Notes: a model not told the origin generated them from the letters alone. Shown: positions 1 to 64,000, counted from the first letter of the stretch. The stretch is 64,000 bases of DNA from Amphiscolops sp. MND2022 (GCA_964187785.1 OZ076414.1:58218001-58282000), one strand, 5' to 3'. Made by a program: numbers and translations.

Positions 1-2990
1 TACGCCAGCCCAATTTTTGCTCAAAAGAAACCTAACGACAAACTGCGACTTTTGGTCGATTTGCGCAAAATCAATAATCTCATTTCCCACGACTACATAA
101 ACAACAATCACCCAGTGAATACACTCACAGACGCAGCCCAAAAAATGGCCGGGAAAAAGCTATTTTGCAAATTGGAATTTTCGCAAGCATATTATTGCCT
201 CCAGATGGCTGACCAGTGGTCCATCGAAATGCTTGTTTTCAATTTTCCCAGCAGAACTTTCGCATACAGAAGATTGGCACAAGGACTCAGCAGAGCCCTA
301 TCGCCCTTTTCTAGCTTCATGCCCGAATATTTGGACAAAGTCATCAAAGCAGACCAATGTGTCCAATATGTTGACGATATTGGCTTCGCTGCCAACGATG
401 CCGAACAACTTATCAACAACCTGAGGACCACATTCCAGTGCATCCAAAAAGCTGGTCTGAAACTTACGATGCATAATTGGCACTTTGGTGCAACGGAAAT
501 TGATTTTCTTGGACGTACCATCACTCCTGCTGGAGTGAAACCGCAGAGACCACGGGTCCAAAACTTCCTAGAAAACACAAAATTCCGGAAATCCAAGAAA
601 GCACTACAATGTTACCTGGGATTTTTGAACTATTACGGGAACTACTTCCCAAGGGTATCAGAAAAACGATCACCGTTTTTCAAACTGCTCACTAAAGACG
701 AAAAAGTCCTGGTAACACCGGACCTATTGGAAAAATTCACCGAGATAAATGAAGCTCCTTGTTGATGTTGTGAACTGGCACTGAAACAACCCTTACCGAA
801 CAAGCAAAGAGCCCTTATGACGGACTCCAGCTTTTGGGCCGCAGGGTATGCAGTTCTCATTGAGGATGATCCACTCGAGAAATATACATCAACGAGGAAA
901 GCTTTCGCACCAGTAGCTTATGGATCCAAGACCTTTAGTCCCACTCAATTGTCCATCTATGCGAGAAAATTCTTGACAATATTCTTTGCCTTCAAGGAAT
1001 TTGGACATATCTTTTGGGGAACCCCAAAATAGATGACTATACTCACAGATAACAAGTCTGTCATTTTTTCAGACGAAAATCATTCCGCTTACACTATGGA
1101 ACGCATGTGACTACGTTATTCAGTTCAATTTCACAATAGCGCATACCAGGCAAAAACAACACAGCTGCCGATTATCTGTTTCGTCTGGAAATCTCTCAAA
1201 AAGAAAAATTTCTCCTCCGAATCAGGGAAGACATCCCTACAACACCCGATGAACTACACGTCCAATCGGCCGGCTTCTCGGAAGAGGAACAAGTCTTTTA
1301 TACATAAGATGACTACGAGACAGAAGAACAATTTTTTCAACCTCCTGACATCTCGTTCGAAAAACTCACTACACGTGATTATCACAAAGTCTCTACACTT
1401 CAAAAACTATCATACACAAACTCTATAGCAGTAGAGCAAAACAACAACGTCATTTTGCAACAATTGCTCCTAAAAATATTGAAAGAAAGCTACTCCGAGA
1501 CCATCCTATTGCAAGATAATTGTTACCAACTTTACTGTCACTAAATGAACCGACAGTCCGTCATAGATGAAATTATCACCAGACAGTATTATGATGAAAC
1601 GGGATCTGTCAAATACAATCAAGTGCTCTTAACAAAACATCTCGTCCCAGAACTGCTTGAATCCTTACACGGGAAAGCTAATAAACACCCCGGATTATCC
1701 AAGATGCTCAGAGAAAGTCGTCAAAAAAATTACCATCCTGGAATTGCAAAAATTGTTAAAAAATGGGTTCAAGGATGCGAAATTTGTATAAAAGACGAAA
1801 GAATTCCAAACTCATCCATAACACCTCAACTGATAAATTTGACTGAATGGGACTTAGGTCCAGAAGAGGCAAAGCAAACCTGCCCCCCAGTAGAGGATAC
1901 GAAAACATCACAACCGCAATGGACGTGGTTTCAAGATATATGTTTGCATATCCAGTCACTGACGCTTCGGTCACAAACACGGCTAAGGTCATTATAGACA
2001 TAATGTCTAAACATACCTACTTGCCTACTTCCTTGATCACGGACAAGGGGAGGCCCTTTACGTCCAAATTAGTCGCCGAAATTGCTCAAATTTTGGCAAT
2101 TCAATTGAAATGCGCAACTATAAAACATCCGCAAACAATTGGCAAATTAGAGCGTACTCATGCTAGCCTCAAAACAAATCGCAAGATGGCCTCAGGAGAA
2201 TACGGGCGACAGTGGCACAAATACTTGCCTTTAGCTGTATTAAACTGTATTACGAGTTATCATGCTTCCCTGAGATGTGAACCATCCAGAATTTTTCATG
2301 GAAGAATCCCATACAACATCCTAGATCACAAATTGGGCTTTAATCGAAACCCGAAGGTCCTTCCGACTACAGATTTTGCAGCACGCACACATATTACTAG
2401 ATTCCATAAAGAAAAACATCATGCAATCCTATTTGAAATACAAGGAATACAAAGATCGAAAGGCCAAAGCGGCTCCTCCAACCTATTGCTGATCACCAAG
2501 GATAGAAAATACCGATGAACAGGACCCTAAATTGTGGAAAAAAGATTACCGAATGAAAGTTACATAATCAGACGACTAAATTTCAACAGAACGAAAATTC
2601 AACACCGTATCAGACTACGCAAATACGAACCAAACACTATCCTACAAGACATCAGACCGGAAGACAATTTGCAACCGGACGATGAAATTATAGTTCCGCA
2701 AGGTGACCTGTACGTCATCACGTGAGAAACCAATTTTGGAGAATTTCCCGATTCAACCAAAGAAGTCTCAATTCATACGCGTCTTGATACAGCAGACACC
2801 TCTAATGGTATTGTGGACGAAGCCAGCTCGCCAGACGAAAATTATACAGACGGGGACCTTCGGTCCATCGGGCCACACGAAAATGGCAACTCTGAATCGC
2901 TTGAAAAAACACTCTCAGAATGCACGAATGACTAGCTTGATGACCAACAATCATCGGGAGGGACCGATACTATCGTGCCCGAAGTATTAG
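1..2990 (+). pseudogene. pol: Ty3/gypsy pol relic of element A (RT, RNase H, integrase), broken by stops and frameshifts
   Basis: RT motifs YASPIFAQK, LVDLRKIN, LAQGLS and QYVDDIG (52-765). RNase H fragments TDSSFWAAGYAVL and YARKFLTIFFAF (817-1032). Integrase HHCC LHGKANKHPG..CEIC (1545-1997) and core ITDKGRPF..GKLERTHASLK (1847-2518). Closely parallels the pol of element B. Confidence 0.95.
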
Positions 2991-4440
2991 ATTATGAAAA
3001 TGATATGATTATGAAAAATGACACCCACAAATTCACTGATGAATACAGATACTAGTCACATATGTAAATTATGGTCCAACAATCAAAATCAGAACAGAAT
3101 CATAGTATTCACAAACTCAGTCTAGATAACAATTGTACATATAGTTTCAAGTTCAAAAACGAAGCTGGTGATGTAATCTCGCACGAGACGGTAAAAGAGC
3201 TCCAATCTGGCCGGAAAGTAATCGTCGTACACCATAGACCAGTCAAGGCTCTGCGGCTGCAACAACAAGAGAACAAGTTCGTACCCGAAGTATTAGATGA
3301 TGAAAATGATATGATTATGAAAAATGACACCCCCAAATTCACTGATGAATACAGATACTAGTCACATATGTAAATTATGGTCCAACAATCAAAATCAGTA
3401 CAGAATCATAGTATTTACAAACTCAGTCTAGATAACAATTGTACATATAGTACAATTAGTCTTTACTAATGCCGTCAATAAGGCCTGATGCGGATTCAGA
3501 CAGTTCCTCCTCTCCTAGCAAATGACTGCGACGTTGGCCCGGCTTTGGCAAGGGGAACAATTTCAGAGAATTCAGGCACACTAACTGTCGGGCTGGATCC
3601 TTTGCTGGCCACGCTGGGCTGTAAGGTCTTTCTAATCAGGGCCCTATCAAAATGGTCGACACTGTCCCATGGGCTGTAAATGTCGGTTAGGCCGGAATTC
3701 CCACGGGAATGTTCCAAAGGCAAGAACCGGGACACAGAAGAATCTGATGTAAGAACATCAAGCCCGTGGTTAACATACCCGCCAGCCCGCCAGACAAAAA
3801 TTTTACAGACGGGGACCTTCGGTCCACCGGGCCACACGAAAATGGCAACTCTGAATCGCTTGGAAAGACACTCTCAGAAGGCACGAATGACTAGCACGAT
3901 GACCAACAATCATCGGGAGGGACCGATACTATCGTGTCCGAAAAATTAGGTGATGAAAATGATATGATTATGGAAAATGACACCCCCAAATTCACTGATG
4001 AATACAGATACTAGTCACATATGTAAATTATGGTCCAACAATCAAAAACAGATCAGAATCATAGTATTTACAAACTCAGTCTAGATAACAATTGTACGTA
4101 TAGTACAATTAGTCTTTACTATTGCCGTCAATAAGGCGGGATGTGGATTCAGACAGTTCCTCCTCCCCTAGCAAATGACTGCGACGCTTGCCCGGCTTTG
4201 GCAAGGGGAACAATTTCAGAGAAGAACTCTTTTCAGGCACACTGACTGTCGGGCTGGATTCTTTGCTGGCCACGCTGGGCTGTAAGGTCTTTCTAATCAG
4301 GGCCCTATCAAAATGGTCGACACTGTCCTATGGGCTGTAAATGTCGGTTAGGCCGGAATTCCCAAAGGAATGTTCCAAAGGCAAGAACCGGGACACAGAA
4401 GAATCTGATGTAAGATTATCAAGCCCGTGGGTAACATACC
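2826..4440. repeat. Mosaic internal duplications at the pol/cargo junction of element A (order X-Y-Z-Y-W-X-Y-W)
   Basis: X about 2826-2975 and 3782-3940; Y about 2975-3146, 3286-3450 and 3940-4105; W about 3450-3781 and 4105-4440; Z about 3147-3285 is a copy of about 5216-5354. Confidence 0.85.
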
Positions 4441-7400
4441 CAAGATATGATTGGATTGGAGCAATGACATCAAACATTGGACTGACAGGATCATCAGTCC
4501 GGTGAGATCCAATTTTAACAGGAGCAAAGGACATCCGGGGCTCGTCGAGGCACAGACAACTTGAAGGGAATATCCTACGCAAATGAGGCCTAGCCCCCAG
4601 GGACTCTTCACTAGAAATGAAGTCAATTACGTCAGCTATAAGGAGTTTTGGATGCTGTATCTCAGGGTGCTGTTGACGAAGGACGTCTAAGAAGGACATA
4701 TACTCTTCAGTATAAATTGACTCCTCTTCTGGCTGAACGACTTCTCGCAAACGGAAACTTGTGAATAATTGCATGAAGCAGTAGGCTTCATTCTCCAAGA
4801 GATCCACAAGCAGGATAAGGAGATCAATGGACCCAAACCCTTTTACGATGTACCAGTTGAATCGGGTCAGTCCCTGGCTTCTTTATAAAAAAAGATCACG
4901 TAACTGCGTGCATTCCATCCGAACTCCTCCTTGTAATTGGCAGATATAGTCTCCAGCGTGAGCCCTTCGTTCTTTTCTCGCCTTTCTCCGCGCTTGCTTT
5001 GGTCTTGCACGCACTGTTGAGTCTAGAATCCAGTTTGGAACGAGTTAAGAAGTCAGTGATGCATAGAGCCTTGGCGACAGGGATCGAAAGATTGAGAATT
5101 CCTTGTTAATCATTCTCAGGAGGGAGATAAGTCGACCGGATACATCTTTTCCCTATCTTGAAGAGAAATTGAAATAGCTCACGGTAAGCACGGAACCCTC
5201 GGTCCCGACGTTGCTTCAAGTTCAAAAACGAAGCTGGTGATGTAATCTCGCACGAGACGGTAAAAGAGCTCCAATCTGGCCGGAAAGTAATCGTCGTACA
5301 CCATAGACCAGTCAAGGCTCTGCGGCTGCAACAACAAGAGAACAAGTTCGTACCATAAGTCTGGGCAACTAGACGTTGAATGCTTACATGGGTAAGATAA
5401 GAGCAAATGTTAGGAGACTGGAGATACCAAGTTTGACCCAAGGTCCAGTTGGCTAGAGGTTGAAAAAATCCGAAATCCCCCGAACTTAGTGATGAGAATG
5501 TTACCAACCTGTTTCCGGACTCCTTGCACTCCTTGGGGTATTGAATTTTGCAAAAGGTACTCAGTGACCTTTGTCCAGTGCTTCAACAACTCTTGGCACA
5601 AAGTGGGTAGGCTACAGATGTCCAACTGACAAGTTCTTAGCGCCCGAAACATAATTAATTACTTACAGAAAGTAATGTGGGAAACCTAACACTTGTGCAC
5701 CATGGGAATAACCTTAGATAACTCTGGGGAGAGCATCACCCACTCCAGTTCCAGACTAGACCCAAGGGACACGACAAGTTAGTGAAGAACCCCAAAGATG
5801 TCTATAAACCCAAATACGCTAGAACCTTTTTTATGCATCAAGGTTCGGACTTGAAATTCATCAAAGCGAGGTGGACTTTGAACGGAATTAGCGACAATAG
5901 GGGCTGTCATCAAGTAACTGCACGGTATTGCAGGTGCATCCGGTAACGCTGACATTCTGAGGGCCAGCTGAGATCGCGCCCATTACATGCGAGATCAATG
6001 TGACTTCAGCCTGGCTCTGCCCATGGGTCCTGCCAGTCCTCTTGAGGAATACCCTGCGCAGCTTGTCATCCAGCCAGAATCGGATGAACACGAGCAGGAA
6101 AACTCCGTCACGAGCGAACTCCAAAGAATACTCATTATTTGCAACCACGTGGTGTCCAACATCATTGATGATATCGAGGAAATGTGATGAAATAAGACAT
6201 GAAACACAAGACAGCAACCAAATTATATCCAATGTAGTCAAAACGACCTAAGGTCCTAAGTCTTAGAACTCTTGATCACATTAGCAAATTTTAGACATTA
6301 AGCTAACACCTTTAATTGAAGATCTTAGACTCTAGGGAAAACTTACTGTCAAGCGCTCTCTGGTCAAATTGAAGTCCGTGAAGAGCGACTGGTGATTAAC
6401 AACGACACCAATGTCGCGCCAGAAATTACGGAGGACGTCAATGTCGCCGTACTGTGGTAAGAATCGTCCCAGAACTGAAATTTGGATCCTAGCCCGGTTC
6501 TCTGAGGAAGAAGACATATAGTTGACACCAGCCCTATATTCGTCATAGAACAGGAGCTTTTCACCGATATCAACTAGCTCAACGTCTTTGAGTTTCGACA
6601 ATTCCAGAGCCAACTGGTAAGGGGTGAAGAGCTTGCCGTTCCTGTCTCTGACCTGCGGGACACGGGCCTTAGTGATAGGATCAATTTTATACAGATACTC
6701 GAATCTCCAGCGCTGGTCTTTCCTCAAGCGCTTCTCAGTGGAGTGGTGTCGAAGTATCTCCCGAGCCCCCTTTGAGTAACTGGAAATGTTTGCCTTGCAT
6801 ATTTGGCAGTAAAATTTATACTGATTCCATTTGGGGTCGACGGGACCGGAAACAAAGGCGCGGGTCCATTCCATGCCTTTAAAATAGGCCTCCTTCATGA
6901 CCTTGCAGGTCCTCGACACCTCCTTGCGTGCGCCGGGGACTTTAACAGATGAGAGCTTGAAGTGTCCTTTTGGAGTCATGCTCCGGTGATGTCGGTCCTG
7001 TGCGGCCTCGTTTTTTAATGCAGCTAGTGTTTGGGATCCAGGACTGTCCGCGCTGAGGGTATCGTAAGGATACCCAGGGTCCACTCAGCTACATGAAATA
7101 ACAGCAGAAGATTGTGGTGGATCAGGCAATGTACCCGGCTCGGAATGATCATACGAGTAGCCCAAGCTACCCAGGTCCTCATCGGTCCTCAAAGCCCCAC
7201 TGGAATCGCTGTAGTCGCCAGATGTCGAGCCTTGGTATTGCCTTGGTAATTTGAAAACATTTCACGATGGAGGAAGTAACTTCAGTTAATGCAAAACCCT
7301 GATCTAGTTTATGCTGAGACAAAATGGAAAAGAACCAACCTGATGCTATTTCCATATAGAACTATCAGAATTTGTCACACAATGAAAACAATGACGGATT

Positions 7401-7560
7401 GGGTCTTGGGGACACACGTGGATGTCGTCTGTGGCTGATTCTGATCATCGGGAGACCGGGCAACAAAGCTGTAGACAGCGGGACTGAAGGGCTAACGTGG
7501 ATCTTCAGTGGGAATTTTGGTCGCAGCAATGTCCAATTCAAGACAGTAATAGAATTCAAT
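4328..7560 (-). pseudogene. Antisense cargo gene of element A (zinc finger plus hAT-like core), decayed, with intron remnants
   Basis: ORF 6332-7084 has FYCQICKANISSYSKGAREILRHHSTEK. ORFs 5888-6241, 5410-5652, 5106-5507 and 4328-4807 align collinearly with the cargo of B, e.g. LPTLCQELLKHWTKV vs LCGILRELLDNWADV and IADVIDFI..PIQSYL vs ICDVFGFL..AVQSFV. GTAAGT donors at 6346 and 5665. Confidence 0.8.
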
Positions 7561-8189
7561 GCGTAAAAAAAAAGAAATCAAGAATTTTGACTTGTCCAAG
7601 GGACAATTAGACTAGACTGTACCACAAACACTAGAGTTACTATGCTGTTTAAAATAGCACTTACAAAATTACCTCTCAATCCATCTGTACTAGACTGCTG
7701 ATTAACTCTGCATCGCAACATGTTTCATAGAACTAATCAACACTGGACGTCGTTTCATCCAATAATATTATTGTAGTTAATCCCTGACTTCACTCATTCA
7801 TGTTTGTGATCTGCCAGTAACATTCATGTAATTAGGCTTTATTCGGCCATTTTAATCTTTCATTTCATCTATTAGAGCATCGATTACTTAATTCCGCCAT
7901 CTTTATTAATTTTCTTGGAGACTTTATTCATTTATTTATTCTTCCACCTCATTGGCTCGCGTGTTGAGTGTATCCTCGCGGACCGGTGGTCTTTGATTGT
8001 GTTATTATTTACCAGCATTTACAACCAGTCAACACTTTCATTGATAATAATCTACTCACTAGATTTTGAACAAATAAACTGAGAGACCCTCAAGGGCCTA
8101 ATAAAAGGTGTTACAACCCATTCATAAAATTCACCTAATATTATAGATTTTTATAAGAGTAAAGTTAGGAAAAAATTGAGGAAACTAAC

Positions 8190-9171
8190 GACTATGGTTT
8201 CCCGCGTAAAAGCTTCCCGCAAAACCGAGGAAGACTCAAGGTCTATTCGACGAGCGCGAATCATTTTACTCAATTTTGAAGCTACGATCAAGTTGATAAC
8301 GCATTCATTGCAAAGAAAACCTTTTTATCACGATTCCATATTGAGATGTCTTTACAATTTGACGTCAAAGAATTCATCAGACCCTTGGTCAGCGCGCTCT
8401 TCGAATCCTCGGAAGAGGATATGGAAATGGAAGTCGACTCAGCTTCCGTAACTGCCATGGAACAAGAACAGGACGCGGAGGGTGACAAGAGGTGATCGTC
8501 TGTTACAGGGAGGCTCCTGTTTACCCACCAAAGTTAGCTGGAGGGTGAGCATTGACTTCCGAACGGGACGCATGCGTTAATGATGAGACATAACACCTAT
8601 AGGATCGATAGGCTCAACCTTTGACCCGTCTGAGAGCTTTGTCGACTGGTTTGTTGGAAGTCCCCCATCGCGGACTTATACCGCAAACGACCCGAATCAC
8701 CGCATGGCAAATTGCAGCTAGTTAGAGCCAATACCATATTCACCGATGTCACCCCCACTCATCGACCGAGGGCCATCAGGGAATATTGGAAATGACCAGT
8801 TGTCAGAAGAGCTAGAACAAGCTGATTCCTGGATGTCCAATCCACATATTACTGGTTTCGCAATCAGTGCAAGCGGCCTGTGTGGAGAGCCAAATTACAT
8901 CCAACGCGGCGATTCAACAGTGTGTGGCAAATTATTCGCAACTACACAAGAGGAGATAACCCTTGGATATCTAGAACAAACTCACATCCCGGAAGAAAAT
9001 TACGCACAGCGAATCCGGCGAAGGAATGCTTTCTTAGCGGGTATGAGAGCCGGAAGCGTGATTTTAGTCCCAGGGGAAGTGTCGCAGGCTGCCGCCTGTG
9101 ACGGGATTCTCTATCAAAACCCAGCTGGGCCTTTTGCGTCTAATCCAACCCCAGGAGTGCTACCAATCTGA
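8190..9171 (+). pseudogene. Sense acidic accessory ORF of element A (partly frameshifted; intact part 8746-9171)
   Basis: SPMSPP, (C)TVCG and RNAFLAGMRAGSVILVPGEVSQAAACDG match SPMSPP, CIVCG and RKEAYINGLNLGSFLFIPPAVSQAAACNG in ORF 49521-50018. Confidence 0.65.
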
Positions 9172-10386
9172 TCGACGACGACTCAGAGGCTAAGAAGACA
9201 ACAACTCAACATATTGCAAAGGAGAGGTCAATATTACCACAGGAGACCGACGGTCGATCTGCCTACAGTAAACTTTTCAAGCTTGAACTCACCTTTATAC
9301 AGTTATTAACCATCAATTAGAGTATTATTTTTATCTGTTTACTGTTTGTGTTACTTAGGAGTGGTAGTTGATAGATATACTATAACATATAACAATGGCA
9401 AATTAAGTAAAGTCAATGACGTAAAATCAATGTGTTTGAATAAGCAATTATACGCAGCAAAGGAAACGAGTTCAAATACTTGTTTTCTTTGCCTATTTGT
9501 ACGCGCTGTCCAATTCTCTCATAGCCAATCAGAGCGCAGTGCTATATTGACTATAGCTGTACGGACCTTGGGTCCGCCATGGTGTTATTTATCAATGATA
9601 ATTCTGACGTCACTGCGCTATAGCTACCCGGACTCTAAGTCCACTGTGGTGTTATTTGCGCGAGTAGACGGTATTATATCTATCATGTAGTTATGACAAT
9701 ATTACAATACACATGTAAATATTATTTGATGCTCATTGACCTAATGGTATAACCTTAAATATCCCCCCAGCTTTGTTATGGTTTGATGCTATTTATAGTT
9801 AGTATAAAATGATGTAATAATGATGTCATCCCCGTTGAAAACGTTGACATATTGCTAGGAAGTTACTCTAGAAATTATGAAGATAAAAAAGCTAGTGAAA
9901 ATTTGGACTCGGGGTGTAGTCAGCCACAGCAGAGTTCAAATGTGATAAAAGAATTTAGATCTTTTCTCCATACAAATAGTAGGGAAAATAGTGAAAATAC
10001 AATTGAGACCGCTAGGACGATTAGTAAAGAGATTTCCAATCAAGTGTCAAGAAAACTGAATGAGATCAAAAATAGCTTGAATTTTCAAATACAAGATGCA
10101 ATTAGCAACGCAATCACTAAGAAAATGCTTCCTTCCATTCAAAATACACTAGAAACCCAGGGGAGAGTGAAATGCGCCACCATGGACCGAGGGTCCATTG
10201 GGCTACATGATAGTCCAAAGGCAGCTAAATTCACCACGGGAGACCGAAGGTCCAGTGGGCTACAATGGAACTCCAAAGTCGAAAATGCCCAGAAATTCTA
10301 GGAAAATCGCCCAAGAAAGTGTTTTATACAGGAAAATAGTAGACTAATGTCTCGTCAGAGTTCGCGACAGACGCAAAATCGCGACA
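8879..10386 (+). mobile_element. 3' LTR of element A including the gag-leader ORF (9852-10386); left boundary uncertain
   Basis: ORF 9852-10301 resembles the LTR-borne gag leaders at 51041 and 54830 (ISKEISNQVSRKLNEI..QIQDAISNAI vs INRLSSELNYRISREMDE..AINDAIS). It ends in-frame at AAT CGC GAC A. The 19-mer at 9459-9477 is identical to 50180-50198. Confidence 0.55.
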
Positions 10387-10772
10387 GCAAGATTCTTGGC
10401 AAGAGTTTCAAGATAATTCACACTTGTTTCTCTCTCATGTTTAAAATGATCCCCCAGGAAATTTCCTTCTTCAGGAAAGAACGAAAAAAATACTTCTGTA
10501 CAAAATAAACTTATGCAGTCATCTGAATTTTTTGTAGTCAGAGTTTCTAAAACTGAAATATGGTCAACTCTAATTACTCAGTTTTTATTTGGCAAATTTT
10601 TAGGAAGTTTAGATTTGTGGGGTAGCTTTTTCAAAATCACCAACTGATAGATTTCACAAGTTTTAGTAAACATTTTTTTCTGATTTCTGCAGTCAAAAAT
10701 GTGCTTTCTGTTCTCAAGACGTTTGATATTCAAACTTTCAAAATTACTTTTGGTTTTTAATTTTTTTTCTAG

Positions 10773-11044
10773 GCAAAGATACCTCATGTGTTGAGACAGA
10801 ATCTGATTTCCTTTTCCCTTTGAACTGGTGCGAGGTCAAGTTCACAACAACTGACCCTGACGCAACAGAGTTCCAGTTGACCCTTACTGTGGTTCCTTTC
10901 CAAGGACCGAGTTTGACCTTCTTCCAGAAGGAAGTGTTCGTTTTCCCTCCACCAATGGGAGCCATCGTGAACTTTGACTTCCGGCCTTTGGCTGATAACC
11001 CCTACGTTGTTACCGTTTCATATCCTTCTATGAATGGAATCAAG
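10773..11044 (+). CDS. Putative host exon (beta-rich extracellular-like peptide KDTSCVETESDFLFPLNWCEVKF...)
   Basis: Strong acceptor ttttttttctag at 10772 and an open frame continuing into ORF 10820-11287. The donor is weak and uncertain. Confidence 0.35.
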
Positions 11045-12338
11045 GTTGTTGGCTGGCTTGCTGGGCCTTCGGGAGATATTCAAAGTTGGTCACATTTCAT
11101 CGGGAGATGGAATCGAATGTTCAAACCATTGGTCATTGAAAATATTCAGCTAGTTTTGATTAAGGTTTCGATTTGTTTGTTCCTCCCTGCTTTTCCACTA
11201 ACTTTTTTGTTTCGAAAAGTGGTCTTCATTTCTGTTTTTTTTTCCGTTTTCTGTTCCTTATGCGGCATTTGTGTCGAAAAATTTTAGGCCACAGAAGTTC
11301 CAGAAACTATAAATTGATTTCTAACCTGTTCATTGTCCACGAATATCGCATCCACTGAATGTATGAACCATAATTCAACAGAAACATGGAGTTCTACCAC
11401 TCCTGACAAAAATTTCATCCAATTTCCACTGGCATGCATCGTGAGTCACGGTTCTGTGTATAAACTTGCGATGGCCAGAAATTCCGTCTTCGGTAATTAC
11501 GTTCTCGGATAACTTGTCGCACTTTAGCTCGCCTATTAGCAATCGTAGTTGAACTTTTTGACATCGTAAACATTGGTTTGCTAATACGACGAATTTCAAA
11601 GTTTCGCCTCCCGGATTTGCGTGGAGTCGTCTTGATCATCTGTTCTCATGTTCGGATTGAATGGAGGAGACAGGTCATAAATTTGGTTCCGAAAAGTATT
11701 TCTATTTTCTTTTTATCTTTAGTGACCAACTTTTCTTTGTCAGAGAGTGGAACCAGAATCGAGGGCCTTCAATTCTATTACACCTTCACCTTCGATTTTT
11801 CCTCAGTCAAAGAGGGGGCGTACAAATTCAAAGGTGCATTGGTGTACATTTTCCAGCGGATTTGTTTAAACACAAAACCATCGTGAAACATTTGACACAA
11901 TAAGATGTAGTTCATCCCATCGTTCGAAAATTTAGTGGATGTTAAAATAGCTATTTTCGCCATTGTTTCATTGTTTACAAGAAATGCTAGTCGTTGTTCT
12001 GTAACCAACCATATTTGGAATTTTTGGAAAACAAAATCCCAATTTATGCAACTGAGCACCGTGGGATAATTAGCAGATTGTTAAACGCAGCATCAAGGCT
12101 GGAGCAACTCTGAAGTTTTTAATGCTTTTTTTTGAGAAAACGGCTTTTAAAAAGGGCGGAAGAAGGATGGCGTTGTTTGTTAGTTCAACAAAGTACTTTA
12201 TCTTTTGTACCTTATGCGGTTGATTTAGCGTCAGCACTGAAAAGATCTACTGTTACATTGGATAAGTTTTTCAATTTAACAGTCTTGTTCAGTTTAAAAC
12301 ACCGCTTCGAAATCTTCTGGCATATATTGTGTAAACAG

Positions 12339-12887
12339 CCCTAGTCGAAGTTGCCGCGAAGTTTTACAGGCACCTTCAGAAAATGCCGGCTAATTTTTTT
12401 AGAAAACATGGAAAATTCAGGGATCATGCATGGAAACATTTTATAGGATTACTATGCAGCTTTCACTATTTGTGTTAAAACTGAAAACATTTCCACTTCT
12501 TCACCACTGCGATCACTCTATTTTCACGCGTAAGTTTCTCAAGTAAGTACCTTATGTGAACACCATTAGTCAAATAGCACGCTGAATATGACGCTACTTT
12601 GAAACTTATAATACGACTGAAATTTATTTGCATTGAAACCGCGGTAAAATTGACGAAGGACTCAGCTGCTTTCAAAATTAGAACGGCGTCTTTATGAAAA
12701 CTGTAAAACTTCGCTGCTCAGAATTGCCGCCAAATTTAGGATGCATCTTATAGGCAGCTTGATAAACTTAAATTGCATCAGTGAAGTTTTAATGCATGGT
12801 GGTTTCCTTGAGAATTTTATAAAATCATGAAAAATTAGATTGGTAACCTACAAAAACGTGTAAAAAGTTGAAACAGTTCCAACCGGG
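12339..12887. mobile_element. MITE-like non-autonomous DNA element, copy 1
   Basis: About 550 bp shared with 24738-25244 and 57740-58279. Imperfect termini CCCTAGTCGA ... CCAACC(G/A)GGG. Confidence 0.7.
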
Positions 12888-13033
12888 GAAGCCGAAAACA
12901 TTTCAAAGTCGGTGCACAAAATTGTGCACCAGCGAGGTTCTAACCCTGTACTCTTACTTCGGAAGTCAAGTGTCTAACCACCGGGCCAAACACATACAAA
13001 CTTATATCAAATTTATTATATGCTGCCCCATAC

Positions 13034-14552
13034 TGACAACCCAGGGAAATCCATCGGTAGCTATCGGTGGACCACCAGTGGCTATCGGCGGGGGAAAATT
13101 AGCTTACATGGAGGCTTTCCCACCGGTGGTCCACAGATGGACCATAGGTGGAAAATTCGAAAATTTCGAAAGTGAAAATTTCGTTCAACACTTCTAGCAA
13201 CTGAATGTTGGTACACGAAATACCTTGAGACGATATTCGCGTCCCAAATGCATCAAAGCCTAACAAAATGGGAAAATTATAATGACCGGTTCTGAAGTAT
13301 CTGTAAACCCTGTTTGCAGTTTCAAATCGTGTCCAAAAACCTTTTCCACTGGTTATCCAGTGAGTTTAGATCATACTCTAGTGATTTTTTGGGTGATTTT
13401 AGATCTTTTTCTGGTGTTTTTCCAGTCATTTTAGATCTTATTCTGGTGTTTCGGTAATTTTAGATCTTATTCCGGTGTTTTCTTTTCCAGTATATTTGGA
13501 TATTTTTCTGTTGTTTTTCCAGTCGTTTTAGATCTTATTCCGGTATTTTTTCCAGGGATTTAAGATCTTATTTTTTGGTTATTTTTCGAAATTTTATCTT
13601 GATTGGGGCTTTTCCTTGCACCTGCTCGTTGGTAGCCCTGCTAGTGTCGACTGTATTTCAGTTGGCCAACCAAGACTATAAAAACGGATTTTTCCGCGGT
13701 TCTGATTTGATTTTCTGATGGACCATGGTAGATATCCAACATTTTTTAAAGGAATCGTTTTCACTTCGTTCTGTTGGACTGTTCTAATGATCTTGCTTGT
13801 TTCCAGTGTTCCCAGTGTTATTATAAAGTTTGAGTTTGGCATGGGTGATTTTACATCTAAGTCGATTGTGTTGCAGTGAGTTTGGATCTTATTCCGGTGT
13901 TTTTTGGTGATTTAAGATCTTCTGGTGTTTTTTTCGCATATTTTAGATCTTCTGTCGGTGTTTTTTCCAGTCATTTTAGATCTTATTCCGATGTTTTTTC
14001 GGTGATTTTGGATCTTATTCCGGTGTTTTTTGGTGATTTAAGATCTTCTTCCGGTGTTTTTTTCCGGGATTTAACATCTTCAGCCGGTGTTTTTTCCAGT
14101 CATTTTAGATCTTATGCCGATGTTTTTTCGGTGTTTTCAGATCTTATTCCGGTGTTTTTCATAGGTTTTGGATCTTATTCAATGTATTTTCGGAGATTTT
14201 AAATCTTAGTCCGACGTTTTTCATAGGTTTTAGATCTTCGTTCTGTAGGACTTTACTAATGATCTTGCTCGTCACGACTTTCCAAAAGTTGTCGAAGATG
14301 ATCGGTGCATGTATGCCTGTGCTTGTAAAATTTTTCCGCAGTTTTAACTAGGGTAACCAACCTTTGGAGACCTTTCATCGACGCCCCCCCCAACCGTAGC
14401 CCAACGATGGTCCATTGGTGGCCCACCGATCCCCACCTATAGCCCATCGGTGGCCACCATTACCCACCGGTGGGCCACCGGTGGCCACCGCAAGAACTGT
14501 TACGGGAACCGAAGTGGCCACCGACGGAACTGTGGTTTTCCCTAGGTTGTCA
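13034..14552. mobile_element. TIR element with GC-rich palindromic subterminal repeats and an internal satellite
   Basis: Left TGACAACCCAGGGAAATCCA vs reverse-complemented right TGACAACCTAGGGAAAACCA (18/20 match). CCACCGGTGG-type repeats at 13050-13150 and 14390-14525. Confidence 0.7.
13361..14240. repeat. Degenerate tandem repeat of about 33 bp (TTTTAGATCTTATTCCGGTGTTTTTTCCAGTCA-like), interrupted at about 13600-13875
   Basis: Many successive GATCTTATTCCGGTGTTTT units, visible directly in the sequence. Confidence 0.9.
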
Positions 14553-14920
14553 ACTCGGGACCCTATCCCTTTCGTTGCATTCGTGTCTGTCCAAAAGAAA
14601 CAAGAAGGGGACGAATGAATTCGGCGCTACATCTAAGGCTCAAAAACCGCAGTTTTTAAAACGTTTCCATGAAAAACCCCGGTTTTCGAACCTCCGCCTC
14701 CTCCTTAGTAAAACGCAATATGGTTCTGATATATTGTCGAAAATTTGGATATAGCGCTTTACTGCGGATATTAAAAGGGGGTTCCAATACAATAGAAAGG
14801 GGGGCCATTTGGAGACATGAAAAATTTTCGAATAAAGTCTCACGGTGCCAAAAAATGAAAAAACATTTGTCCCTTCAGTTTCGTCCGGTCTCGCAAATGC
14901 AAGAAAAAGTTTCTGTCTGA

Positions 14921-15030
14921 AGCAGGGACTCGAACCTGTGGCCGTCTTTGAAATAAAAAATTAAAAAAACTAGCTACTGTAATAGTCGACCACTTTCCTC
15001 AAGAAAAGCGCCGACTAAAAGTGAAGTGAC
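14921..15030 (-). mobile_element. tRNA-derived SINE-like fragment
   Basis: B-box GGTTCGAGTCC on the minus strand. The block AAAAGCGCCGACTAAAA recurs inverted at about 21598-21680. Confidence 0.4.
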
Positions 15031-15182
15031 TATAATAATCTGGCTATTTTAGTTAACTAAAAGCGCCGATTTGAAATAGGGCTTTTATGCGAAGGTTTGA
15101 AAAGCAGCCAAAAATGGGAGGAACTCCGTAGTCAAATGGGATTTGTTCCGCAATAATTTCCTAAAATGTACAACATTGCGAA

Positions 15183-15964
15183 GCTGCAATAACTAATTCC
15201 AACATTGAGAGGCAATACGGATTCCTCGAAGAAGACCTAATAGTCAGCCCCAGTTTCTGCTTCCCCCACAAAGGACCCATTGCCACAAAGAGCTACAGCC
15301 CAAGTGTTGCCAACAAGTCTATCGAGTCACCGAATGGAAGATTTGTTCTGAATCTGGAGAAGATGGCAACTGAGGGGATCTTCGTCTATGACAAGGAACT
15401 AGCCAGAGTTGTGAGGTCTTTCAACAGGGCCAAATATGTCTCCCTCGGTTTTTCCGCGCGTCGTTTCGTGGGAACCTTGGTTTGTTTATGAATGTTTGGT
15501 TTTCTCTTGTCGTTGTTTTTTAGTAGCCGGTAAAATTAGGTTCGTAATTTTCAAATCAGTAATTCATGAATTGTTTTCTAAACTTTTCGATTGAAAAAAT
15601 TCAACGTTAATTGGGCTTCTTTCAAAAGCGTTTAGACAAAAACTAAAAAGAAATTCGTCTCAATCCAATTTTTGTTTTTCTTTTAGATTTTTATAGACCA
15701 AAAAGATCAAACTATCCTCATAAAGCGAGAAAACTTTGACACTTTTTGAAAAACAGCAAACGTTTGCAATGACAAAATTAACAGTTTTAGAATCAAGGTG
15801 ATATAAATTGAAGTCTGTATAGAGTTCCGGCCACGACGAAGTGTTCAACAGGCCCTACATAAATGGAGACCAGATAAAGTATCTTGTGATCTACTTCACA
15901 GACGACGCTCAGGTGGCAACTGCTAGCGATGCTTGCTGTAAAAATGTCCGAGCTAGCTACGGCT
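15183..15964 (+). CDS. Two putative host exons (about 15183-15410 and 15823-15964); the first is weakly bulb-type-lectin-like
   Basis: GTT|GTGAGG donor, TATAG| acceptor and GGC T|GTGAGT donor join in frame. Peptide IESPNGRFVLNLEKMATEGIFVYDKELARV-SSGHDEVFNRPYINGDQIKYLVIYF. The 5' end of the first exon is unresolved. Confidence 0.45.
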
Positions 15965-16910
15965 GTGAGTACAATCTAAAAACTTGTTAACTAACAGTCT
16001 CAGCGTCTGACATCTTGGAATTCATGGACAGATCTTGAAAGAATCCTGGGAGATATTGACAAATCCTTGGTGAGATCCTGACGTGATCCTCACGGGATCC
16101 TTATGGAATACTGCAAGATCTTGCGGGAAATGCGAGAAAATCATTTCAAGATTGCCCAATTTTAGCAGGAATCGTCCATGTACGAAAAAACCGCAATGAA
16201 AGCATCTTACGTCAATACAAGACGCCGGCTATGCACCGGGATATTTTCCGCTTTCAATTGGCTAACAATAGACACTTAATTGAAAATCTCCCAGGATAAA
16301 ACACAATATACTTCGGATATGAGATAAAAATTCGAATATAGCGCAATTGTTTAGAACCTCCGCTTCCTCCGTAGTAAAACATATTCAATTTCGGACATAG
16401 CGTCAAAAATTCAGACATTGCGTGCTGGGACAAATGAGAGCGCTTGTTTTCGAAACTTTTCCTCCCACTTAGTAAAACGCAAAATAAATTCAAGTAACTA
16501 AAATAGTCAATTGACTATTTCAGGTCTTTGTATTTAGTTACTTGACTATTTTTGTTACTTAAGTAACAATAATAGTCAAGTAACTGAAATTGTCAAGTGG
16601 ATTGGATGAATTTTTGGCAGAATTTGGAAAAAACGCATATCTGATTATGATTTTCCAATACATGTGGGCCGAAAATAACAAGGACTAATCAACACCGATA
16701 ATCATCGGTCAACAATGTCGGGATCTCAATTGTCAGAGAATTTTAACAGGATTGAATATCTATACTTTTAAACACCGTGGAGCTACTCACCTACAGGTGC
16801 AGAAACAACTTTATTGACATTCGCAAAATGCAATATAAAGATTAGAAATTTCTAGAACAATCGGCAGATAAGGGGGGCATCCCAATTACCTGCACATTGT
16901 TGAAGACATG

Positions 16911-19900
16911 TGTTAAAGGAGTCAACGATCTGTTGCTGATCTCAGGAGGAGAAGAGAAGATAAAATCATGTGGAAAATCATTTATTACTGAACGATGAAC
17001 GATGATAAACAACTGATCATCTCTTCATTTAGTTTGACGTTAGCTCGAGAGTCAAGTTTAGCTCTCTCACACGCCACGAATTAGAGAGTACAATATCTCT
17101 CCAATATACGTTTGCCTGTGGGTGAGTACTATCAAGATTGAATGTGTAAACAATGTATGAATAATGTAAAAACAAGGTAGCAACGCTAGTGGCAATGTAA
17201 AATGTACTTACTGTTTAATGTTTCGACTGTTGAATGTTTGTATTTCAAGTTTTGAATTTTTCATCATCTTCTTACACAGTAAGTTTCTTCACATTGATGT
17301 TGTAGCCAAAAAGTCTGTTTTGGCCGTGTTTTCTGTCCTCGTCTTGGCGGCTCACGTTGTTTTTTCTATGGTTCGTTCTGCGTTCTGATGAGTCAGATTT
17401 ACTCAACCCAAGTTTTTAGCTTGCTGTGTTCTGCCGGTTGCACCAATTTCTTCTGGCTCTAACTTTCACACCTTGTTTTAAACTCGTTTATACGAAATGT
17501 CTCCGATCTAATGGTCCTAGCGTTAATTGCTTTTCAACTTGAATTATCGGGAGTCTTGCACAGTTGGCCTTTCACTGTCTGTTGATTATTCGCTGTTGTT
17601 TGTCTGCTCGCTTGTTGTTGGAAACTCATAGAGGTTCCGCTGCTCATCCAATCTGTTGGCTTACCTTGAACAACCAGGTTTGCTGATGCTGTTGCCTGTA
17701 TCTCGTTTAGATATTATTGTTGCTCAGTTGCTTCCTGCTGAGAGGAAGGTTTATGCAAGATTGGTTTGTTGCAACAGTGTTCCCCTTCTTTTCTTTCCTG
17801 TATGCAGCCTCCAACTTGGTGCCCTTATCTTCGCCCGTACGAGGATGGCTGAATACTGCCCGGATTCAGAGTCTGTGTCTTTCAATTGCACTGTTTGAGG
17901 TTCTGAAATACACCGGTGAGGATCTAATACAAGCTAATAGTATTCAGCTCCCTTCTTGTATGTGTCTCATGGAGTAATTTCTTTTTTTGCCGATGAAAAC
18001 GCCCTCAGGTCGTGAAGTATTTCCGATTAACCTGAGTTTTCCCTGCTTACTACTTACTTGCTACGTTGCTCGCAATCTTTTGTTCCAATTAACCATTGTT
18101 TTTTTCCGTCGACACGTTGATTTCTTATTGGTCATTATATGTCTTGGATTTGACGCTTGGTACAAAGTTCGTTGAAGCTTTTAATTCAAAACAACATTAC
18201 GGAATCCGTTCTTGTTACGTTTGGTATCCCGTGTCTGGCTATTTAGTCGTTTAAAAATTCTAGAGCCTTTTATGTTGTCGGCTTTCCAAAACTTTTGCTT
18301 CTGCCCAACCTGAAAAAGAATCTACAGAAAAAATCAATTCTTCCTTGCATATAAGGCCTTTTGAAAAAGACCCAAGAAATCAATTGCGATTTCTTGTTTT
18401 TTTTGCACACTTAAGTAGTTTACCTATTTGTTTTTGTCTAAGTATAGGTTTTATTTTCTTACCAGCCTCCTGCCATTGCGTACAACATCTTGCGATTGGC
18501 ACCAATAATTTGCGTCACAGTGCAGCCTCGGCCACCAAACATTTGACGTTTTGCCACCATACTATCTTGCCGGATGTCCATAGTATAACGATCGCATGAT
18601 ATGTCGAAGATTGTCAGGGTTAACAAGGCACTCATCCATGTATAAAAAGCTATTGGATCAAGGCTCAAACGTTCGAATCTTCCCTCCAAAGATTCGGTGA
18701 ATGGCTCACTTTTGTCGTATCTGTCTTTTAGTAACACATTGATTTGCTGAGTAAAGTCGCTAATTTTATATTCCGACGCGCGTGTGTGGTTGCCCAAAGT
18801 TTGCAACACTTCTCTTTGATTCACCCATTACCTTAAATTGCAATGGAAGGTGTCTGTCTTCCCAAAAAATTAGTGTGGAGAAGAATGTCTTACTAGCCCT
18901 ATTATCTTTTAATATTGTCAATAAAGCTTTGTGGCCTGAAAACACTTCGAGCGCTGTTCCATATACGCAATTCCTAAAGTTTTCCACATACCTCACTACA
19001 CCTAATAACTCTCTTTCGTTTGTGGAATCTTTTTCGAAATTCGGTTATTAACTTCGAATTCCGGTAGAAATCCGTGCCAAAACGTGTTGTTTCCCTGCCT
19101 TACTCCATTTCTGATGTAGTACAGATCCTGAACCTTTCTTACTTGCTTCACAGATATTGCGTAGTGACATATTTTGCTTGAAATGTTTCCTTATTGCAAC
19201 TTCGATTGTCTCCAAAACTTGCTCTTGTTTCTTTTTCCAGATCCACTTTCCGTCTCTTTCTGGTAGAGGACGCAATGGGGCACATAGATTGGGAATGAAC
19301 TTGTTCATTTGGTTGTGGAATGCCCACAATAACGTACTGAGGTCATCCAATTATTTGGGTCAAAACTTTTCCGCTATCGCTTGCTTTTTCTCTGATTTTT
19401 GTAGTAGCTATTTTGCAATCCTCCAATTTTAATCTGCTTCTTGCATCATTCAATGCCTTTATTGTGTCCTCGACTTCTTTCATGCGATCCTCTTCTTTAA
19501 CGATGGTACCGTTCGAAACATTATCTATAAATGCGATTGTTTGATAGTTTTGTGCAATTTTTTCCCATATTTTTTGGAACTCAGGCGCCATTGTTGTTAG
19601 CCTGTCTTATCGTGTTCCGAATGCATACGTACCTGTTGTTTTGCCTTCTATCATTTGGAAATTGCAGTTTTTTGCTGTTTTGTGATGTAGTTCTGTTTTT
19701 CTGTACGTGTACAGCTTGTCAGGTGGTGTAAAGATTACGTCTCTGTCTTTTTTCCCCGTTTACGATTTGTGCCAACTTCTCCATTAGACACTCCAGGTTT
19801 GGAATCTGATACTTGTCTCTCAAAATGTCATGGTTGAGCGAAGTTACATCAATTTCAATTTCAACGTTTCGGACGTTGTTCACAACTGTATGTCTCGTCT

Positions 19901-21573
19901 GTTAATTTGTCTATCCGTTCAGTGTGTCCTGTTTCCAGTAGACTCTTTATTTCAGCGTCTACTGCTTCTTGTAGTTGTGCTGGAACTCGTGGTTCTTTCT
20001 GTTCAGCTATCTTTGCTCCATCCACAAGTTCTATTATTTCCGACAAATTTATTTTGACTTTCAAATTATTTTGGAAAGTTTTGTTTTATTTTTTTTTAAT
20101 TCTGGTGAAAGTTCCATTTGGTGACTAATTATGTTATCTATGTTATCTATTGTTTTGTCACTTTCACTAATTTTGTTTGACCCTGCTTTTCTGTAAGTCT
20201 CACGAACCAATGTCACCCAATAAGTGGTTTTTTGCCATCACCTGTTTTCATAATTTGGTTTCCTACCTTGATGTCGGCTGTAGTGGAGCCCAGTAGAATC
20301 ATCAGTGGCCCGTTGTAGTCTAGATACTCTTCACCTTTTGGTAGTGGTCTATTTTCAGGAGCTTTCTCAAATCACTTTTTGTAAATATTGAAATACTGTT
20401 TTGAGAGATCCTGATTGATAATTCAATTGTTGCAGAGAAAGTTTTATTCTGGAGTTTTCCCTTCAAAACGAATAGTGGTACTCCATTTCCTTCCACATGC
20501 AGACCATGTTCTCCGCTTCTTCTTTGGTGCGGACTTCTGATCAGTTGATTGATTGATCAAACCGGTTGACTCCTCACATCCAGCATCGTTTTTCCTCTGA
20601 AACAGGCATTCTTTTTTCGTCTGTACATCCGCAGGTCTGACATTGTTCATTATGGATTTGCACTTTCGTAAATGGTTTGATGTAAGCTCTGCTACCCATC
20701 TTATACGCCAGTTTTTTGGTCGTTGGTTTATTGTGCACACAGGCTCGGATTTTATCTCTTGTCGTCCTCCGAAACGTCTTTGTTGGCTAATGCTTTTTTC
20801 AAATTCCACAGCAAACTTCAGTGTCTCTCCCAATTTTTCTAAGGTTCTGTGCACAACCGTTGTTCTACCGTTTTGTTGCTCATATTGAGGAAAAACGCAA
20901 TCAATATTAATTTGTTTGTCTGATCTCCGAGCTCACACTTTGCTGGCAGTCCTGTAAGGACATTCCGGAGTTACCAGAGCAACTCGTTCGGCTGTTGCAA
21001 CCTTCAGAAAAGTTTATATATATCCTGGACTATGTCTGAGGCTTCACGAAACAGTGTTCGCAGTTTTGATGACTTTTTCTCAATGTGGTTGTTGCTATCA
21101 TCAGGTAAAAGAGCGTTTCCGTTAGGTACTTTCTGCCTACTAATCCCAATGATAAGAACAGTATGCTAACGGTCTTTTCCTTAGGTACTTGTTCGTTCAA
21201 ATTGTTTATTAGTTTGAGCTGTTGTGGCTGTTGTTCAGTTGGAAATGGAGTTTTTGGCGTTTACCGCCATAACGAATCTATCCCATCATTTCTCGATAAC
21301 ACGCTGGATCCTGGCTTCCCGCCCACGTCTCGCCATGTTAAAGGGGTAATTCTTATCTGCTGCTGATCTCAGAAGAGAAGAGTAGACAAGAGAAGAGAGA
21401 ACAGTGTTGACAATCGTTTTTACTGAGCTCTGTGAAGGCGCATGTGGTAAATGGTCTTTTCTAATTAATCTTTCAGTTCAGTTCTTGTAACTATTTCTAC
21501 TCTATGTCGTCAACAGTTAAACACCTTCATTTGTTTTGAGGTTAGCTCGAGAGTCTCGCTTAGCTCTCTCACA
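16911..21573 (-). mobile_element. Element D: old, decayed 4.66-kb Ty3/gypsy element with short diverged LTRs (16911-17071, 21336-21573)
   Basis: Both LTRs run TGTTAAAGG...CTCTCTCACA on the plus strand. 5-bp TSD ACATG at 16906-16910 and 21574-21578. PBS-like TGGCGAGACG follows the 5' LTR on the minus strand. gag, RT and RNase H-like fragments at 20444-20854, 19861-20064, 19343-19591, 19048-19350 and 18766-18996. No clear PPT. Confidence 0.8.
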
Positions 21574-24366
21574 ACATGGCTGGTCGAAGACATGATTTTT
21601 AGTCGGCGCTTTTCCATTAAGGGAAAAATGCCCGACTATAGCAGTTACTGTTTTTTTTTCTTCAGACTTCAATCCTCACACTGATCGGTCCACTTTTTAG
21701 AAACAATCCTGAAACCACCTAAGGCGCCCAGTCCCGCAAAGGGGCCAGGGCAAACTTAGTCCAACGGGTCCCCCCTTACATTTTTCACTTTTTCAAGGTA
21801 CCCTACAAAACCGGACGGGACTAAAGAGTCCCCCTTTTCAATTTTTTCCGGCACTGTGCGACTTTTTCGGAAAGAAAAAAATTTTCTGGAATTTCAATTT
21901 TTTTCGAAAAAAAAATGTTTTGCGCTTTTTGAGCCTTAGATCTAGCGCCGACTTTAGACGTCTCGTCTTGTTTACAAAGGCAGTGCTGCGCACTTTTTGA
22001 AAAATAGGTAGAAATGGCGGATGGCCCTGGACAGTTATTTTCGGGATTTGGGTAATCGGGGCATTGTCAAAAACACGGTTTCGGACAATTGCAGGGCTAC
22101 TCACGAAAACGTGAAACTACAACCCTTTCACAAAGATATAAAATCAGAAAAGGGAAAGATTAAGAATTGGAAACATCGGCAAAAATACTTCGCTCGTCTC
22201 AACTTCGTTTTTTCAATTTATGTCTTCTCAATTATATCTTCTCATTCATGTCTTCACTTCTCAATTACGTCTTCTCTATTATGTGAAATCATAATTCGGC
22301 CGTTTGGTGAGAAGTTCATGGTAGTGTTCGAAAAGTTTCACCTGAAGAGAGTTCACAATTACATTAACGAATTGTGTTACAAGAAATCTTAATCAAAATT
22401 TTCTCTATCGGCAGTCGCTTGTTTTGCGAGACCTACATAGCTTCGAAACCAATGTTTTCGCCTCCAAAGAACTTTTAGGTATAAAATAAACGCTTCAACC
22501 GTGAGTTTAGCATTTTTCAGCACTTTCCATGGCCATGTGCAAAAAGGCACCATTCGCAAACAGAGAAAACCAAATTGCAGAGTGATTTTTTTCGTCGTCG
22601 AATCTCTGTTTTTTTTGTATTTGTTTGGTTTCCTAAAATTAAAATCTGTCGTTATGAAAAGTTTCTAAAATCATGTCAAGAAATTCAGGAATCCGTGATC
22701 CTTTCAGGAGATTCAAGTCACCGGGAATTGTGTCTGTGAAGATTGCCAGTCTTCATCGGGGTCTTGCCAGCTTAGCGTAGAACAATGAGAAGTTTGCAGG
22801 ATCTTGCCAAATTTCCAAGATGTCTAACGCTCTGCTATGCAATTCTGCCGGACATGCGGCACAAATTCGCTCTAGGTAGCATAAATTGATTGCTTCCAAG
22901 TCAAACAGTTTTTGTTAGAGAAAAACCTTCACAAAATCTAAATCTGGTAATGTTTGGAATTGAGTTTTCAACGTTTTCTTGTGTTCCTAGTCCCGCATAT
23001 GATTGGTTCGTGCAATTCAACCGAATTTGGAAGAACTGGAACTTTGTACAGTGGAACTTTTTCCATTATCTCAGACCTTTTTCCAGTTGACTGGAACGGC
23101 GACCCCGAGCATTGCAGCACAGAGATTCTCAGGCATCTTGATTTTTACTTCTTGCCGGGCTGAGACATGAAAGTTTTAAATCGAGTTCCACAAACATTGA
23201 AAACCTCTTGTCTTTTTCAATAGCAGTGTTCATCCAGTATACGTGCACATTATATTCAGTTATCAAGCCAAAGGTAATTATTCCAGTCAACAATAACTTA
23301 AGAAAGTATTGCGCCTCCAATTAAGCTGTGTCGTCAAAAATGAGGAAACATTTTTGCGACGTAGTTAATGGTGCCAACTGAAAACTACTAAAACTGCAAC
23401 TCTTTTTTCAAAGAATTCGGCACTTTTTAAAAAAAAAATTTCAAAGAAGTCACTCTTTTCTCCTTTTTGACAAAAACTGGATGAATGATTGTAGTACGCT
23501 TGAGATCTCTGAACTCACTTCAAAGTTGCAACCGATAAACTCGATACTTGAAAACGTAGTGTTTTAGCTAATTCACTTTAATTTGTACTTAGCTAATTCT
23601 CCTTTGAAAGAAGCCTAGTATTGTTATGCTCAGGAGTTACTCGGAAAACAAGTCAAAAATGGACCCAGTAAAAACAGAAGGAGCAAGCTACTTAAAGTCT
23701 TACAAAATGACGGATTTTCGAAACAATCTGATTTTTTCTAGCAAATCTACTTCGCCAAGTAACGGCTAGACTTTGACAAGAAATGCGATCAGTCAAAATC
23801 ATCGCTTTTTTCTAAACAAGCTTTCAATGTTTCGGACCAGAAACCTTGTTGTCTGAGACTGATTTTGAAATCTTCACATGTTTTACAAAAGAGCATACCG
23901 CATTTGATGCGCGCAGTGAACATTGGAAAATTGAGAACAGAAGTTTAGATGAACTTGAAGGATAGCATAAAAGAAAGGTTTTGAGAAAGGCAAAAACGAA
24001 TGGCAAAACGAACGTTTTCATGGTCAAAACGTTCGTTTTGCCATCAAAACGAAAAGTGAAACAATTCAACCTAGACGAATTTTTACTCATGACAACATCC
24101 ATTGCTTCATTGAAAATGCCATTCATGAGTTTCTTGAATGACCGAAAAGGTAATGAAAAAGTCTGTGGGTTTAGAACCTAAACAACCCTCTCTTTACATG
24201 TTTCCAAACTTATCAATACAAAAACTGCAACTAACAAACCGATGATGTAAAAGTGTGTTTTTGGAAACAAGTTGTCGGTAGAAGACTTGAACAGTGTCAT
24301 GGCTTCATAAAATATGATTGTTTCAAAAATAACGCAAAAGCATGCTCATTTGTATCTTTTTTGTAG

Positions 24367-26066
24367 ACATTTCCAGTTTATTGGAAAATGAAATGATTAC
24401 CACAGAACAAATAGAGAGAACTGTCTTGTAAGTCTACTTTTTTCTCTGATTAACTCGACGTCAGCAATAGTACTAAGAATCAAGATGACTGACCGTAGAT
24501 TGAGTTCACACCAGGCAGAAGGCTGGATGATGAACGAGGAAAGAACTAAATGTTTCGCAATCACTCCCGATGTAGAAACCGGCAAGATGATTCATCACAT
24601 AGTGGATACAGCACGGGATCCACCCATGCAGTATTGCGTTTTTGGTTAGTTATCAAGATGATTTTATTATTAACAGTAAGAGACACAGCGGCACTTCGAT
24701 GTTTTCCTCCCTCTTAGAAAGGTCAAGCAAATGAATAAAATGCCGGCTAATTTTTGATAAAACATAGAAAAATTAGGGACCCTGCATGGAAACATTTTGC
24801 AGGATTACTATGTAGCTTTCACTATTTGAGTTAAAACTGAAAACATTTCCACTTCTTCGCCGCCGCGATCACTCTGTTTTCACGAGTAAATTTCTCAAGT
24901 AAGTACCTTATGTAAACACCGTTAGTCAAATAGCACGCTGAATATGACGCTACTTTGAAACTTATAACGTGACTGGAAATTATTTGCATTAAAACCGCGA
25001 TAAAATTAATGAAGGTCTCAGCTGCTTTCAAAATTGGAACGGCGTCTTCATAAAACCTGCAAAACTTCGCCGCTCGGAATTGCCGCCAAATTTAGATTGC
25101 ATCTTATAGGCAGCTTGATAAATTAAAATAGCATCAGTGAAGTTTTAATGCATGGACGTTTCCTTGAGAATTTTTTAAAGTCAAGAAAAATTAGCTTGGT
25201 TACATACAAAAACTTGTGAAAAGTTCAAGCAGTTCCAACCAGGGTAGAGACGAAAAGTTTTATTGCAGAAAAAGATTGAATTTTCGAGTGTCAAACAATT
25301 TTCGTAACTTTTATGTAACAATGTGGTAAGGTCAGAAGAAATGAAGTTAATGGCTATAGATTTGGTTATAAACTCATGTGACTATAATCAATTTCGGCCA
25401 GAAACACGGCTACTGTATGTACAATACTATTGTTGGAATCAGCTTCGCTGACATAATTTGATTACATAGTCTTCACCCGCTGTAAGCTGAGCTTAATTGG
25501 AATTCATGCAAATCGACCAATTGAATAGTCGTCGTCCAACTGCAAGGTACCTAAGTTTTGTCGTTTTCTAAGGTTTAATTCACAACTTTCTTTTTAAAAA
25601 ATCAGCGAGGAAACAATAAGATCGGTATCATATGTATTTATGAAACCATCTAATTTTTTCTCAAAAATCATAGAACTCAAAACTTATTATTCTTTTTATT
25701 GTGTTTCTTTTTACCGATGTTTGAAAATTTTTTGCTAATATGGTTGGGCTATGGAAAGGATGACTACGGCGCTTAGCAAGCATGTTGTTTCAGATTCAGC
25801 TTGCATAGGGGACTTTAGCATACCTGGATCGCGATTGGCTGATGACGCTCACAATGACTCTCATTACCTGGGAGGCGTTCAAAGCATGTTCCATTGTGCA
25901 CAAGCTGCCAGCGCTTTTGATGCCAATTCTTATGCTGCTACAGTGAAAATTCAATACCTACAAAACAACAAACAACAACTAGATTGCTATGCCGTCACTA
26001 AAACATTGCAGGAAATGGAAAAGAAGATAGTCCCCGACAGTTCGTTTAATATCTGCTTTTTGAAAG
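24367..26066 (+). CDS. Three putative host exons (24367-24427, 24499-24644, 25794-26066) encoding a Cys-containing extracellular-like protein
   Basis: GT-AG introns 24428-24498 (GTAAGT..CCGTAG) and 24645-25793 are phase-compatible (2 and 1) and give one open frame. The last exon ends at AAAG|GTATGA. Peptide GWMMNEERTKCFAI..GVQSMFHCAQAAS..LDCYAV. Confidence 0.55.
24738..25244. mobile_element. MITE-like element, copy 2 (left end truncated)
   Basis: Collinear with 12381-12887. Confidence 0.7.
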
Positions 26067-26749
26067 GTATGAACCCCGAATCCAAAACCGTGTGAGCAAA
26101 CTTTGATATGTTTCGGACTTTCAGTGCAGACTTCGAGAAAATCTTCGAAAATTGACACGCTGAATTTTGATTGGCAATAATTCACGTGTTTAAACGATTT
26201 CACGCTTCGTGAAATTGTGCGGAGCCTAATGTGAACTACACGAAAGTTGGTACTTCTGAATAAAAAAGAATACAATCGCTTTTCTCATCTCCATATGTTT
26301 GTACCCGGCTAACAAATACTGTGAGTTTTGCTCCTTCTGATGGTCATCGTGAATGGTTTTACTTTTTCATCATGGTCTTCTAAGTGTCGACGGAACTTCC
26401 CATGCCTGGAAGTTTCTTGTTGATTTCAATTTTCGCAAAATTTTTTGAGAGCATATCAACAAATGACATCAATATTGGAAAAAACCGGGTATGAACATCG
26501 AATCCAAAAATTTTAAACAAAAATTACTATGTCTCGCAGTTTCAGCCCGAGCTTTTTAACGAAGATTCAAGAAATGTGAAAAAAAGTCTTCAATGCTTTG
26601 TAATCCTAATTCTCCACCGGATTTTTCACCTGTCTCAATTGTATGTTTATTTCGGTAATTTCAGTCTGTTGTTGTTCTTGAAGAAATTCCGAAGAGATTG
26701 TGGAAAGAGTCTGATTCTCTTCAACCTGTCCAACTACGAATAACACTGT

Positions 26750-29150
26750 CATGCCGTCTTTTTTGGGGATTTGGTATTGATGTTTGAATTCATTGTTTCG
26801 TGATCGATGTTGTGATAATCGGCTTCCGGTCTATTTCTAATAATTATAATGGTTTCGTCTAAGGTCTTATTCACAAATCCATTTCAGTATTCGGAGCGAG
26901 AAGTTCGTTTTCTGAGTAAGAAGGACCAGGCTTGTTGTTCTCCGCATCATCTTCATCAGCTGTTAAATTGTTGTTTCTATTTGCTCTGATCTCCTTAAGT
27001 ATTTCTTCAAATTTGCTTTTTAGCTGTTCTTCAATCTGTGTTATTTCAGTGTTGTTCTGTTCAGCTAGTCTTTGAGAAATGACTTCTATCTCATTGCAGA
27101 CTTCTGAAGGTTCCGTTACTTCACTGTTACCTAAGTTCCTGTCAAAAATGTTGTTAAGATTCTCAGAATTGTCAATTAGAATCATTTTACCTTGTGTGAA
27201 ATTTGCTTTCAGGAAAGGTAATTTCTTCTCTGTCTGAAGACTGAGATTCTTTTCTCCTTGAGCGTCTATTTCTTTTGTTTCCCAGGGTGAAAACAACGTT
27301 AGGCGTGAAAATCTTTGAATTTTGAAGAATCTGAGTGAAATGAAAATGCAGATAATTTGCAGAGAGATAAAGAGCAAAATGAAGGAAATGCGAGAATGTT
27401 TGGCAATGCTGGGGTGACTGTCTTGTGCGAGTGTTTGTTGTTGAATGATCGTGGAGAAAAACTGATTTCTAAAGTTTTTTCTCAAAAGATTTCATTGGAT
27501 ATTATTTTTAGTAGCATGACCACCAATTTTACTGAACTCATCATAATGTCATGTTTTCTAGGGTCAAAAGTTGAAAATAAATCATTACATCGCATCCCTA
27601 GAAAGTCTAAATGTTGCGCCGGGGTAGAGGCGGATGGATGCGGAATAATATGCAAACTATGCTGTTTATCAATATATCTCCGCATATACTGATTTATGAA
27701 CACCGCATAAATCAGTAATATTCACTAGTGCTGCTCTGCTGCTGTTCAATATGCTGTTTTCTAGTATAAACATCACGCTGTTTTAAACCGCAAATTTCCC
27801 AAAAATGCTGTTTTATACAAACCGTTAATACAGTATAAATTACTAGCACAAAAGCGTATAGATTAACGATGCTGCTTTCTGAGTGAATCATCAGGCTCTT
27901 TTCAGACATTTTCTGCATCATTGGGCTATAAAGACCCTATTACTGATTTTATAAGTGCATAGAAAACAGTCTCACTTCGTGGATTTGGGTGATTAAACAA
28001 GGGTTTGGTCCGGATCAGATAACGATAAGGCTAGTTTTTTAGTTGTTTTTTTTTATCAACGCATTTTTCAAACAAAGAATTTTCAACAACAGCCATCATT
28101 TAGTTGGGAACAATCAAATCAACAACAACGTTTTGAACAAGCAATATAACAAAAATGTTTAAGCTAAAGACAAAGTTTCAAATGTTTGCTATCTTTTCCT
28201 TTTCATTTAAATCGTTGTGTTACCTGGACTGTAGGTGGTATTGACTGTTTCACCGGTGTTGCACCCCGGACATCTCGCACGGTATCCCTGCGACAGATTT
28301 CTGTTGGTATAGTTTCCGGTTTTTACATCTTTTTGTTTAAGTGTTGACATCAGTTCCTCAATTTTGTAATTGTTTCTAAACTCTTTTGTGAAATTCCATT
28401 TTTGAGGTGAGCTGGTATCTCTGTTTTTCTCTATTTCATTCAGTTACTTTCTGCTCTAAAGTAACTGTCCTTGTCTTGTCTTTTTTGGGCAATTTTCTGT
28501 TTCAATTCCGTTGATCGCATCCCTCAAATCCATGAAAAAACTCAGATTTTTTTCGTTTTGTGTTTTTGTTCTAGATAATCTTTTTGGTTTGAATTTGGAT
28601 TGATTCTTCGATAGCTATTCTGTTCTGTTCACGTTTTTACTCGGTCCTTGTATTCAGTCATCGTGACAAAGCTTCCGGGTGTATTCCCCACAAGAAAGCT
28701 TTTTGGATGCTTATTTCCTTTTCAGTCGAACCGTTTTCTGTCACAGCATTTCCACTCGTGAGGTGCATGACATCCGAGTTGTGTTTCCATTCGTGTTTTC
28801 CCGGAAGCTCTCTAGCCATTTTGTGATGTGAAAATTCGTTCACAATTCGAGGCCTCTGTTCCAAAGTTTCATGTTTCGATATATGTTTCCTGTTTCATAT
28901 TTGTTCCATTCGTTATCATTTGTAGGAACAAAAACTCATAGTTGATGAAATTATTGTGATTTGCTGACGACACCATTTTCTATTTGATCCAAAAGGTGGA
29001 AATCGATTGTTTCTTGGTGTATTTTTTCTATGTTATCGCTACGAAGGCTCCTTTTGTCAATTTCACTCATCTTTTGTCCTTTTGATGTGCAGCCTGAAAT
29101 GAAATATTCAAGGTTGTCATAATTTGGCGCTTCTTTCGAAAAATTTAAAA
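26750..29150 (-). pseudogene. Decayed gypsy-related fragments, including an LTR-type gag leader (about 26811-27250)
   Basis: ORF 26871-27485 has EEILKEIRAN..DEDDAENNKPGPS, resembling REILKMIEN..DDEDAENTEY in the gag leader of B. The rest is fragmentary. Confidence 0.4.
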
Positions 29151-29949
29151 AGTTGAAATTTTAGTAGTTTCTGTGGTTTCTAGGATATTAATCAACGAAT
29201 GGACTCATTGGGATCCATTGCTTTGTGGATCCAAAAAGGGCGAAAGTTAGGACCCTTTGATTGCATCTGATCTTTGGAAATACAGGATTTTGAAAAGATT
29301 TGCGAACGACTGATAATGAACAATTTTTCAGGAAGGAACACTTGTTCTTGGAAATCTTTGGATTCAATCAAAGGTGCCGAATTCTTTGGAATGGAATTTA
29401 CAGCTGAGCATGGTTCTCGAGTTGAAAAAGGTGAGTTTGGGGAAGTTTTTTGCAAGCAAATACTGTTCAATTTATGGTCGGCACATTTTGTACCACAAAA
29501 TGGGTCACTGTCACGTTGCCTGGTTTTTAAAAAATTTCTTCAAGAGCTTTTTGAAATAATTTGAAAAGGCCAATTCTGTGTTCCAAGTATCTCTCCTTTC
29601 AAATTTTTCTTTGTGAGACTCACGAAAAACTGAAAATTGCGTAATAACATTATTTTAGCACAATCGTAAGACTGTGGGTTTTTGATTTTAATATGTTGCG
29701 CCGACTAAAAAGAAACGCTGCGTATCCGTAAAACTGATCCAATCATAGTAAAGTCTTGGAATGCTCAAATGCATTTTGGAAGGTGTCAGGGCATTTCATC
29801 CTGTTCAAATTTGACCCAAGAAGTTTTAATAATCTTCAATAAGATGATGAAATGGAATATGTCGTATGATCAAGTACTTTTCCTACCTACCCGCTCTATT
29901 AACTCATCACGCGAAAAATTTCTGAGAGTAAACTTCAACTCACACAGAT

Positions 29950-30475
29950 CCATCAGGTGCAATTACACCTGACAATAACAGTTGTCCTTAAAACTATCAA
30001 CCCTAATTCACTCAATTATTATCAGACCTGATCAGATTCAACCCCAATTCAATTCGCAATCGAAACAAGACAGTGATGGTGAATGCACACAGGAAAAGAG
30101 TTGACCTCATATGACTAAAGTGGAACCGGAACAGAATGAAACAACTTCATGTATATGAGACCGTAATGGCTCAATCTGAGTGCATGTCGAAAGCCGCTGC
30201 CACTTCCTCTTACTACTTACATTACTTTGACATTTGTTTACTTAGCGCACGACCGGATGGCGCGGCAAGAGCTATATAACAGCTCATACTGCCTCTCGGA
30301 TATATGTACAAAGCCATCACATTTCATCCCTCTTTTCCGATACTCAATTCAAGCTCTAAGCCAGTGATCTAACTCGTCAACCACAGTATCCTCTAGTCGT
30401 TAACTACCAAAAACAGCTAAAGTATTCTCAGTTTCCAATAAACTGACCGGTAGTACAACCACTGGTGACAACTCA
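29950..30475 (+). mobile_element. Probable LTR fragment of another element with PBS-like TGGTGACA
   Basis: TATATAA near 30275, AATAAA near 30438, then ...TACAACCA C TGGTGACAAC. No partner LTR in the window. Confidence 0.3.
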
Positions 30476-30699
30476 AACATTCAGTCGCCACTTTCACGAA
30501 GTCTAGTTCTAGCTGGTGACCAATCAGCATCTCTGCAGCAGTTCACGACAGTCACGAATATAGACCAAGCAGTTACATGGCCTGATTCAACACCTGAAGA
30601 GCAACAGCCTGCCTCGCCGCCACCGTTTCATCACTTTTCCAAACAGGCGGAGTGTCATGCCGAACAGTTTGATTTGATTTAATAACGACTTCACCTTTC

Positions 30700-32332
30700 A
30701 GTTGTGTCGCAGCCTGTCGCCTGATGATCCGCAAAGGAACTGATTTTTGCCCACAAGTTCCGGAGGACTTACTGGTCTCCTTGAGTGTGGGTGAATTCGC
30801 CAACTAGGCAAAGCTGTCCTAGCTCGCGTTTCAGGGGTAATGAGGGGAGTCGTTCAGCCCCGGAAGAAGTCGTCGTAAAACGGGAAGCGCTCTCCTATGT
30901 CGACTAGCTCTGATTGAATGAACTTTGGCAACTCCCTAGCTAGCTCGATCTTTGTCAACACGTTCCCGTTGCGGCCTCTAACCCGGTGTTGTACTTTGCC
31001 ACTCACTGGATCTACACTTCTGAGATGTTTGTTCCTCCAACGCTGGATCTCGCCTCAGGTGCTTCTCCGTTCGGTGGTGTCGAAGGATCTCGAGGGTGTC
31101 GACCTTTGGTCTTGATCGAGAAATTCTTCTTACACACATGTCACCAGACTGTGTGGTTTGTGAATCGGGTCAGCGGGACCAGAAATGAAGGATATCGTCC
31201 AACCAATCTTGGCGAAGAACTCTTCAAGCATGGGGCCCCTCGTTGGGGCTGTCGTTTGGGCTTCTGAGGCTCCTTGGCATGAGCTTTGCGCTTGGACTTC
31301 CCACGCAGAGATTGTTCTCTGACTTCTGACAGAGTAACATCCTGGCTACTTCGGTCAGTTTCCAGGCTTCCCAAGTATTTATCCCCTGCTGATGTTGTGG
31401 CATTTGTCGTGGAGGGGCCTCCTTTATTGGTAGTCTTTAACGATACTGTTATCAAGGCCATCTCTCCAGAGATATCGCTCTCTCCGAAAAATGAGGAATC
31501 GCCTGATTCTCCTTTGTGGGTAACCTCCTGATCGTCACACTCTGAGGACGTAAATGTCTCACTCTCTACATCACTGGAATCGCTTACAGCTTGCCTGAAA
31601 GGGGTTGAGGCTCGGGCTCTTCTCCGGAAATGCTCGGTGCGAGGTGGTGCTGTGGTATTCCTCTAACCGCATCCAATGCCATTTGTTCCATGGTAGCATG
31701 ACACATCCTTAGAGTTTCGTCTGTTAAGACTCGTAACAGGTGATACATTTGTGGTTCTGTGAAGGCCACAGTTGGATGACCCCGTGGCAGGTTGAAAACT
31801 TTCGTCTCCAGGAAGTACGTCTTATGGACGCCTCGAGTTCTTCCCGACAGTGCCGGCAGCTGGTCTTCTACTCCAATGGAGGTAGATGCAATAAGCCCCC
31901 GTTGAAACAAGGTGTTGGGGCCGGATTCGTCTACAGCTGCAGCTCCTGATTCAGTTGCACTAGGGAAGCTCCCGTACAACGAAAGGCTTCCCATGTTGCT
32001 CGCTTCCTCAACTGTTTTTTCTCCTTCACTCAGGTCAGCTAGGAACAGGACTTAAGGTTCGTTGTTGGGCAGTGCAGGCACTTCATAGACGGACGACTCG
32101 TTGTCGTCCTCAGACTGGGGGATAATTGTGACAATGCCCCCATGATCCTCCCTTGAAGTCGACAATGGCTCAGGCAGTTGCGAATCAGAAGCGGTGGCGA
32201 TCCTTAAAGCTGATTTCAAAGCAGTCAAACTTGTATTGGACGCTCCCTCCTCATCAATTGGAATAGCGGTGCTTGCGCCTCTGGGTACTGAGGACAGATG
32301 ATCTTGTTGGGCTTCGGTAGTTCCGATATCAA
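30700..32332 (-). pseudogene. Antisense cargo gene of element C (part distal to the B insertion), decayed
   Basis: Frameshift-corrected translation gives FISGPADP..HVCKKNFSIKTKG..EILRHHRTEKHLRRDQRWR..DPVSGK..VRGRNG..ELVDIGERFPFYDDF..VLRNLW. This aligns with the A cargo FVSGPVDP..CQICKANISSYSKG..EILRHHSTEKRLRKDQRWR..ELVDIGEKLLFYDEY..VLRNFW. Confidence 0.8.
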
Positions 32333-32687
32333 TGTGTTGACCGTGATTCGGGAGTAAATCACTTGGTTCAACTAGTCTATACCTATATTCCGTGTTTTCA
32401 GCATCCTCGTCGTCGGGACCATGACGCACGTTGTTAGACGGTCTCTCTGTCAGTGTATCGATTTTAGAAGTCAGGTTCTCTATCATCTTCAGAATTTCGC
32501 GCTGTCCGACTTCCGCGTCTTTGATTCTTTTACTTACAGATTTTTCTATCTTTTCAGATAATTCCGTAAAATCCTTATCAGACAAACTAGCAGCGTTTTC
32601 AGTTCTCATGCTAGAAGATTCAGGTTCGTCTAAAGAGTTCACAGGAGAATCCCTTCTGGCTTTTCTTTTGGAGCTACGTTCTGGCAT
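32052..32687 (-). CDS. Chimeric read-out ORF: 118 gag-leader codons of the 3' LTR fused to flanking DNA (211 aa from the first ATG)
   Basis: Near-identical (one substitution) to the Gag N-terminus up to HGQH, then IDIGTTEAQQ... from the target site. Confidence 0.5.
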   Translation of the reverse strand: MPERSSKRKARRDSPVNSLDEPESSSMRTENAASLSDKDFTELSEKIEKSVSKRIKDAEVGQREILKMIENLTSKIDTLTERPSNNVRHGPDDEDAENTEYRYRLVEPSDLLPNHGQHIDIGTTEAQQDHLSSVPRGASTAIPIDEEGASNTSLTALKSALRIATASDSQLPEPLSTSREDHGGIVTIIPQSEDDNESSVYEVPALPNNEP

Positions 32688-34243
32688 CTTACTTAAGGCT
32701 TGATAATTCTCGATTTTCTTTTTGAGGAAATTAGAGCAAGTTCTCAAGTGACAAAGTGCGACGTTTCAAGATTTTTAATTATCGTTAAACGAAAGATAAT
32801 TGTTTCGCAAAATAACAAAATTCAACTAAAAAATGGCTTCTAGCTCGCATTGTATTTATACTTTTCATCCCGGAAATCGGGGAAAAGACACGAACATACT
32901 TCACATTTTGTTCAGTCCGGCGTCCGTCCGAGGCAAGGAAACAGGAAGTTCAGTTCCGCTTTGTCGAACTCAGGCTTTCAGCTTGTTCATGCTTTCCGAA
33001 GAAAAGCACGCGTCCACTTCCGGCCTGAGTTGCGACTCCGCTTCCCTTCGCCTCCAATTTCCCGCCTCTTCAGGACGCCGAACTGAAAAAATTATCAACG
33101 GCACGCGCAATGAGTCACTGAATAAGATTGATTAACTGCACAAATTTGGGAAAAAATGATGACAACCAATTTTTCTTTACAAATATTTCCCTAAATTAAA
33201 TAAATCAGCAAAGTTTGAATGAAATTTAACACAGATTACACATTAGGCTTCAAATGAAAGAGTAGAATTGCTTCTACAGTATTTGTAGCTCTGATTTTGG
33301 TTAATAACACAAAGCCTGGTCCCAGGCCATAGTCCGGGACGGACAAACATGTTCAGTGGGTAAAGCAACTATTAATTATAAACAGCATCAGATATATTGT
33401 TCGGAAAGGTATTTAATGCAATTGAACGACAACAGATTCAGGGAACAGGGTATGCATGTTATTAACACTTGGTTTAATATTCGGTACTAAATCTTTGGTT
33501 CAGGCCGCGGTTCAGGCCTGTTTATAGATTAATCAACATTTACATGTAAAAGAACGTTATATGTAATATTTTAAACTACAATATAGTTTAAGATCATAGA
33601 TAATAATCTCTGGCTTCATTTTGAGACAAAGTTACGTGGTAGCATCATCATCTTTCACTTTCGTGATTGATTTATCGTAATTAATTCTCAGGCCGCATCC
33701 CAGGCCGCGGTACGTGATGTTCTATTAAGTTAGCACAGTAATCTCAATTGTTGGTATATTTGCATTCGTATTGTTAATAAATCACTGCACTAGACATTAG
33801 TTCATTTACATGTATTCACTATAGCGCGCGCTTGCATATTAATCCGCTGAGGTTGCAATTCTCAGGCTGCCTGCCAGGCCGCCGCTTCAGTGCGAGTATT
33901 TGAGGCCGGCTGCCAGGCCTCAGTTCCGCCTTCGATTTCTCAGTTCATTCACTGAGCGGTGCGATTCGATAATTATTATTACATAGTATTGTATTATTAT
34001 TAACTGCACAAATAGCTCCGTTATTCCGTAAGTACGTATTTATATAAGTGTACAATATTATGATAATAATACTAATATGCATATATATTATTAATTTAAC
34101 TTCAAATTTATATTGTTTAGCTCCTTTGTTTCTGATTGTTTGTCCGCTGTCTATTTCCTCTTCTTTTGTTCTTTTTCCAATTTATTCTTCGAAGACTGGG
34201 TTGTGTTTGTTGCAATACTCGCAGCTCAGTCGGGGCTGTGACA
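32333..34243 (-). repeat. 3' LTR of element B (1911 bp)
   Basis: Direct repeat of 46023-47934 with 7 substitutions and 1 indel by manual comparison. Starts TGTCACAG and ends CAACACA on the minus strand. Confidence 0.97.
33311..33919. promoter_or_regulatory. Array of paired CAGGCC motifs with 12-bp period in the U3 of element B (mirrored at about 47002-47610)
   Basis: Pairs start at 33501/33513, 33689/33701, 33863/33875 and 33902/33914, with a degenerate pair at 33311/33323. Confidence 0.7.
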
Positions 34244-34766
34244 GTCCTCGGCTTCTGTACCCAATTCCCTCAGGAAGAAGAAATTGGGAAATCGATCGAA
34301 TCGGGGTCTCAAATAGCGTTGGGAGATCGTCAGTTGATGAATTGTAGGATCGCCAAGATGAGTCTGTCTCCCAATCACTTCCCGAATAGTAGCCTTCTGA
34401 GCTACTGTAGAAACTTATCGGGCTATCAACGTTGTAGTCGGGATCATCGTAAATTTCACGGTCGAATTGCCTGACCGGACTCATAAATGTGTCTTCGGGG
34501 ATCACTGGGTTGTCTTGCGTGAAACGTCTGATGACTCCCATCTCGTTTTCTGTGTTCGTAGTATCGGCCGGCGTTTCTTCATGTACTAGGACTACGTGGT
34601 AGTCCTGTGTTTTAACGATTTCGTTAGTAATGTTAATTTGCCGCGTGGTAATTAGGTTATAATCTGGTGGCGGTGTACCGGCTCTTTGTTCGGGCTGCTG
34701 CTGTTGATCTCGTTCGAGAATGAAGACGTCTTCGTCCATTTTGCTGTTTGAATTGGGATGATTCAT
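34182..34766 (-). CDS. Sense acidic accessory ORF of element B (194 aa), crossing the PPT region into the 3' LTR
   Basis: Intact ATG ORF, D/E/S-rich with SDWETDSSW and a C-terminal CEYC. Its last 62 nt lie in the LTR. TATATAA on the minus strand at 34890-34896. Confidence 0.65.
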   Translation of the reverse strand: MNHPNSNSKMDEDVFILERDQQQQPEQRAGTPPPDYNLITTRQINITNEIVKTQDYHVVLVHEETPADTTNTENEMGVIRRFTQDNPVIPEDTFMSPVRQFDREIYDDPDYNVDSPISFYSSSEGYYSGSDWETDSSWRSYNSSTDDLPTLFETPIRSISQFLLPEGIGYRSRGLSQPRLSCEYCNKHNPVFEE

Positions 34767-34985
34767 TGTAGTAGTAAACTAAGCGTCAGTCGATTTTTAG
34801 TACAACTGATTTGCTTCGCTTGGAAAATTTGTTCACACGGTTTGTGTCAACTCCATGAATTGTTCAGCTGGCAGACTGAACAACTCTCCTTATATAGTAG
34901 ATAACTTTTAGTAATAATATTTCCATTGATTTTACGCCACATCTTTTTATTTTTTTCATGGTTTGTTATTTTCAGACAATTGATT
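34767..34985. promoter_or_regulatory. Candidate internal bidirectional promoter between the sense ORF and the antisense cargo gene
   Basis: 219 bp between divergent ATGs. TATA element at 34890-34897. Splice acceptor TTTTCAG at 34975, just before the cargo ATG. Confidence 0.5.
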
Positions 34986-37900
34986 ATGTGTTCTACTGAG
35001 GAAGATAGTGCATTGTTGCACCGCAGTCGAGAAGCAGAGTTAGTGGAGAGTGGAGCAGAAGTTGAGTCTGTGGTTGAGTCGGTTGTCCGAGGAGAGGAAA
35101 AAACTAGTGGATGTGGGGGTGATGATGAAAATGAAGACGCGAGTAGAGGCGGCGTTCAGGAGGAAGCTGGTGTGTCTGTTGAGCGAGCAGAGGGACATGT
35201 GCCAGGCTTTGGGGACAGAGCAAATTCCAGTGATGACAGCAGTGGAGAGCATGAGAGTGTTATTGCAACTGGGTCTTTCCATTCTGCCACAAGTGATGAT
35301 GGGCATGGCATTGATTACTCGGCACGGAAGAAAGGTAATCTTTTCTAGAAATTAATAGGTGGCCAGCCTTTTCTAGGTTTTTTGAACGCGTTCTATTCAT
35401 CTACTTTCTGTAGCTACCGATGATGGATCTGATGAGGATTATGCCCCGATCCGTAGCACGAGGTCCCAAGGGAAGAAGAAGACAAGGGCCAGTCGAATGT
35501 TGTCAACTACCAGTGTGCAGTCTGCGAAACGGGTTCGGTTGGCGGATGTCATTTCTGGTTCGATTGCCAGGCCGCCCTCTGTTCATGACAGTTCGGGACA
35601 TGACCATGAGCCCCCCATGATTTCTGCTTCTCGGACTCTTGAAAGTAGGTATTCTTTCTCTTTCTCTTTCTAGGGGTGTCAAGTACAATGAAATGGGTTC
35701 GTGTATCGCTTGTAGGGACACTTGTTCTGCATTTCCTGTTGTTCATACTTTGGTTGTATTATAGTTGCTGGAGCAGTGCCTGGGCCGGGATATGAGTCTT
35801 CCGAGGACAGTGATGTATTTGTGTGTGAGGTGGCGGGTGATACTCCTGCCCCTGTCAGTGATGCTGTCTCGGAGCTACCCGGTGTGTCGTCCAAGCGTGG
35901 CAGGACTCAGCACGGACGAGTCGCTGTTGGGGTGGAGGCTTCAGTTGTGTATAATGACTGGGAAAATGGTACGTTGAATTTTCATTTCCATTCCTCTCTT
36001 TATGCTCTCTTCGTGTTGTGTACTTTTGCTCATCGTGCGGTTTAGCGTCAAATATAGGGTTGTGAAACTTGCTTGTTTGTTGTTAGCTGGTCTGGATGCA
36101 GTTCCTCCTGATTCGCCAATGATGATGTCCGCGGCGCAATGTGTGTTACTGGCCCGAAGTGCTGCCCGAGCAGAGCGGACTGAGTCTCTTAAAGAAACTA
36201 AAAGCCTGTCTAAGCGTAAGTGTATTGTTGTTGTTCTGTTGTTTGGCTTTCTTGACTTCTTCGGTGGTTTCTTTTGGGTTGTTTTGGTTGCTTCTATCTC
36301 TTGGATGTTTATATTAAGTGTTGTTGTATGCTGTCATTTGTTTGACTACTTGTTGTTGTGTTTAGAATTTGAGGAGTTGCCTCGGCTCTTGAAAGGGAAA
36401 GGCATTGACGCTGATAACCCTGGACGAGTGCTGGATCCTCTAGAGGCGAAGAAGGCGAGACTGTTGGCTCGGGATGAAGAACGGTCAAAACGTCAGACGG
36501 AGCGTCATGTGTTGACAAAAGCCATGAGTGACCATGCGATTCCCCGGTTGTTTGTTAGTCGACGGGATGACAAGAGTCCGAATGGGTTCAACTGTTCAAT
36601 TTGCATGAAAGATGTTTCCTTTCTGTCTCGGGGTGCACGAGGCATCTGGCGGCATTTCAAGTGCAAGGGTCACTACCTCAAGGATCGTCGGTACCGTTAC
36701 GATCACGAGGATGTTATTTATACGGAGAAGTTTGATCCCATGCGAGTTGCTGACCTGAGTGCTGAACAACGCGCCGAGATTGAGGAAACTCCGCCTGTGG
36801 TATTGGGGCGGATGAATAAATTTCTGGAAGACGAAGTGGACGCACTGGTTGGCGCCCCATCCAATGTGCCCCCAACGACTCTTGTGGGATGTTTGTTGAA
36901 ACTGTTGAAGAGTGGAGGGTCCCAATTGTTCTTGCGTCGGCTGTGGAACCAGTTCCGGACTACTTTGCCAGTCGATAGTCCATACGCTTCAGTTACTTGG
37001 AGTAAGACGGAAACATTAGCGGTCCTTGTGCAGACTCTCTATCCTCGTGTTCTTCGTCGTGTGAAGTCATGGCTTGGGGACGGCCCGTTTAGCTTGGCGC
37101 TGCAGTCTTCATACTCCGGTGTGAAGTGTATCGTCCGATGCTGCCCCGATGACTGTCTCCGCGAGGTGCACCTCTTTGAAGAGCCTCATGGTGAAACATC
37201 CTGTGAGGCTGAGATGCGGTGTCTAGCACGAGTTCTGTCCCTTGTGTCGACTATTCGTGGACCTGCTTCAATTTTGAACTGCCCGCCTGTTCTAGTTAAT
37301 GGGTATATCGACTGGTGTCAGACCGTTGGTCGTCCTGTGCCTGTTGTTGCTATGGCTTTCGATCCCGATATGTTGCGACGTCTGATCAATGAGTCCAGTA
37401 TTGTGTGTGTGTGGGGTCTGTGGATCCGTTCTCAGCTCTGGAGTATTTGGTTCAGCGTCTCAAGCGGGTGCGTCATCAGGCGTGGTTATTAAATCTGCCT
37501 CAATTGCGTCTATGTTTGGAAACCGGAGTCGTGCCCTTTGCGTCTTTGTGTGGGATTCTGCGGGAACTTCTGGATAATTGGGCTGACGTGAAGCTGTGCT
37601 TATCGAACAATGTGCTATTGATGAAGAAGTCAGCGAATGTTGTGGATCTAGATTCTCTTCTGTGTGCTGATCGTCTGGTCTTGCCGCGCTTTGCCTTTTT
37701 GCACGTTGTGTTGCTGTGCTACAATTCAAATTCAGGAGGCAGCAGGATCCGAAAGTTCGGGATTACGCGTGTCGCAATTTTACTGACTTTTGCTTTTTTT
37801 ACTGGAGTCTTTTGGGCAAGGTGAAGAAAGTTAGTCAGTTGCCGTCGGTGGATAATTGGTTTGAGTACATTGATCAGCCTCTGACCAATTGGGCGAATGT

Positions 37901-38830
37901 TACCGCTGGGGAGTGTTTGCAGTCCGAGCCCAGCATCATGACGGCGTTGCGCGGTTTTGATGACGCTCCTCGCCGCACCTTCCTGCGTGAGTGTCAGGGG
38001 TCCTTGCTTGAGTTGTTGAAACGGCTTGGATCGTCAACTTATTGTACTTCGCGTGTAGCCCGTTCGCTCAGCTGTTTGAGTGTAGATATGCTGCTGTGTG
38101 GAGATGCTGAGTATGTGGTAGATTTGTTTCAAGATCTGGTGAGCTGTTTACGTGATGCTAGCTTTCTGAGTGGAGTTGACCGGGAGGCCTCTGTAAATGA
38201 GTTCAAGTCTCTGGTTGTAGACCTGCCTCAACGGTCTTCTGATCCTGAACAAATTTGTGATGTGTTCGGATTTTTGGAAGCTAGTGATGTTTATCAGTGC
38301 CGGGGCTACGTTAAACAAGTGGTTCGTCTGTTGCGAGTGATGGTGTGTTCTGGGCCAAATGCCATGCTCCTGTGGATATTTCAAGTAGTGGAGTTGGTCT
38401 TCCTACAGCTGTTATCCGTTCAGGGATCAGTGCAGTGCAGTCGTTTGTTCTCCATCCCAAGTTTGTCTCGAATGATTTACTGACCGTGGAGTGTTTGGAG
38501 GAATTAAAGGTGAATCTGCCTGTGGGGCATCAGTTCTTGGCGCGCACCTCTTTCGATCCGTTCGTGGATATCAGTCGTCATGCTTGGACGGAGGTTTTTG
38601 AGAGTTTGTTTCGCTGTTACACCGCCTACTACACTGTTCAGGTTGAGGGATGGAGGGCTCGGATGGCTGGTGGGCGATCATCCCGTGGTGTGCCGTCTCG
38701 TACTACGTCTGCTGCTGAGACTGTCTCTGTGGTTGAGGCGTCCGAGCCAGTGCAGGCCTCTACGAGTTCGTCGGCACAAAAGAAGAGAGCGGTGTCGAAG
38801 AAAGGATCTCGCCAAGAGAAGTCTTGTTAA
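34986..38830 (+). CDS. Antisense spliced cargo gene of element B: join(34986-35334, 35414-35644, 35765-35968, 36087-36215, 36366-38830), about 1,125 codons; BED-like zinc finger plus hAT-transposase-like core; three frameshifts in the last exon
   Basis: Four phase-1 GT-AG introns of 79, 120, 118 and 150 nt (donors GTAATC, GTAGGT, GTACGT, GTAAGT) splice into one frame. CSIC-x16-H-x5-H at about 36590-36673. GPFSLALQSS..VKCIVRC at 37082-37140. Frameshifts near 37405 ((TG)n run), 37720 and 38365. Confidence 0.8.
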
Positions 38831-39157
38831 GTTTTTTGAAACTTTACGTTGATGAACTGCTTTGATTTATTTTCTTTGTTGTTTCTTTTTATTGTGTACT
38901 CATTGTTCTGATATTACAGGGTTCCGCTAGCCGGTTCCGTTGTTAGAGAAGAAAAAAAAACATGCTCTGATATTATGGAGCGGAGAAAAGATTTGAGGCA
39001 GCTCGGTAGTCCACTGGGTCATTCAATTTAGTATTTAGCCTCTGTATTGTTTTCATCCGAGTTGTAGAGTACAGTAGAGTGAGTGAAAGCCATTGTGATT
39101 TGAAGAGATTTGGGGTCAGGTCATAGGATTGTGGTCCAGGCCAGTGCCTGGGCCTGA

Positions 39158-42100
39158 TTAATTTTCTGATCTCGGACTGCCGTCTGGGCCGAGGTCCGCT
39201 AAAACCTGTAATTCTGGGCCGTTGTCCAGTCCGTCGGAAGAATATGCCAAGTTTGTTGAATTGACTGTTAGGGCATTGTAATAGGCATAATCTGGTTTCC
39301 AATTTGACGTCGGGTTTTTCCGAAGGTTGTAGTGGGATTTCCGGGGGGATTGAGGTGCGGGTGTATGATTTTCGGGTTCATCATCGATATCGGTTAGTGG
39401 GTCCTGTGTCTGGTCACTTGGGTGGTTAGGAATGATTTCGGGGTCGTATATTAGGTTAGGACTTGGGGGGTCGGGGTGGGTGGGTTCATCGATTGTTTCT
39501 GGGGTTGGTTGGATCACTTCAGGTTCGGGTAATTGTTTGTTTTCGGGTTGGTTAGGGCATTCTTTGTAAAGTCCTTCCCACGCCATTGCGAAGAGGTCGT
39601 CGTGCTGTATGGCTACCTCTGTATCCTGCTGGAAATCCTTGGGTGGGACTGTATTGTCGGGCAGCTTGTGACTGCTTGCGAAGGGGCGTAGCCTGATTCT
39701 GTGCAGGATCTGTGTGAAATTGGTTTGGAGTTTGCGTATCAGATAGTTGTTGTTGGGTAGGGTTTTGACCACGGTATATGGTCCCGTCCAAAGGTATTCC
39801 CGAAACGGCAATTTCGTCGCTTGGCTATGCGCCTTTGGATGCAAAGCATAGCAGTAGTCGTTTACTACCAAGGGGTGTGCTGATGCTTTCCGGTCATAAT
39901 AACGCTTATGTCGGACGTAGGCTTGCATCAGGGCTTGTTGGCTCTGGTTGAGGATTTCTTGTGTTTGTTGTAACACTCCCTCAGCTATTTCGTGGTTGGT
40001 TGGGGCAGTGGCCTGGGGTTTAAGACCGTACTTTAGGTCGAGTACGTTGTATGGCACTCTTCCATGGAAAACTCGGCTGGGTTCGCAGCCTAATGAAGTG
40101 TGGTAGGAAGTGTTGTAATTTAATACTGCCATTGGTAAGAATTGGTGCCATATCGTTCGCCTCTCTCCCGTCATGATTTTTAGACTTTCTTTGAGCGAGG
40201 CGTGTGTCCTTTCTAAGATGCCTATCGTCTGGGCATGTTTTGTGGTGGCATGTTTTAGTTGGATTCCGAGAATGGCTGTTGTTTGTTGCATTGCCTCCGA
40301 TATGAACTGGGATCCTTTGTCCGTGATGATCGTTGTTGGGAGATAGCAGTGTCTTGTGATGATGTCGGTAAGGACCCGTGTGACAGTCTTGGTGTCAATT
40401 CTCGCGACGCTATACGCGAATAGGTAACGGGAGAATACATCCATCGCTGTGATGACTGCGGTGTATCCTCCCGAAGAGTCGTCAAAAGGGACGATGTCCA
40501 TTTGTAGCGCGTCTTCTGGACCCATTGCTATTTTGGACATGTCGATGAGCGGGGGTGTGATGTTGGCATTTGGTATCCTTTTCGTCTGGGCGCATTCTGG
40601 GCATTGTGCATTGTGGGTGGCTATTCGGGCGGCTAGCCCCGGGAAGTAGTACTTTTCGCGGCATTGCTGGATGGTTTTAGCTATACCTGGATGTTTCCCG
40701 AATTTGCCGTGGTGGTGTTGTATGAATTCATCAACCAATTGCTGGGGGAGTAGTACTTGCAAGTACTTGACTTTCCCTGTATCGCCAAAATATTGTCGAT
40801 ACAGGAGTCCATCTTTTATGATGATGCGATCATCTTGTGTGAGGTATTTGGCCGCTCTGGGGTCGTCGTTCAGAAGTTGGGTGTCGTACGGTTCTTTTAG
40901 GATTTTCAGTTTGAGGTTTCTGAGGACGGGGTCCTGGTCTTGGTACGGTCTCAGACTGCGCGGGAAGCTTGTGTCACTGTGAAGTTGGCGCCGCTGTTCT
41001 TGCTCTGGGTCTTGGATGTTGTTGCAGACCAAGGGTAGGTTCTCGGGTTGGGAGATGGTTTGGACAGTTTCACTCTTGGGGTCGGAGTTCTGGTCATGGG
41101 GTGTGTAGATCTGTTTCCTGGCTTGTTGTTTACGCTCCCAAATGTCTTCTTCGGTCTCAGTATCGTCCTCTGGTAAAAAATAGAATTGATCTTCTTCATG
41201 GATGTCGGAGGATTGTATGTTTACCTGGATCGGCGTCGTTTGAATGTCTTCTCTGATTTGGAGAAGGACTTTTTCTTTGGGGCTAATGTCTAATCGGGAG
41301 AGGAAATCGGCTGCTGTATTCATCCTTCCCGGCACATGGGCGATTTTAAAGTGAAATTGCAGTACAAAATCGCAGGCATTCCAGAGGGAGGGTGGTATCA
41401 TCTTGGTTTGGTAAAACCTGGTGACTGATTTATTGTCGGTTAAGACAATAGTCGGTTTGGATGAACCCCACAAGATGTGACTATTTTCCATAAAAGCGAA
41501 ATAGATAGCTAAGAATTCTTTGGCATAGATTGACATCTTCAACTGGGATGGTGAAAAAGTTTTAGAGCCAAATGCCACTGGAGCGTAAGTCTTCCTGGTG
41601 GAGGTTATCTTTTGCTCTGGGTCTTCTTCCGTCATCAAGGCATATCCGGCATTCCTGAAGCTTGCGTCTGTCATTAGTACGTACTGCCGGTTTGGCAGTG
41701 GCTGTTTGAGCCAAAGGCCACATGCGTTGTCTAACGATTTGTTGATAGCTTCGAAATTGGATATGAGTTCTTGATCTATCTTGACTGGCTTCTCTGATTT
41801 GATGAGTTCATGAAATGGGGCAATCTTCTCTGATAATCGGGGAATGTAGTTTCTGTAGTAATTTACGAAGCCGATGTATCTTTGAAGTCCCTTCTTCGTC
41901 CGGGGGAATTTGGTGGTCTGAGGGTGTTTCTGGATCGTGTGGCTTTGGGGTGCTACCCCTGCTGGGGAAATTGTTCGCCCAAGGAATTCGACTTCCTTGG
42001 CGCCGAACTGGCATTTGGCCATGGAGAGCCGGAGTCCTGCTGCGCGGATGCATTGGAAAACTTCTCTCAAGTTGTTCTTTAACTCCTCGGGAGTGTTGGT

Positions 42101-44887
42101 GGCGATTCCAATGTCATCCACGTACTGAGCGCATTTGTCCGCCTTTATGGCTTTGTCGAGGTATTCCCTCATGAAACTTGAAAAGGACGACAATGAGCGG
42201 CTCAGGCCTTGGGCTAGCCTGAGGTACGCGAATGTCCTGCTGGCGAAGTTGAATGCTAGCAGTTGAACGGACTTCTGGTCTGCCATTTGCAGCACGTGGT
42301 AGGCTTGTGAACAATCAAGCTTGCAAAACAACTTCTTGCCGGCGAGGTGTTGCGCCGCGTCTGTTAGTGTGCTCACTGGGTGATTGTTGTTAATGTAATC
42401 ATCAGATATCAGGTTGTTGATTTTCCTGAGGTCGACTAGTAGGCGCAGGCGGCCGTTTGGCTTCCTTTGGGCGAAAATGGGGCTGGCGTACTTGCTTGCC
42501 AATTCGACCGTCAGATCTTCTTTCAGGTTAATGGGGCAGGGCAAACTCTGTGAGTAGATGGGGTCGTCTGTTTTCGGTGTGAGTTTGATTTTGAAATCAT
42601 GGTTGGTTCCAATGTCCAGTCGATGTCTTGCAAAGATGTCGTTGAACTCTATGAGTATTTCTTCGATATCTTTCTTGTCATCTTCGGAGAGTTGTGAATC
42701 GTCCCATTTGAAGCTTTGGAGGAATGTTTTTCGTTCCTCTTCGCTGTTGTTGGGGTCGAGTTTCTGGATTTCTTCCAGTTCTTTGATTTCTCGGAGAATT
42801 CGGTTCTGGATTGGGGTATGGGTAGCAGGGTCTCCGCGGTGGTCTGGTGTGGGAAACCAAAAGTTTTGATTGTGAGATGGTTTTTCTGAGGTTTTCAGGA
42901 GCTCGTTGATGTACACCATCGCATCTTCGGAGTCGTCTTCAGCGAGCACTTTGAGTGCTGCTGTGTTGAGTGGTTTGAGTTCTTTTGCCTCTTCGGGGGA
43001 CAGGATTTTGAATTCTGCTATTGTTGTGTTTCGTTTGATGGTATAGGGTGTAGGGGTGGTATTTGTTACTCTGATGTCGATTTTTCGGTTTGAGGCTGTT
43101 GAGATTGAACTGGCTACCACGAGGGGGTCGCCACTGCAGTGGTTGGTGGCTGGGTTGATGACACCGGTTGTGTCGACGTTGGATGGGATATCTGTGGAGC
43201 CTGTTTTTGTTTGTGTCGTTTCAGGGGGGATAGTGAGTGGGTTCTTTATTTGTACTTTGTACAGTTTCCTGTTACGGGTATATTCGTCGGTTTCGATTGA
43301 ATATGTGAGGTGGAGGAAGTGTAGCAAGCCCTGGCTCACGTCCAGGATGGCGCTGTTATTTTTAAGGAACGTGAGGCCAAGAATCGGGCCTGTCAGTCGT
43401 TTGGCCACGATAAAAGTTTCCTTAAAATTCCAGTCTCCGATTTCGAATTGGAGGATGATTGTTTTGGTAGGCGTTTCAATGTCGCCATTTGCGACTTGGA
43501 GTTTGAAAGGGGGTGGTTCCAACTCTTTAACAGTGTCTTTGGGGGACATTTGGAGGATTTTATTGTAATCGGTTTCGGAGATGCAGTTTACAAGGGCGCC
43601 AGAGTCAATAAGGGCGTCCAGGGTCAAGTCCTGGAAGTCCATGGGGGCGGAGAGCATTTTCTTCTTCTTTTTGAGGGATACTGCTGAAAAGATTGGTATG
43701 CACTCTTCTTTTGTTATGGGGTCTCTCGTGAGGTATTCCACAATCTGGGCTAGGGAGTAGGACTGGGGTTCGTCCTGGGGTGGTGTGTCGTTTACAACAC
43801 CGGTGGGGGATCCAGATTGTGTATTAGTTGCGGCAGGGTTGAGGGGTCGAGGGTCCTCGACTTCGTTTTCGGTCTGCCTACTGGAGAGAGAGGTGGGAAC
43901 GTTGATTTCTCTGACTGGACTTTTGTTGTTCCTCTGATATTCTGCAGTCTGCTTAGGGAGGTAGGACTTGGGAACGTCCTGTTGCGGTGTGCCGTTTGCA
44001 GCACCTGATGGGAATTCAGACTGCATGTTGGTTGCGTCAGCTATGATGTGTCGATCGGTGTCGATTTCATCTTCTAGCTGACTATTGAGGATAGTGGGTG
44101 AGAACTGTGTCTCGTGCTGAACGGAGGGTTCTAGGAGAAGAGATCTCTTTATTCGTTTGGTTTTTGGTTTGGAGATGTTGGTCTCTGAATTGGGTGTAGG
44201 TGAGGCCAGGTCCACGGCTTCGATCGTGGTCCTGTCGGTGAGGTTTCTATGTTGGTGGCTGTCTGGTGCCACGTCCATTGTTGGGGATCGTATGATACCG
44301 GCTCTGATAGGGTTTCTTGGCTGATCTTTTGGTGGAGAATGGGGAGCCATGGTATAGGATCCTTGGTTCTTGAGTATAGATTTAACGTTGTTCTGTGAGA
44401 TATCAACTAGGATTTCTGTTACGTGTTCGACGTCCTGGTTGTAGTCTGGGATAGGTTGGACGGTTTTGGAACTGTAGCGTGGCTCGGTGGAGATATTCAT
44501 CCCTGTTTTTCTGATGTACTCTTCAAATGGCGTGCATTCCTGTTGTTTGAACGTTAGAGTCGTCTTGTCATATAGTTGAGGGTTATAGTATGGGTCGCAG
44601 TTGAAGTCAGAGTCGTGGAAGTAGGTTTCAGGGGAAGTGCTTTCTGGTAGGGGTCGTTTAGGAGTATTGTAAGCAGTCGGGTTGTCAAGGTACCACTGAG
44701 GGTAGTCTTTCTTTGCGGTGTTTTGGCGATTATATTTATTGAGTTTGTGAATCTGCCATCTTGGCTGCCAGTCGAGAGATGGTTCTTTATGTCGCTCGGT
44801 GTTCTTTTCGTAGTCATATGAATTTGGGGGTTCGGATGTTGTGTACTGTCGGGTTTCGACAGTCTCCCCAAATCGAAGATGTGGCAT
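39158..44887 (-). CDS. pol: pol of element B (about 430-aa spacer, protease, RT, RNase H, integrase), 1909 codons
   Basis: ALIDSG protease at about aa 428. RT LLVDLRKIN, LAQGLS, QYVDD. RNase H TDAS, KEFLAI, TDNK, ADFLSR. Integrase HH..H..CPEC, MDIV, TDKGSQF, ILERTH. Confidence 0.97.
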   Translation of the reverse strand: MPHLRFGETVETRQYTTSEPPNSYDYEKNTERHKEPSLDWQPRWQIHKLNKYNRQNTAKKDYPQWYLDNPTAYNTPKRPLPESTSPETYFHDSDFNCDPYYNPQLYDKTTLTFKQQECTPFEEYIRKTGMNISTEPRYSSKTVQPIPDYNQDVEHVTEILVDISQNNVKSILKNQGSYTMAPHSPPKDQPRNPIRAGIIRSPTMDVAPDSHQHRNLTDRTTIEAVDLASPTPNSETNISKPKTKRIKRSLLLEPSVQHETQFSPTILNSQLEDEIDTDRHIIADATNMQSEFPSGAANGTPQQDVPKSYLPKQTAEYQRNNKSPVREINVPTSLSSRQTENEVEDPRPLNPAATNTQSGSPTGVVNDTPPQDEPQSYSLAQIVEYLTRDPITKEECIPIFSAVSLKKKKKMLSAPMDFQDLTLDALIDSGALVNCISETDYNKILQMSPKDTVKELEPPPFKLQVANGDIETPTKTIILQFEIGDWNFKETFIVAKRLTGPILGLTFLKNNSAILDVSQGLLHFLHLTYSIETDEYTRNRKLYKVQIKNPLTIPPETTQTKTGSTDIPSNVDTTGVINPATNHCSGDPLVVASSISTASNRKIDIRVTNTTPTPYTIKRNTTIAEFKILSPEEAKELKPLNTAALKVLAEDDSEDAMVYINELLKTSEKPSHNQNFWFPTPDHRGDPATHTPIQNRILREIKELEEIQKLDPNNSEEERKTFLQSFKWDDSQLSEDDKKDIEEILIEFNDIFARHRLDIGTNHDFKIKLTPKTDDPIYSQSLPCPINLKEDLTVELASKYASPIFAQRKPNGRLRLLVDLRKINNLISDDYINNNHPVSTLTDAAQHLAGKKLFCKLDCSQAYHVLQMADQKSVQLLAFNFASRTFAYLRLAQGLSRSLSSFSSFMREYLDKAIKADKCAQYVDDIGIATNTPEELKNNLREVFQCIRAAGLRLSMAKCQFGAKEVEFLGRTISPAGVAPQSHTIQKHPQTTKFPRTKKGLQRYIGFVNYYRNYIPRLSEKIAPFHELIKSEKPVKIDQELISNFEAINKSLDNACGLWLKQPLPNRQYVLMTDASFRNAGYALMTEEDPEQKITSTRKTYAPVAFGSKTFSPSQLKMSIYAKEFLAIYFAFMENSHILWGSSKPTIVLTDNKSVTRFYQTKMIPPSLWNACDFVLQFHFKIAHVPGRMNTAADFLSRLDISPKEKVLLQIREDIQTTPIQVNIQSSDIHEEDQFYFLPEDDTETEEDIWERKQQARKQIYTPHDQNSDPKSETVQTISQPENLPLVCNNIQDPEQEQRRQLHSDTSFPRSLRPYQDQDPVLRNLKLKILKEPYDTQLLNDDPRAAKYLTQDDRIIIKDGLLYRQYFGDTGKVKYLQVLLPQQLVDEFIQHHHGKFGKHPGIAKTIQQCREKYYFPGLAARIATHNAQCPECAQTKRIPNANITPPLIDMSKIAMGPEDALQMDIVPFDDSSGGYTAVITAMDVFSRYLFAYSVARIDTKTVTRVLTDIITRHCYLPTTIITDKGSQFISEAMQQTTAILGIQLKHATTKHAQTIGILERTHASLKESLKIMTGERRTIWHQFLPMAVLNYNTSYHTSLGCEPSRVFHGRVPYNVLDLKYGLKPQATAPTNHEIAEGVLQQTQEILNQSQQALMQAYVRHKRYYDRKASAHPLVVNDYCYALHPKAHSQATKLPFREYLWTGPYTVVKTLPNNNYLIRKLQTNFTQILHRIRLRPFASSHKLPDNTVPPKDFQQDTEVAIQHDDLFAMAWEGLYKECPNQPENKQLPEPEVIQPTPETIDEPTHPDPPSPNLIYDPEIIPNHPSDQTQDPLTDIDDEPENHTPAPQSPRKSHYNLRKNPTSNWKPDYAYYNALTVNSTNLAYSSDGLDNGPELQVLADLGPDGSPRSEN

Positions 44888-44899
44888 ATTTAGTTTTTT
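44800..44899 (-). promoter_or_regulatory. -1 ribosomal frameshift signal at the gag-pol junction
   Basis: TCA AAA AAC TAA gives the heptamer A_AAA_AAC (44899-44893) in the gag frame, and pol is in the -1 frame. Downstream hairpin ACTGTCG-AAACC-CGACAGT is flanked by ATTTGGGG/CCCCAAAT. Confidence 0.8.
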
Positions 44900-46377
44900 G
44901 ATTGGCTGAACTCGTGGGTTTGGTTTTGGGGTTGAGTGGTCTGCGGGAGCATGGGTTGGTAGCCCGTTTGGCTATTTGTTTGGTTGTTATATGGCTGCTG
45001 ATGTACTGGTGTATTGTCTGGAGGGTACTGACCTTGTGTATTCTGTGGCAGCGGGATGTTATTCGGTGAAGTTGCTTTAGGGGTCTTCCACCATTGGGGT
45101 CTGTTTGCCCAGTTGGCGCCAGAATAACATTCCTGTGTCGTATGGCTCTTTTTGCCGCAGGTTTCACATGGGTTTGTTATTTTAGTCGGTGCCCTGTTGC
45201 CTCGGTTGCGGGCTTCTCGAGCAGTTGTCCGGCAGTTCTTTATTACATGTCCTGGGCTGCCACATCCGAAACACGGGCCTGCTGGTTTGGGTGGATTGGC
45301 GGTTTGTTGTGGGACATCTTGTACATCGATTTGGTGTACTCCCGTTATGTTTGTTTCGCTTGGGGCCAGGAGTCCGTTTAACTCCATCTCGCGTTCCAGG
45401 TGTTGGACCATCAGTTCGTACGACTCTGTCTCGAGTCTTGCCTGGTTAAGGACTCGTTTTAAGTGCGCTGGCATTTTTGCATAGAATGAGGTTTCTATGA
45501 ACTTTGGGGCGTCGTCGCCATATGCCTCCTGTGCCAATTTCTGGTATTGCTCCAGGAAGTCTTGGAAGGTTTGGCGAGTCGGGTCAAAGTAAAGCTGTTC
45601 CCACTTACATCTTGCGGTGGCTATAGATTGTGGGCGAACGTATCGTCTTCGGAATGTGGTAATGATGTCGTCTAAACTGGCGCGGTTTGCGTCTGTCATA
45701 TTGCGATACGTCTGTAGGGCATCGCCTCTCAGGAGGGAGTGGAAGTAGTGAATTTGCTCTTCCTCTGAGATGTTTGGATATACTTTCAGGCTAGTCATAA
45801 ACAGGTCCTCGAAAGGCTCGAATTTGTCATTGCGGCCATCAAATGTGGGCATGGTTGTTGAGAGTGCCTTTGGGAGTCTGGGCAGTCCCGCGCTCTGTTG
45901 TGTGGCATTCTTCAGGGATTCGAGCAGTTTGTCCACGATATCGTCTGGATATCTCATGTTGGGCGGGGGTAGGCTGGATGATCGGGTGGGTATGTCCTGG
46001 GTTGTGGTAACTCCTGTCACCATGTGTTGACCGTGATTCGGGAGTAAATCACTTGGTTCAACTAGTCTATACCTATATTCCGTGTTTTCAGCATCCTCGT
46101 CGTCGGGACCATGACGCACGTTGTTAGACGGTCTCTCTGTCAGTGTATCGATTTTAGAAGTCAGGTTCTCTATCATCTTCAGAATTTCGCGCTGTCCGAC
46201 TTCCGCGTCTTTGATTCTTTTACTTACAGATTTTTCTATCTTTTCAGATATTTCCGTAAAATCCTTATCAGACAAACTAGCAGCGTTTTCAGTTCTCATG
46301 CTAGAAGATTCAGGTTCGTCTAAAGAGTTCACAGGAGAATCCCTTCTGGCTTTTCTTTTGGAGCTACGTTCTGGCAT
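44890..46377 (-). CDS. gag: gag of element B (first ATG 46377; open frame from 46437), capsid-like core and two CCHC knuckles
   Basis: MPTFDG..FEDLF..LLRGDAL capsid-type region; CFGCGSPGHVIKNC and CETCGKKSHTTQEC. Confidence 0.95.
   Translation of the reverse strand: MPERSSKRKARRDSPVNSLDEPESSSMRTENAASLSDKDFTEISEKIEKSVSKRIKDAEVGQREILKMIENLTSKIDTLTERPSNNVRHGPDDEDAENTEYRYRLVEPSDLLPNHGQHMVTGVTTTQDIPTRSSSLPPPNMRYPDDIVDKLLESLKNATQQSAGLPRLPKALSTTMPTFDGRNDKFEPFEDLFMTSLKVYPNISEEEQIHYFHSLLRGDALQTYRNMTDANRASLDDIITTFRRRYVRPQSIATARCKWEQLYFDPTRQTFQDFLEQYQKLAQEAYGDDAPKFIETSFYAKMPAHLKRVLNQARLETESYELMVQHLEREMELNGLLAPSETNITGVHQIDVQDVPQQTANPPKPAGPCFGCGSPGHVIKNCRTTAREARNRGNRAPTKITNPCETCGKKSHTTQECYSGANWANRPQWWKTPKATSPNNIPLPQNTQGQYPPDNTPVHQQPYNNQTNSQTGYQPMLPQTTQPQNQTHEFSQSKN
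46010..46022 (-). other. Primer binding site TGGTGACAGGAGT (tRNA-Leu-like), read as M-V-T-G within gag
   Basis: Directly abuts the 5' LTR end. Matches 12 of 13 nt of the complement of the metazoan tRNA-Leu(CAG) 3' end as I recall it (TGGTGTCAGGAGT). Confidence 0.75.
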
Positions 46378-47934
46378 CTTACTTAAGGCTTGATAATTCT
46401 CGATTTTCTTTTTGAGGAAATTAGAGCAAGTTCTCAAGTGACAAAGTGCGACGTTTCAAGATTTTTAATTATCGTTAAACGAAAGATAATTGTTTCGCAA
46501 AATAACAAAATTCAACTAAAAAATGGCTTCTAGCTCGCATTGTATTTATACTTTTCATCCCGGAAATCGGGGAAAAGACACGAACATACTTCACATTTTG
46601 TTCAGTCCGGCGTCCGTCCGAGGCAAGGAAACAGGAAGTTCAGTTCCGCTTTGTCGAACTCAGGCTTTCAGCTTGTTCATGCTTTCCGAAGAAAAGCACG
46701 CGTCCACTTCCGGCCTGAGTTGCGACTCCGCTTCCCTTCGCCTCCAATTTCCCGCCTCTTCAGGACGCCGAACTGAAAAAATTATCAACGGCACGCGCAA
46801 TGAGTCACTGAATAAGATTGATTAACTGCACAAATTTAGGAAAAAATGATGACAACCAATTTTTCTTTACAAATATTTCCCTAAATTAAACAAATCAGCA
46901 ACAGTTTGAATGAAATTTAACACAGATTACACATTAGGCTTCAAATGAAAGAGTAGAATTGCTTCTACAGTATTTGTAGCTCTGATTTTGGTTAATAACA
47001 CAAAGCCTGGTCCCAGGCCATAGTCCGGGACGGACAAACATGTTCAGTGGGTGAAGCAACTATTAATTATAAACAGCATCAGATATATTGTTCGGAAAGG
47101 TATTTAATGCAATTGAACGACAACAGATTCAGGAAACAGGGTATGCATGTTATTAACACTTGGTTTAATATTCGGTACTAAATCTTTAGTTCAGGCCGCG
47201 GTTCAGGCCTGTTTATAGATTAATCAACATTTACATGTAAAAGAACGTTATATGTAATATTTTAAACTACAATATAGTTTAAGATCATAGATAATAATCT
47301 CTGGCTTCATTTTGAGACAAAGTTACGTGGTAGCATCATCATCTTTCACTTTCGTGATTGATTTATCGTAATTAATTCTCAGGCCGCATCCCAGGCCGCG
47401 GTACGTGATGTTCTATTAAGTTAGCACAGTAATCTCAATTGTTGGTATATTTGCATTCGTATTGTTAATAAATCACTGCACTAGACATTAGTTCATTTAC
47501 ATGTATTCACTATAGCGCGCGCTTGCATATTAATCCGCTGAGGTTGCAATTCTCAGGCTGCCTGCCAGGCCGCCGCTTCAGTGCGAGTATTTGAGGCCGG
47601 CTGCCAGGCCTCAGTTCCGCCTTCGATTTCTCAGTTCATTCACTGAGCGGTGCGATTCGATTATTATTATTACATAGTATTGTATTATTATTAACTGCAC
47701 AAATAGCTCCGTTATTCCGTAAGTACGTATTTATATAAGTGTACAATATTATGATAATAATACTAATATGCATATATATTATTAATTTAACTTCAAATTT
47801 ATATTGTTTAGCTCCTTTGTTTCTGATTGTTTGTCCGCTGTCTATTTCCTCTTCTTTTGTTCTTTTTCCAATTTATTCTTCGAAGACTGGGTTGTGTTTG
47901 TTGCAATACTCGCAGCTCAGTCGGGGCTGTGACA
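46023..47934 (-). repeat. 5' LTR of element B (1912 bp) with TATAAATA at 46543-46550
   Basis: Direct repeat of 32333-34243. TATA is followed about 25 nt later by GCCATTTT, then by ATTAAA as a candidate polyA signal. The gag ATG lies inside the LTR. Confidence 0.97.
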
Positions 47935-47939
47935 ATCAA

Positions 47940-48250
47940 TTCTTCTCTCGTCTCGGCAACAGCGTGCCCCTCTTGGCTTAGACGTCGCTCAGCCTCCATA
48001 CTCAATACCATGGCCTCAGCGTGGTGATTGATTGAAGTCAGACTCACTAGCAACACTCTATGGGGAGTAAAGAGTTCTAACGGCAACTTGAGGCTCAGGG
48101 ACAATGTTTCCAACTGTGGTAGATCGAAGACTGGGAGAGGGATCTGGAAGTGTCTCGGTTCCAGGTGGTTGACTCTCTAAACGAAAAGAGATGAAATTTA
48201 GCGGTGAGCTTCCTGGAAAAAAATCCATTTTGCCGCATTAGAAATCTTCT
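47940..48250 (-). pseudogene. 5' part of the cargo gene of element C, on the other side of the B insertion
   Basis: Removing B and one TSD copy rejoins ..RDERR-ID-IGTTEAQQ.. into one frame, which has several stops. Confidence 0.6.
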
Positions 48251-49215
48251 GGAAGTACTTTGAAAATTTGATTGAAACGTGTTATCACGTGTTCAGTGAT
48301 GGAAAGAGGAAGCGTTTTGTGAACGAAATTTAGCCTTGATCAAGGTATATTAGTTCAAAATATTAAATCCAGACCAACCTGAGCTTGAAGACATTTCGCT
48401 GAAGTGGAGAAGATTGGCCGGGGTCGGCTGAAGAGGGAAGAAGATTCGGAATACTCCAGAAAGATGAAGTCAGCAACAAAGTTGAAGACGGAAGTGGACA
48501 ATTGAAGTAATCAGGAATACAAATGATAAAAGAATTCAAAAAATAATGGAATTGGAATAAACAATGATCAAGATTTGAAAATTGGAGTTCGTGGCTGTTG
48601 AAGTTTACCAGATTAATGTTTTATGATTATTTACAAATTTAAAACTGTGCATGGAGTCTGCCAGTGAAGTGTACAGACGATTCTTCACTGTTTACAACAT
48701 TTTTTAAGTTAGAAGGCCTTTTTGGCCGTTTACCCTGTTCCGTTGCTCTTATTACCATTTAGTTAAAAATTCGGCCAATTTGAAATATTTCAAATTACTA
48801 TTTGTTGCCATTTTGTGATTCCTTTTTCTATTTTATCGAAGATCGATTTTAATTGGCTCTCATAAAAAGAGAAATGTGTGACGCGTGCCGTTCATTGCCT
48901 TCAAGCGATCCGTTAATTACCCACTTGAGACGAGTGTATTTGATATGACCAAGTTAAGCGCTGTTCACACCTTTTCTGATGACGGGAGTGATGAGGGGTA
49001 ACCACCGAAAAATCAAAGGTCGCCGACAGCTGGCGGAGTTCCTTTCAAGAAAGTTTACGCCGAGTTAGGACAATTGATCGAATTGAGCCGAGTCGGAAAT
49101 CTCCGGGGAAAGGCCTAATTGGGCTTGGGGCAGAGATATAAACAATATAATTCCTCTCAGAAATAAAACACTGACTAGTTGCCCTTACCGGCTCAAAATT
49201 GCGAAAAACCCCATA

Positions 49216-50018
49216 ATGGAAAAATTCAATAATGGAAGGAGACACTTTGAAGAAGATGACTTCGACTCTGAAACTACAAATGATTCAATGATCTACATCT
49301 CCAGTGATGAGAGTGAAGGAATGTCGGAAGATTGGGACTCAGACTGGTCCACTGATACCGAAGGTACCATCAAGAGGATCGAAACGGAAGTGGTGTCCAG
49401 CCCAAAATGATAGCAGAAAGGATAAAGACATCCAACAGTCATGAAGATTTGTCTTCAATCCCTGGTCCCAGCACTAGCAGAATGGACATGAACTTTACAC
49501 CTAAATTGGGTTAGCAATATTTGAATAAAAACTTCTGTTTTGCCCCTGCCAAAGATAGTGGCGCCAAAAAGAGGATTGAACTCTGTAAGACAATCATTCC
49601 TGTAGTCGACTCGCCTATGTCACCACCTCCTCATGCGAGGGGCCCTATATTAGGAACGCCGATGGCCCCATTGCCTCAACCGTCTAATTCTGGGTTCAGT
49701 ATTTCGTACCATGTACAAGACATGGCGCCTTATGAGAACGTGAGCAAGAAAATGTACACAAGTTGCATCGTATGTGGGAGGATACCTGATGTCATCAAGG
49801 AGCAGAAGGCATATGAATACATAAGAACATCAACACCAGGAGGTGAGCCGGCCTTTGTCACAGCACTGAGAAAGGAAGCCTATATAAATGGTCTAAATTT
49901 GGGGTCATTCTTATTTATTCCACCCGCAGTGTCGCAGGCTGCCGCCTGCAATGGAACAGTCATCACGACATCAGCAGACGGGCAAAACATCACACCGGGA
50001 ACACTTACGACACTTTAA
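49216..50018 (+). pseudogene. Sense acidic accessory ORF of element C (split into 49216-49410 and 49521-50018)
   Basis: Acidic N-terminus with EDWDSDW, then SPMSPP, CIVCG and VSQAAACNG. TATAAA at 49137-49142. Confidence 0.7.
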
Positions 50019-51602
50019 TGTTAAAACTGAAACCTTCTTAAGATATTAGTTCCTAACTGATCTATACATTTTGGTATTATATTTTGTATTAGACAATTAA
50101 GTGTTGCCCAAAAGCGCTGATTCAGTCTTTATAGATAATGTAAAATTAGAATACAAGCAATCAGATTGCTGTACGCTGTAAAGGAAACGAGTTCAAATGC
50201 TAAAACGTCCCGTTTTGGGGTCGTAGCTCGTTCCCCTGCCATTGACCAATCACAGTGCACTATAGCTAGCATTATCTCTGATCAATTCATTATTTGGCCG
50301 GTTATGACCGCTTGACTTACTTTAGCCACTACATTCAAAGACGCTAGTCAAATTGACGTTTCAGGCCTACTTAGCTTTCATCAAGCAATCTGTGTAATTT
50401 AATCAATAGTGCTGTGCATATCTTGAAAAGTTCTTGAAACTGCCTTAATATATCAGATGCAGCGATTAAACATGGTGAAAGAAGGATAGTTAATCGTTTT
50501 AATTATCGTTGCTACTGATAAAATCCTGTGTCTATGATGATTAAAGAATGACAATATTATTCAATTCATGTATAATGGCCAATTTGGGCTAGGATAGTTC
50601 TGATAGTAAAAACCATGAAAACCGTTGTAATTAACCGGACACATATATGTTTATATAATTGAATGTAAGATTGAAAAGTTGACGCAAATTTCTAATACCG
50701 TTGCAGTATTGTTGCCATAAAGAACTTTCTTTTGTTGTTCATGAATTCGGAATGATTTCCCCTTTTGACCCTAACAGGACAATTTCCTAAAGCGTTTCGA
50801 TGAAGTTGTTGCCGCTAATACGTATTGTTATTAGTTGTCATCTACCCTTGTCATGTGCCCTTTGTGGAATTTGTAAACAGTTAGGATGTTATGTAAAAAA
50901 TGAGAATGGCATTCTCTCAGGAGTATAAATACCTGTGCCTTCCTAGAGAGGGACACAATTCATTTTCGCTGACTAGTATTCACACGCTTTTGAAAACGCA
51001 AATCTGATTCATAATAAAATATTACAATCAGAAATCCTCCATGCCTACTACAAGAAAGCAGAAAAAGGCAAGAAAGTCAAGACGACTAGAAATGTTCTCT
51101 GAAATAGAAAACCTAGGCAGGTGGTTAGGTGGTAGACACTCTGAGAGAGAAGAAAGCGTGAATAGTAATCATGAAAGAAGACCTGAAAGTATGAAAAGCT
51201 ATCTCTTTGGAAACAATGAAGAAAACTTGTACTTGATTCCTAGGGAGACTGAGTTGGGTGATAACGCTGATCTTGGACAGAATTCTACAAGTGCTAACTC
51301 TAGTGCTGAGATCAACAGATTATCGAGTAAATTATAGGATATCTAGAGAGATGGACGAGATGATGAATAATGTCGGTGTTCAGATTCCAATGGCAATTAA
51401 TGATGCCATTAGTAGTCTAAAATTTCCCCAATTTCAAAATGCCTTCATGGCCAGATCGGGACATTGGGAGTATGGAACGTTCCGGCAGAGGGACCGGAAA
51501 CGAATACCGAAGGTTTGCGAAACAAAAAATTCAGAAATATTTCGAAAAGTGAGCGTGTTCAAAACCGTCCTAATTATGAAGCCATGAACAACGCTTACGA
51601 CA
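49753..51602 (+). mobile_element. 3' LTR of element C (about 1850 bp) with gag leader 51041-51602
   Basis: Purine run GAGCAAGAAAA then TGTACAC. TATAAATA at about 50925. ORF MPTTRKQKKARKSR. Ends AAC GCT TAC GAC A. Confidence 0.7.
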
Positions 51603-51679
51603 AGTCGTTCGGAAACCTCAACTTGGAGTAGTTCATGAAGTTTTTAGAAGAAAACCACCGGCCTAACCAGACAACACAA

Positions 51680-52524
51680 GTCTAAATTTACATGCAATCC
51701 ATTACTTTTCATATTCCCAATCATATAGCAATCAAAGCATTGATTGGTACGTCCAGAAGATTGGTTTTTCATCATTTTAATGAATCTTGAAACCCTAGTA
51801 ACAACTCTGTTTGCTAGTCGTCATTAGTATTAGTAGTGCTAATTAATCGCCTACCACTTCACATTAGTCTATTAGTGTAGTAACAAGTGTGAAAGTACAT
51901 TTATATATAAATATGCGGTGATTAAGAACAACTACGGTAAATATTCGTACTTAACACCATTGCGCAACAATAAGACTTCAAACACTGACCAACCACAGTA
52001 AGTCTTTGTTCACGTGACACTTTAACGCGCAAGTAGAATTGGGTTGACTATATTGCAATAAGTGAAACTCAGTTAGAGATTTGGCACCGATACGACCAGA
52101 TGCACCAGTAATCCTTTTGTAAAACTTCCAACGCAGTCACAATACAATTTCATTGCATTTAAACTATCTTAAAATCTTCTTCAAAAGCAACATATCTTCT
52201 TTATGGTAATCATTAGCTCTCAAAACCTGAAGTACGATTATACCTGACAAATCAACATGACCGAAATTAGTGATAACGACAGCAAATCTATCTTTCCTGA
52301 TCTCTACTCAAACAGCCTTTATAATGGAACTAACAATGAAAACATAATAAACCAGGGAAGAAATCACGAGAAAGTCCGAATAGAACGACGATTCAATGAC
52401 ATGATCCGCCAGATTGGAGAGTTAACGATCCTAGTCAAAAACCTCACAGAATAGGTTGCATCTTATAATAGAGATGAGAGTGACCCAAACGTCCGCAGTT
52501 TTAGGAAGCCAAGTCATTCTGATA
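51680..52524 (+). mobile_element. LTR fragment of a further family with gag leader (ORF 52257-52454)
   Basis: Coiled-coil-like RIERRFNDMIRQIGELTILVKNLTE. The frame continues to CAT TCT GAT A (GAC A in the copy ending at 55684). Confidence 0.5.
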
Positions 52525-52778
52525 GACAATTTTTTCCTAGCTGATTAATTAAGGTACGGGCATAGCTTTGGACTGGCAGTTTGCACTTGTAATGGTGTAA
52601 AAGTTTCCATCGCAGGCGGCCCTAGCTGAAGTTTTGCTAGCTAAATCCGGCTAATTAATCCAGAGTAGTTCCGATTCCTACCACATTGAAATAATTTGAT
52701 TCGCGAATCGAAATTCTGATTATGGCGACCGATTTTGCATTCAGAAGAAAAGTTGTCAAGTAATTCGGCAAAAGTTTA

Positions 52779-55700
52779 TGATGAGGGGTAACCACCGAAA
52801 AATCAAAGGCCGCTGACAGCTGATGGAATTCCATTCAAGAAAGTTTACGCCGAGTTAGGACAATTGATCGAAGCTTCAACCGCCGAGTCGGAAATCCCGG
52901 GAAAGGCCTAATTGGGCTTGGGGCAGAGGTATAAACAAAATCATTCCTCTCAGAAATATTACACTGACTAGTTGCCCTTACCGGCTCAAAATTGCGAAAA
53001 ACCCCATAATGGAAAAATTCAATAATGGAAGGAGACACTTTGAAGAAGATGACTTCGACTCTGAAACTACAAATGATTCAATGATCTACATCTCCAGTGA
53101 TGAGAGTGAAGGAATGTCGGAAGATTGGGACTCAGACTGGTCCACTGATACCGAAGGTACCATCAAGAGGATCGAAACGGAAGTGGTGTCCAGCCCAAAA
53201 TGATAGCAGAAAGGATAAAGACATCCAACAGTCATGAAGATTTGTCTTCAATCCCTGGTCCCAGCACTAGCAGAATGGACATGAACTTTACACCTAAATT
53301 GGGTAAGCAATATTTTGATAAAGATTTCTGTTACGCCCCTGCCAAAGAATGTGCCGCCAAAAAGAGGATTGAATTCTGTGAGACAATCATTCCCGTAGCC
53401 AGCTCGCCTATGTCACCACCTCCTCATGCGAGGGGCCCTACATTGGGATCGCCGATGGCCCCATGGCCTCACCGTCTAAATCTGGGTTCAGTGTTTCGTA
53501 CCATATTTAAGACATGGCGCCTCATGAGAACCTGAGCAAGAAAATGTACACAAGTTGCATCGTATGTGTGAGGACACCTGATGTCATCAAGAAGCATAAG
53601 GCAGATGAATACATAAGAACATCAACACCACGAGGTGACCCGGCCTATGTCACAGCACTGAGAGAAGAAAGTCTATTTAAATGGTCTAAATTCGGGGTCA
53701 TTCTTATTTATTCCACCCGCAGTGTCGCAGGCTGCCGCCTGCATTGGAACAGTCATCACGACATCAGCAGACGGGCAAAACATCACACCGGGAACACTTT
53801 CTATACTTTAATGTTAAAACTGAAACATTCTTATGAGAATAGTTCCTAACTCATCTATATATTTTGTTATGATATTTTGTATTAGTCAGTTAAGTGTTGC
53901 TCAAAAGAGCTGATTTAGTCTTTATAGACAATGAAAAGTTAGAATACAAACAATCAGATTACTGTACGCCGTAAAGAAAACGAGTTCAAATGCTAAAACG
54001 TTCCGTTTTAGAGTCGTAGCTCGTTCCCCTGCTATTGACCAATCAGAGTGCAGTATAGCTAGCATTATCTCTGATCAATTCATTATTTGGCCGGTTATGG
54101 CCGCTTGACTTACTTTAGCCACTACATTCATAGACGCTAGTCAAATTGCCGTTTCAGGCCTACTTAGCTTTCATCAAACAATCTGTGTAATTTAATCAAT
54201 AGTGCTGTGCATCTCTTGAAGAGTTCTTGAAACTGCTTTAATATATCAGATGCAGTGATTAAAGGTGTTAAAAGAAGGATAGTTTATCGTTTTAATTGTC
54301 GTTGCTACTGATAAAATCCTGTGCCTATGATAATTAAAGCATGACAATATTATTCAATTCATGTATAATGGCCAACTTGGGCTAGGATAGTGCTGATAGT
54401 AAAAACCATGAAAACCGATGTAATTAACCGGACACATATATGTTTACATAATTGAATTAAAGGATGAAAAGTTGACGCAAATTTCTAATACCGTTGTAGT
54501 ATTGTTGCCATAAAGAACTTTTGTTGTTCATGAATTCGGAATGATTTCCCCTTTTGACCCTAACAGGACAATTTCCTAAAGCGTTTCGATGAAGTTGTTG
54601 CCGCTAATACGTATTGTTATTAGTTGTCATCTACCCTTGTCATGTGCCCTTTGTGGAATTTGTAAACAGTTAGGATGTTATGTAAAAGATGTGAATGGCA
54701 TTCTCTCAGGAGTATAAATACCTGTGCCTTCCTAGAGAGGGACACAATTCATTTTCACTGACTAGTATTCACACGCTTTTGAAAACGCAAATCTGATTCA
54801 TAATAAAATATTACAATCAGAAATCCTCCATGCCTACTACAAGAAAGCAGAAAAAGGCAAGAAAGTCAAGACGACTAGAAATGTTCTCTGAAATAGAAAA
54901 CCTAGGCAGGTGGTTAGGTGGTAGACACTCTAAGAGAGAAGAAAGCGTGAATAGTAATCATGAAAGAAGACCTGAAAGTATGAAAAGCTATCTCTTTGAA
55001 AACAATGAAGAAAACTTGTACTTGATTCCTAGGGAGACTGAGTCGGGTGATAACGCTGGTCTTGGACAGAATTCTACAAATGCTAACTCTAGTGCTGAGA
55101 TCAACAGATTATCGAGTGAACTAAATTATAGGATATCTAGAGAGATGGACGAGATGATGAATAAGGTCAGTGTTCAGAATCCAATGGCAATTAATGATGC
55201 CATTAGTAGTCGAGAATTGCCCCAAATTCAAAATGCCTCCGGATCGGGACATTGGGAGGATGGAACGTTCCGGCAGAGGGACCGGAAATGAATACCGAAG
55301 GTTTGGAAACAAAAATTTTAGTAATAATTTGAAAAGTGAGCGTGTTCAAAACCGTCTTAATGATGAAGCCATGGACAACGCTTACGACAAGTCGTTCAGA
55401 AACCTCAAGTTGGAGTAGTTCATGAAGTTTTTAGAAAAAAACCACCGGCCTAACCAGTCAACACTACTCAAACAGTCATTATAATGGAACTAACAATGAA
55501 AACCTAATAAACCAGGGAAGAAATCACGAGAAAGTCCGAATAGAACGACGAGTCAATGACATGATCCGCCAGATTGGAGAGTTAACGATCCTTGTCAAAA
55601 GCCTCACAGAAAAGGTTGCATCTTATAATAGACATGAGAGTGACCCAAACGTCCGCAGTGTTAGGAAGCCAAGTCATTCTGACAGACAATATTTTCCTGG

Positions 55701-55916
55701 CTGAATAATTAAGGTGCGGGCATAGCTTTGGACTGGCAGTTTGCACTTGCATTGTTGTAAAAGTTTCCCCCGACAGCCTGACTAAATCCGGCTAATTAAT
55801 CCAGAGTGGTTCCAATTCCTAATCATGAAAATAATTTGATTCGCGAATCAAAATTCTGATTATGGCGACCGATTTTGCTCTGAGAAGAAAAGTTCTCAAG
55901 TCTTTAGGCAAAAGTT
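52779..55916 (+). repeat. Tandem segmental duplication, unit 2 (lacks about 640 bp of unit 1); LTR copy 53545-55389
   Basis: Same ORFs (53009-53203, 53200-53849, 54830-55291) with scattered substitutions and indels. Confidence 0.9.
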
Positions 55917-57739
55917 CAAAAAAATGCTCAAAACTTTTGCTCAGTTCATTTTTAAATTATAGCTTTCCTTGCAAGGGTTGTGTGAAAATCTCGCAAGATC
56001 TCCAAAGAGAATGCATTTTCCTAAAAACCGTTAAAGAATCATACAAGATCTTTATTTTGAAGTTTTGGTTCAATTGTCAAGGTCAACGAAAAACTGAAAC
56101 AATATTGAGTATTCAGTCTCTCCAAATGTTTTCTTACTTAGGGCATTTTCGGACTAGGGTGAGTATAAATTTGCACGCTGGACTGATTTCAGCTCGAGTG
56201 AGCAGCAACCTCTGCTCACAGATTTGGGGAGCAACGGGAGGGAAGCAGGGGAGTTCCAGAGGATACACTATCACGACTTCGGTCAATGAGTCTTACTGCA
56301 AATTTGGGGCCAGTCGAACAGTAAAGGCTGTCGAATTTGACGTCATGCATTCGTTATAAAATTTCCAAGAATTTAGGATTTTTCTGAACTATACTGTGCT
56401 AATTGGGAACTTGACTAAAACTGGTTTGAGAACTATCGGGTTTTTTTAACAATTGAAGCAACTGTTCGCATCAGTGTATAGTTTTATCTACGAGGAAAAA
56501 ACAAGCTCTCGGTCTTTGAAATGAAAAAAAAATCAACCTCATTTTCCTCCTCTAAACTTTTAAAAATTAGTTTATCGAGTTACTCAACAGAATGGAGATG
56601 GATTTAACTTGAACAACCGAAGTATTCTGAAGTCACTAAGTGAATGAATTTATTATTTTTGTCAACCTTAACCACTCAAGTCAAGTCAAACGTTGAAGGT
56701 CGAAATTATTCAAACGCTTTGTTTTTAACGATTGCTTGATGAAACAGCCTGCATACCCGACATCGTCATGTCTTTTGGGTTAGTTCATTGCACTTTGGGT
56801 TAGTTCGTAGATGATTTGAGTGATACGTTGACCACAAAGCTTATGATGAAAGAAACTACACCGTTTCCAATTTAGATGAACAAAATTTCAAGCCAAATGA
56901 GTTCACCAATAAGATGTAATCGTTCCATTTACCTGTCTCCGCTGATGGTTGTCAATTTATACGATTAAAGTTCATTTTGGACGAGTCTGCGAGTGGCGAT
57001 AAAACAAAATACGCAACAAAATTCTGATTCAATCCAATGAAATTCCGTTTAGATGAATTAATCACCAGTTTCCAAAAACTTCTTGTCTCACTGAGACTGA
57101 GAAGTTGCTGCGCTTACATTCGGCAACGCTTTGCCTTCATTTTTATCAACTATTTCGTATTTTTAGTCGTCGCTTCATGAAGTGAAACGCGACTATTATA
57201 GTGACTTTATTGTCAATCCAGACGAACTGACCATTTGACCTAGCGAACTGAAACAAAAAGGTTTTTCCTTTTTTTCCGCGATACATAGAGTACCGGGCGA
57301 GACTAAAGGGTTTTCAGTTTTTTCGACATTGTGAGAAATTTTTCGGAAAATTTTTCAACCAATGTTTTCCCTTTCAATATTTTGATGTTTTGTGACAGTA
57401 TGGATGTTGAAAAATCCGAAATGGTCCCGTCTTTTAGCGGTTTGGGTTGTTTGGGTTTCGAAAGTGCTTCGATATTTCTTGTGATTTTGATACTTTGATG
57501 TCCTTTTAGTTTTTTTAAAGCCTTAGATATGGCGTCGTTCTATGCCGTTTCCTGTTTGTTATTCAATCAAAATGACCATTTGGAATGACACTGTTTTATT
57601 TCGCTGCCGAGCTTTGTGTTAGCTTTCATGTTTCTTCAAATAAAATTAGCTTTCACTAATCTTTTATTGGAATTGTGAAAGCATTAATTTATATCTTTGG
57701 TGGAATTAAGAAGTACGACGTTCAACTAAGTTGAAATTT

Positions 57740-58279
57740 CCCTAGTCGAGAATGCTTGAACTTTTTACATGCTGCATGGAAACATGCCGGCTAATTTTTT
57801 TGCAAAACATGGAAAATTCCAGGAGCCTGCATGGAAACATTTTGTAGGATTACAATACAGCCTCCATTATTTAAATTAAAACTGAAAACTTTTCTACTTC
57901 TTGCCTTATGTAAACACCGGTAGTCAGATAGAACGCTGAATATGACTCTGAAACCTAAAATGGGACTCAAAAGATCTGACCTTAAGGACCTGATAGGACG
58001 GAAGACCTAAAAGCTCATTTTTAATGAAATTGCGGGAAAATAGATTAAGGTCTCAGCTGCTATCAAAATTAGAACGGCGTCCTGGTGAAACCTGCAAAAC
58101 TTTGCGGCGAAGAACTGCCGCCAAATTTGGGCTACATCTCATAGGCTGCTTCATAAATTTTAATCGAATCAGTGATGTTTTAATGCATAGACGTTTCTCT
58201 GAGAATTTCATAAAATCATGGAAAATTAGCTTGGTAACCTACAAAAAAATGTAAAAAGTTCCAGCAGTTCTAACCAGGG
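57740..58279. mobile_element. MITE-like element, copy 3
   Basis: CCCTAGTCGA...AACCAGGG. Collinear with 12339-12887. Confidence 0.7.
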
Positions 58280-58999
58280 TTTGCTAATCTAAATTAGAAA
58301 CGGTGTAATTTCAAAATATAAAATGTAGAATTTCTTGATAGCATTACATTTAACTGTTTGCACATAGAATTGACACAATGTGTAAAAAATGTTTTAGGGA
58401 GTAAAAGTTACAGAAATGTACTTAGTTTTCTGCTATTTGCGAGGCAGCACAACGTGGGCTTGAGGCTGTTGTACCAGTTGAAATTGTTCGTAACATCAGG
58501 TATACTAACGCATAGGGCTGAATAAATAACCAAACGCCTGAAGCTAGAATGTAATCTGGGCGGTGAAGAGGTATTAAGCGATAAGGTTTTATGCTCCAGG
58601 ACAGGTCTTATTTGCCAAAAGACGCGAAAAGTCTCAACATTGGGGCCCGTTTATCGTGGACGCCCTCTCGGTCTTTCTTTGCTAAATTCGCTGGGTATTT
58701 TGCTCAATCCAGGACTACAGAACTGCGATTGAAAAATCGTCCCCCAACTATGCGCCAATTTGTTTACTTACTATTTTATTCATTTCTTATTCCAATTTAT
58801 TACTATTTGGTTTAATTGGTTCTTTAATTGAAATCTCAGTCGCAGAGAGAACACGTCAATCATTTTCTCAATTTGATTTTTTCAGGTTTTTGATTTCTTT
58901 AACTTTTCATATTCCGATGCAGATTGTCTATATAAATCGGGTATTTTTCTGTACCAGAAACGTTCTAAATCCTACGTGCAAACTGAGAAAATTCCACAT

Positions 59000-61000
59000 T
59001 TTTAGTCTGATATATCGAAAATGATTGATAGTTTTCGAAATCAAAAAATTTCTGTGTCTTAAGTAGATTTGGGAAGTTATTCGAACATATTTACGCTCAA
59101 AATTAGCTAGTTGTAACACTCACATTTTTTGTGTTAGATTCTTCAAAAAAATGTAATGAAGTAAATATGAAATTTCAAGAAAATTTCGTCTCGGTTGTTT
59201 TGCAGAATTTTCAACCTTTTTCAAGAAAATTGAGCCCGAAATTACTGCAGGTATAATTTTGTAATCACAGTACTGTGCAGCCCAAAAAACGTTTTGAATT
59301 GCTTCCAGAGCAAGAGTCTCTTTCAGTAAGGTAGCAGAACAGTGAATTTCCAGACATGAATTGAATAGGTAATCAACGAGCTAAATAAACGGGTTGTGTA
59401 CAGATGAATCACAAAGAACCCGAGACTCCAGGCAAGCTGAGACTCCAGGCATCGAAATTACAAATTGGGCTAATTGCCACATTTTTCAATATTCATTACA
59501 TATTTATGTTTGGTCTGTCAAACAGGTAAAATTGTTGAACTAAACTGAAAGGCATCGTTTTATAACATGAAATACTTCGATAAAAGATACCCGTTTTTCT
59601 TACAGACATGCATAAAATGCTAGAAAAGTCAGAAGAGTTCATTAGTTTATTATCTTGGTTCCAACCAATGTTTTTTCTATTCCATACTATTTGTGTTCCA
59701 CCGTAATGGTGGATGGTGATAACCCTATTTAAAAGTGCTAGACACTTATACAAGCGTTTATAGGTTGCAGTTTATATAGGTTGCAACGCTTTTTTTAAAT
59801 GTTTTCGAGAGCTGTTTGGTAAAGGTTTCATGCCGCGTCACTAATTTTTCATGTCGTTATTAAGATTCCTCTGCAATTTGGTAGGTTCTCAGAAAGACAT
59901 CAAGGTTTTGTGGGCCTTGCCTCGAATTTTGTAAGCACAAATGCTAAAAAATTTGTTTTGATGGGGAAAACTTTGTGCTCGCAAACTGTTGAAAAACGCA
60001 AAATTTATCTTTTTTCAAGTTGACATTTATCTCGAATATTTGAAGCAGCTATAATACCAAAGTCCTGACCTGTTCTGATTTCTTCGATAGCAAATATCAG
60101 AATGTTGTTTTCAAACGTTCTTAAATCACTTTTCGTAGCTTAGAAAGTTTCTCATACCTCTTTGCAAAACGTATTTACCATAATAAGCAATTTTAAATGT
60201 TACAAGCGTATTAGGAACTTTTTTCACCCCCAACAGTTTACGAAACTGCATTTGGTTCTAGTTTCTCATCTCTTCATGTTTCAGACGAGAGTGTTTTCCT
60301 GTGAATTTTGATCCAATGAGCAAGTGGCAACAATAGAAGTTCGACTTCATGATGATCAAAGAGCTAATACTATCAAGAAGGGGGAACCGTTTAGCTGACC
60401 AAACTTGATTGTGTGAACAAAATTTACGCAGCAGATTGTTTATAATCAACCAAGTTTTTCGTTCGATGTTATTGAATTGTTTTAATTGATTTCGGGTTTT
60501 GTCTGCGCTTTCAAGTTGTACGAACTTTTTGCATGGAATCAGCATTTTGCATTACTTTATCCATCTCAATTTTAGATGAAAACTTCATCTGTTTTTGTAT
60601 TCAAGTTTTTTAGAATAATCATGGGTTTAAGTTTGGTACATATCTCAATAGAAAGGCCAAGATTTCGAGAAACACATATCCAAAAATTGCATGAGAACGA
60701 AAACAACAGTACCAGAAACATGGAATTAAAGAATAGATTTGCAGCTCAGTTTTTGTCGGATTGGATTTATCAAAGAGATCGTTCAAATTCATGAAAATGA
60801 ACTTTTTTCCCTTGGCGTGTTTCGGTTGTTTGACCAATTTCTGCGTTTAGCAACTCACATTGACGGTTCGTTGCTACTGTCTTGTTCTCCGCCTATACGT
60901 TGTTATGTAACGTCAAGCACCTTCGTGACAGGGCATATACTAGGAATTTTGAAAAATTCGAATTGTGACATGGCCGATCTGGCAGGTACCCAAAATCAAT
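59000..61000 (-). pseudogene. Highly decayed fragments resembling a Polinton/Maverick-type family B DNA polymerase
   Basis: Collinear short pieces (LNDLFDK; LLRKFCS..VWSAK; NLDVFLRTY; WNQD..MNSSDF) reminiscent of protein-primed polB. Recognised from memory only, with no catalytic motif clearly intact. Confidence 0.3.
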
Positions 61001-63879
61001 TTGGAAGACGATAAAGCAACATAGGAAAACAACCAGTGAAAACCCTGAAAATCCAAGAGACGGCAACAAAAAGAACGTCCAGAATGGCCAAATTCATCTT
61101 ACTTCGCCAAAAAATACCAGAAACTACAGTGTGTGTTTTATCCGGTATGCATTACCTGGGAAGTCAAAATCTCGGTGAGGCTTTGACACCACGTTTATGG
61201 CAGTAGTTTCGTCAACAGTGCAATATTTCATGTCTTTGGAAATGTATGATTTGTAAGACCTGTTATTTTGTAAATCTGGTCAAAAAGTGTTTTACAGCTA
61301 ATTGCCTGTTTGGACCTCGGAAGAATGTAGAAAGTTGCATGAAAATACGCTAGGAACATTAGGATTTGCCTTTACATGCTGATAGGGCGTGTCCGAACTT
61401 TGAGAGTGCCGGCATATCGCCACGGCGCTCTAAACGGGGAGCCTCCTTTCTGTTGGGACAGTCCCCCTACAAGACAGTTTTTGGTACGGTCTAGCGTTGT
61501 ACTAAGACCATGGTACTATGCCATGGCAACCTAGGCATTGTCCCCGCTCTGGCTTGTATGCTGCTAGCTTGACGTTGAAACGTATAGTTCTCATGACAAC
61601 AACATGGGAATTGTTTTCTTTAATTCGTCGTACTACGAGTTTTTCCTGCTTTCCGGACCTGTAAGGTCCACATCTAGGAAAAGATTTAAGGGTTTCGGAA
61701 AGTTTTCACTGTTTTTTTGATCCCGTCAGTCTTCTTTCTAGCAGAATTCTTGCGTTTTCTGCTTGGTTCTTAGGTCTGACACAAGAAATAGTCATTTGAT
61801 AGCAACGTACCTAGTTGGGCGGCATCAGGTTGGAAATTTTCATCCGGCCTAACTGGATTTGTTCAAACGGGTCCTGAAGACTTGTCTTAGCAATAAAATA
61901 ATGTACTGGAAGTGTCAAGTTGTTTGGTGGACGTCATTAAAGCATTGCACCAGTTTACGAGCAGCCTCCAGACACTACCCCTTTTCCTCCCCGTAATTAG
62001 CAACAACACCCCCGAAATGGGCGAACTCATTTAGTTCCCCTATTGTTTTCAAACCCAAGAACCTGTTCCATGAGCCTACCCACAATAATACTAACTGAGA
62101 AAAATACCCACCGACTATATTGATCACTCTGTAAAATCTAACAGCTGATTTGTTATGACACCTATATGCGCCGTTTATCGGCTATTAATACTTTCTTGGC
62201 GGTTTTTTCTCTGGCGGTGGTAGGGCTGTGGGAAAAAAAATTTACCCGCAAATTCACTTGCGATCCAGAAAACTTTTAGTTTTTAGTTGAAAAGACCAAA
62301 CTTTGTCCGAGACTAAATTTGGCGATGACCAAGCCCTGGGAGCTCACCCCAGAGCATTGACAGCCACCTAAAGCCTTTTTTCCGCGAGACAGATGTCGTT
62401 ATCGCCAAGACTTTTTCAAGGCCCTCCGAATTGAAAATGAAAATTTTTCCGGCCAATTTATTCGTTACTTACAAAAGCCGCTCATTGGTTACTTTTTATT
62501 TCCGGAAACCAAAATTTTGCCGGAAAGTGTACGTCCAGTGGGAATACGATCAAAACTTTCGATCAATAACGTCAGTTGAGGAACAGAAAATTTGCCAAGA
62601 CAAAATGTGAAAACACCTAAAACAGTTGCGATTTTTGTTGATAGACAGCTCAATTTGGCCTTTTAGACCAAATTTGGGCGGGGCGAAGTCTTGGGCATTT
62701 GTTCGTGAGCCTTCAGGACAGACCATAAACATTGTCCTTGTGCTTGATAATATTAGACACAAATGGCCAGACAGTTTTCAGACTCCTCAAAACCAATATT
62801 AAAAAATATCACCCGATTTCTCTCCAAATACATGTACCTGAATAGATGACGCCATTAACCTGAGCCATATGAAAACAACAGTAACTTTTGAAACAAACCA
62901 GTCCCCTGAAAAAAATGTAAAACACTGCTACGTTACTCGTAGAATAATCCAAAAATCAGAAACGGAAAACAAAAGTATCCTGGTGAAAATACGTTGTTCC
63001 CAAAATGTTTAAAAGGTGTCGAAAAAACTTTTTGAAAGATCTCAATTGGAACCTGTGAGATTTCGCTGGTCCAGTTTCAGCTACTACACAGTGTAGCGTT
63101 TCGTATTAAAGTAGTATGTGTTTTGTTGTTAGTTGTTCATTTTTATTTACGAAGCATTGAACGGTGACAAAGTACTTTATTACTAACAAAGCTGCAGTAT
63201 TAGGTCCAGATAAAGAAACAATTGGATGGCAAGTTTTCTTCATCGGTTCTGAGTAGAGTGCAAATCAGAAAGGAATTTTCGTTTATATGTTGTGTGTTGA
63301 AGACAAAATAGGTTATAAAAAACTTCAATGCAGTGTCGAACAGTCTATACGACTATACCAAAAGTGGGAAAGATAATTTGAAAAGAATAGTTATACAGGT
63401 ATTTCATCCGACCAGGATCTGAAAAAAATAGATATTATCGAAGAAGTGTACAGACATCTCGTGGAGTTCGGGGTAAAGGGAAATTGTTTGAAGTTTGGAA
63501 GAAAAAATTTCTTTTGTGGTTGAATTATAGCTGGAGATGGTGCTTGAAATTAGGAGAATTGGTTGTTTTCTTATGTTGCGTCTATACTCCAGAGGTTTTA
63601 TTGATCCGAGAAAGTTTTGATCATTCGTACAAGTCGTTCGGGCAATATGCAATGTCGGTCTAGATTTGAGGTTGATATAACTTCAGGCTAGAGTTATTTT
63701 AAAGGAGTGTAAGGATCTTTAAAGTTTTTACTTTCAGTTATATACTTGGTGTTCAAAGTTTGGTGGCCAGTTGGCAGCGTGTTCAGAGCTCATTGAGTTG
63801 AAACACAAATCATTATTAGTTTCCAGACCCCCGCTAAGCACCGGGATACTTTCCGCTAAACAACTATTGCAAAAAAGTA

Positions 63880-63985
63880 TCACGAAGGAAAGGATCGAAC
63901 CCACGACCTACTGACTGTAAAACACAAAAACATCTCAAGCTCCAGCCCGGGTTCGAACCCAGGACCTACAACCTGACTGAGCCAC
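63880..63985 (-). mobile_element. Two tRNA-derived SINE-like B-box fragments
   Basis: GGTCGTGGGTTCGATCC and GGTCCTGGGTTCGAACCC on the minus strand, without complete cloverleafs. Confidence 0.35.
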
Positions 63986-64000
63986 CACAGGATCTACAAC

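Follow-up and report, generated by a model that had tools for sequence, protein, structure and literature searches.

Sequence-specific self-activation is established for plant DNA transposons through the VANC and TnpA systems, and our literature searches turned up no account of it in an LTR retrotransposon or with a hAT-derived protein. VANDAL elements, which are Mutator-like DNA transposons of Arabidopsis, encode the accessory protein VANC and repeat a short family-specific motif, a single 8-9-mer, in their noncoding regions; motif and protein both differ by family, and the motifs can accumulate by tandem repeats (PMC5735166). Binding by VANC is proven, and its output is DNA demethylation (PMC5735166). 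TnpA of Spm/CACTA elements and other self-activating transposases provide a second precedent, in which the regulator is transposase-derived, loss of catalytic residues serves as a route to a transcription factor, and motif classes mirror element phylogeny (bioRxiv 10.64898/2026.08.24.746577). Regulators of the TnpA type stay in their own DNA-transposon superfamily or are domesticated by the host, and the words LTR and retrotransposon are absent from the main text of that report (bioRxiv 10.64898/2026.08.24.746577).

Three further systems bear on the locus described here. A hAT transposase acts as a multimer spanning two DNA ends. In Hermes, residues S66, N67 and R70 touch bases of the repeats, and binding of a quasi-palindromic pair by two fingers is cooperative and exactly phased (PMC10368747). 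The plant element Retand (Tat), of the Ty3/gypsy type, has a conserved antisense ORF, TRP28, between pol and the 3′ LTR, predicted to encode a DNA-binding protein with a proposed regulatory role, and also carries family-specific repeats (PMC11963269). Finally, foamy virus Tas and HTLV-1 Tax/HBZ are retroelement-encoded regulators that act on their own LTR, but they come from vertebrate retroviruses and are unrelated to DNA transposases. Tax acts at 21-bp repeats, which it binds through host CREB.

We analyzed a 64,000-nucleotide stretch of DNA (the window) from a 1.07-Gb assembly of Amphiscolops sp. MND2022. One LTR retrotransposon in it, element B, resembles VANDAL elements in having an accessory protein of its own (the cargo) and a short motif repeated in noncoding regions, both of them family-specific, and a CACTA-like carrier of a related cargo holds tandem arrays of its motif. 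It differs from them in that the element is an LTR retrotransposon, the motifs are spaced dyads, binding is predicted, and the genome gives little sign of DNA demethylation. With TnpA it shares a transposase-derived candidate regulator and motif classes that parallel phylogeny, but here a protein with a hAT fold resides in an LTR retrotransposon. As in systems of the VANC/TnpA type, the motif shows enrichment within its own family and occurs only rarely in sister families, and motif classes follow the divergence of element and protein. The best fold match of the cargo is nonetheless hAT, and its likeness to VANC and TnpA lies in a proposed mode of working and not in demonstrated membership of either family. 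The cargo shares with Hermes the overall fold and an N-terminal CCHH finger, and the phasing of paired Hermes fingers offers a model for the dyads (PMC10368747); it differs in sequence (about 10% identity), in having no inverted ends to cut, in its half-site and in a finger unmatched to BED. Compared with Retand, the antisense protein is a different one, the Retand repeats are tandem arrays in the internal region, and the available text of that report matches no target site to the protein (PMC11963269).

In a literature search, thin on subscription journals, we found no LTR retrotransposon described as having a hAT-derived regulator together with matching sites in its LTR. For the antisense accessory ORFs of gypsy elements a target has long been lacking; the present genome alone offers five candidate protein-site pairs that are directly testable.

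Results

Organization of element B

Element B is a young Ty3/gypsy-type LTR retrotransposon on the minus strand of the window. Its two LTRs are 99.5% identical, a 5-bp target duplication (ATCAA; 32328-32332 and 47935-47939) bounds the element, and a primer-binding site beginning with TGG follows the 5′ LTR at about 46022-46011. The principal features are these:

46023..47934, minus strand: 5′ LTR of element B, with an identical set of five pairs (47002, 47192, 47380, 47554 and 47593)
44890..46455, minus strand: gag, which begins within the 5′ LTR and runs through the primer-binding site
39158..44971, minus strand: pol (protease, RT, RNase H, integrase), with Pfam matches RVT_1, RT_RNaseH, rve and Integrase_H2C2
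about 34905..38830, plus strand: antisense cargo gene, between pol and the 3′ LTR
34182..34778, minus strand: ORF3, small, acidic and in sense orientation, 198 codons from stop to stop, overlapping the LTR start; an alternative candidate regulator
32333..34243, minus strand: 3′ LTR of element B, 1911 bp with TG...CA ends on the minus strand, holding the inferred U3, R and U5 and the gag start
32774..32860, minus strand: inferred core promoter and poly(A) signal

The domain order of pol, protease-RT-RNase H-integrase (Pfam positions 446-538, 836-1001, 1070-1202 and 1409-1577), is that of Ty3/gypsy elements; relative to locus L093, there is a 13-codon in-frame deletion close to the RT start. The gag ATG in the 3′ LTR is at 32687. 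Homologues of ORF3 in clade I, the sister of family B, are 34-44% identical, and ORF3 had no match in a Pfam search. The long cargo exon of the window copy is broken over four frames (35978-37492, 37393-37824, 37671-38483 and 38315-38830), unlike that of many relatives, in which a single frame of 816-860 codons is found.

The proposed core promoter comprises a TATA box (TATAAATA, 32860-32853), an initiator-like TTAGTT (32829-32824) and an ATTAAA (32779-32774), and a TATA box is also present at the matching place in the LTRs of families I, A and E. From the positions of these three words, transcription is predicted to start near 32827, which places the paired sites described below in an inferred U3, where they would lie about 450-1060 bp upstream of the start and TATA box. 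Within a promoter block conserved in B and I (33010-33070, minus strand) are CCGGAAGTG and GGCGGGAAA, which we take to be ETS-like and E2F-like words, respectively. The word TTTACATGTA occurs twice in U3 (33538-33548 and 33805-33815), the second copy being kept in all four aligned subfamilies, and is a candidate host-factor site. Between ORF3 and the cargo gene, which are read from the minus and plus strands, TATA-like words overlap on both strands at 34880-34910; this arrangement suggests a bidirectional internal promoter. Element B interrupts another element (30050-32332 and from 47935), in which we find a short LTR-like start, a broken A-like cargo and, at ~30463, a primer site; no gag or pol adjoins it within the window.

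Paired sites in the LTRs and at the pol/cargo junction

Element B carries the following paired sites in its 3′ LTR and where the 3′ ends of pol and cargo converge (no strand is assigned to the pairs):

33311..33328: site 1, degenerate, AAAGCC-N6-CAGGCC, a near-perfect dyad
33501..33518: site 2, GGCC-N8-GGCC
33689..33706: site 3, GGCC-N8-GGCC
33863..33880: site 4, GGCT-N8-GGCC, 39 bp from site 5
33902..33919: site 5, GGCC-N8-GGCC
39137..39232: junction cluster at the converging 3′ ends of pol and cargo, with a full pair (39137/39149) and degenerate pairs (39175/39187 and 39217/39229)

An earlier inspection of the window (the sequence-only reading) had described four (C/G)AGGC(C/T)-N6-CAGGCC pairs at 33501, 33689, 33863 and 33902, and these coordinates are right; the degenerate pair at 33311/33323 and the further pair at 39137/39149 that it listed are both present. 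Strict pairs recur only in the second LTR (47192, 47380, 47554 and 47593) and nowhere else in the 64 kb. The proposed 12-bp period stands, but CAGGCC does not hold as the unit. The bases ahead of GGCC vary (CA, TG, TA, GA, CG), and what is conserved is RGCY-N8-RGCY, which fits either a dyad or a direct repeat of YYYRGGCCR at 12 bp.

Comparison with shuffled LTRs, a check that the sequence-only reading had called for, supports the spacing: AGGC-N8-AGGC occurs four times in the LTR, whereas 1000 dinucleotide shuffles gave a mean of 0.022 and a maximum of 1. When any GC-rich 4-mer at any spacing of 6-40 was allowed, none of 300 shuffles yielded four pairs, and a second, post-hoc-corrected test likewise gave 0 of 100. 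The pairs had also been judged not to be a simple tandem duplication, with which we agree. Their spacers differ and the ~190-bp stretches between them are mutually dissimilar (alignment scores within 2 SD of shuffles), which argues against recent tandem duplication.

Conservation among copies of family B

If the pairs are functional sites, their spacing was expected to persist among copies of the family, and the 12-bp spacing is preserved both in 30 close copies of the LTR and in 20 diverged loci. The best 30 LTR loci, which are 93-100% identical, include the window's two and contain one that is cut at site 5, have zero indels in the pairs; the sole common core change among them is GGCC to GGCT. 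Genome searches with cargo sequences gave about 7,000-11,000 first-look candidates. The diverged loci are 20 among the 140 matches listed, with cargo 75-97% identical to that of the window. All 20 hold 3-5 pairs at steps of about 170-220 bp, together with the 39-bp doublet, and in eight of them the pairs are still present, free of indels, even though most of U3 is unalignable by blastn. An alignment of four subfamilies has invariant columns at 37 of 40 core positions, as against 16 of 40 in the spacers and 203 of 736 in the rest of U3. The pol/cargo junction of B loci holds one to three pairs, and four loci (L032, L042, L048 and L050) have full pairs where the window junction has the degenerate 39175/39187 and 39217/39229. 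Judged by these sequence comparisons, the paired GGCC sites are non-random, conserved, family-specific cis-elements of element B.

Cargo and LTR subtypes are mixed within family B (L031-L050) and within family I (L071-L090); L039, for example, has an LTR about 98% like the window's but a cargo only 78% like it. No B/I mosaics were found among these 40 loci, the absence of which could reflect similarity-dependent recombination.

Different dyads in related families

The search for family-specific paired motifs in relatives, also called for by the sequence-only reading, was positive, with each of five families having a dyad of its own. Each dyad is matched to a different helix in the zinc finger of the cargo, as the suggested co-divergence of finger and site would have it:

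Family B: RGCY-N8-RGCY; finger helix G-P/A-R-G-I-W-R-H
Family I: GHCY at 12 bp; finger helix G-E/A-P/L/A-E-I-W/Y-R-H
Family A: GAC-N5-GTC; finger helix G-A-R-E-I-L-R-H
Family D: GGCC-N6-GGCC; finger helix G-P-Y-E-I-L-R-H
Family E: GACA at 11 bp; finger helix G-A-A-E-V-K-R-H

Elements A and C of the window had been said to show no such pairs, which is correct for the B motif only, since both carry other dyads. Element A (7981-10242, also 47-1997, 2855 and 3814), whose cargo is homologous to that of B but has a different finger, contains nine GAC-N5-GTC dyads in the LTR region and six in pol, and also has them at the junction. Element C (48989-55916) consists of LTR-like units of about 3.8 kb arranged in tandem, with an ORF3 and a gag start, in which D-type GGCC-N6-GGCY pairs occur at 49112, 50577, 52905, 54089 and 54370. 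In the A sample (20 loci among the 150 matches listed), B pairs are absent from all 20, and GAC-N5-GTC is present, often as three half-sites at an 8-bp period. Clade I (20 loci, cargo about 55-61% identical to B) retains the 12-bp period with the core changed to G[ATC]C[CT]; our first pattern for this clade missed 7 of the 20 loci and was widened after inspection. The second base of half-sites in 12-bp pairs is G in 186 of 224 in B versus 8 of 198 in I. The D sample consists of 12 loci among the 139 matches listed.

A cross-table of B, I, A and D, in which the loci used for counting had also served to tune the motif patterns, gives mean pairs per locus, observed and shuffled, of 4.6 and 0.14 for B, 4.55 and 0.15 for I, 8.15 and 0.38 for A, and 4.42 and 0.20 for D; the E pattern was defined and counted separately. 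Counts exceed all 100 shuffles in 20/20 B, 19/20 I, 20/20 A and 11/12 D loci, and motifs foreign to a family occur at 0-0.75 per locus in the table. Two checks reduce the bias that this tuning introduces. With an untuned half-site, G.C[CT], the period spectrum peaks at 12 in B and also in I, at 8 in A and at 10 in D. In a post-hoc-corrected test of the best dyad in single loci, B passes (3/3 loci at 0/100 shuffles), as do A (2/2), D (0 and 1/100) and E (1/100), and clade I is weak, with 20, 4 and 100 of 100 shuffles equalling its single loci. Because the loci of any one family share ancestry, the data amount to about five independent family-level observations.

The dyads of family A extend into coding sequence. 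Relative to synonymous-codon shuffles, GAC-N5-GTC is enriched about five-fold in A gag/pol (8/8 loci; 8-20 observed versus 1.3-3.9; 0/300 shuffles), as expected of a mark on the whole element. The corresponding enrichment in B is weak, with 5 versus 1.6 in the window and 1, 1, 3 and 1 versus about 1 at four other loci, and it is absent in I (8 loci) and in D (6 of the 12 loci).

The antisense cargo and its zinc finger

None of the Pfam families passes for 16 cargo proteins, BED included. A model of the relative P0001 (mean pLDDT 68.8) retrieved Hermes at all of ranks 1-10 in Foldseek, with probabilities of 0.99-1.0 and E values of 1e-3 to 2e-2, none reaching 0.001. In a wide fold search the model aligned with Hermes over 410 residues (Z 11.6, rmsd 5.4), and the next match had Z 6.0. 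The predicted structure of the cargo is thus a hAT-transposase fold, Hermes-like with a helical insertion in the RNase H core. The genomic setting is not hAT-like, which would entail terminal inverted repeats and an 8-bp duplication; cargo genes lie in LTR elements with a 5-bp duplication and in CACTA-like elements with a 2-bp duplication. At the end of the first core strand, where the first catalytic Asp is inferred to fall, the cargo alignment has Q, H, R or K and no acidic residue, so that this Asp appears to be replaced relative to Hermes. The second candidate Asp, its position likewise putative, is unconserved. The cargo appears to have lost a transposase's part in cutting. A homodimer prediction for cargo residues 70-480 scored 0.00 and is uninformative either way.

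The N-terminal finger is encoded as follows:

36593..36673, plus strand: cargo zinc finger CxxC...H-x5-H, with helix G-A/P-R-G-I-W-R-H in family B

Among 60 sequences the ligands C29, C32 and H55 are invariant and H49 is near-invariant, and the model of the finger (pLDDT 93) places a helix at 44-51, before the first histidine. A fold search with the finger found matrin/U1-type fingers as its best matches (Z up to 4.3), BED entries reaching Z 2.0-2.2 or E 5-9, and a sequence search of its profile against solved structures gave nothing significant. The helix is near-constant within each family and different between families. Counting back from the first zinc histidine, whose number in the Hermes BED finger we assume, we infer that the family-varying residues fall on Hermes S66/N67. 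No simple residue-to-base code emerges, since family B has a single motif whether its helix carries A or P.

The fingers belong to a large family, with 609 representatives at E values up to 0.001 and many helix types. The P0049 and P0086 types were not found in this genome at the cut-offs used, and a search of the genome with P0019 returned only ~50% relatives. The size of the family (P0018-P0020, P0032-P0180) and the helix types not found here point to related elements elsewhere, which probably reside in other species.

Family E and candidate proteins for the sites

A quick RT tree has the form ((B,I),(E,(A,D))), in which B, I, A and D are each a single well-supported clade and B and I are about 18% apart. 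Each motif class corresponds to one RT clade and one finger helix. Because motif classes coincide with RT clades, gag, integrase, pol or ORF3 would fit the correlation in the LTR families as well as the cargo does. Among the fetched loci there was no cargo-less element with both LTRs to serve as a control. Only family E appears to separate the cargo from the other element proteins, and this separation is partial.

The E sample comprises 8 loci among the 17 matches listed, of which 6 proved to be non-LTR elements. One of the others, L124 (L124/L144), is an LTR element with gag, pol and an E-type cargo, and L127 is 97% like it. These E LTR elements have 6 and 8 GAC[AG] pairs at 11 bp versus 0.3 in shuffles, located in U3, the gag start, the cargo promoter and the junction; in U3 regions of other families the E motif has 1 match in 72. 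The six remaining loci (L123, L125, L126, L128, L129 and L130; pieces L143-L170) are copies of a multi-copy element of ~34-36 kb. Its ends (L123, L125) are inverted CCCCAG flanked by a 2-bp duplication, AT or TT, and its Pfam matches are DUF1258 above the cut-off (E 8e-10) and Transposase_21 (E 4e-4) and DUF4218 (E 1.5e-3) below it. This carrier of the E cargo is a CACTA/EnSpm-like DNA transposon. Within its ends there is no gag or pol, matches to which occur only outside them, and ORF3 has no match in 32 pieces of the carrier. A SET-domain match in the carrier is weak (E 0.07).

In the CACTA-like carrier, 88-bp repeats in which GAC recurs three times at 11 bp run on for kilobases; of the 154 units counted, 127 have the E pair and 110 the triple. 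E sites and an E cargo thus occur together in an element without gag or pol, which indicates that the site class goes with the cargo gene. The 88-bp unit is about 70% similar to the 3′ flank of the cargo in L124, from which it follows that the site may have hitch-hiked with the gene and then been amplified neutrally. Alternatively, the sites may serve the CACTA element's own proteins. Young arrays retain all bases irrespective of selection.

Discussion

Dyad and DNA-transposase-like protein both differ by family, and hence each family likely makes a private regulator that recognizes its own family. We consider it quite likely that the cargo binds the dyads, in whichever direction regulation then runs. 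That the paired sites are bound by the element's own antisense cargo, and that this keeps the LTR active in the manner of VANC and TnpA, is the reading we favor as moderately likely. Intact copies would supply the cargo in trans, that of the window copy being frameshifted. A cargo multimer would read both half-sites of a pair simultaneously through two zinc fingers, and would occupy the five U3 sites, ~190 bp apart and thus at roughly nucleosome-length steps, plus the junction cluster. Bound cargo would counter host silencing and leave the LTR open and active, much as VANC and TnpA do in plant DNA transposons. CpG is barely depleted in host DNA (o/e 0.92), which makes a VANC-like DNA-demethylation step unlikely; any anti-silencing would instead act on chromatin. 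The sequence-only reading had proposed a dimeric factor, possibly the cargo itself, in a self-regulatory circuit. The conserved spacing, the co-divergence and the hAT fold speak for that proposal, whereas fold searches did not single out BED fingers, to which it had appealed, and the coincidence of cargo and RT clades weakens the attribution to the cargo.

Each family could instead have tuned its U3 to a different dimeric host factor, for example a nuclear-receptor-like protein using GG(T/A/C)C half-sites at differing spacings, with the cargo doing something else. LTR families often recruit differing host factors, the half-sites of all families here are alike (GGCC, GGAC, GWCC), and some host input is certain, with conserved ETS-like and E2F-like words in the proximal promoter. 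We nevertheless find this explanation unlikely, as five to ten orthologous sites would have to switch jointly at every family split. Families B and I, though only about 18% apart in RT, have G versus non-G at one shared position of sites with a common period; in A, coding sequence is filled with A-type sites; and the E site accompanies the cargo gene in a DNA transposon unrelated to the LTR elements. That last observation also bears on a role for another element protein, acidic ORF3, Gag or integrase, binding LTR DNA, cDNA or genomic RNA. The one-to-one match of motif classes with RT clades would suit such a protein, as would the presence of ORF3 in B and I, of a comparable ORF, bearing a CxxC motif, in A and E, and of sites in the U3 copy that is transcribed into genomic RNA. 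Yet the CACTA-like carrier has E sites and no gag, pol or ORF3 match inside its ends, ORF3 belongs to no recognized DNA-binding family, and we know of no case in which integrase or Gag reads internal spaced dyads; a protein of this kind is quite unlikely to be the binder.

The cargo might also bind as a repressor or architectural factor, for copy-number control or for looping U3 to the pol/cargo junction. Family A has a dyad immediately downstream of its TATA box and further ones in the gag start, the cargo gene of B, D and E has a site cluster to either side, and hAT transposases are multimers that join two DNA ends (PMC10368747). On the other hand, the B sites would be 450-1060 bp upstream of the TATA box, and the known transposase-derived, element-encoded site-specific regulators activate their own copies (bioRxiv 10.64898/2026.08.24.746577). 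Because of the VANC and TnpA precedents and the distance of the B sites from the TATA box, activation is moderately preferred, and we hold repression or looping to be rather improbable. It is very improbable that the pairs are structural or incidental, whether as RNA hairpins, antisense splice acceptors or remnants of tandem duplication. GGCC is self-complementary and, of the six window sites, three form 6-bp stems; a pyrimidine run plus AG precedes most first half-sites; and in fold the finger best matches RNA-binding fingers of the matrin type. However, among 44 distinct B sites Watson-Crick pairing is no better than chance (9/44 outside the core, 5/44 inside), the AG is unconserved (TG, GA and CG occur) and lacking from D and I sites, I and E sites are direct repeats unable to pair, and the stretches between sites are mutually unrelated. 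We rejected the hairpin, splice-acceptor and tandem-duplication readings on these pairing counts, the unconserved AG and the unrelated inter-site units, and they are largely refuted for B. Restriction-site, p53, AP-2, COE and ZFX words, using what we take to be their consensus sequences, were dropped as well, none of them fitting the spacing across families.

Returning to binding by the cargo, we tentatively extend it to a portable lock-and-key module, which we hold to be possible but somewhat doubtful. A captured hAT transposase and its dyads would co-diverge (8-, 10-, 11- and 12-bp periods), switch on only the copies of their own family, and have jumped to a CACTA element and formed arrays there. 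If this were true, an animal LTR retrotransposon lineage would have repurposed a hAT transposase, with gene plus site mobile to a CACTA transposon. The five families would then be a natural series in which one transposase scaffold changes both half-site and spacing.

A degenerate 31-bp tandem array is also present in host DNA of the window, at 13341-14252.
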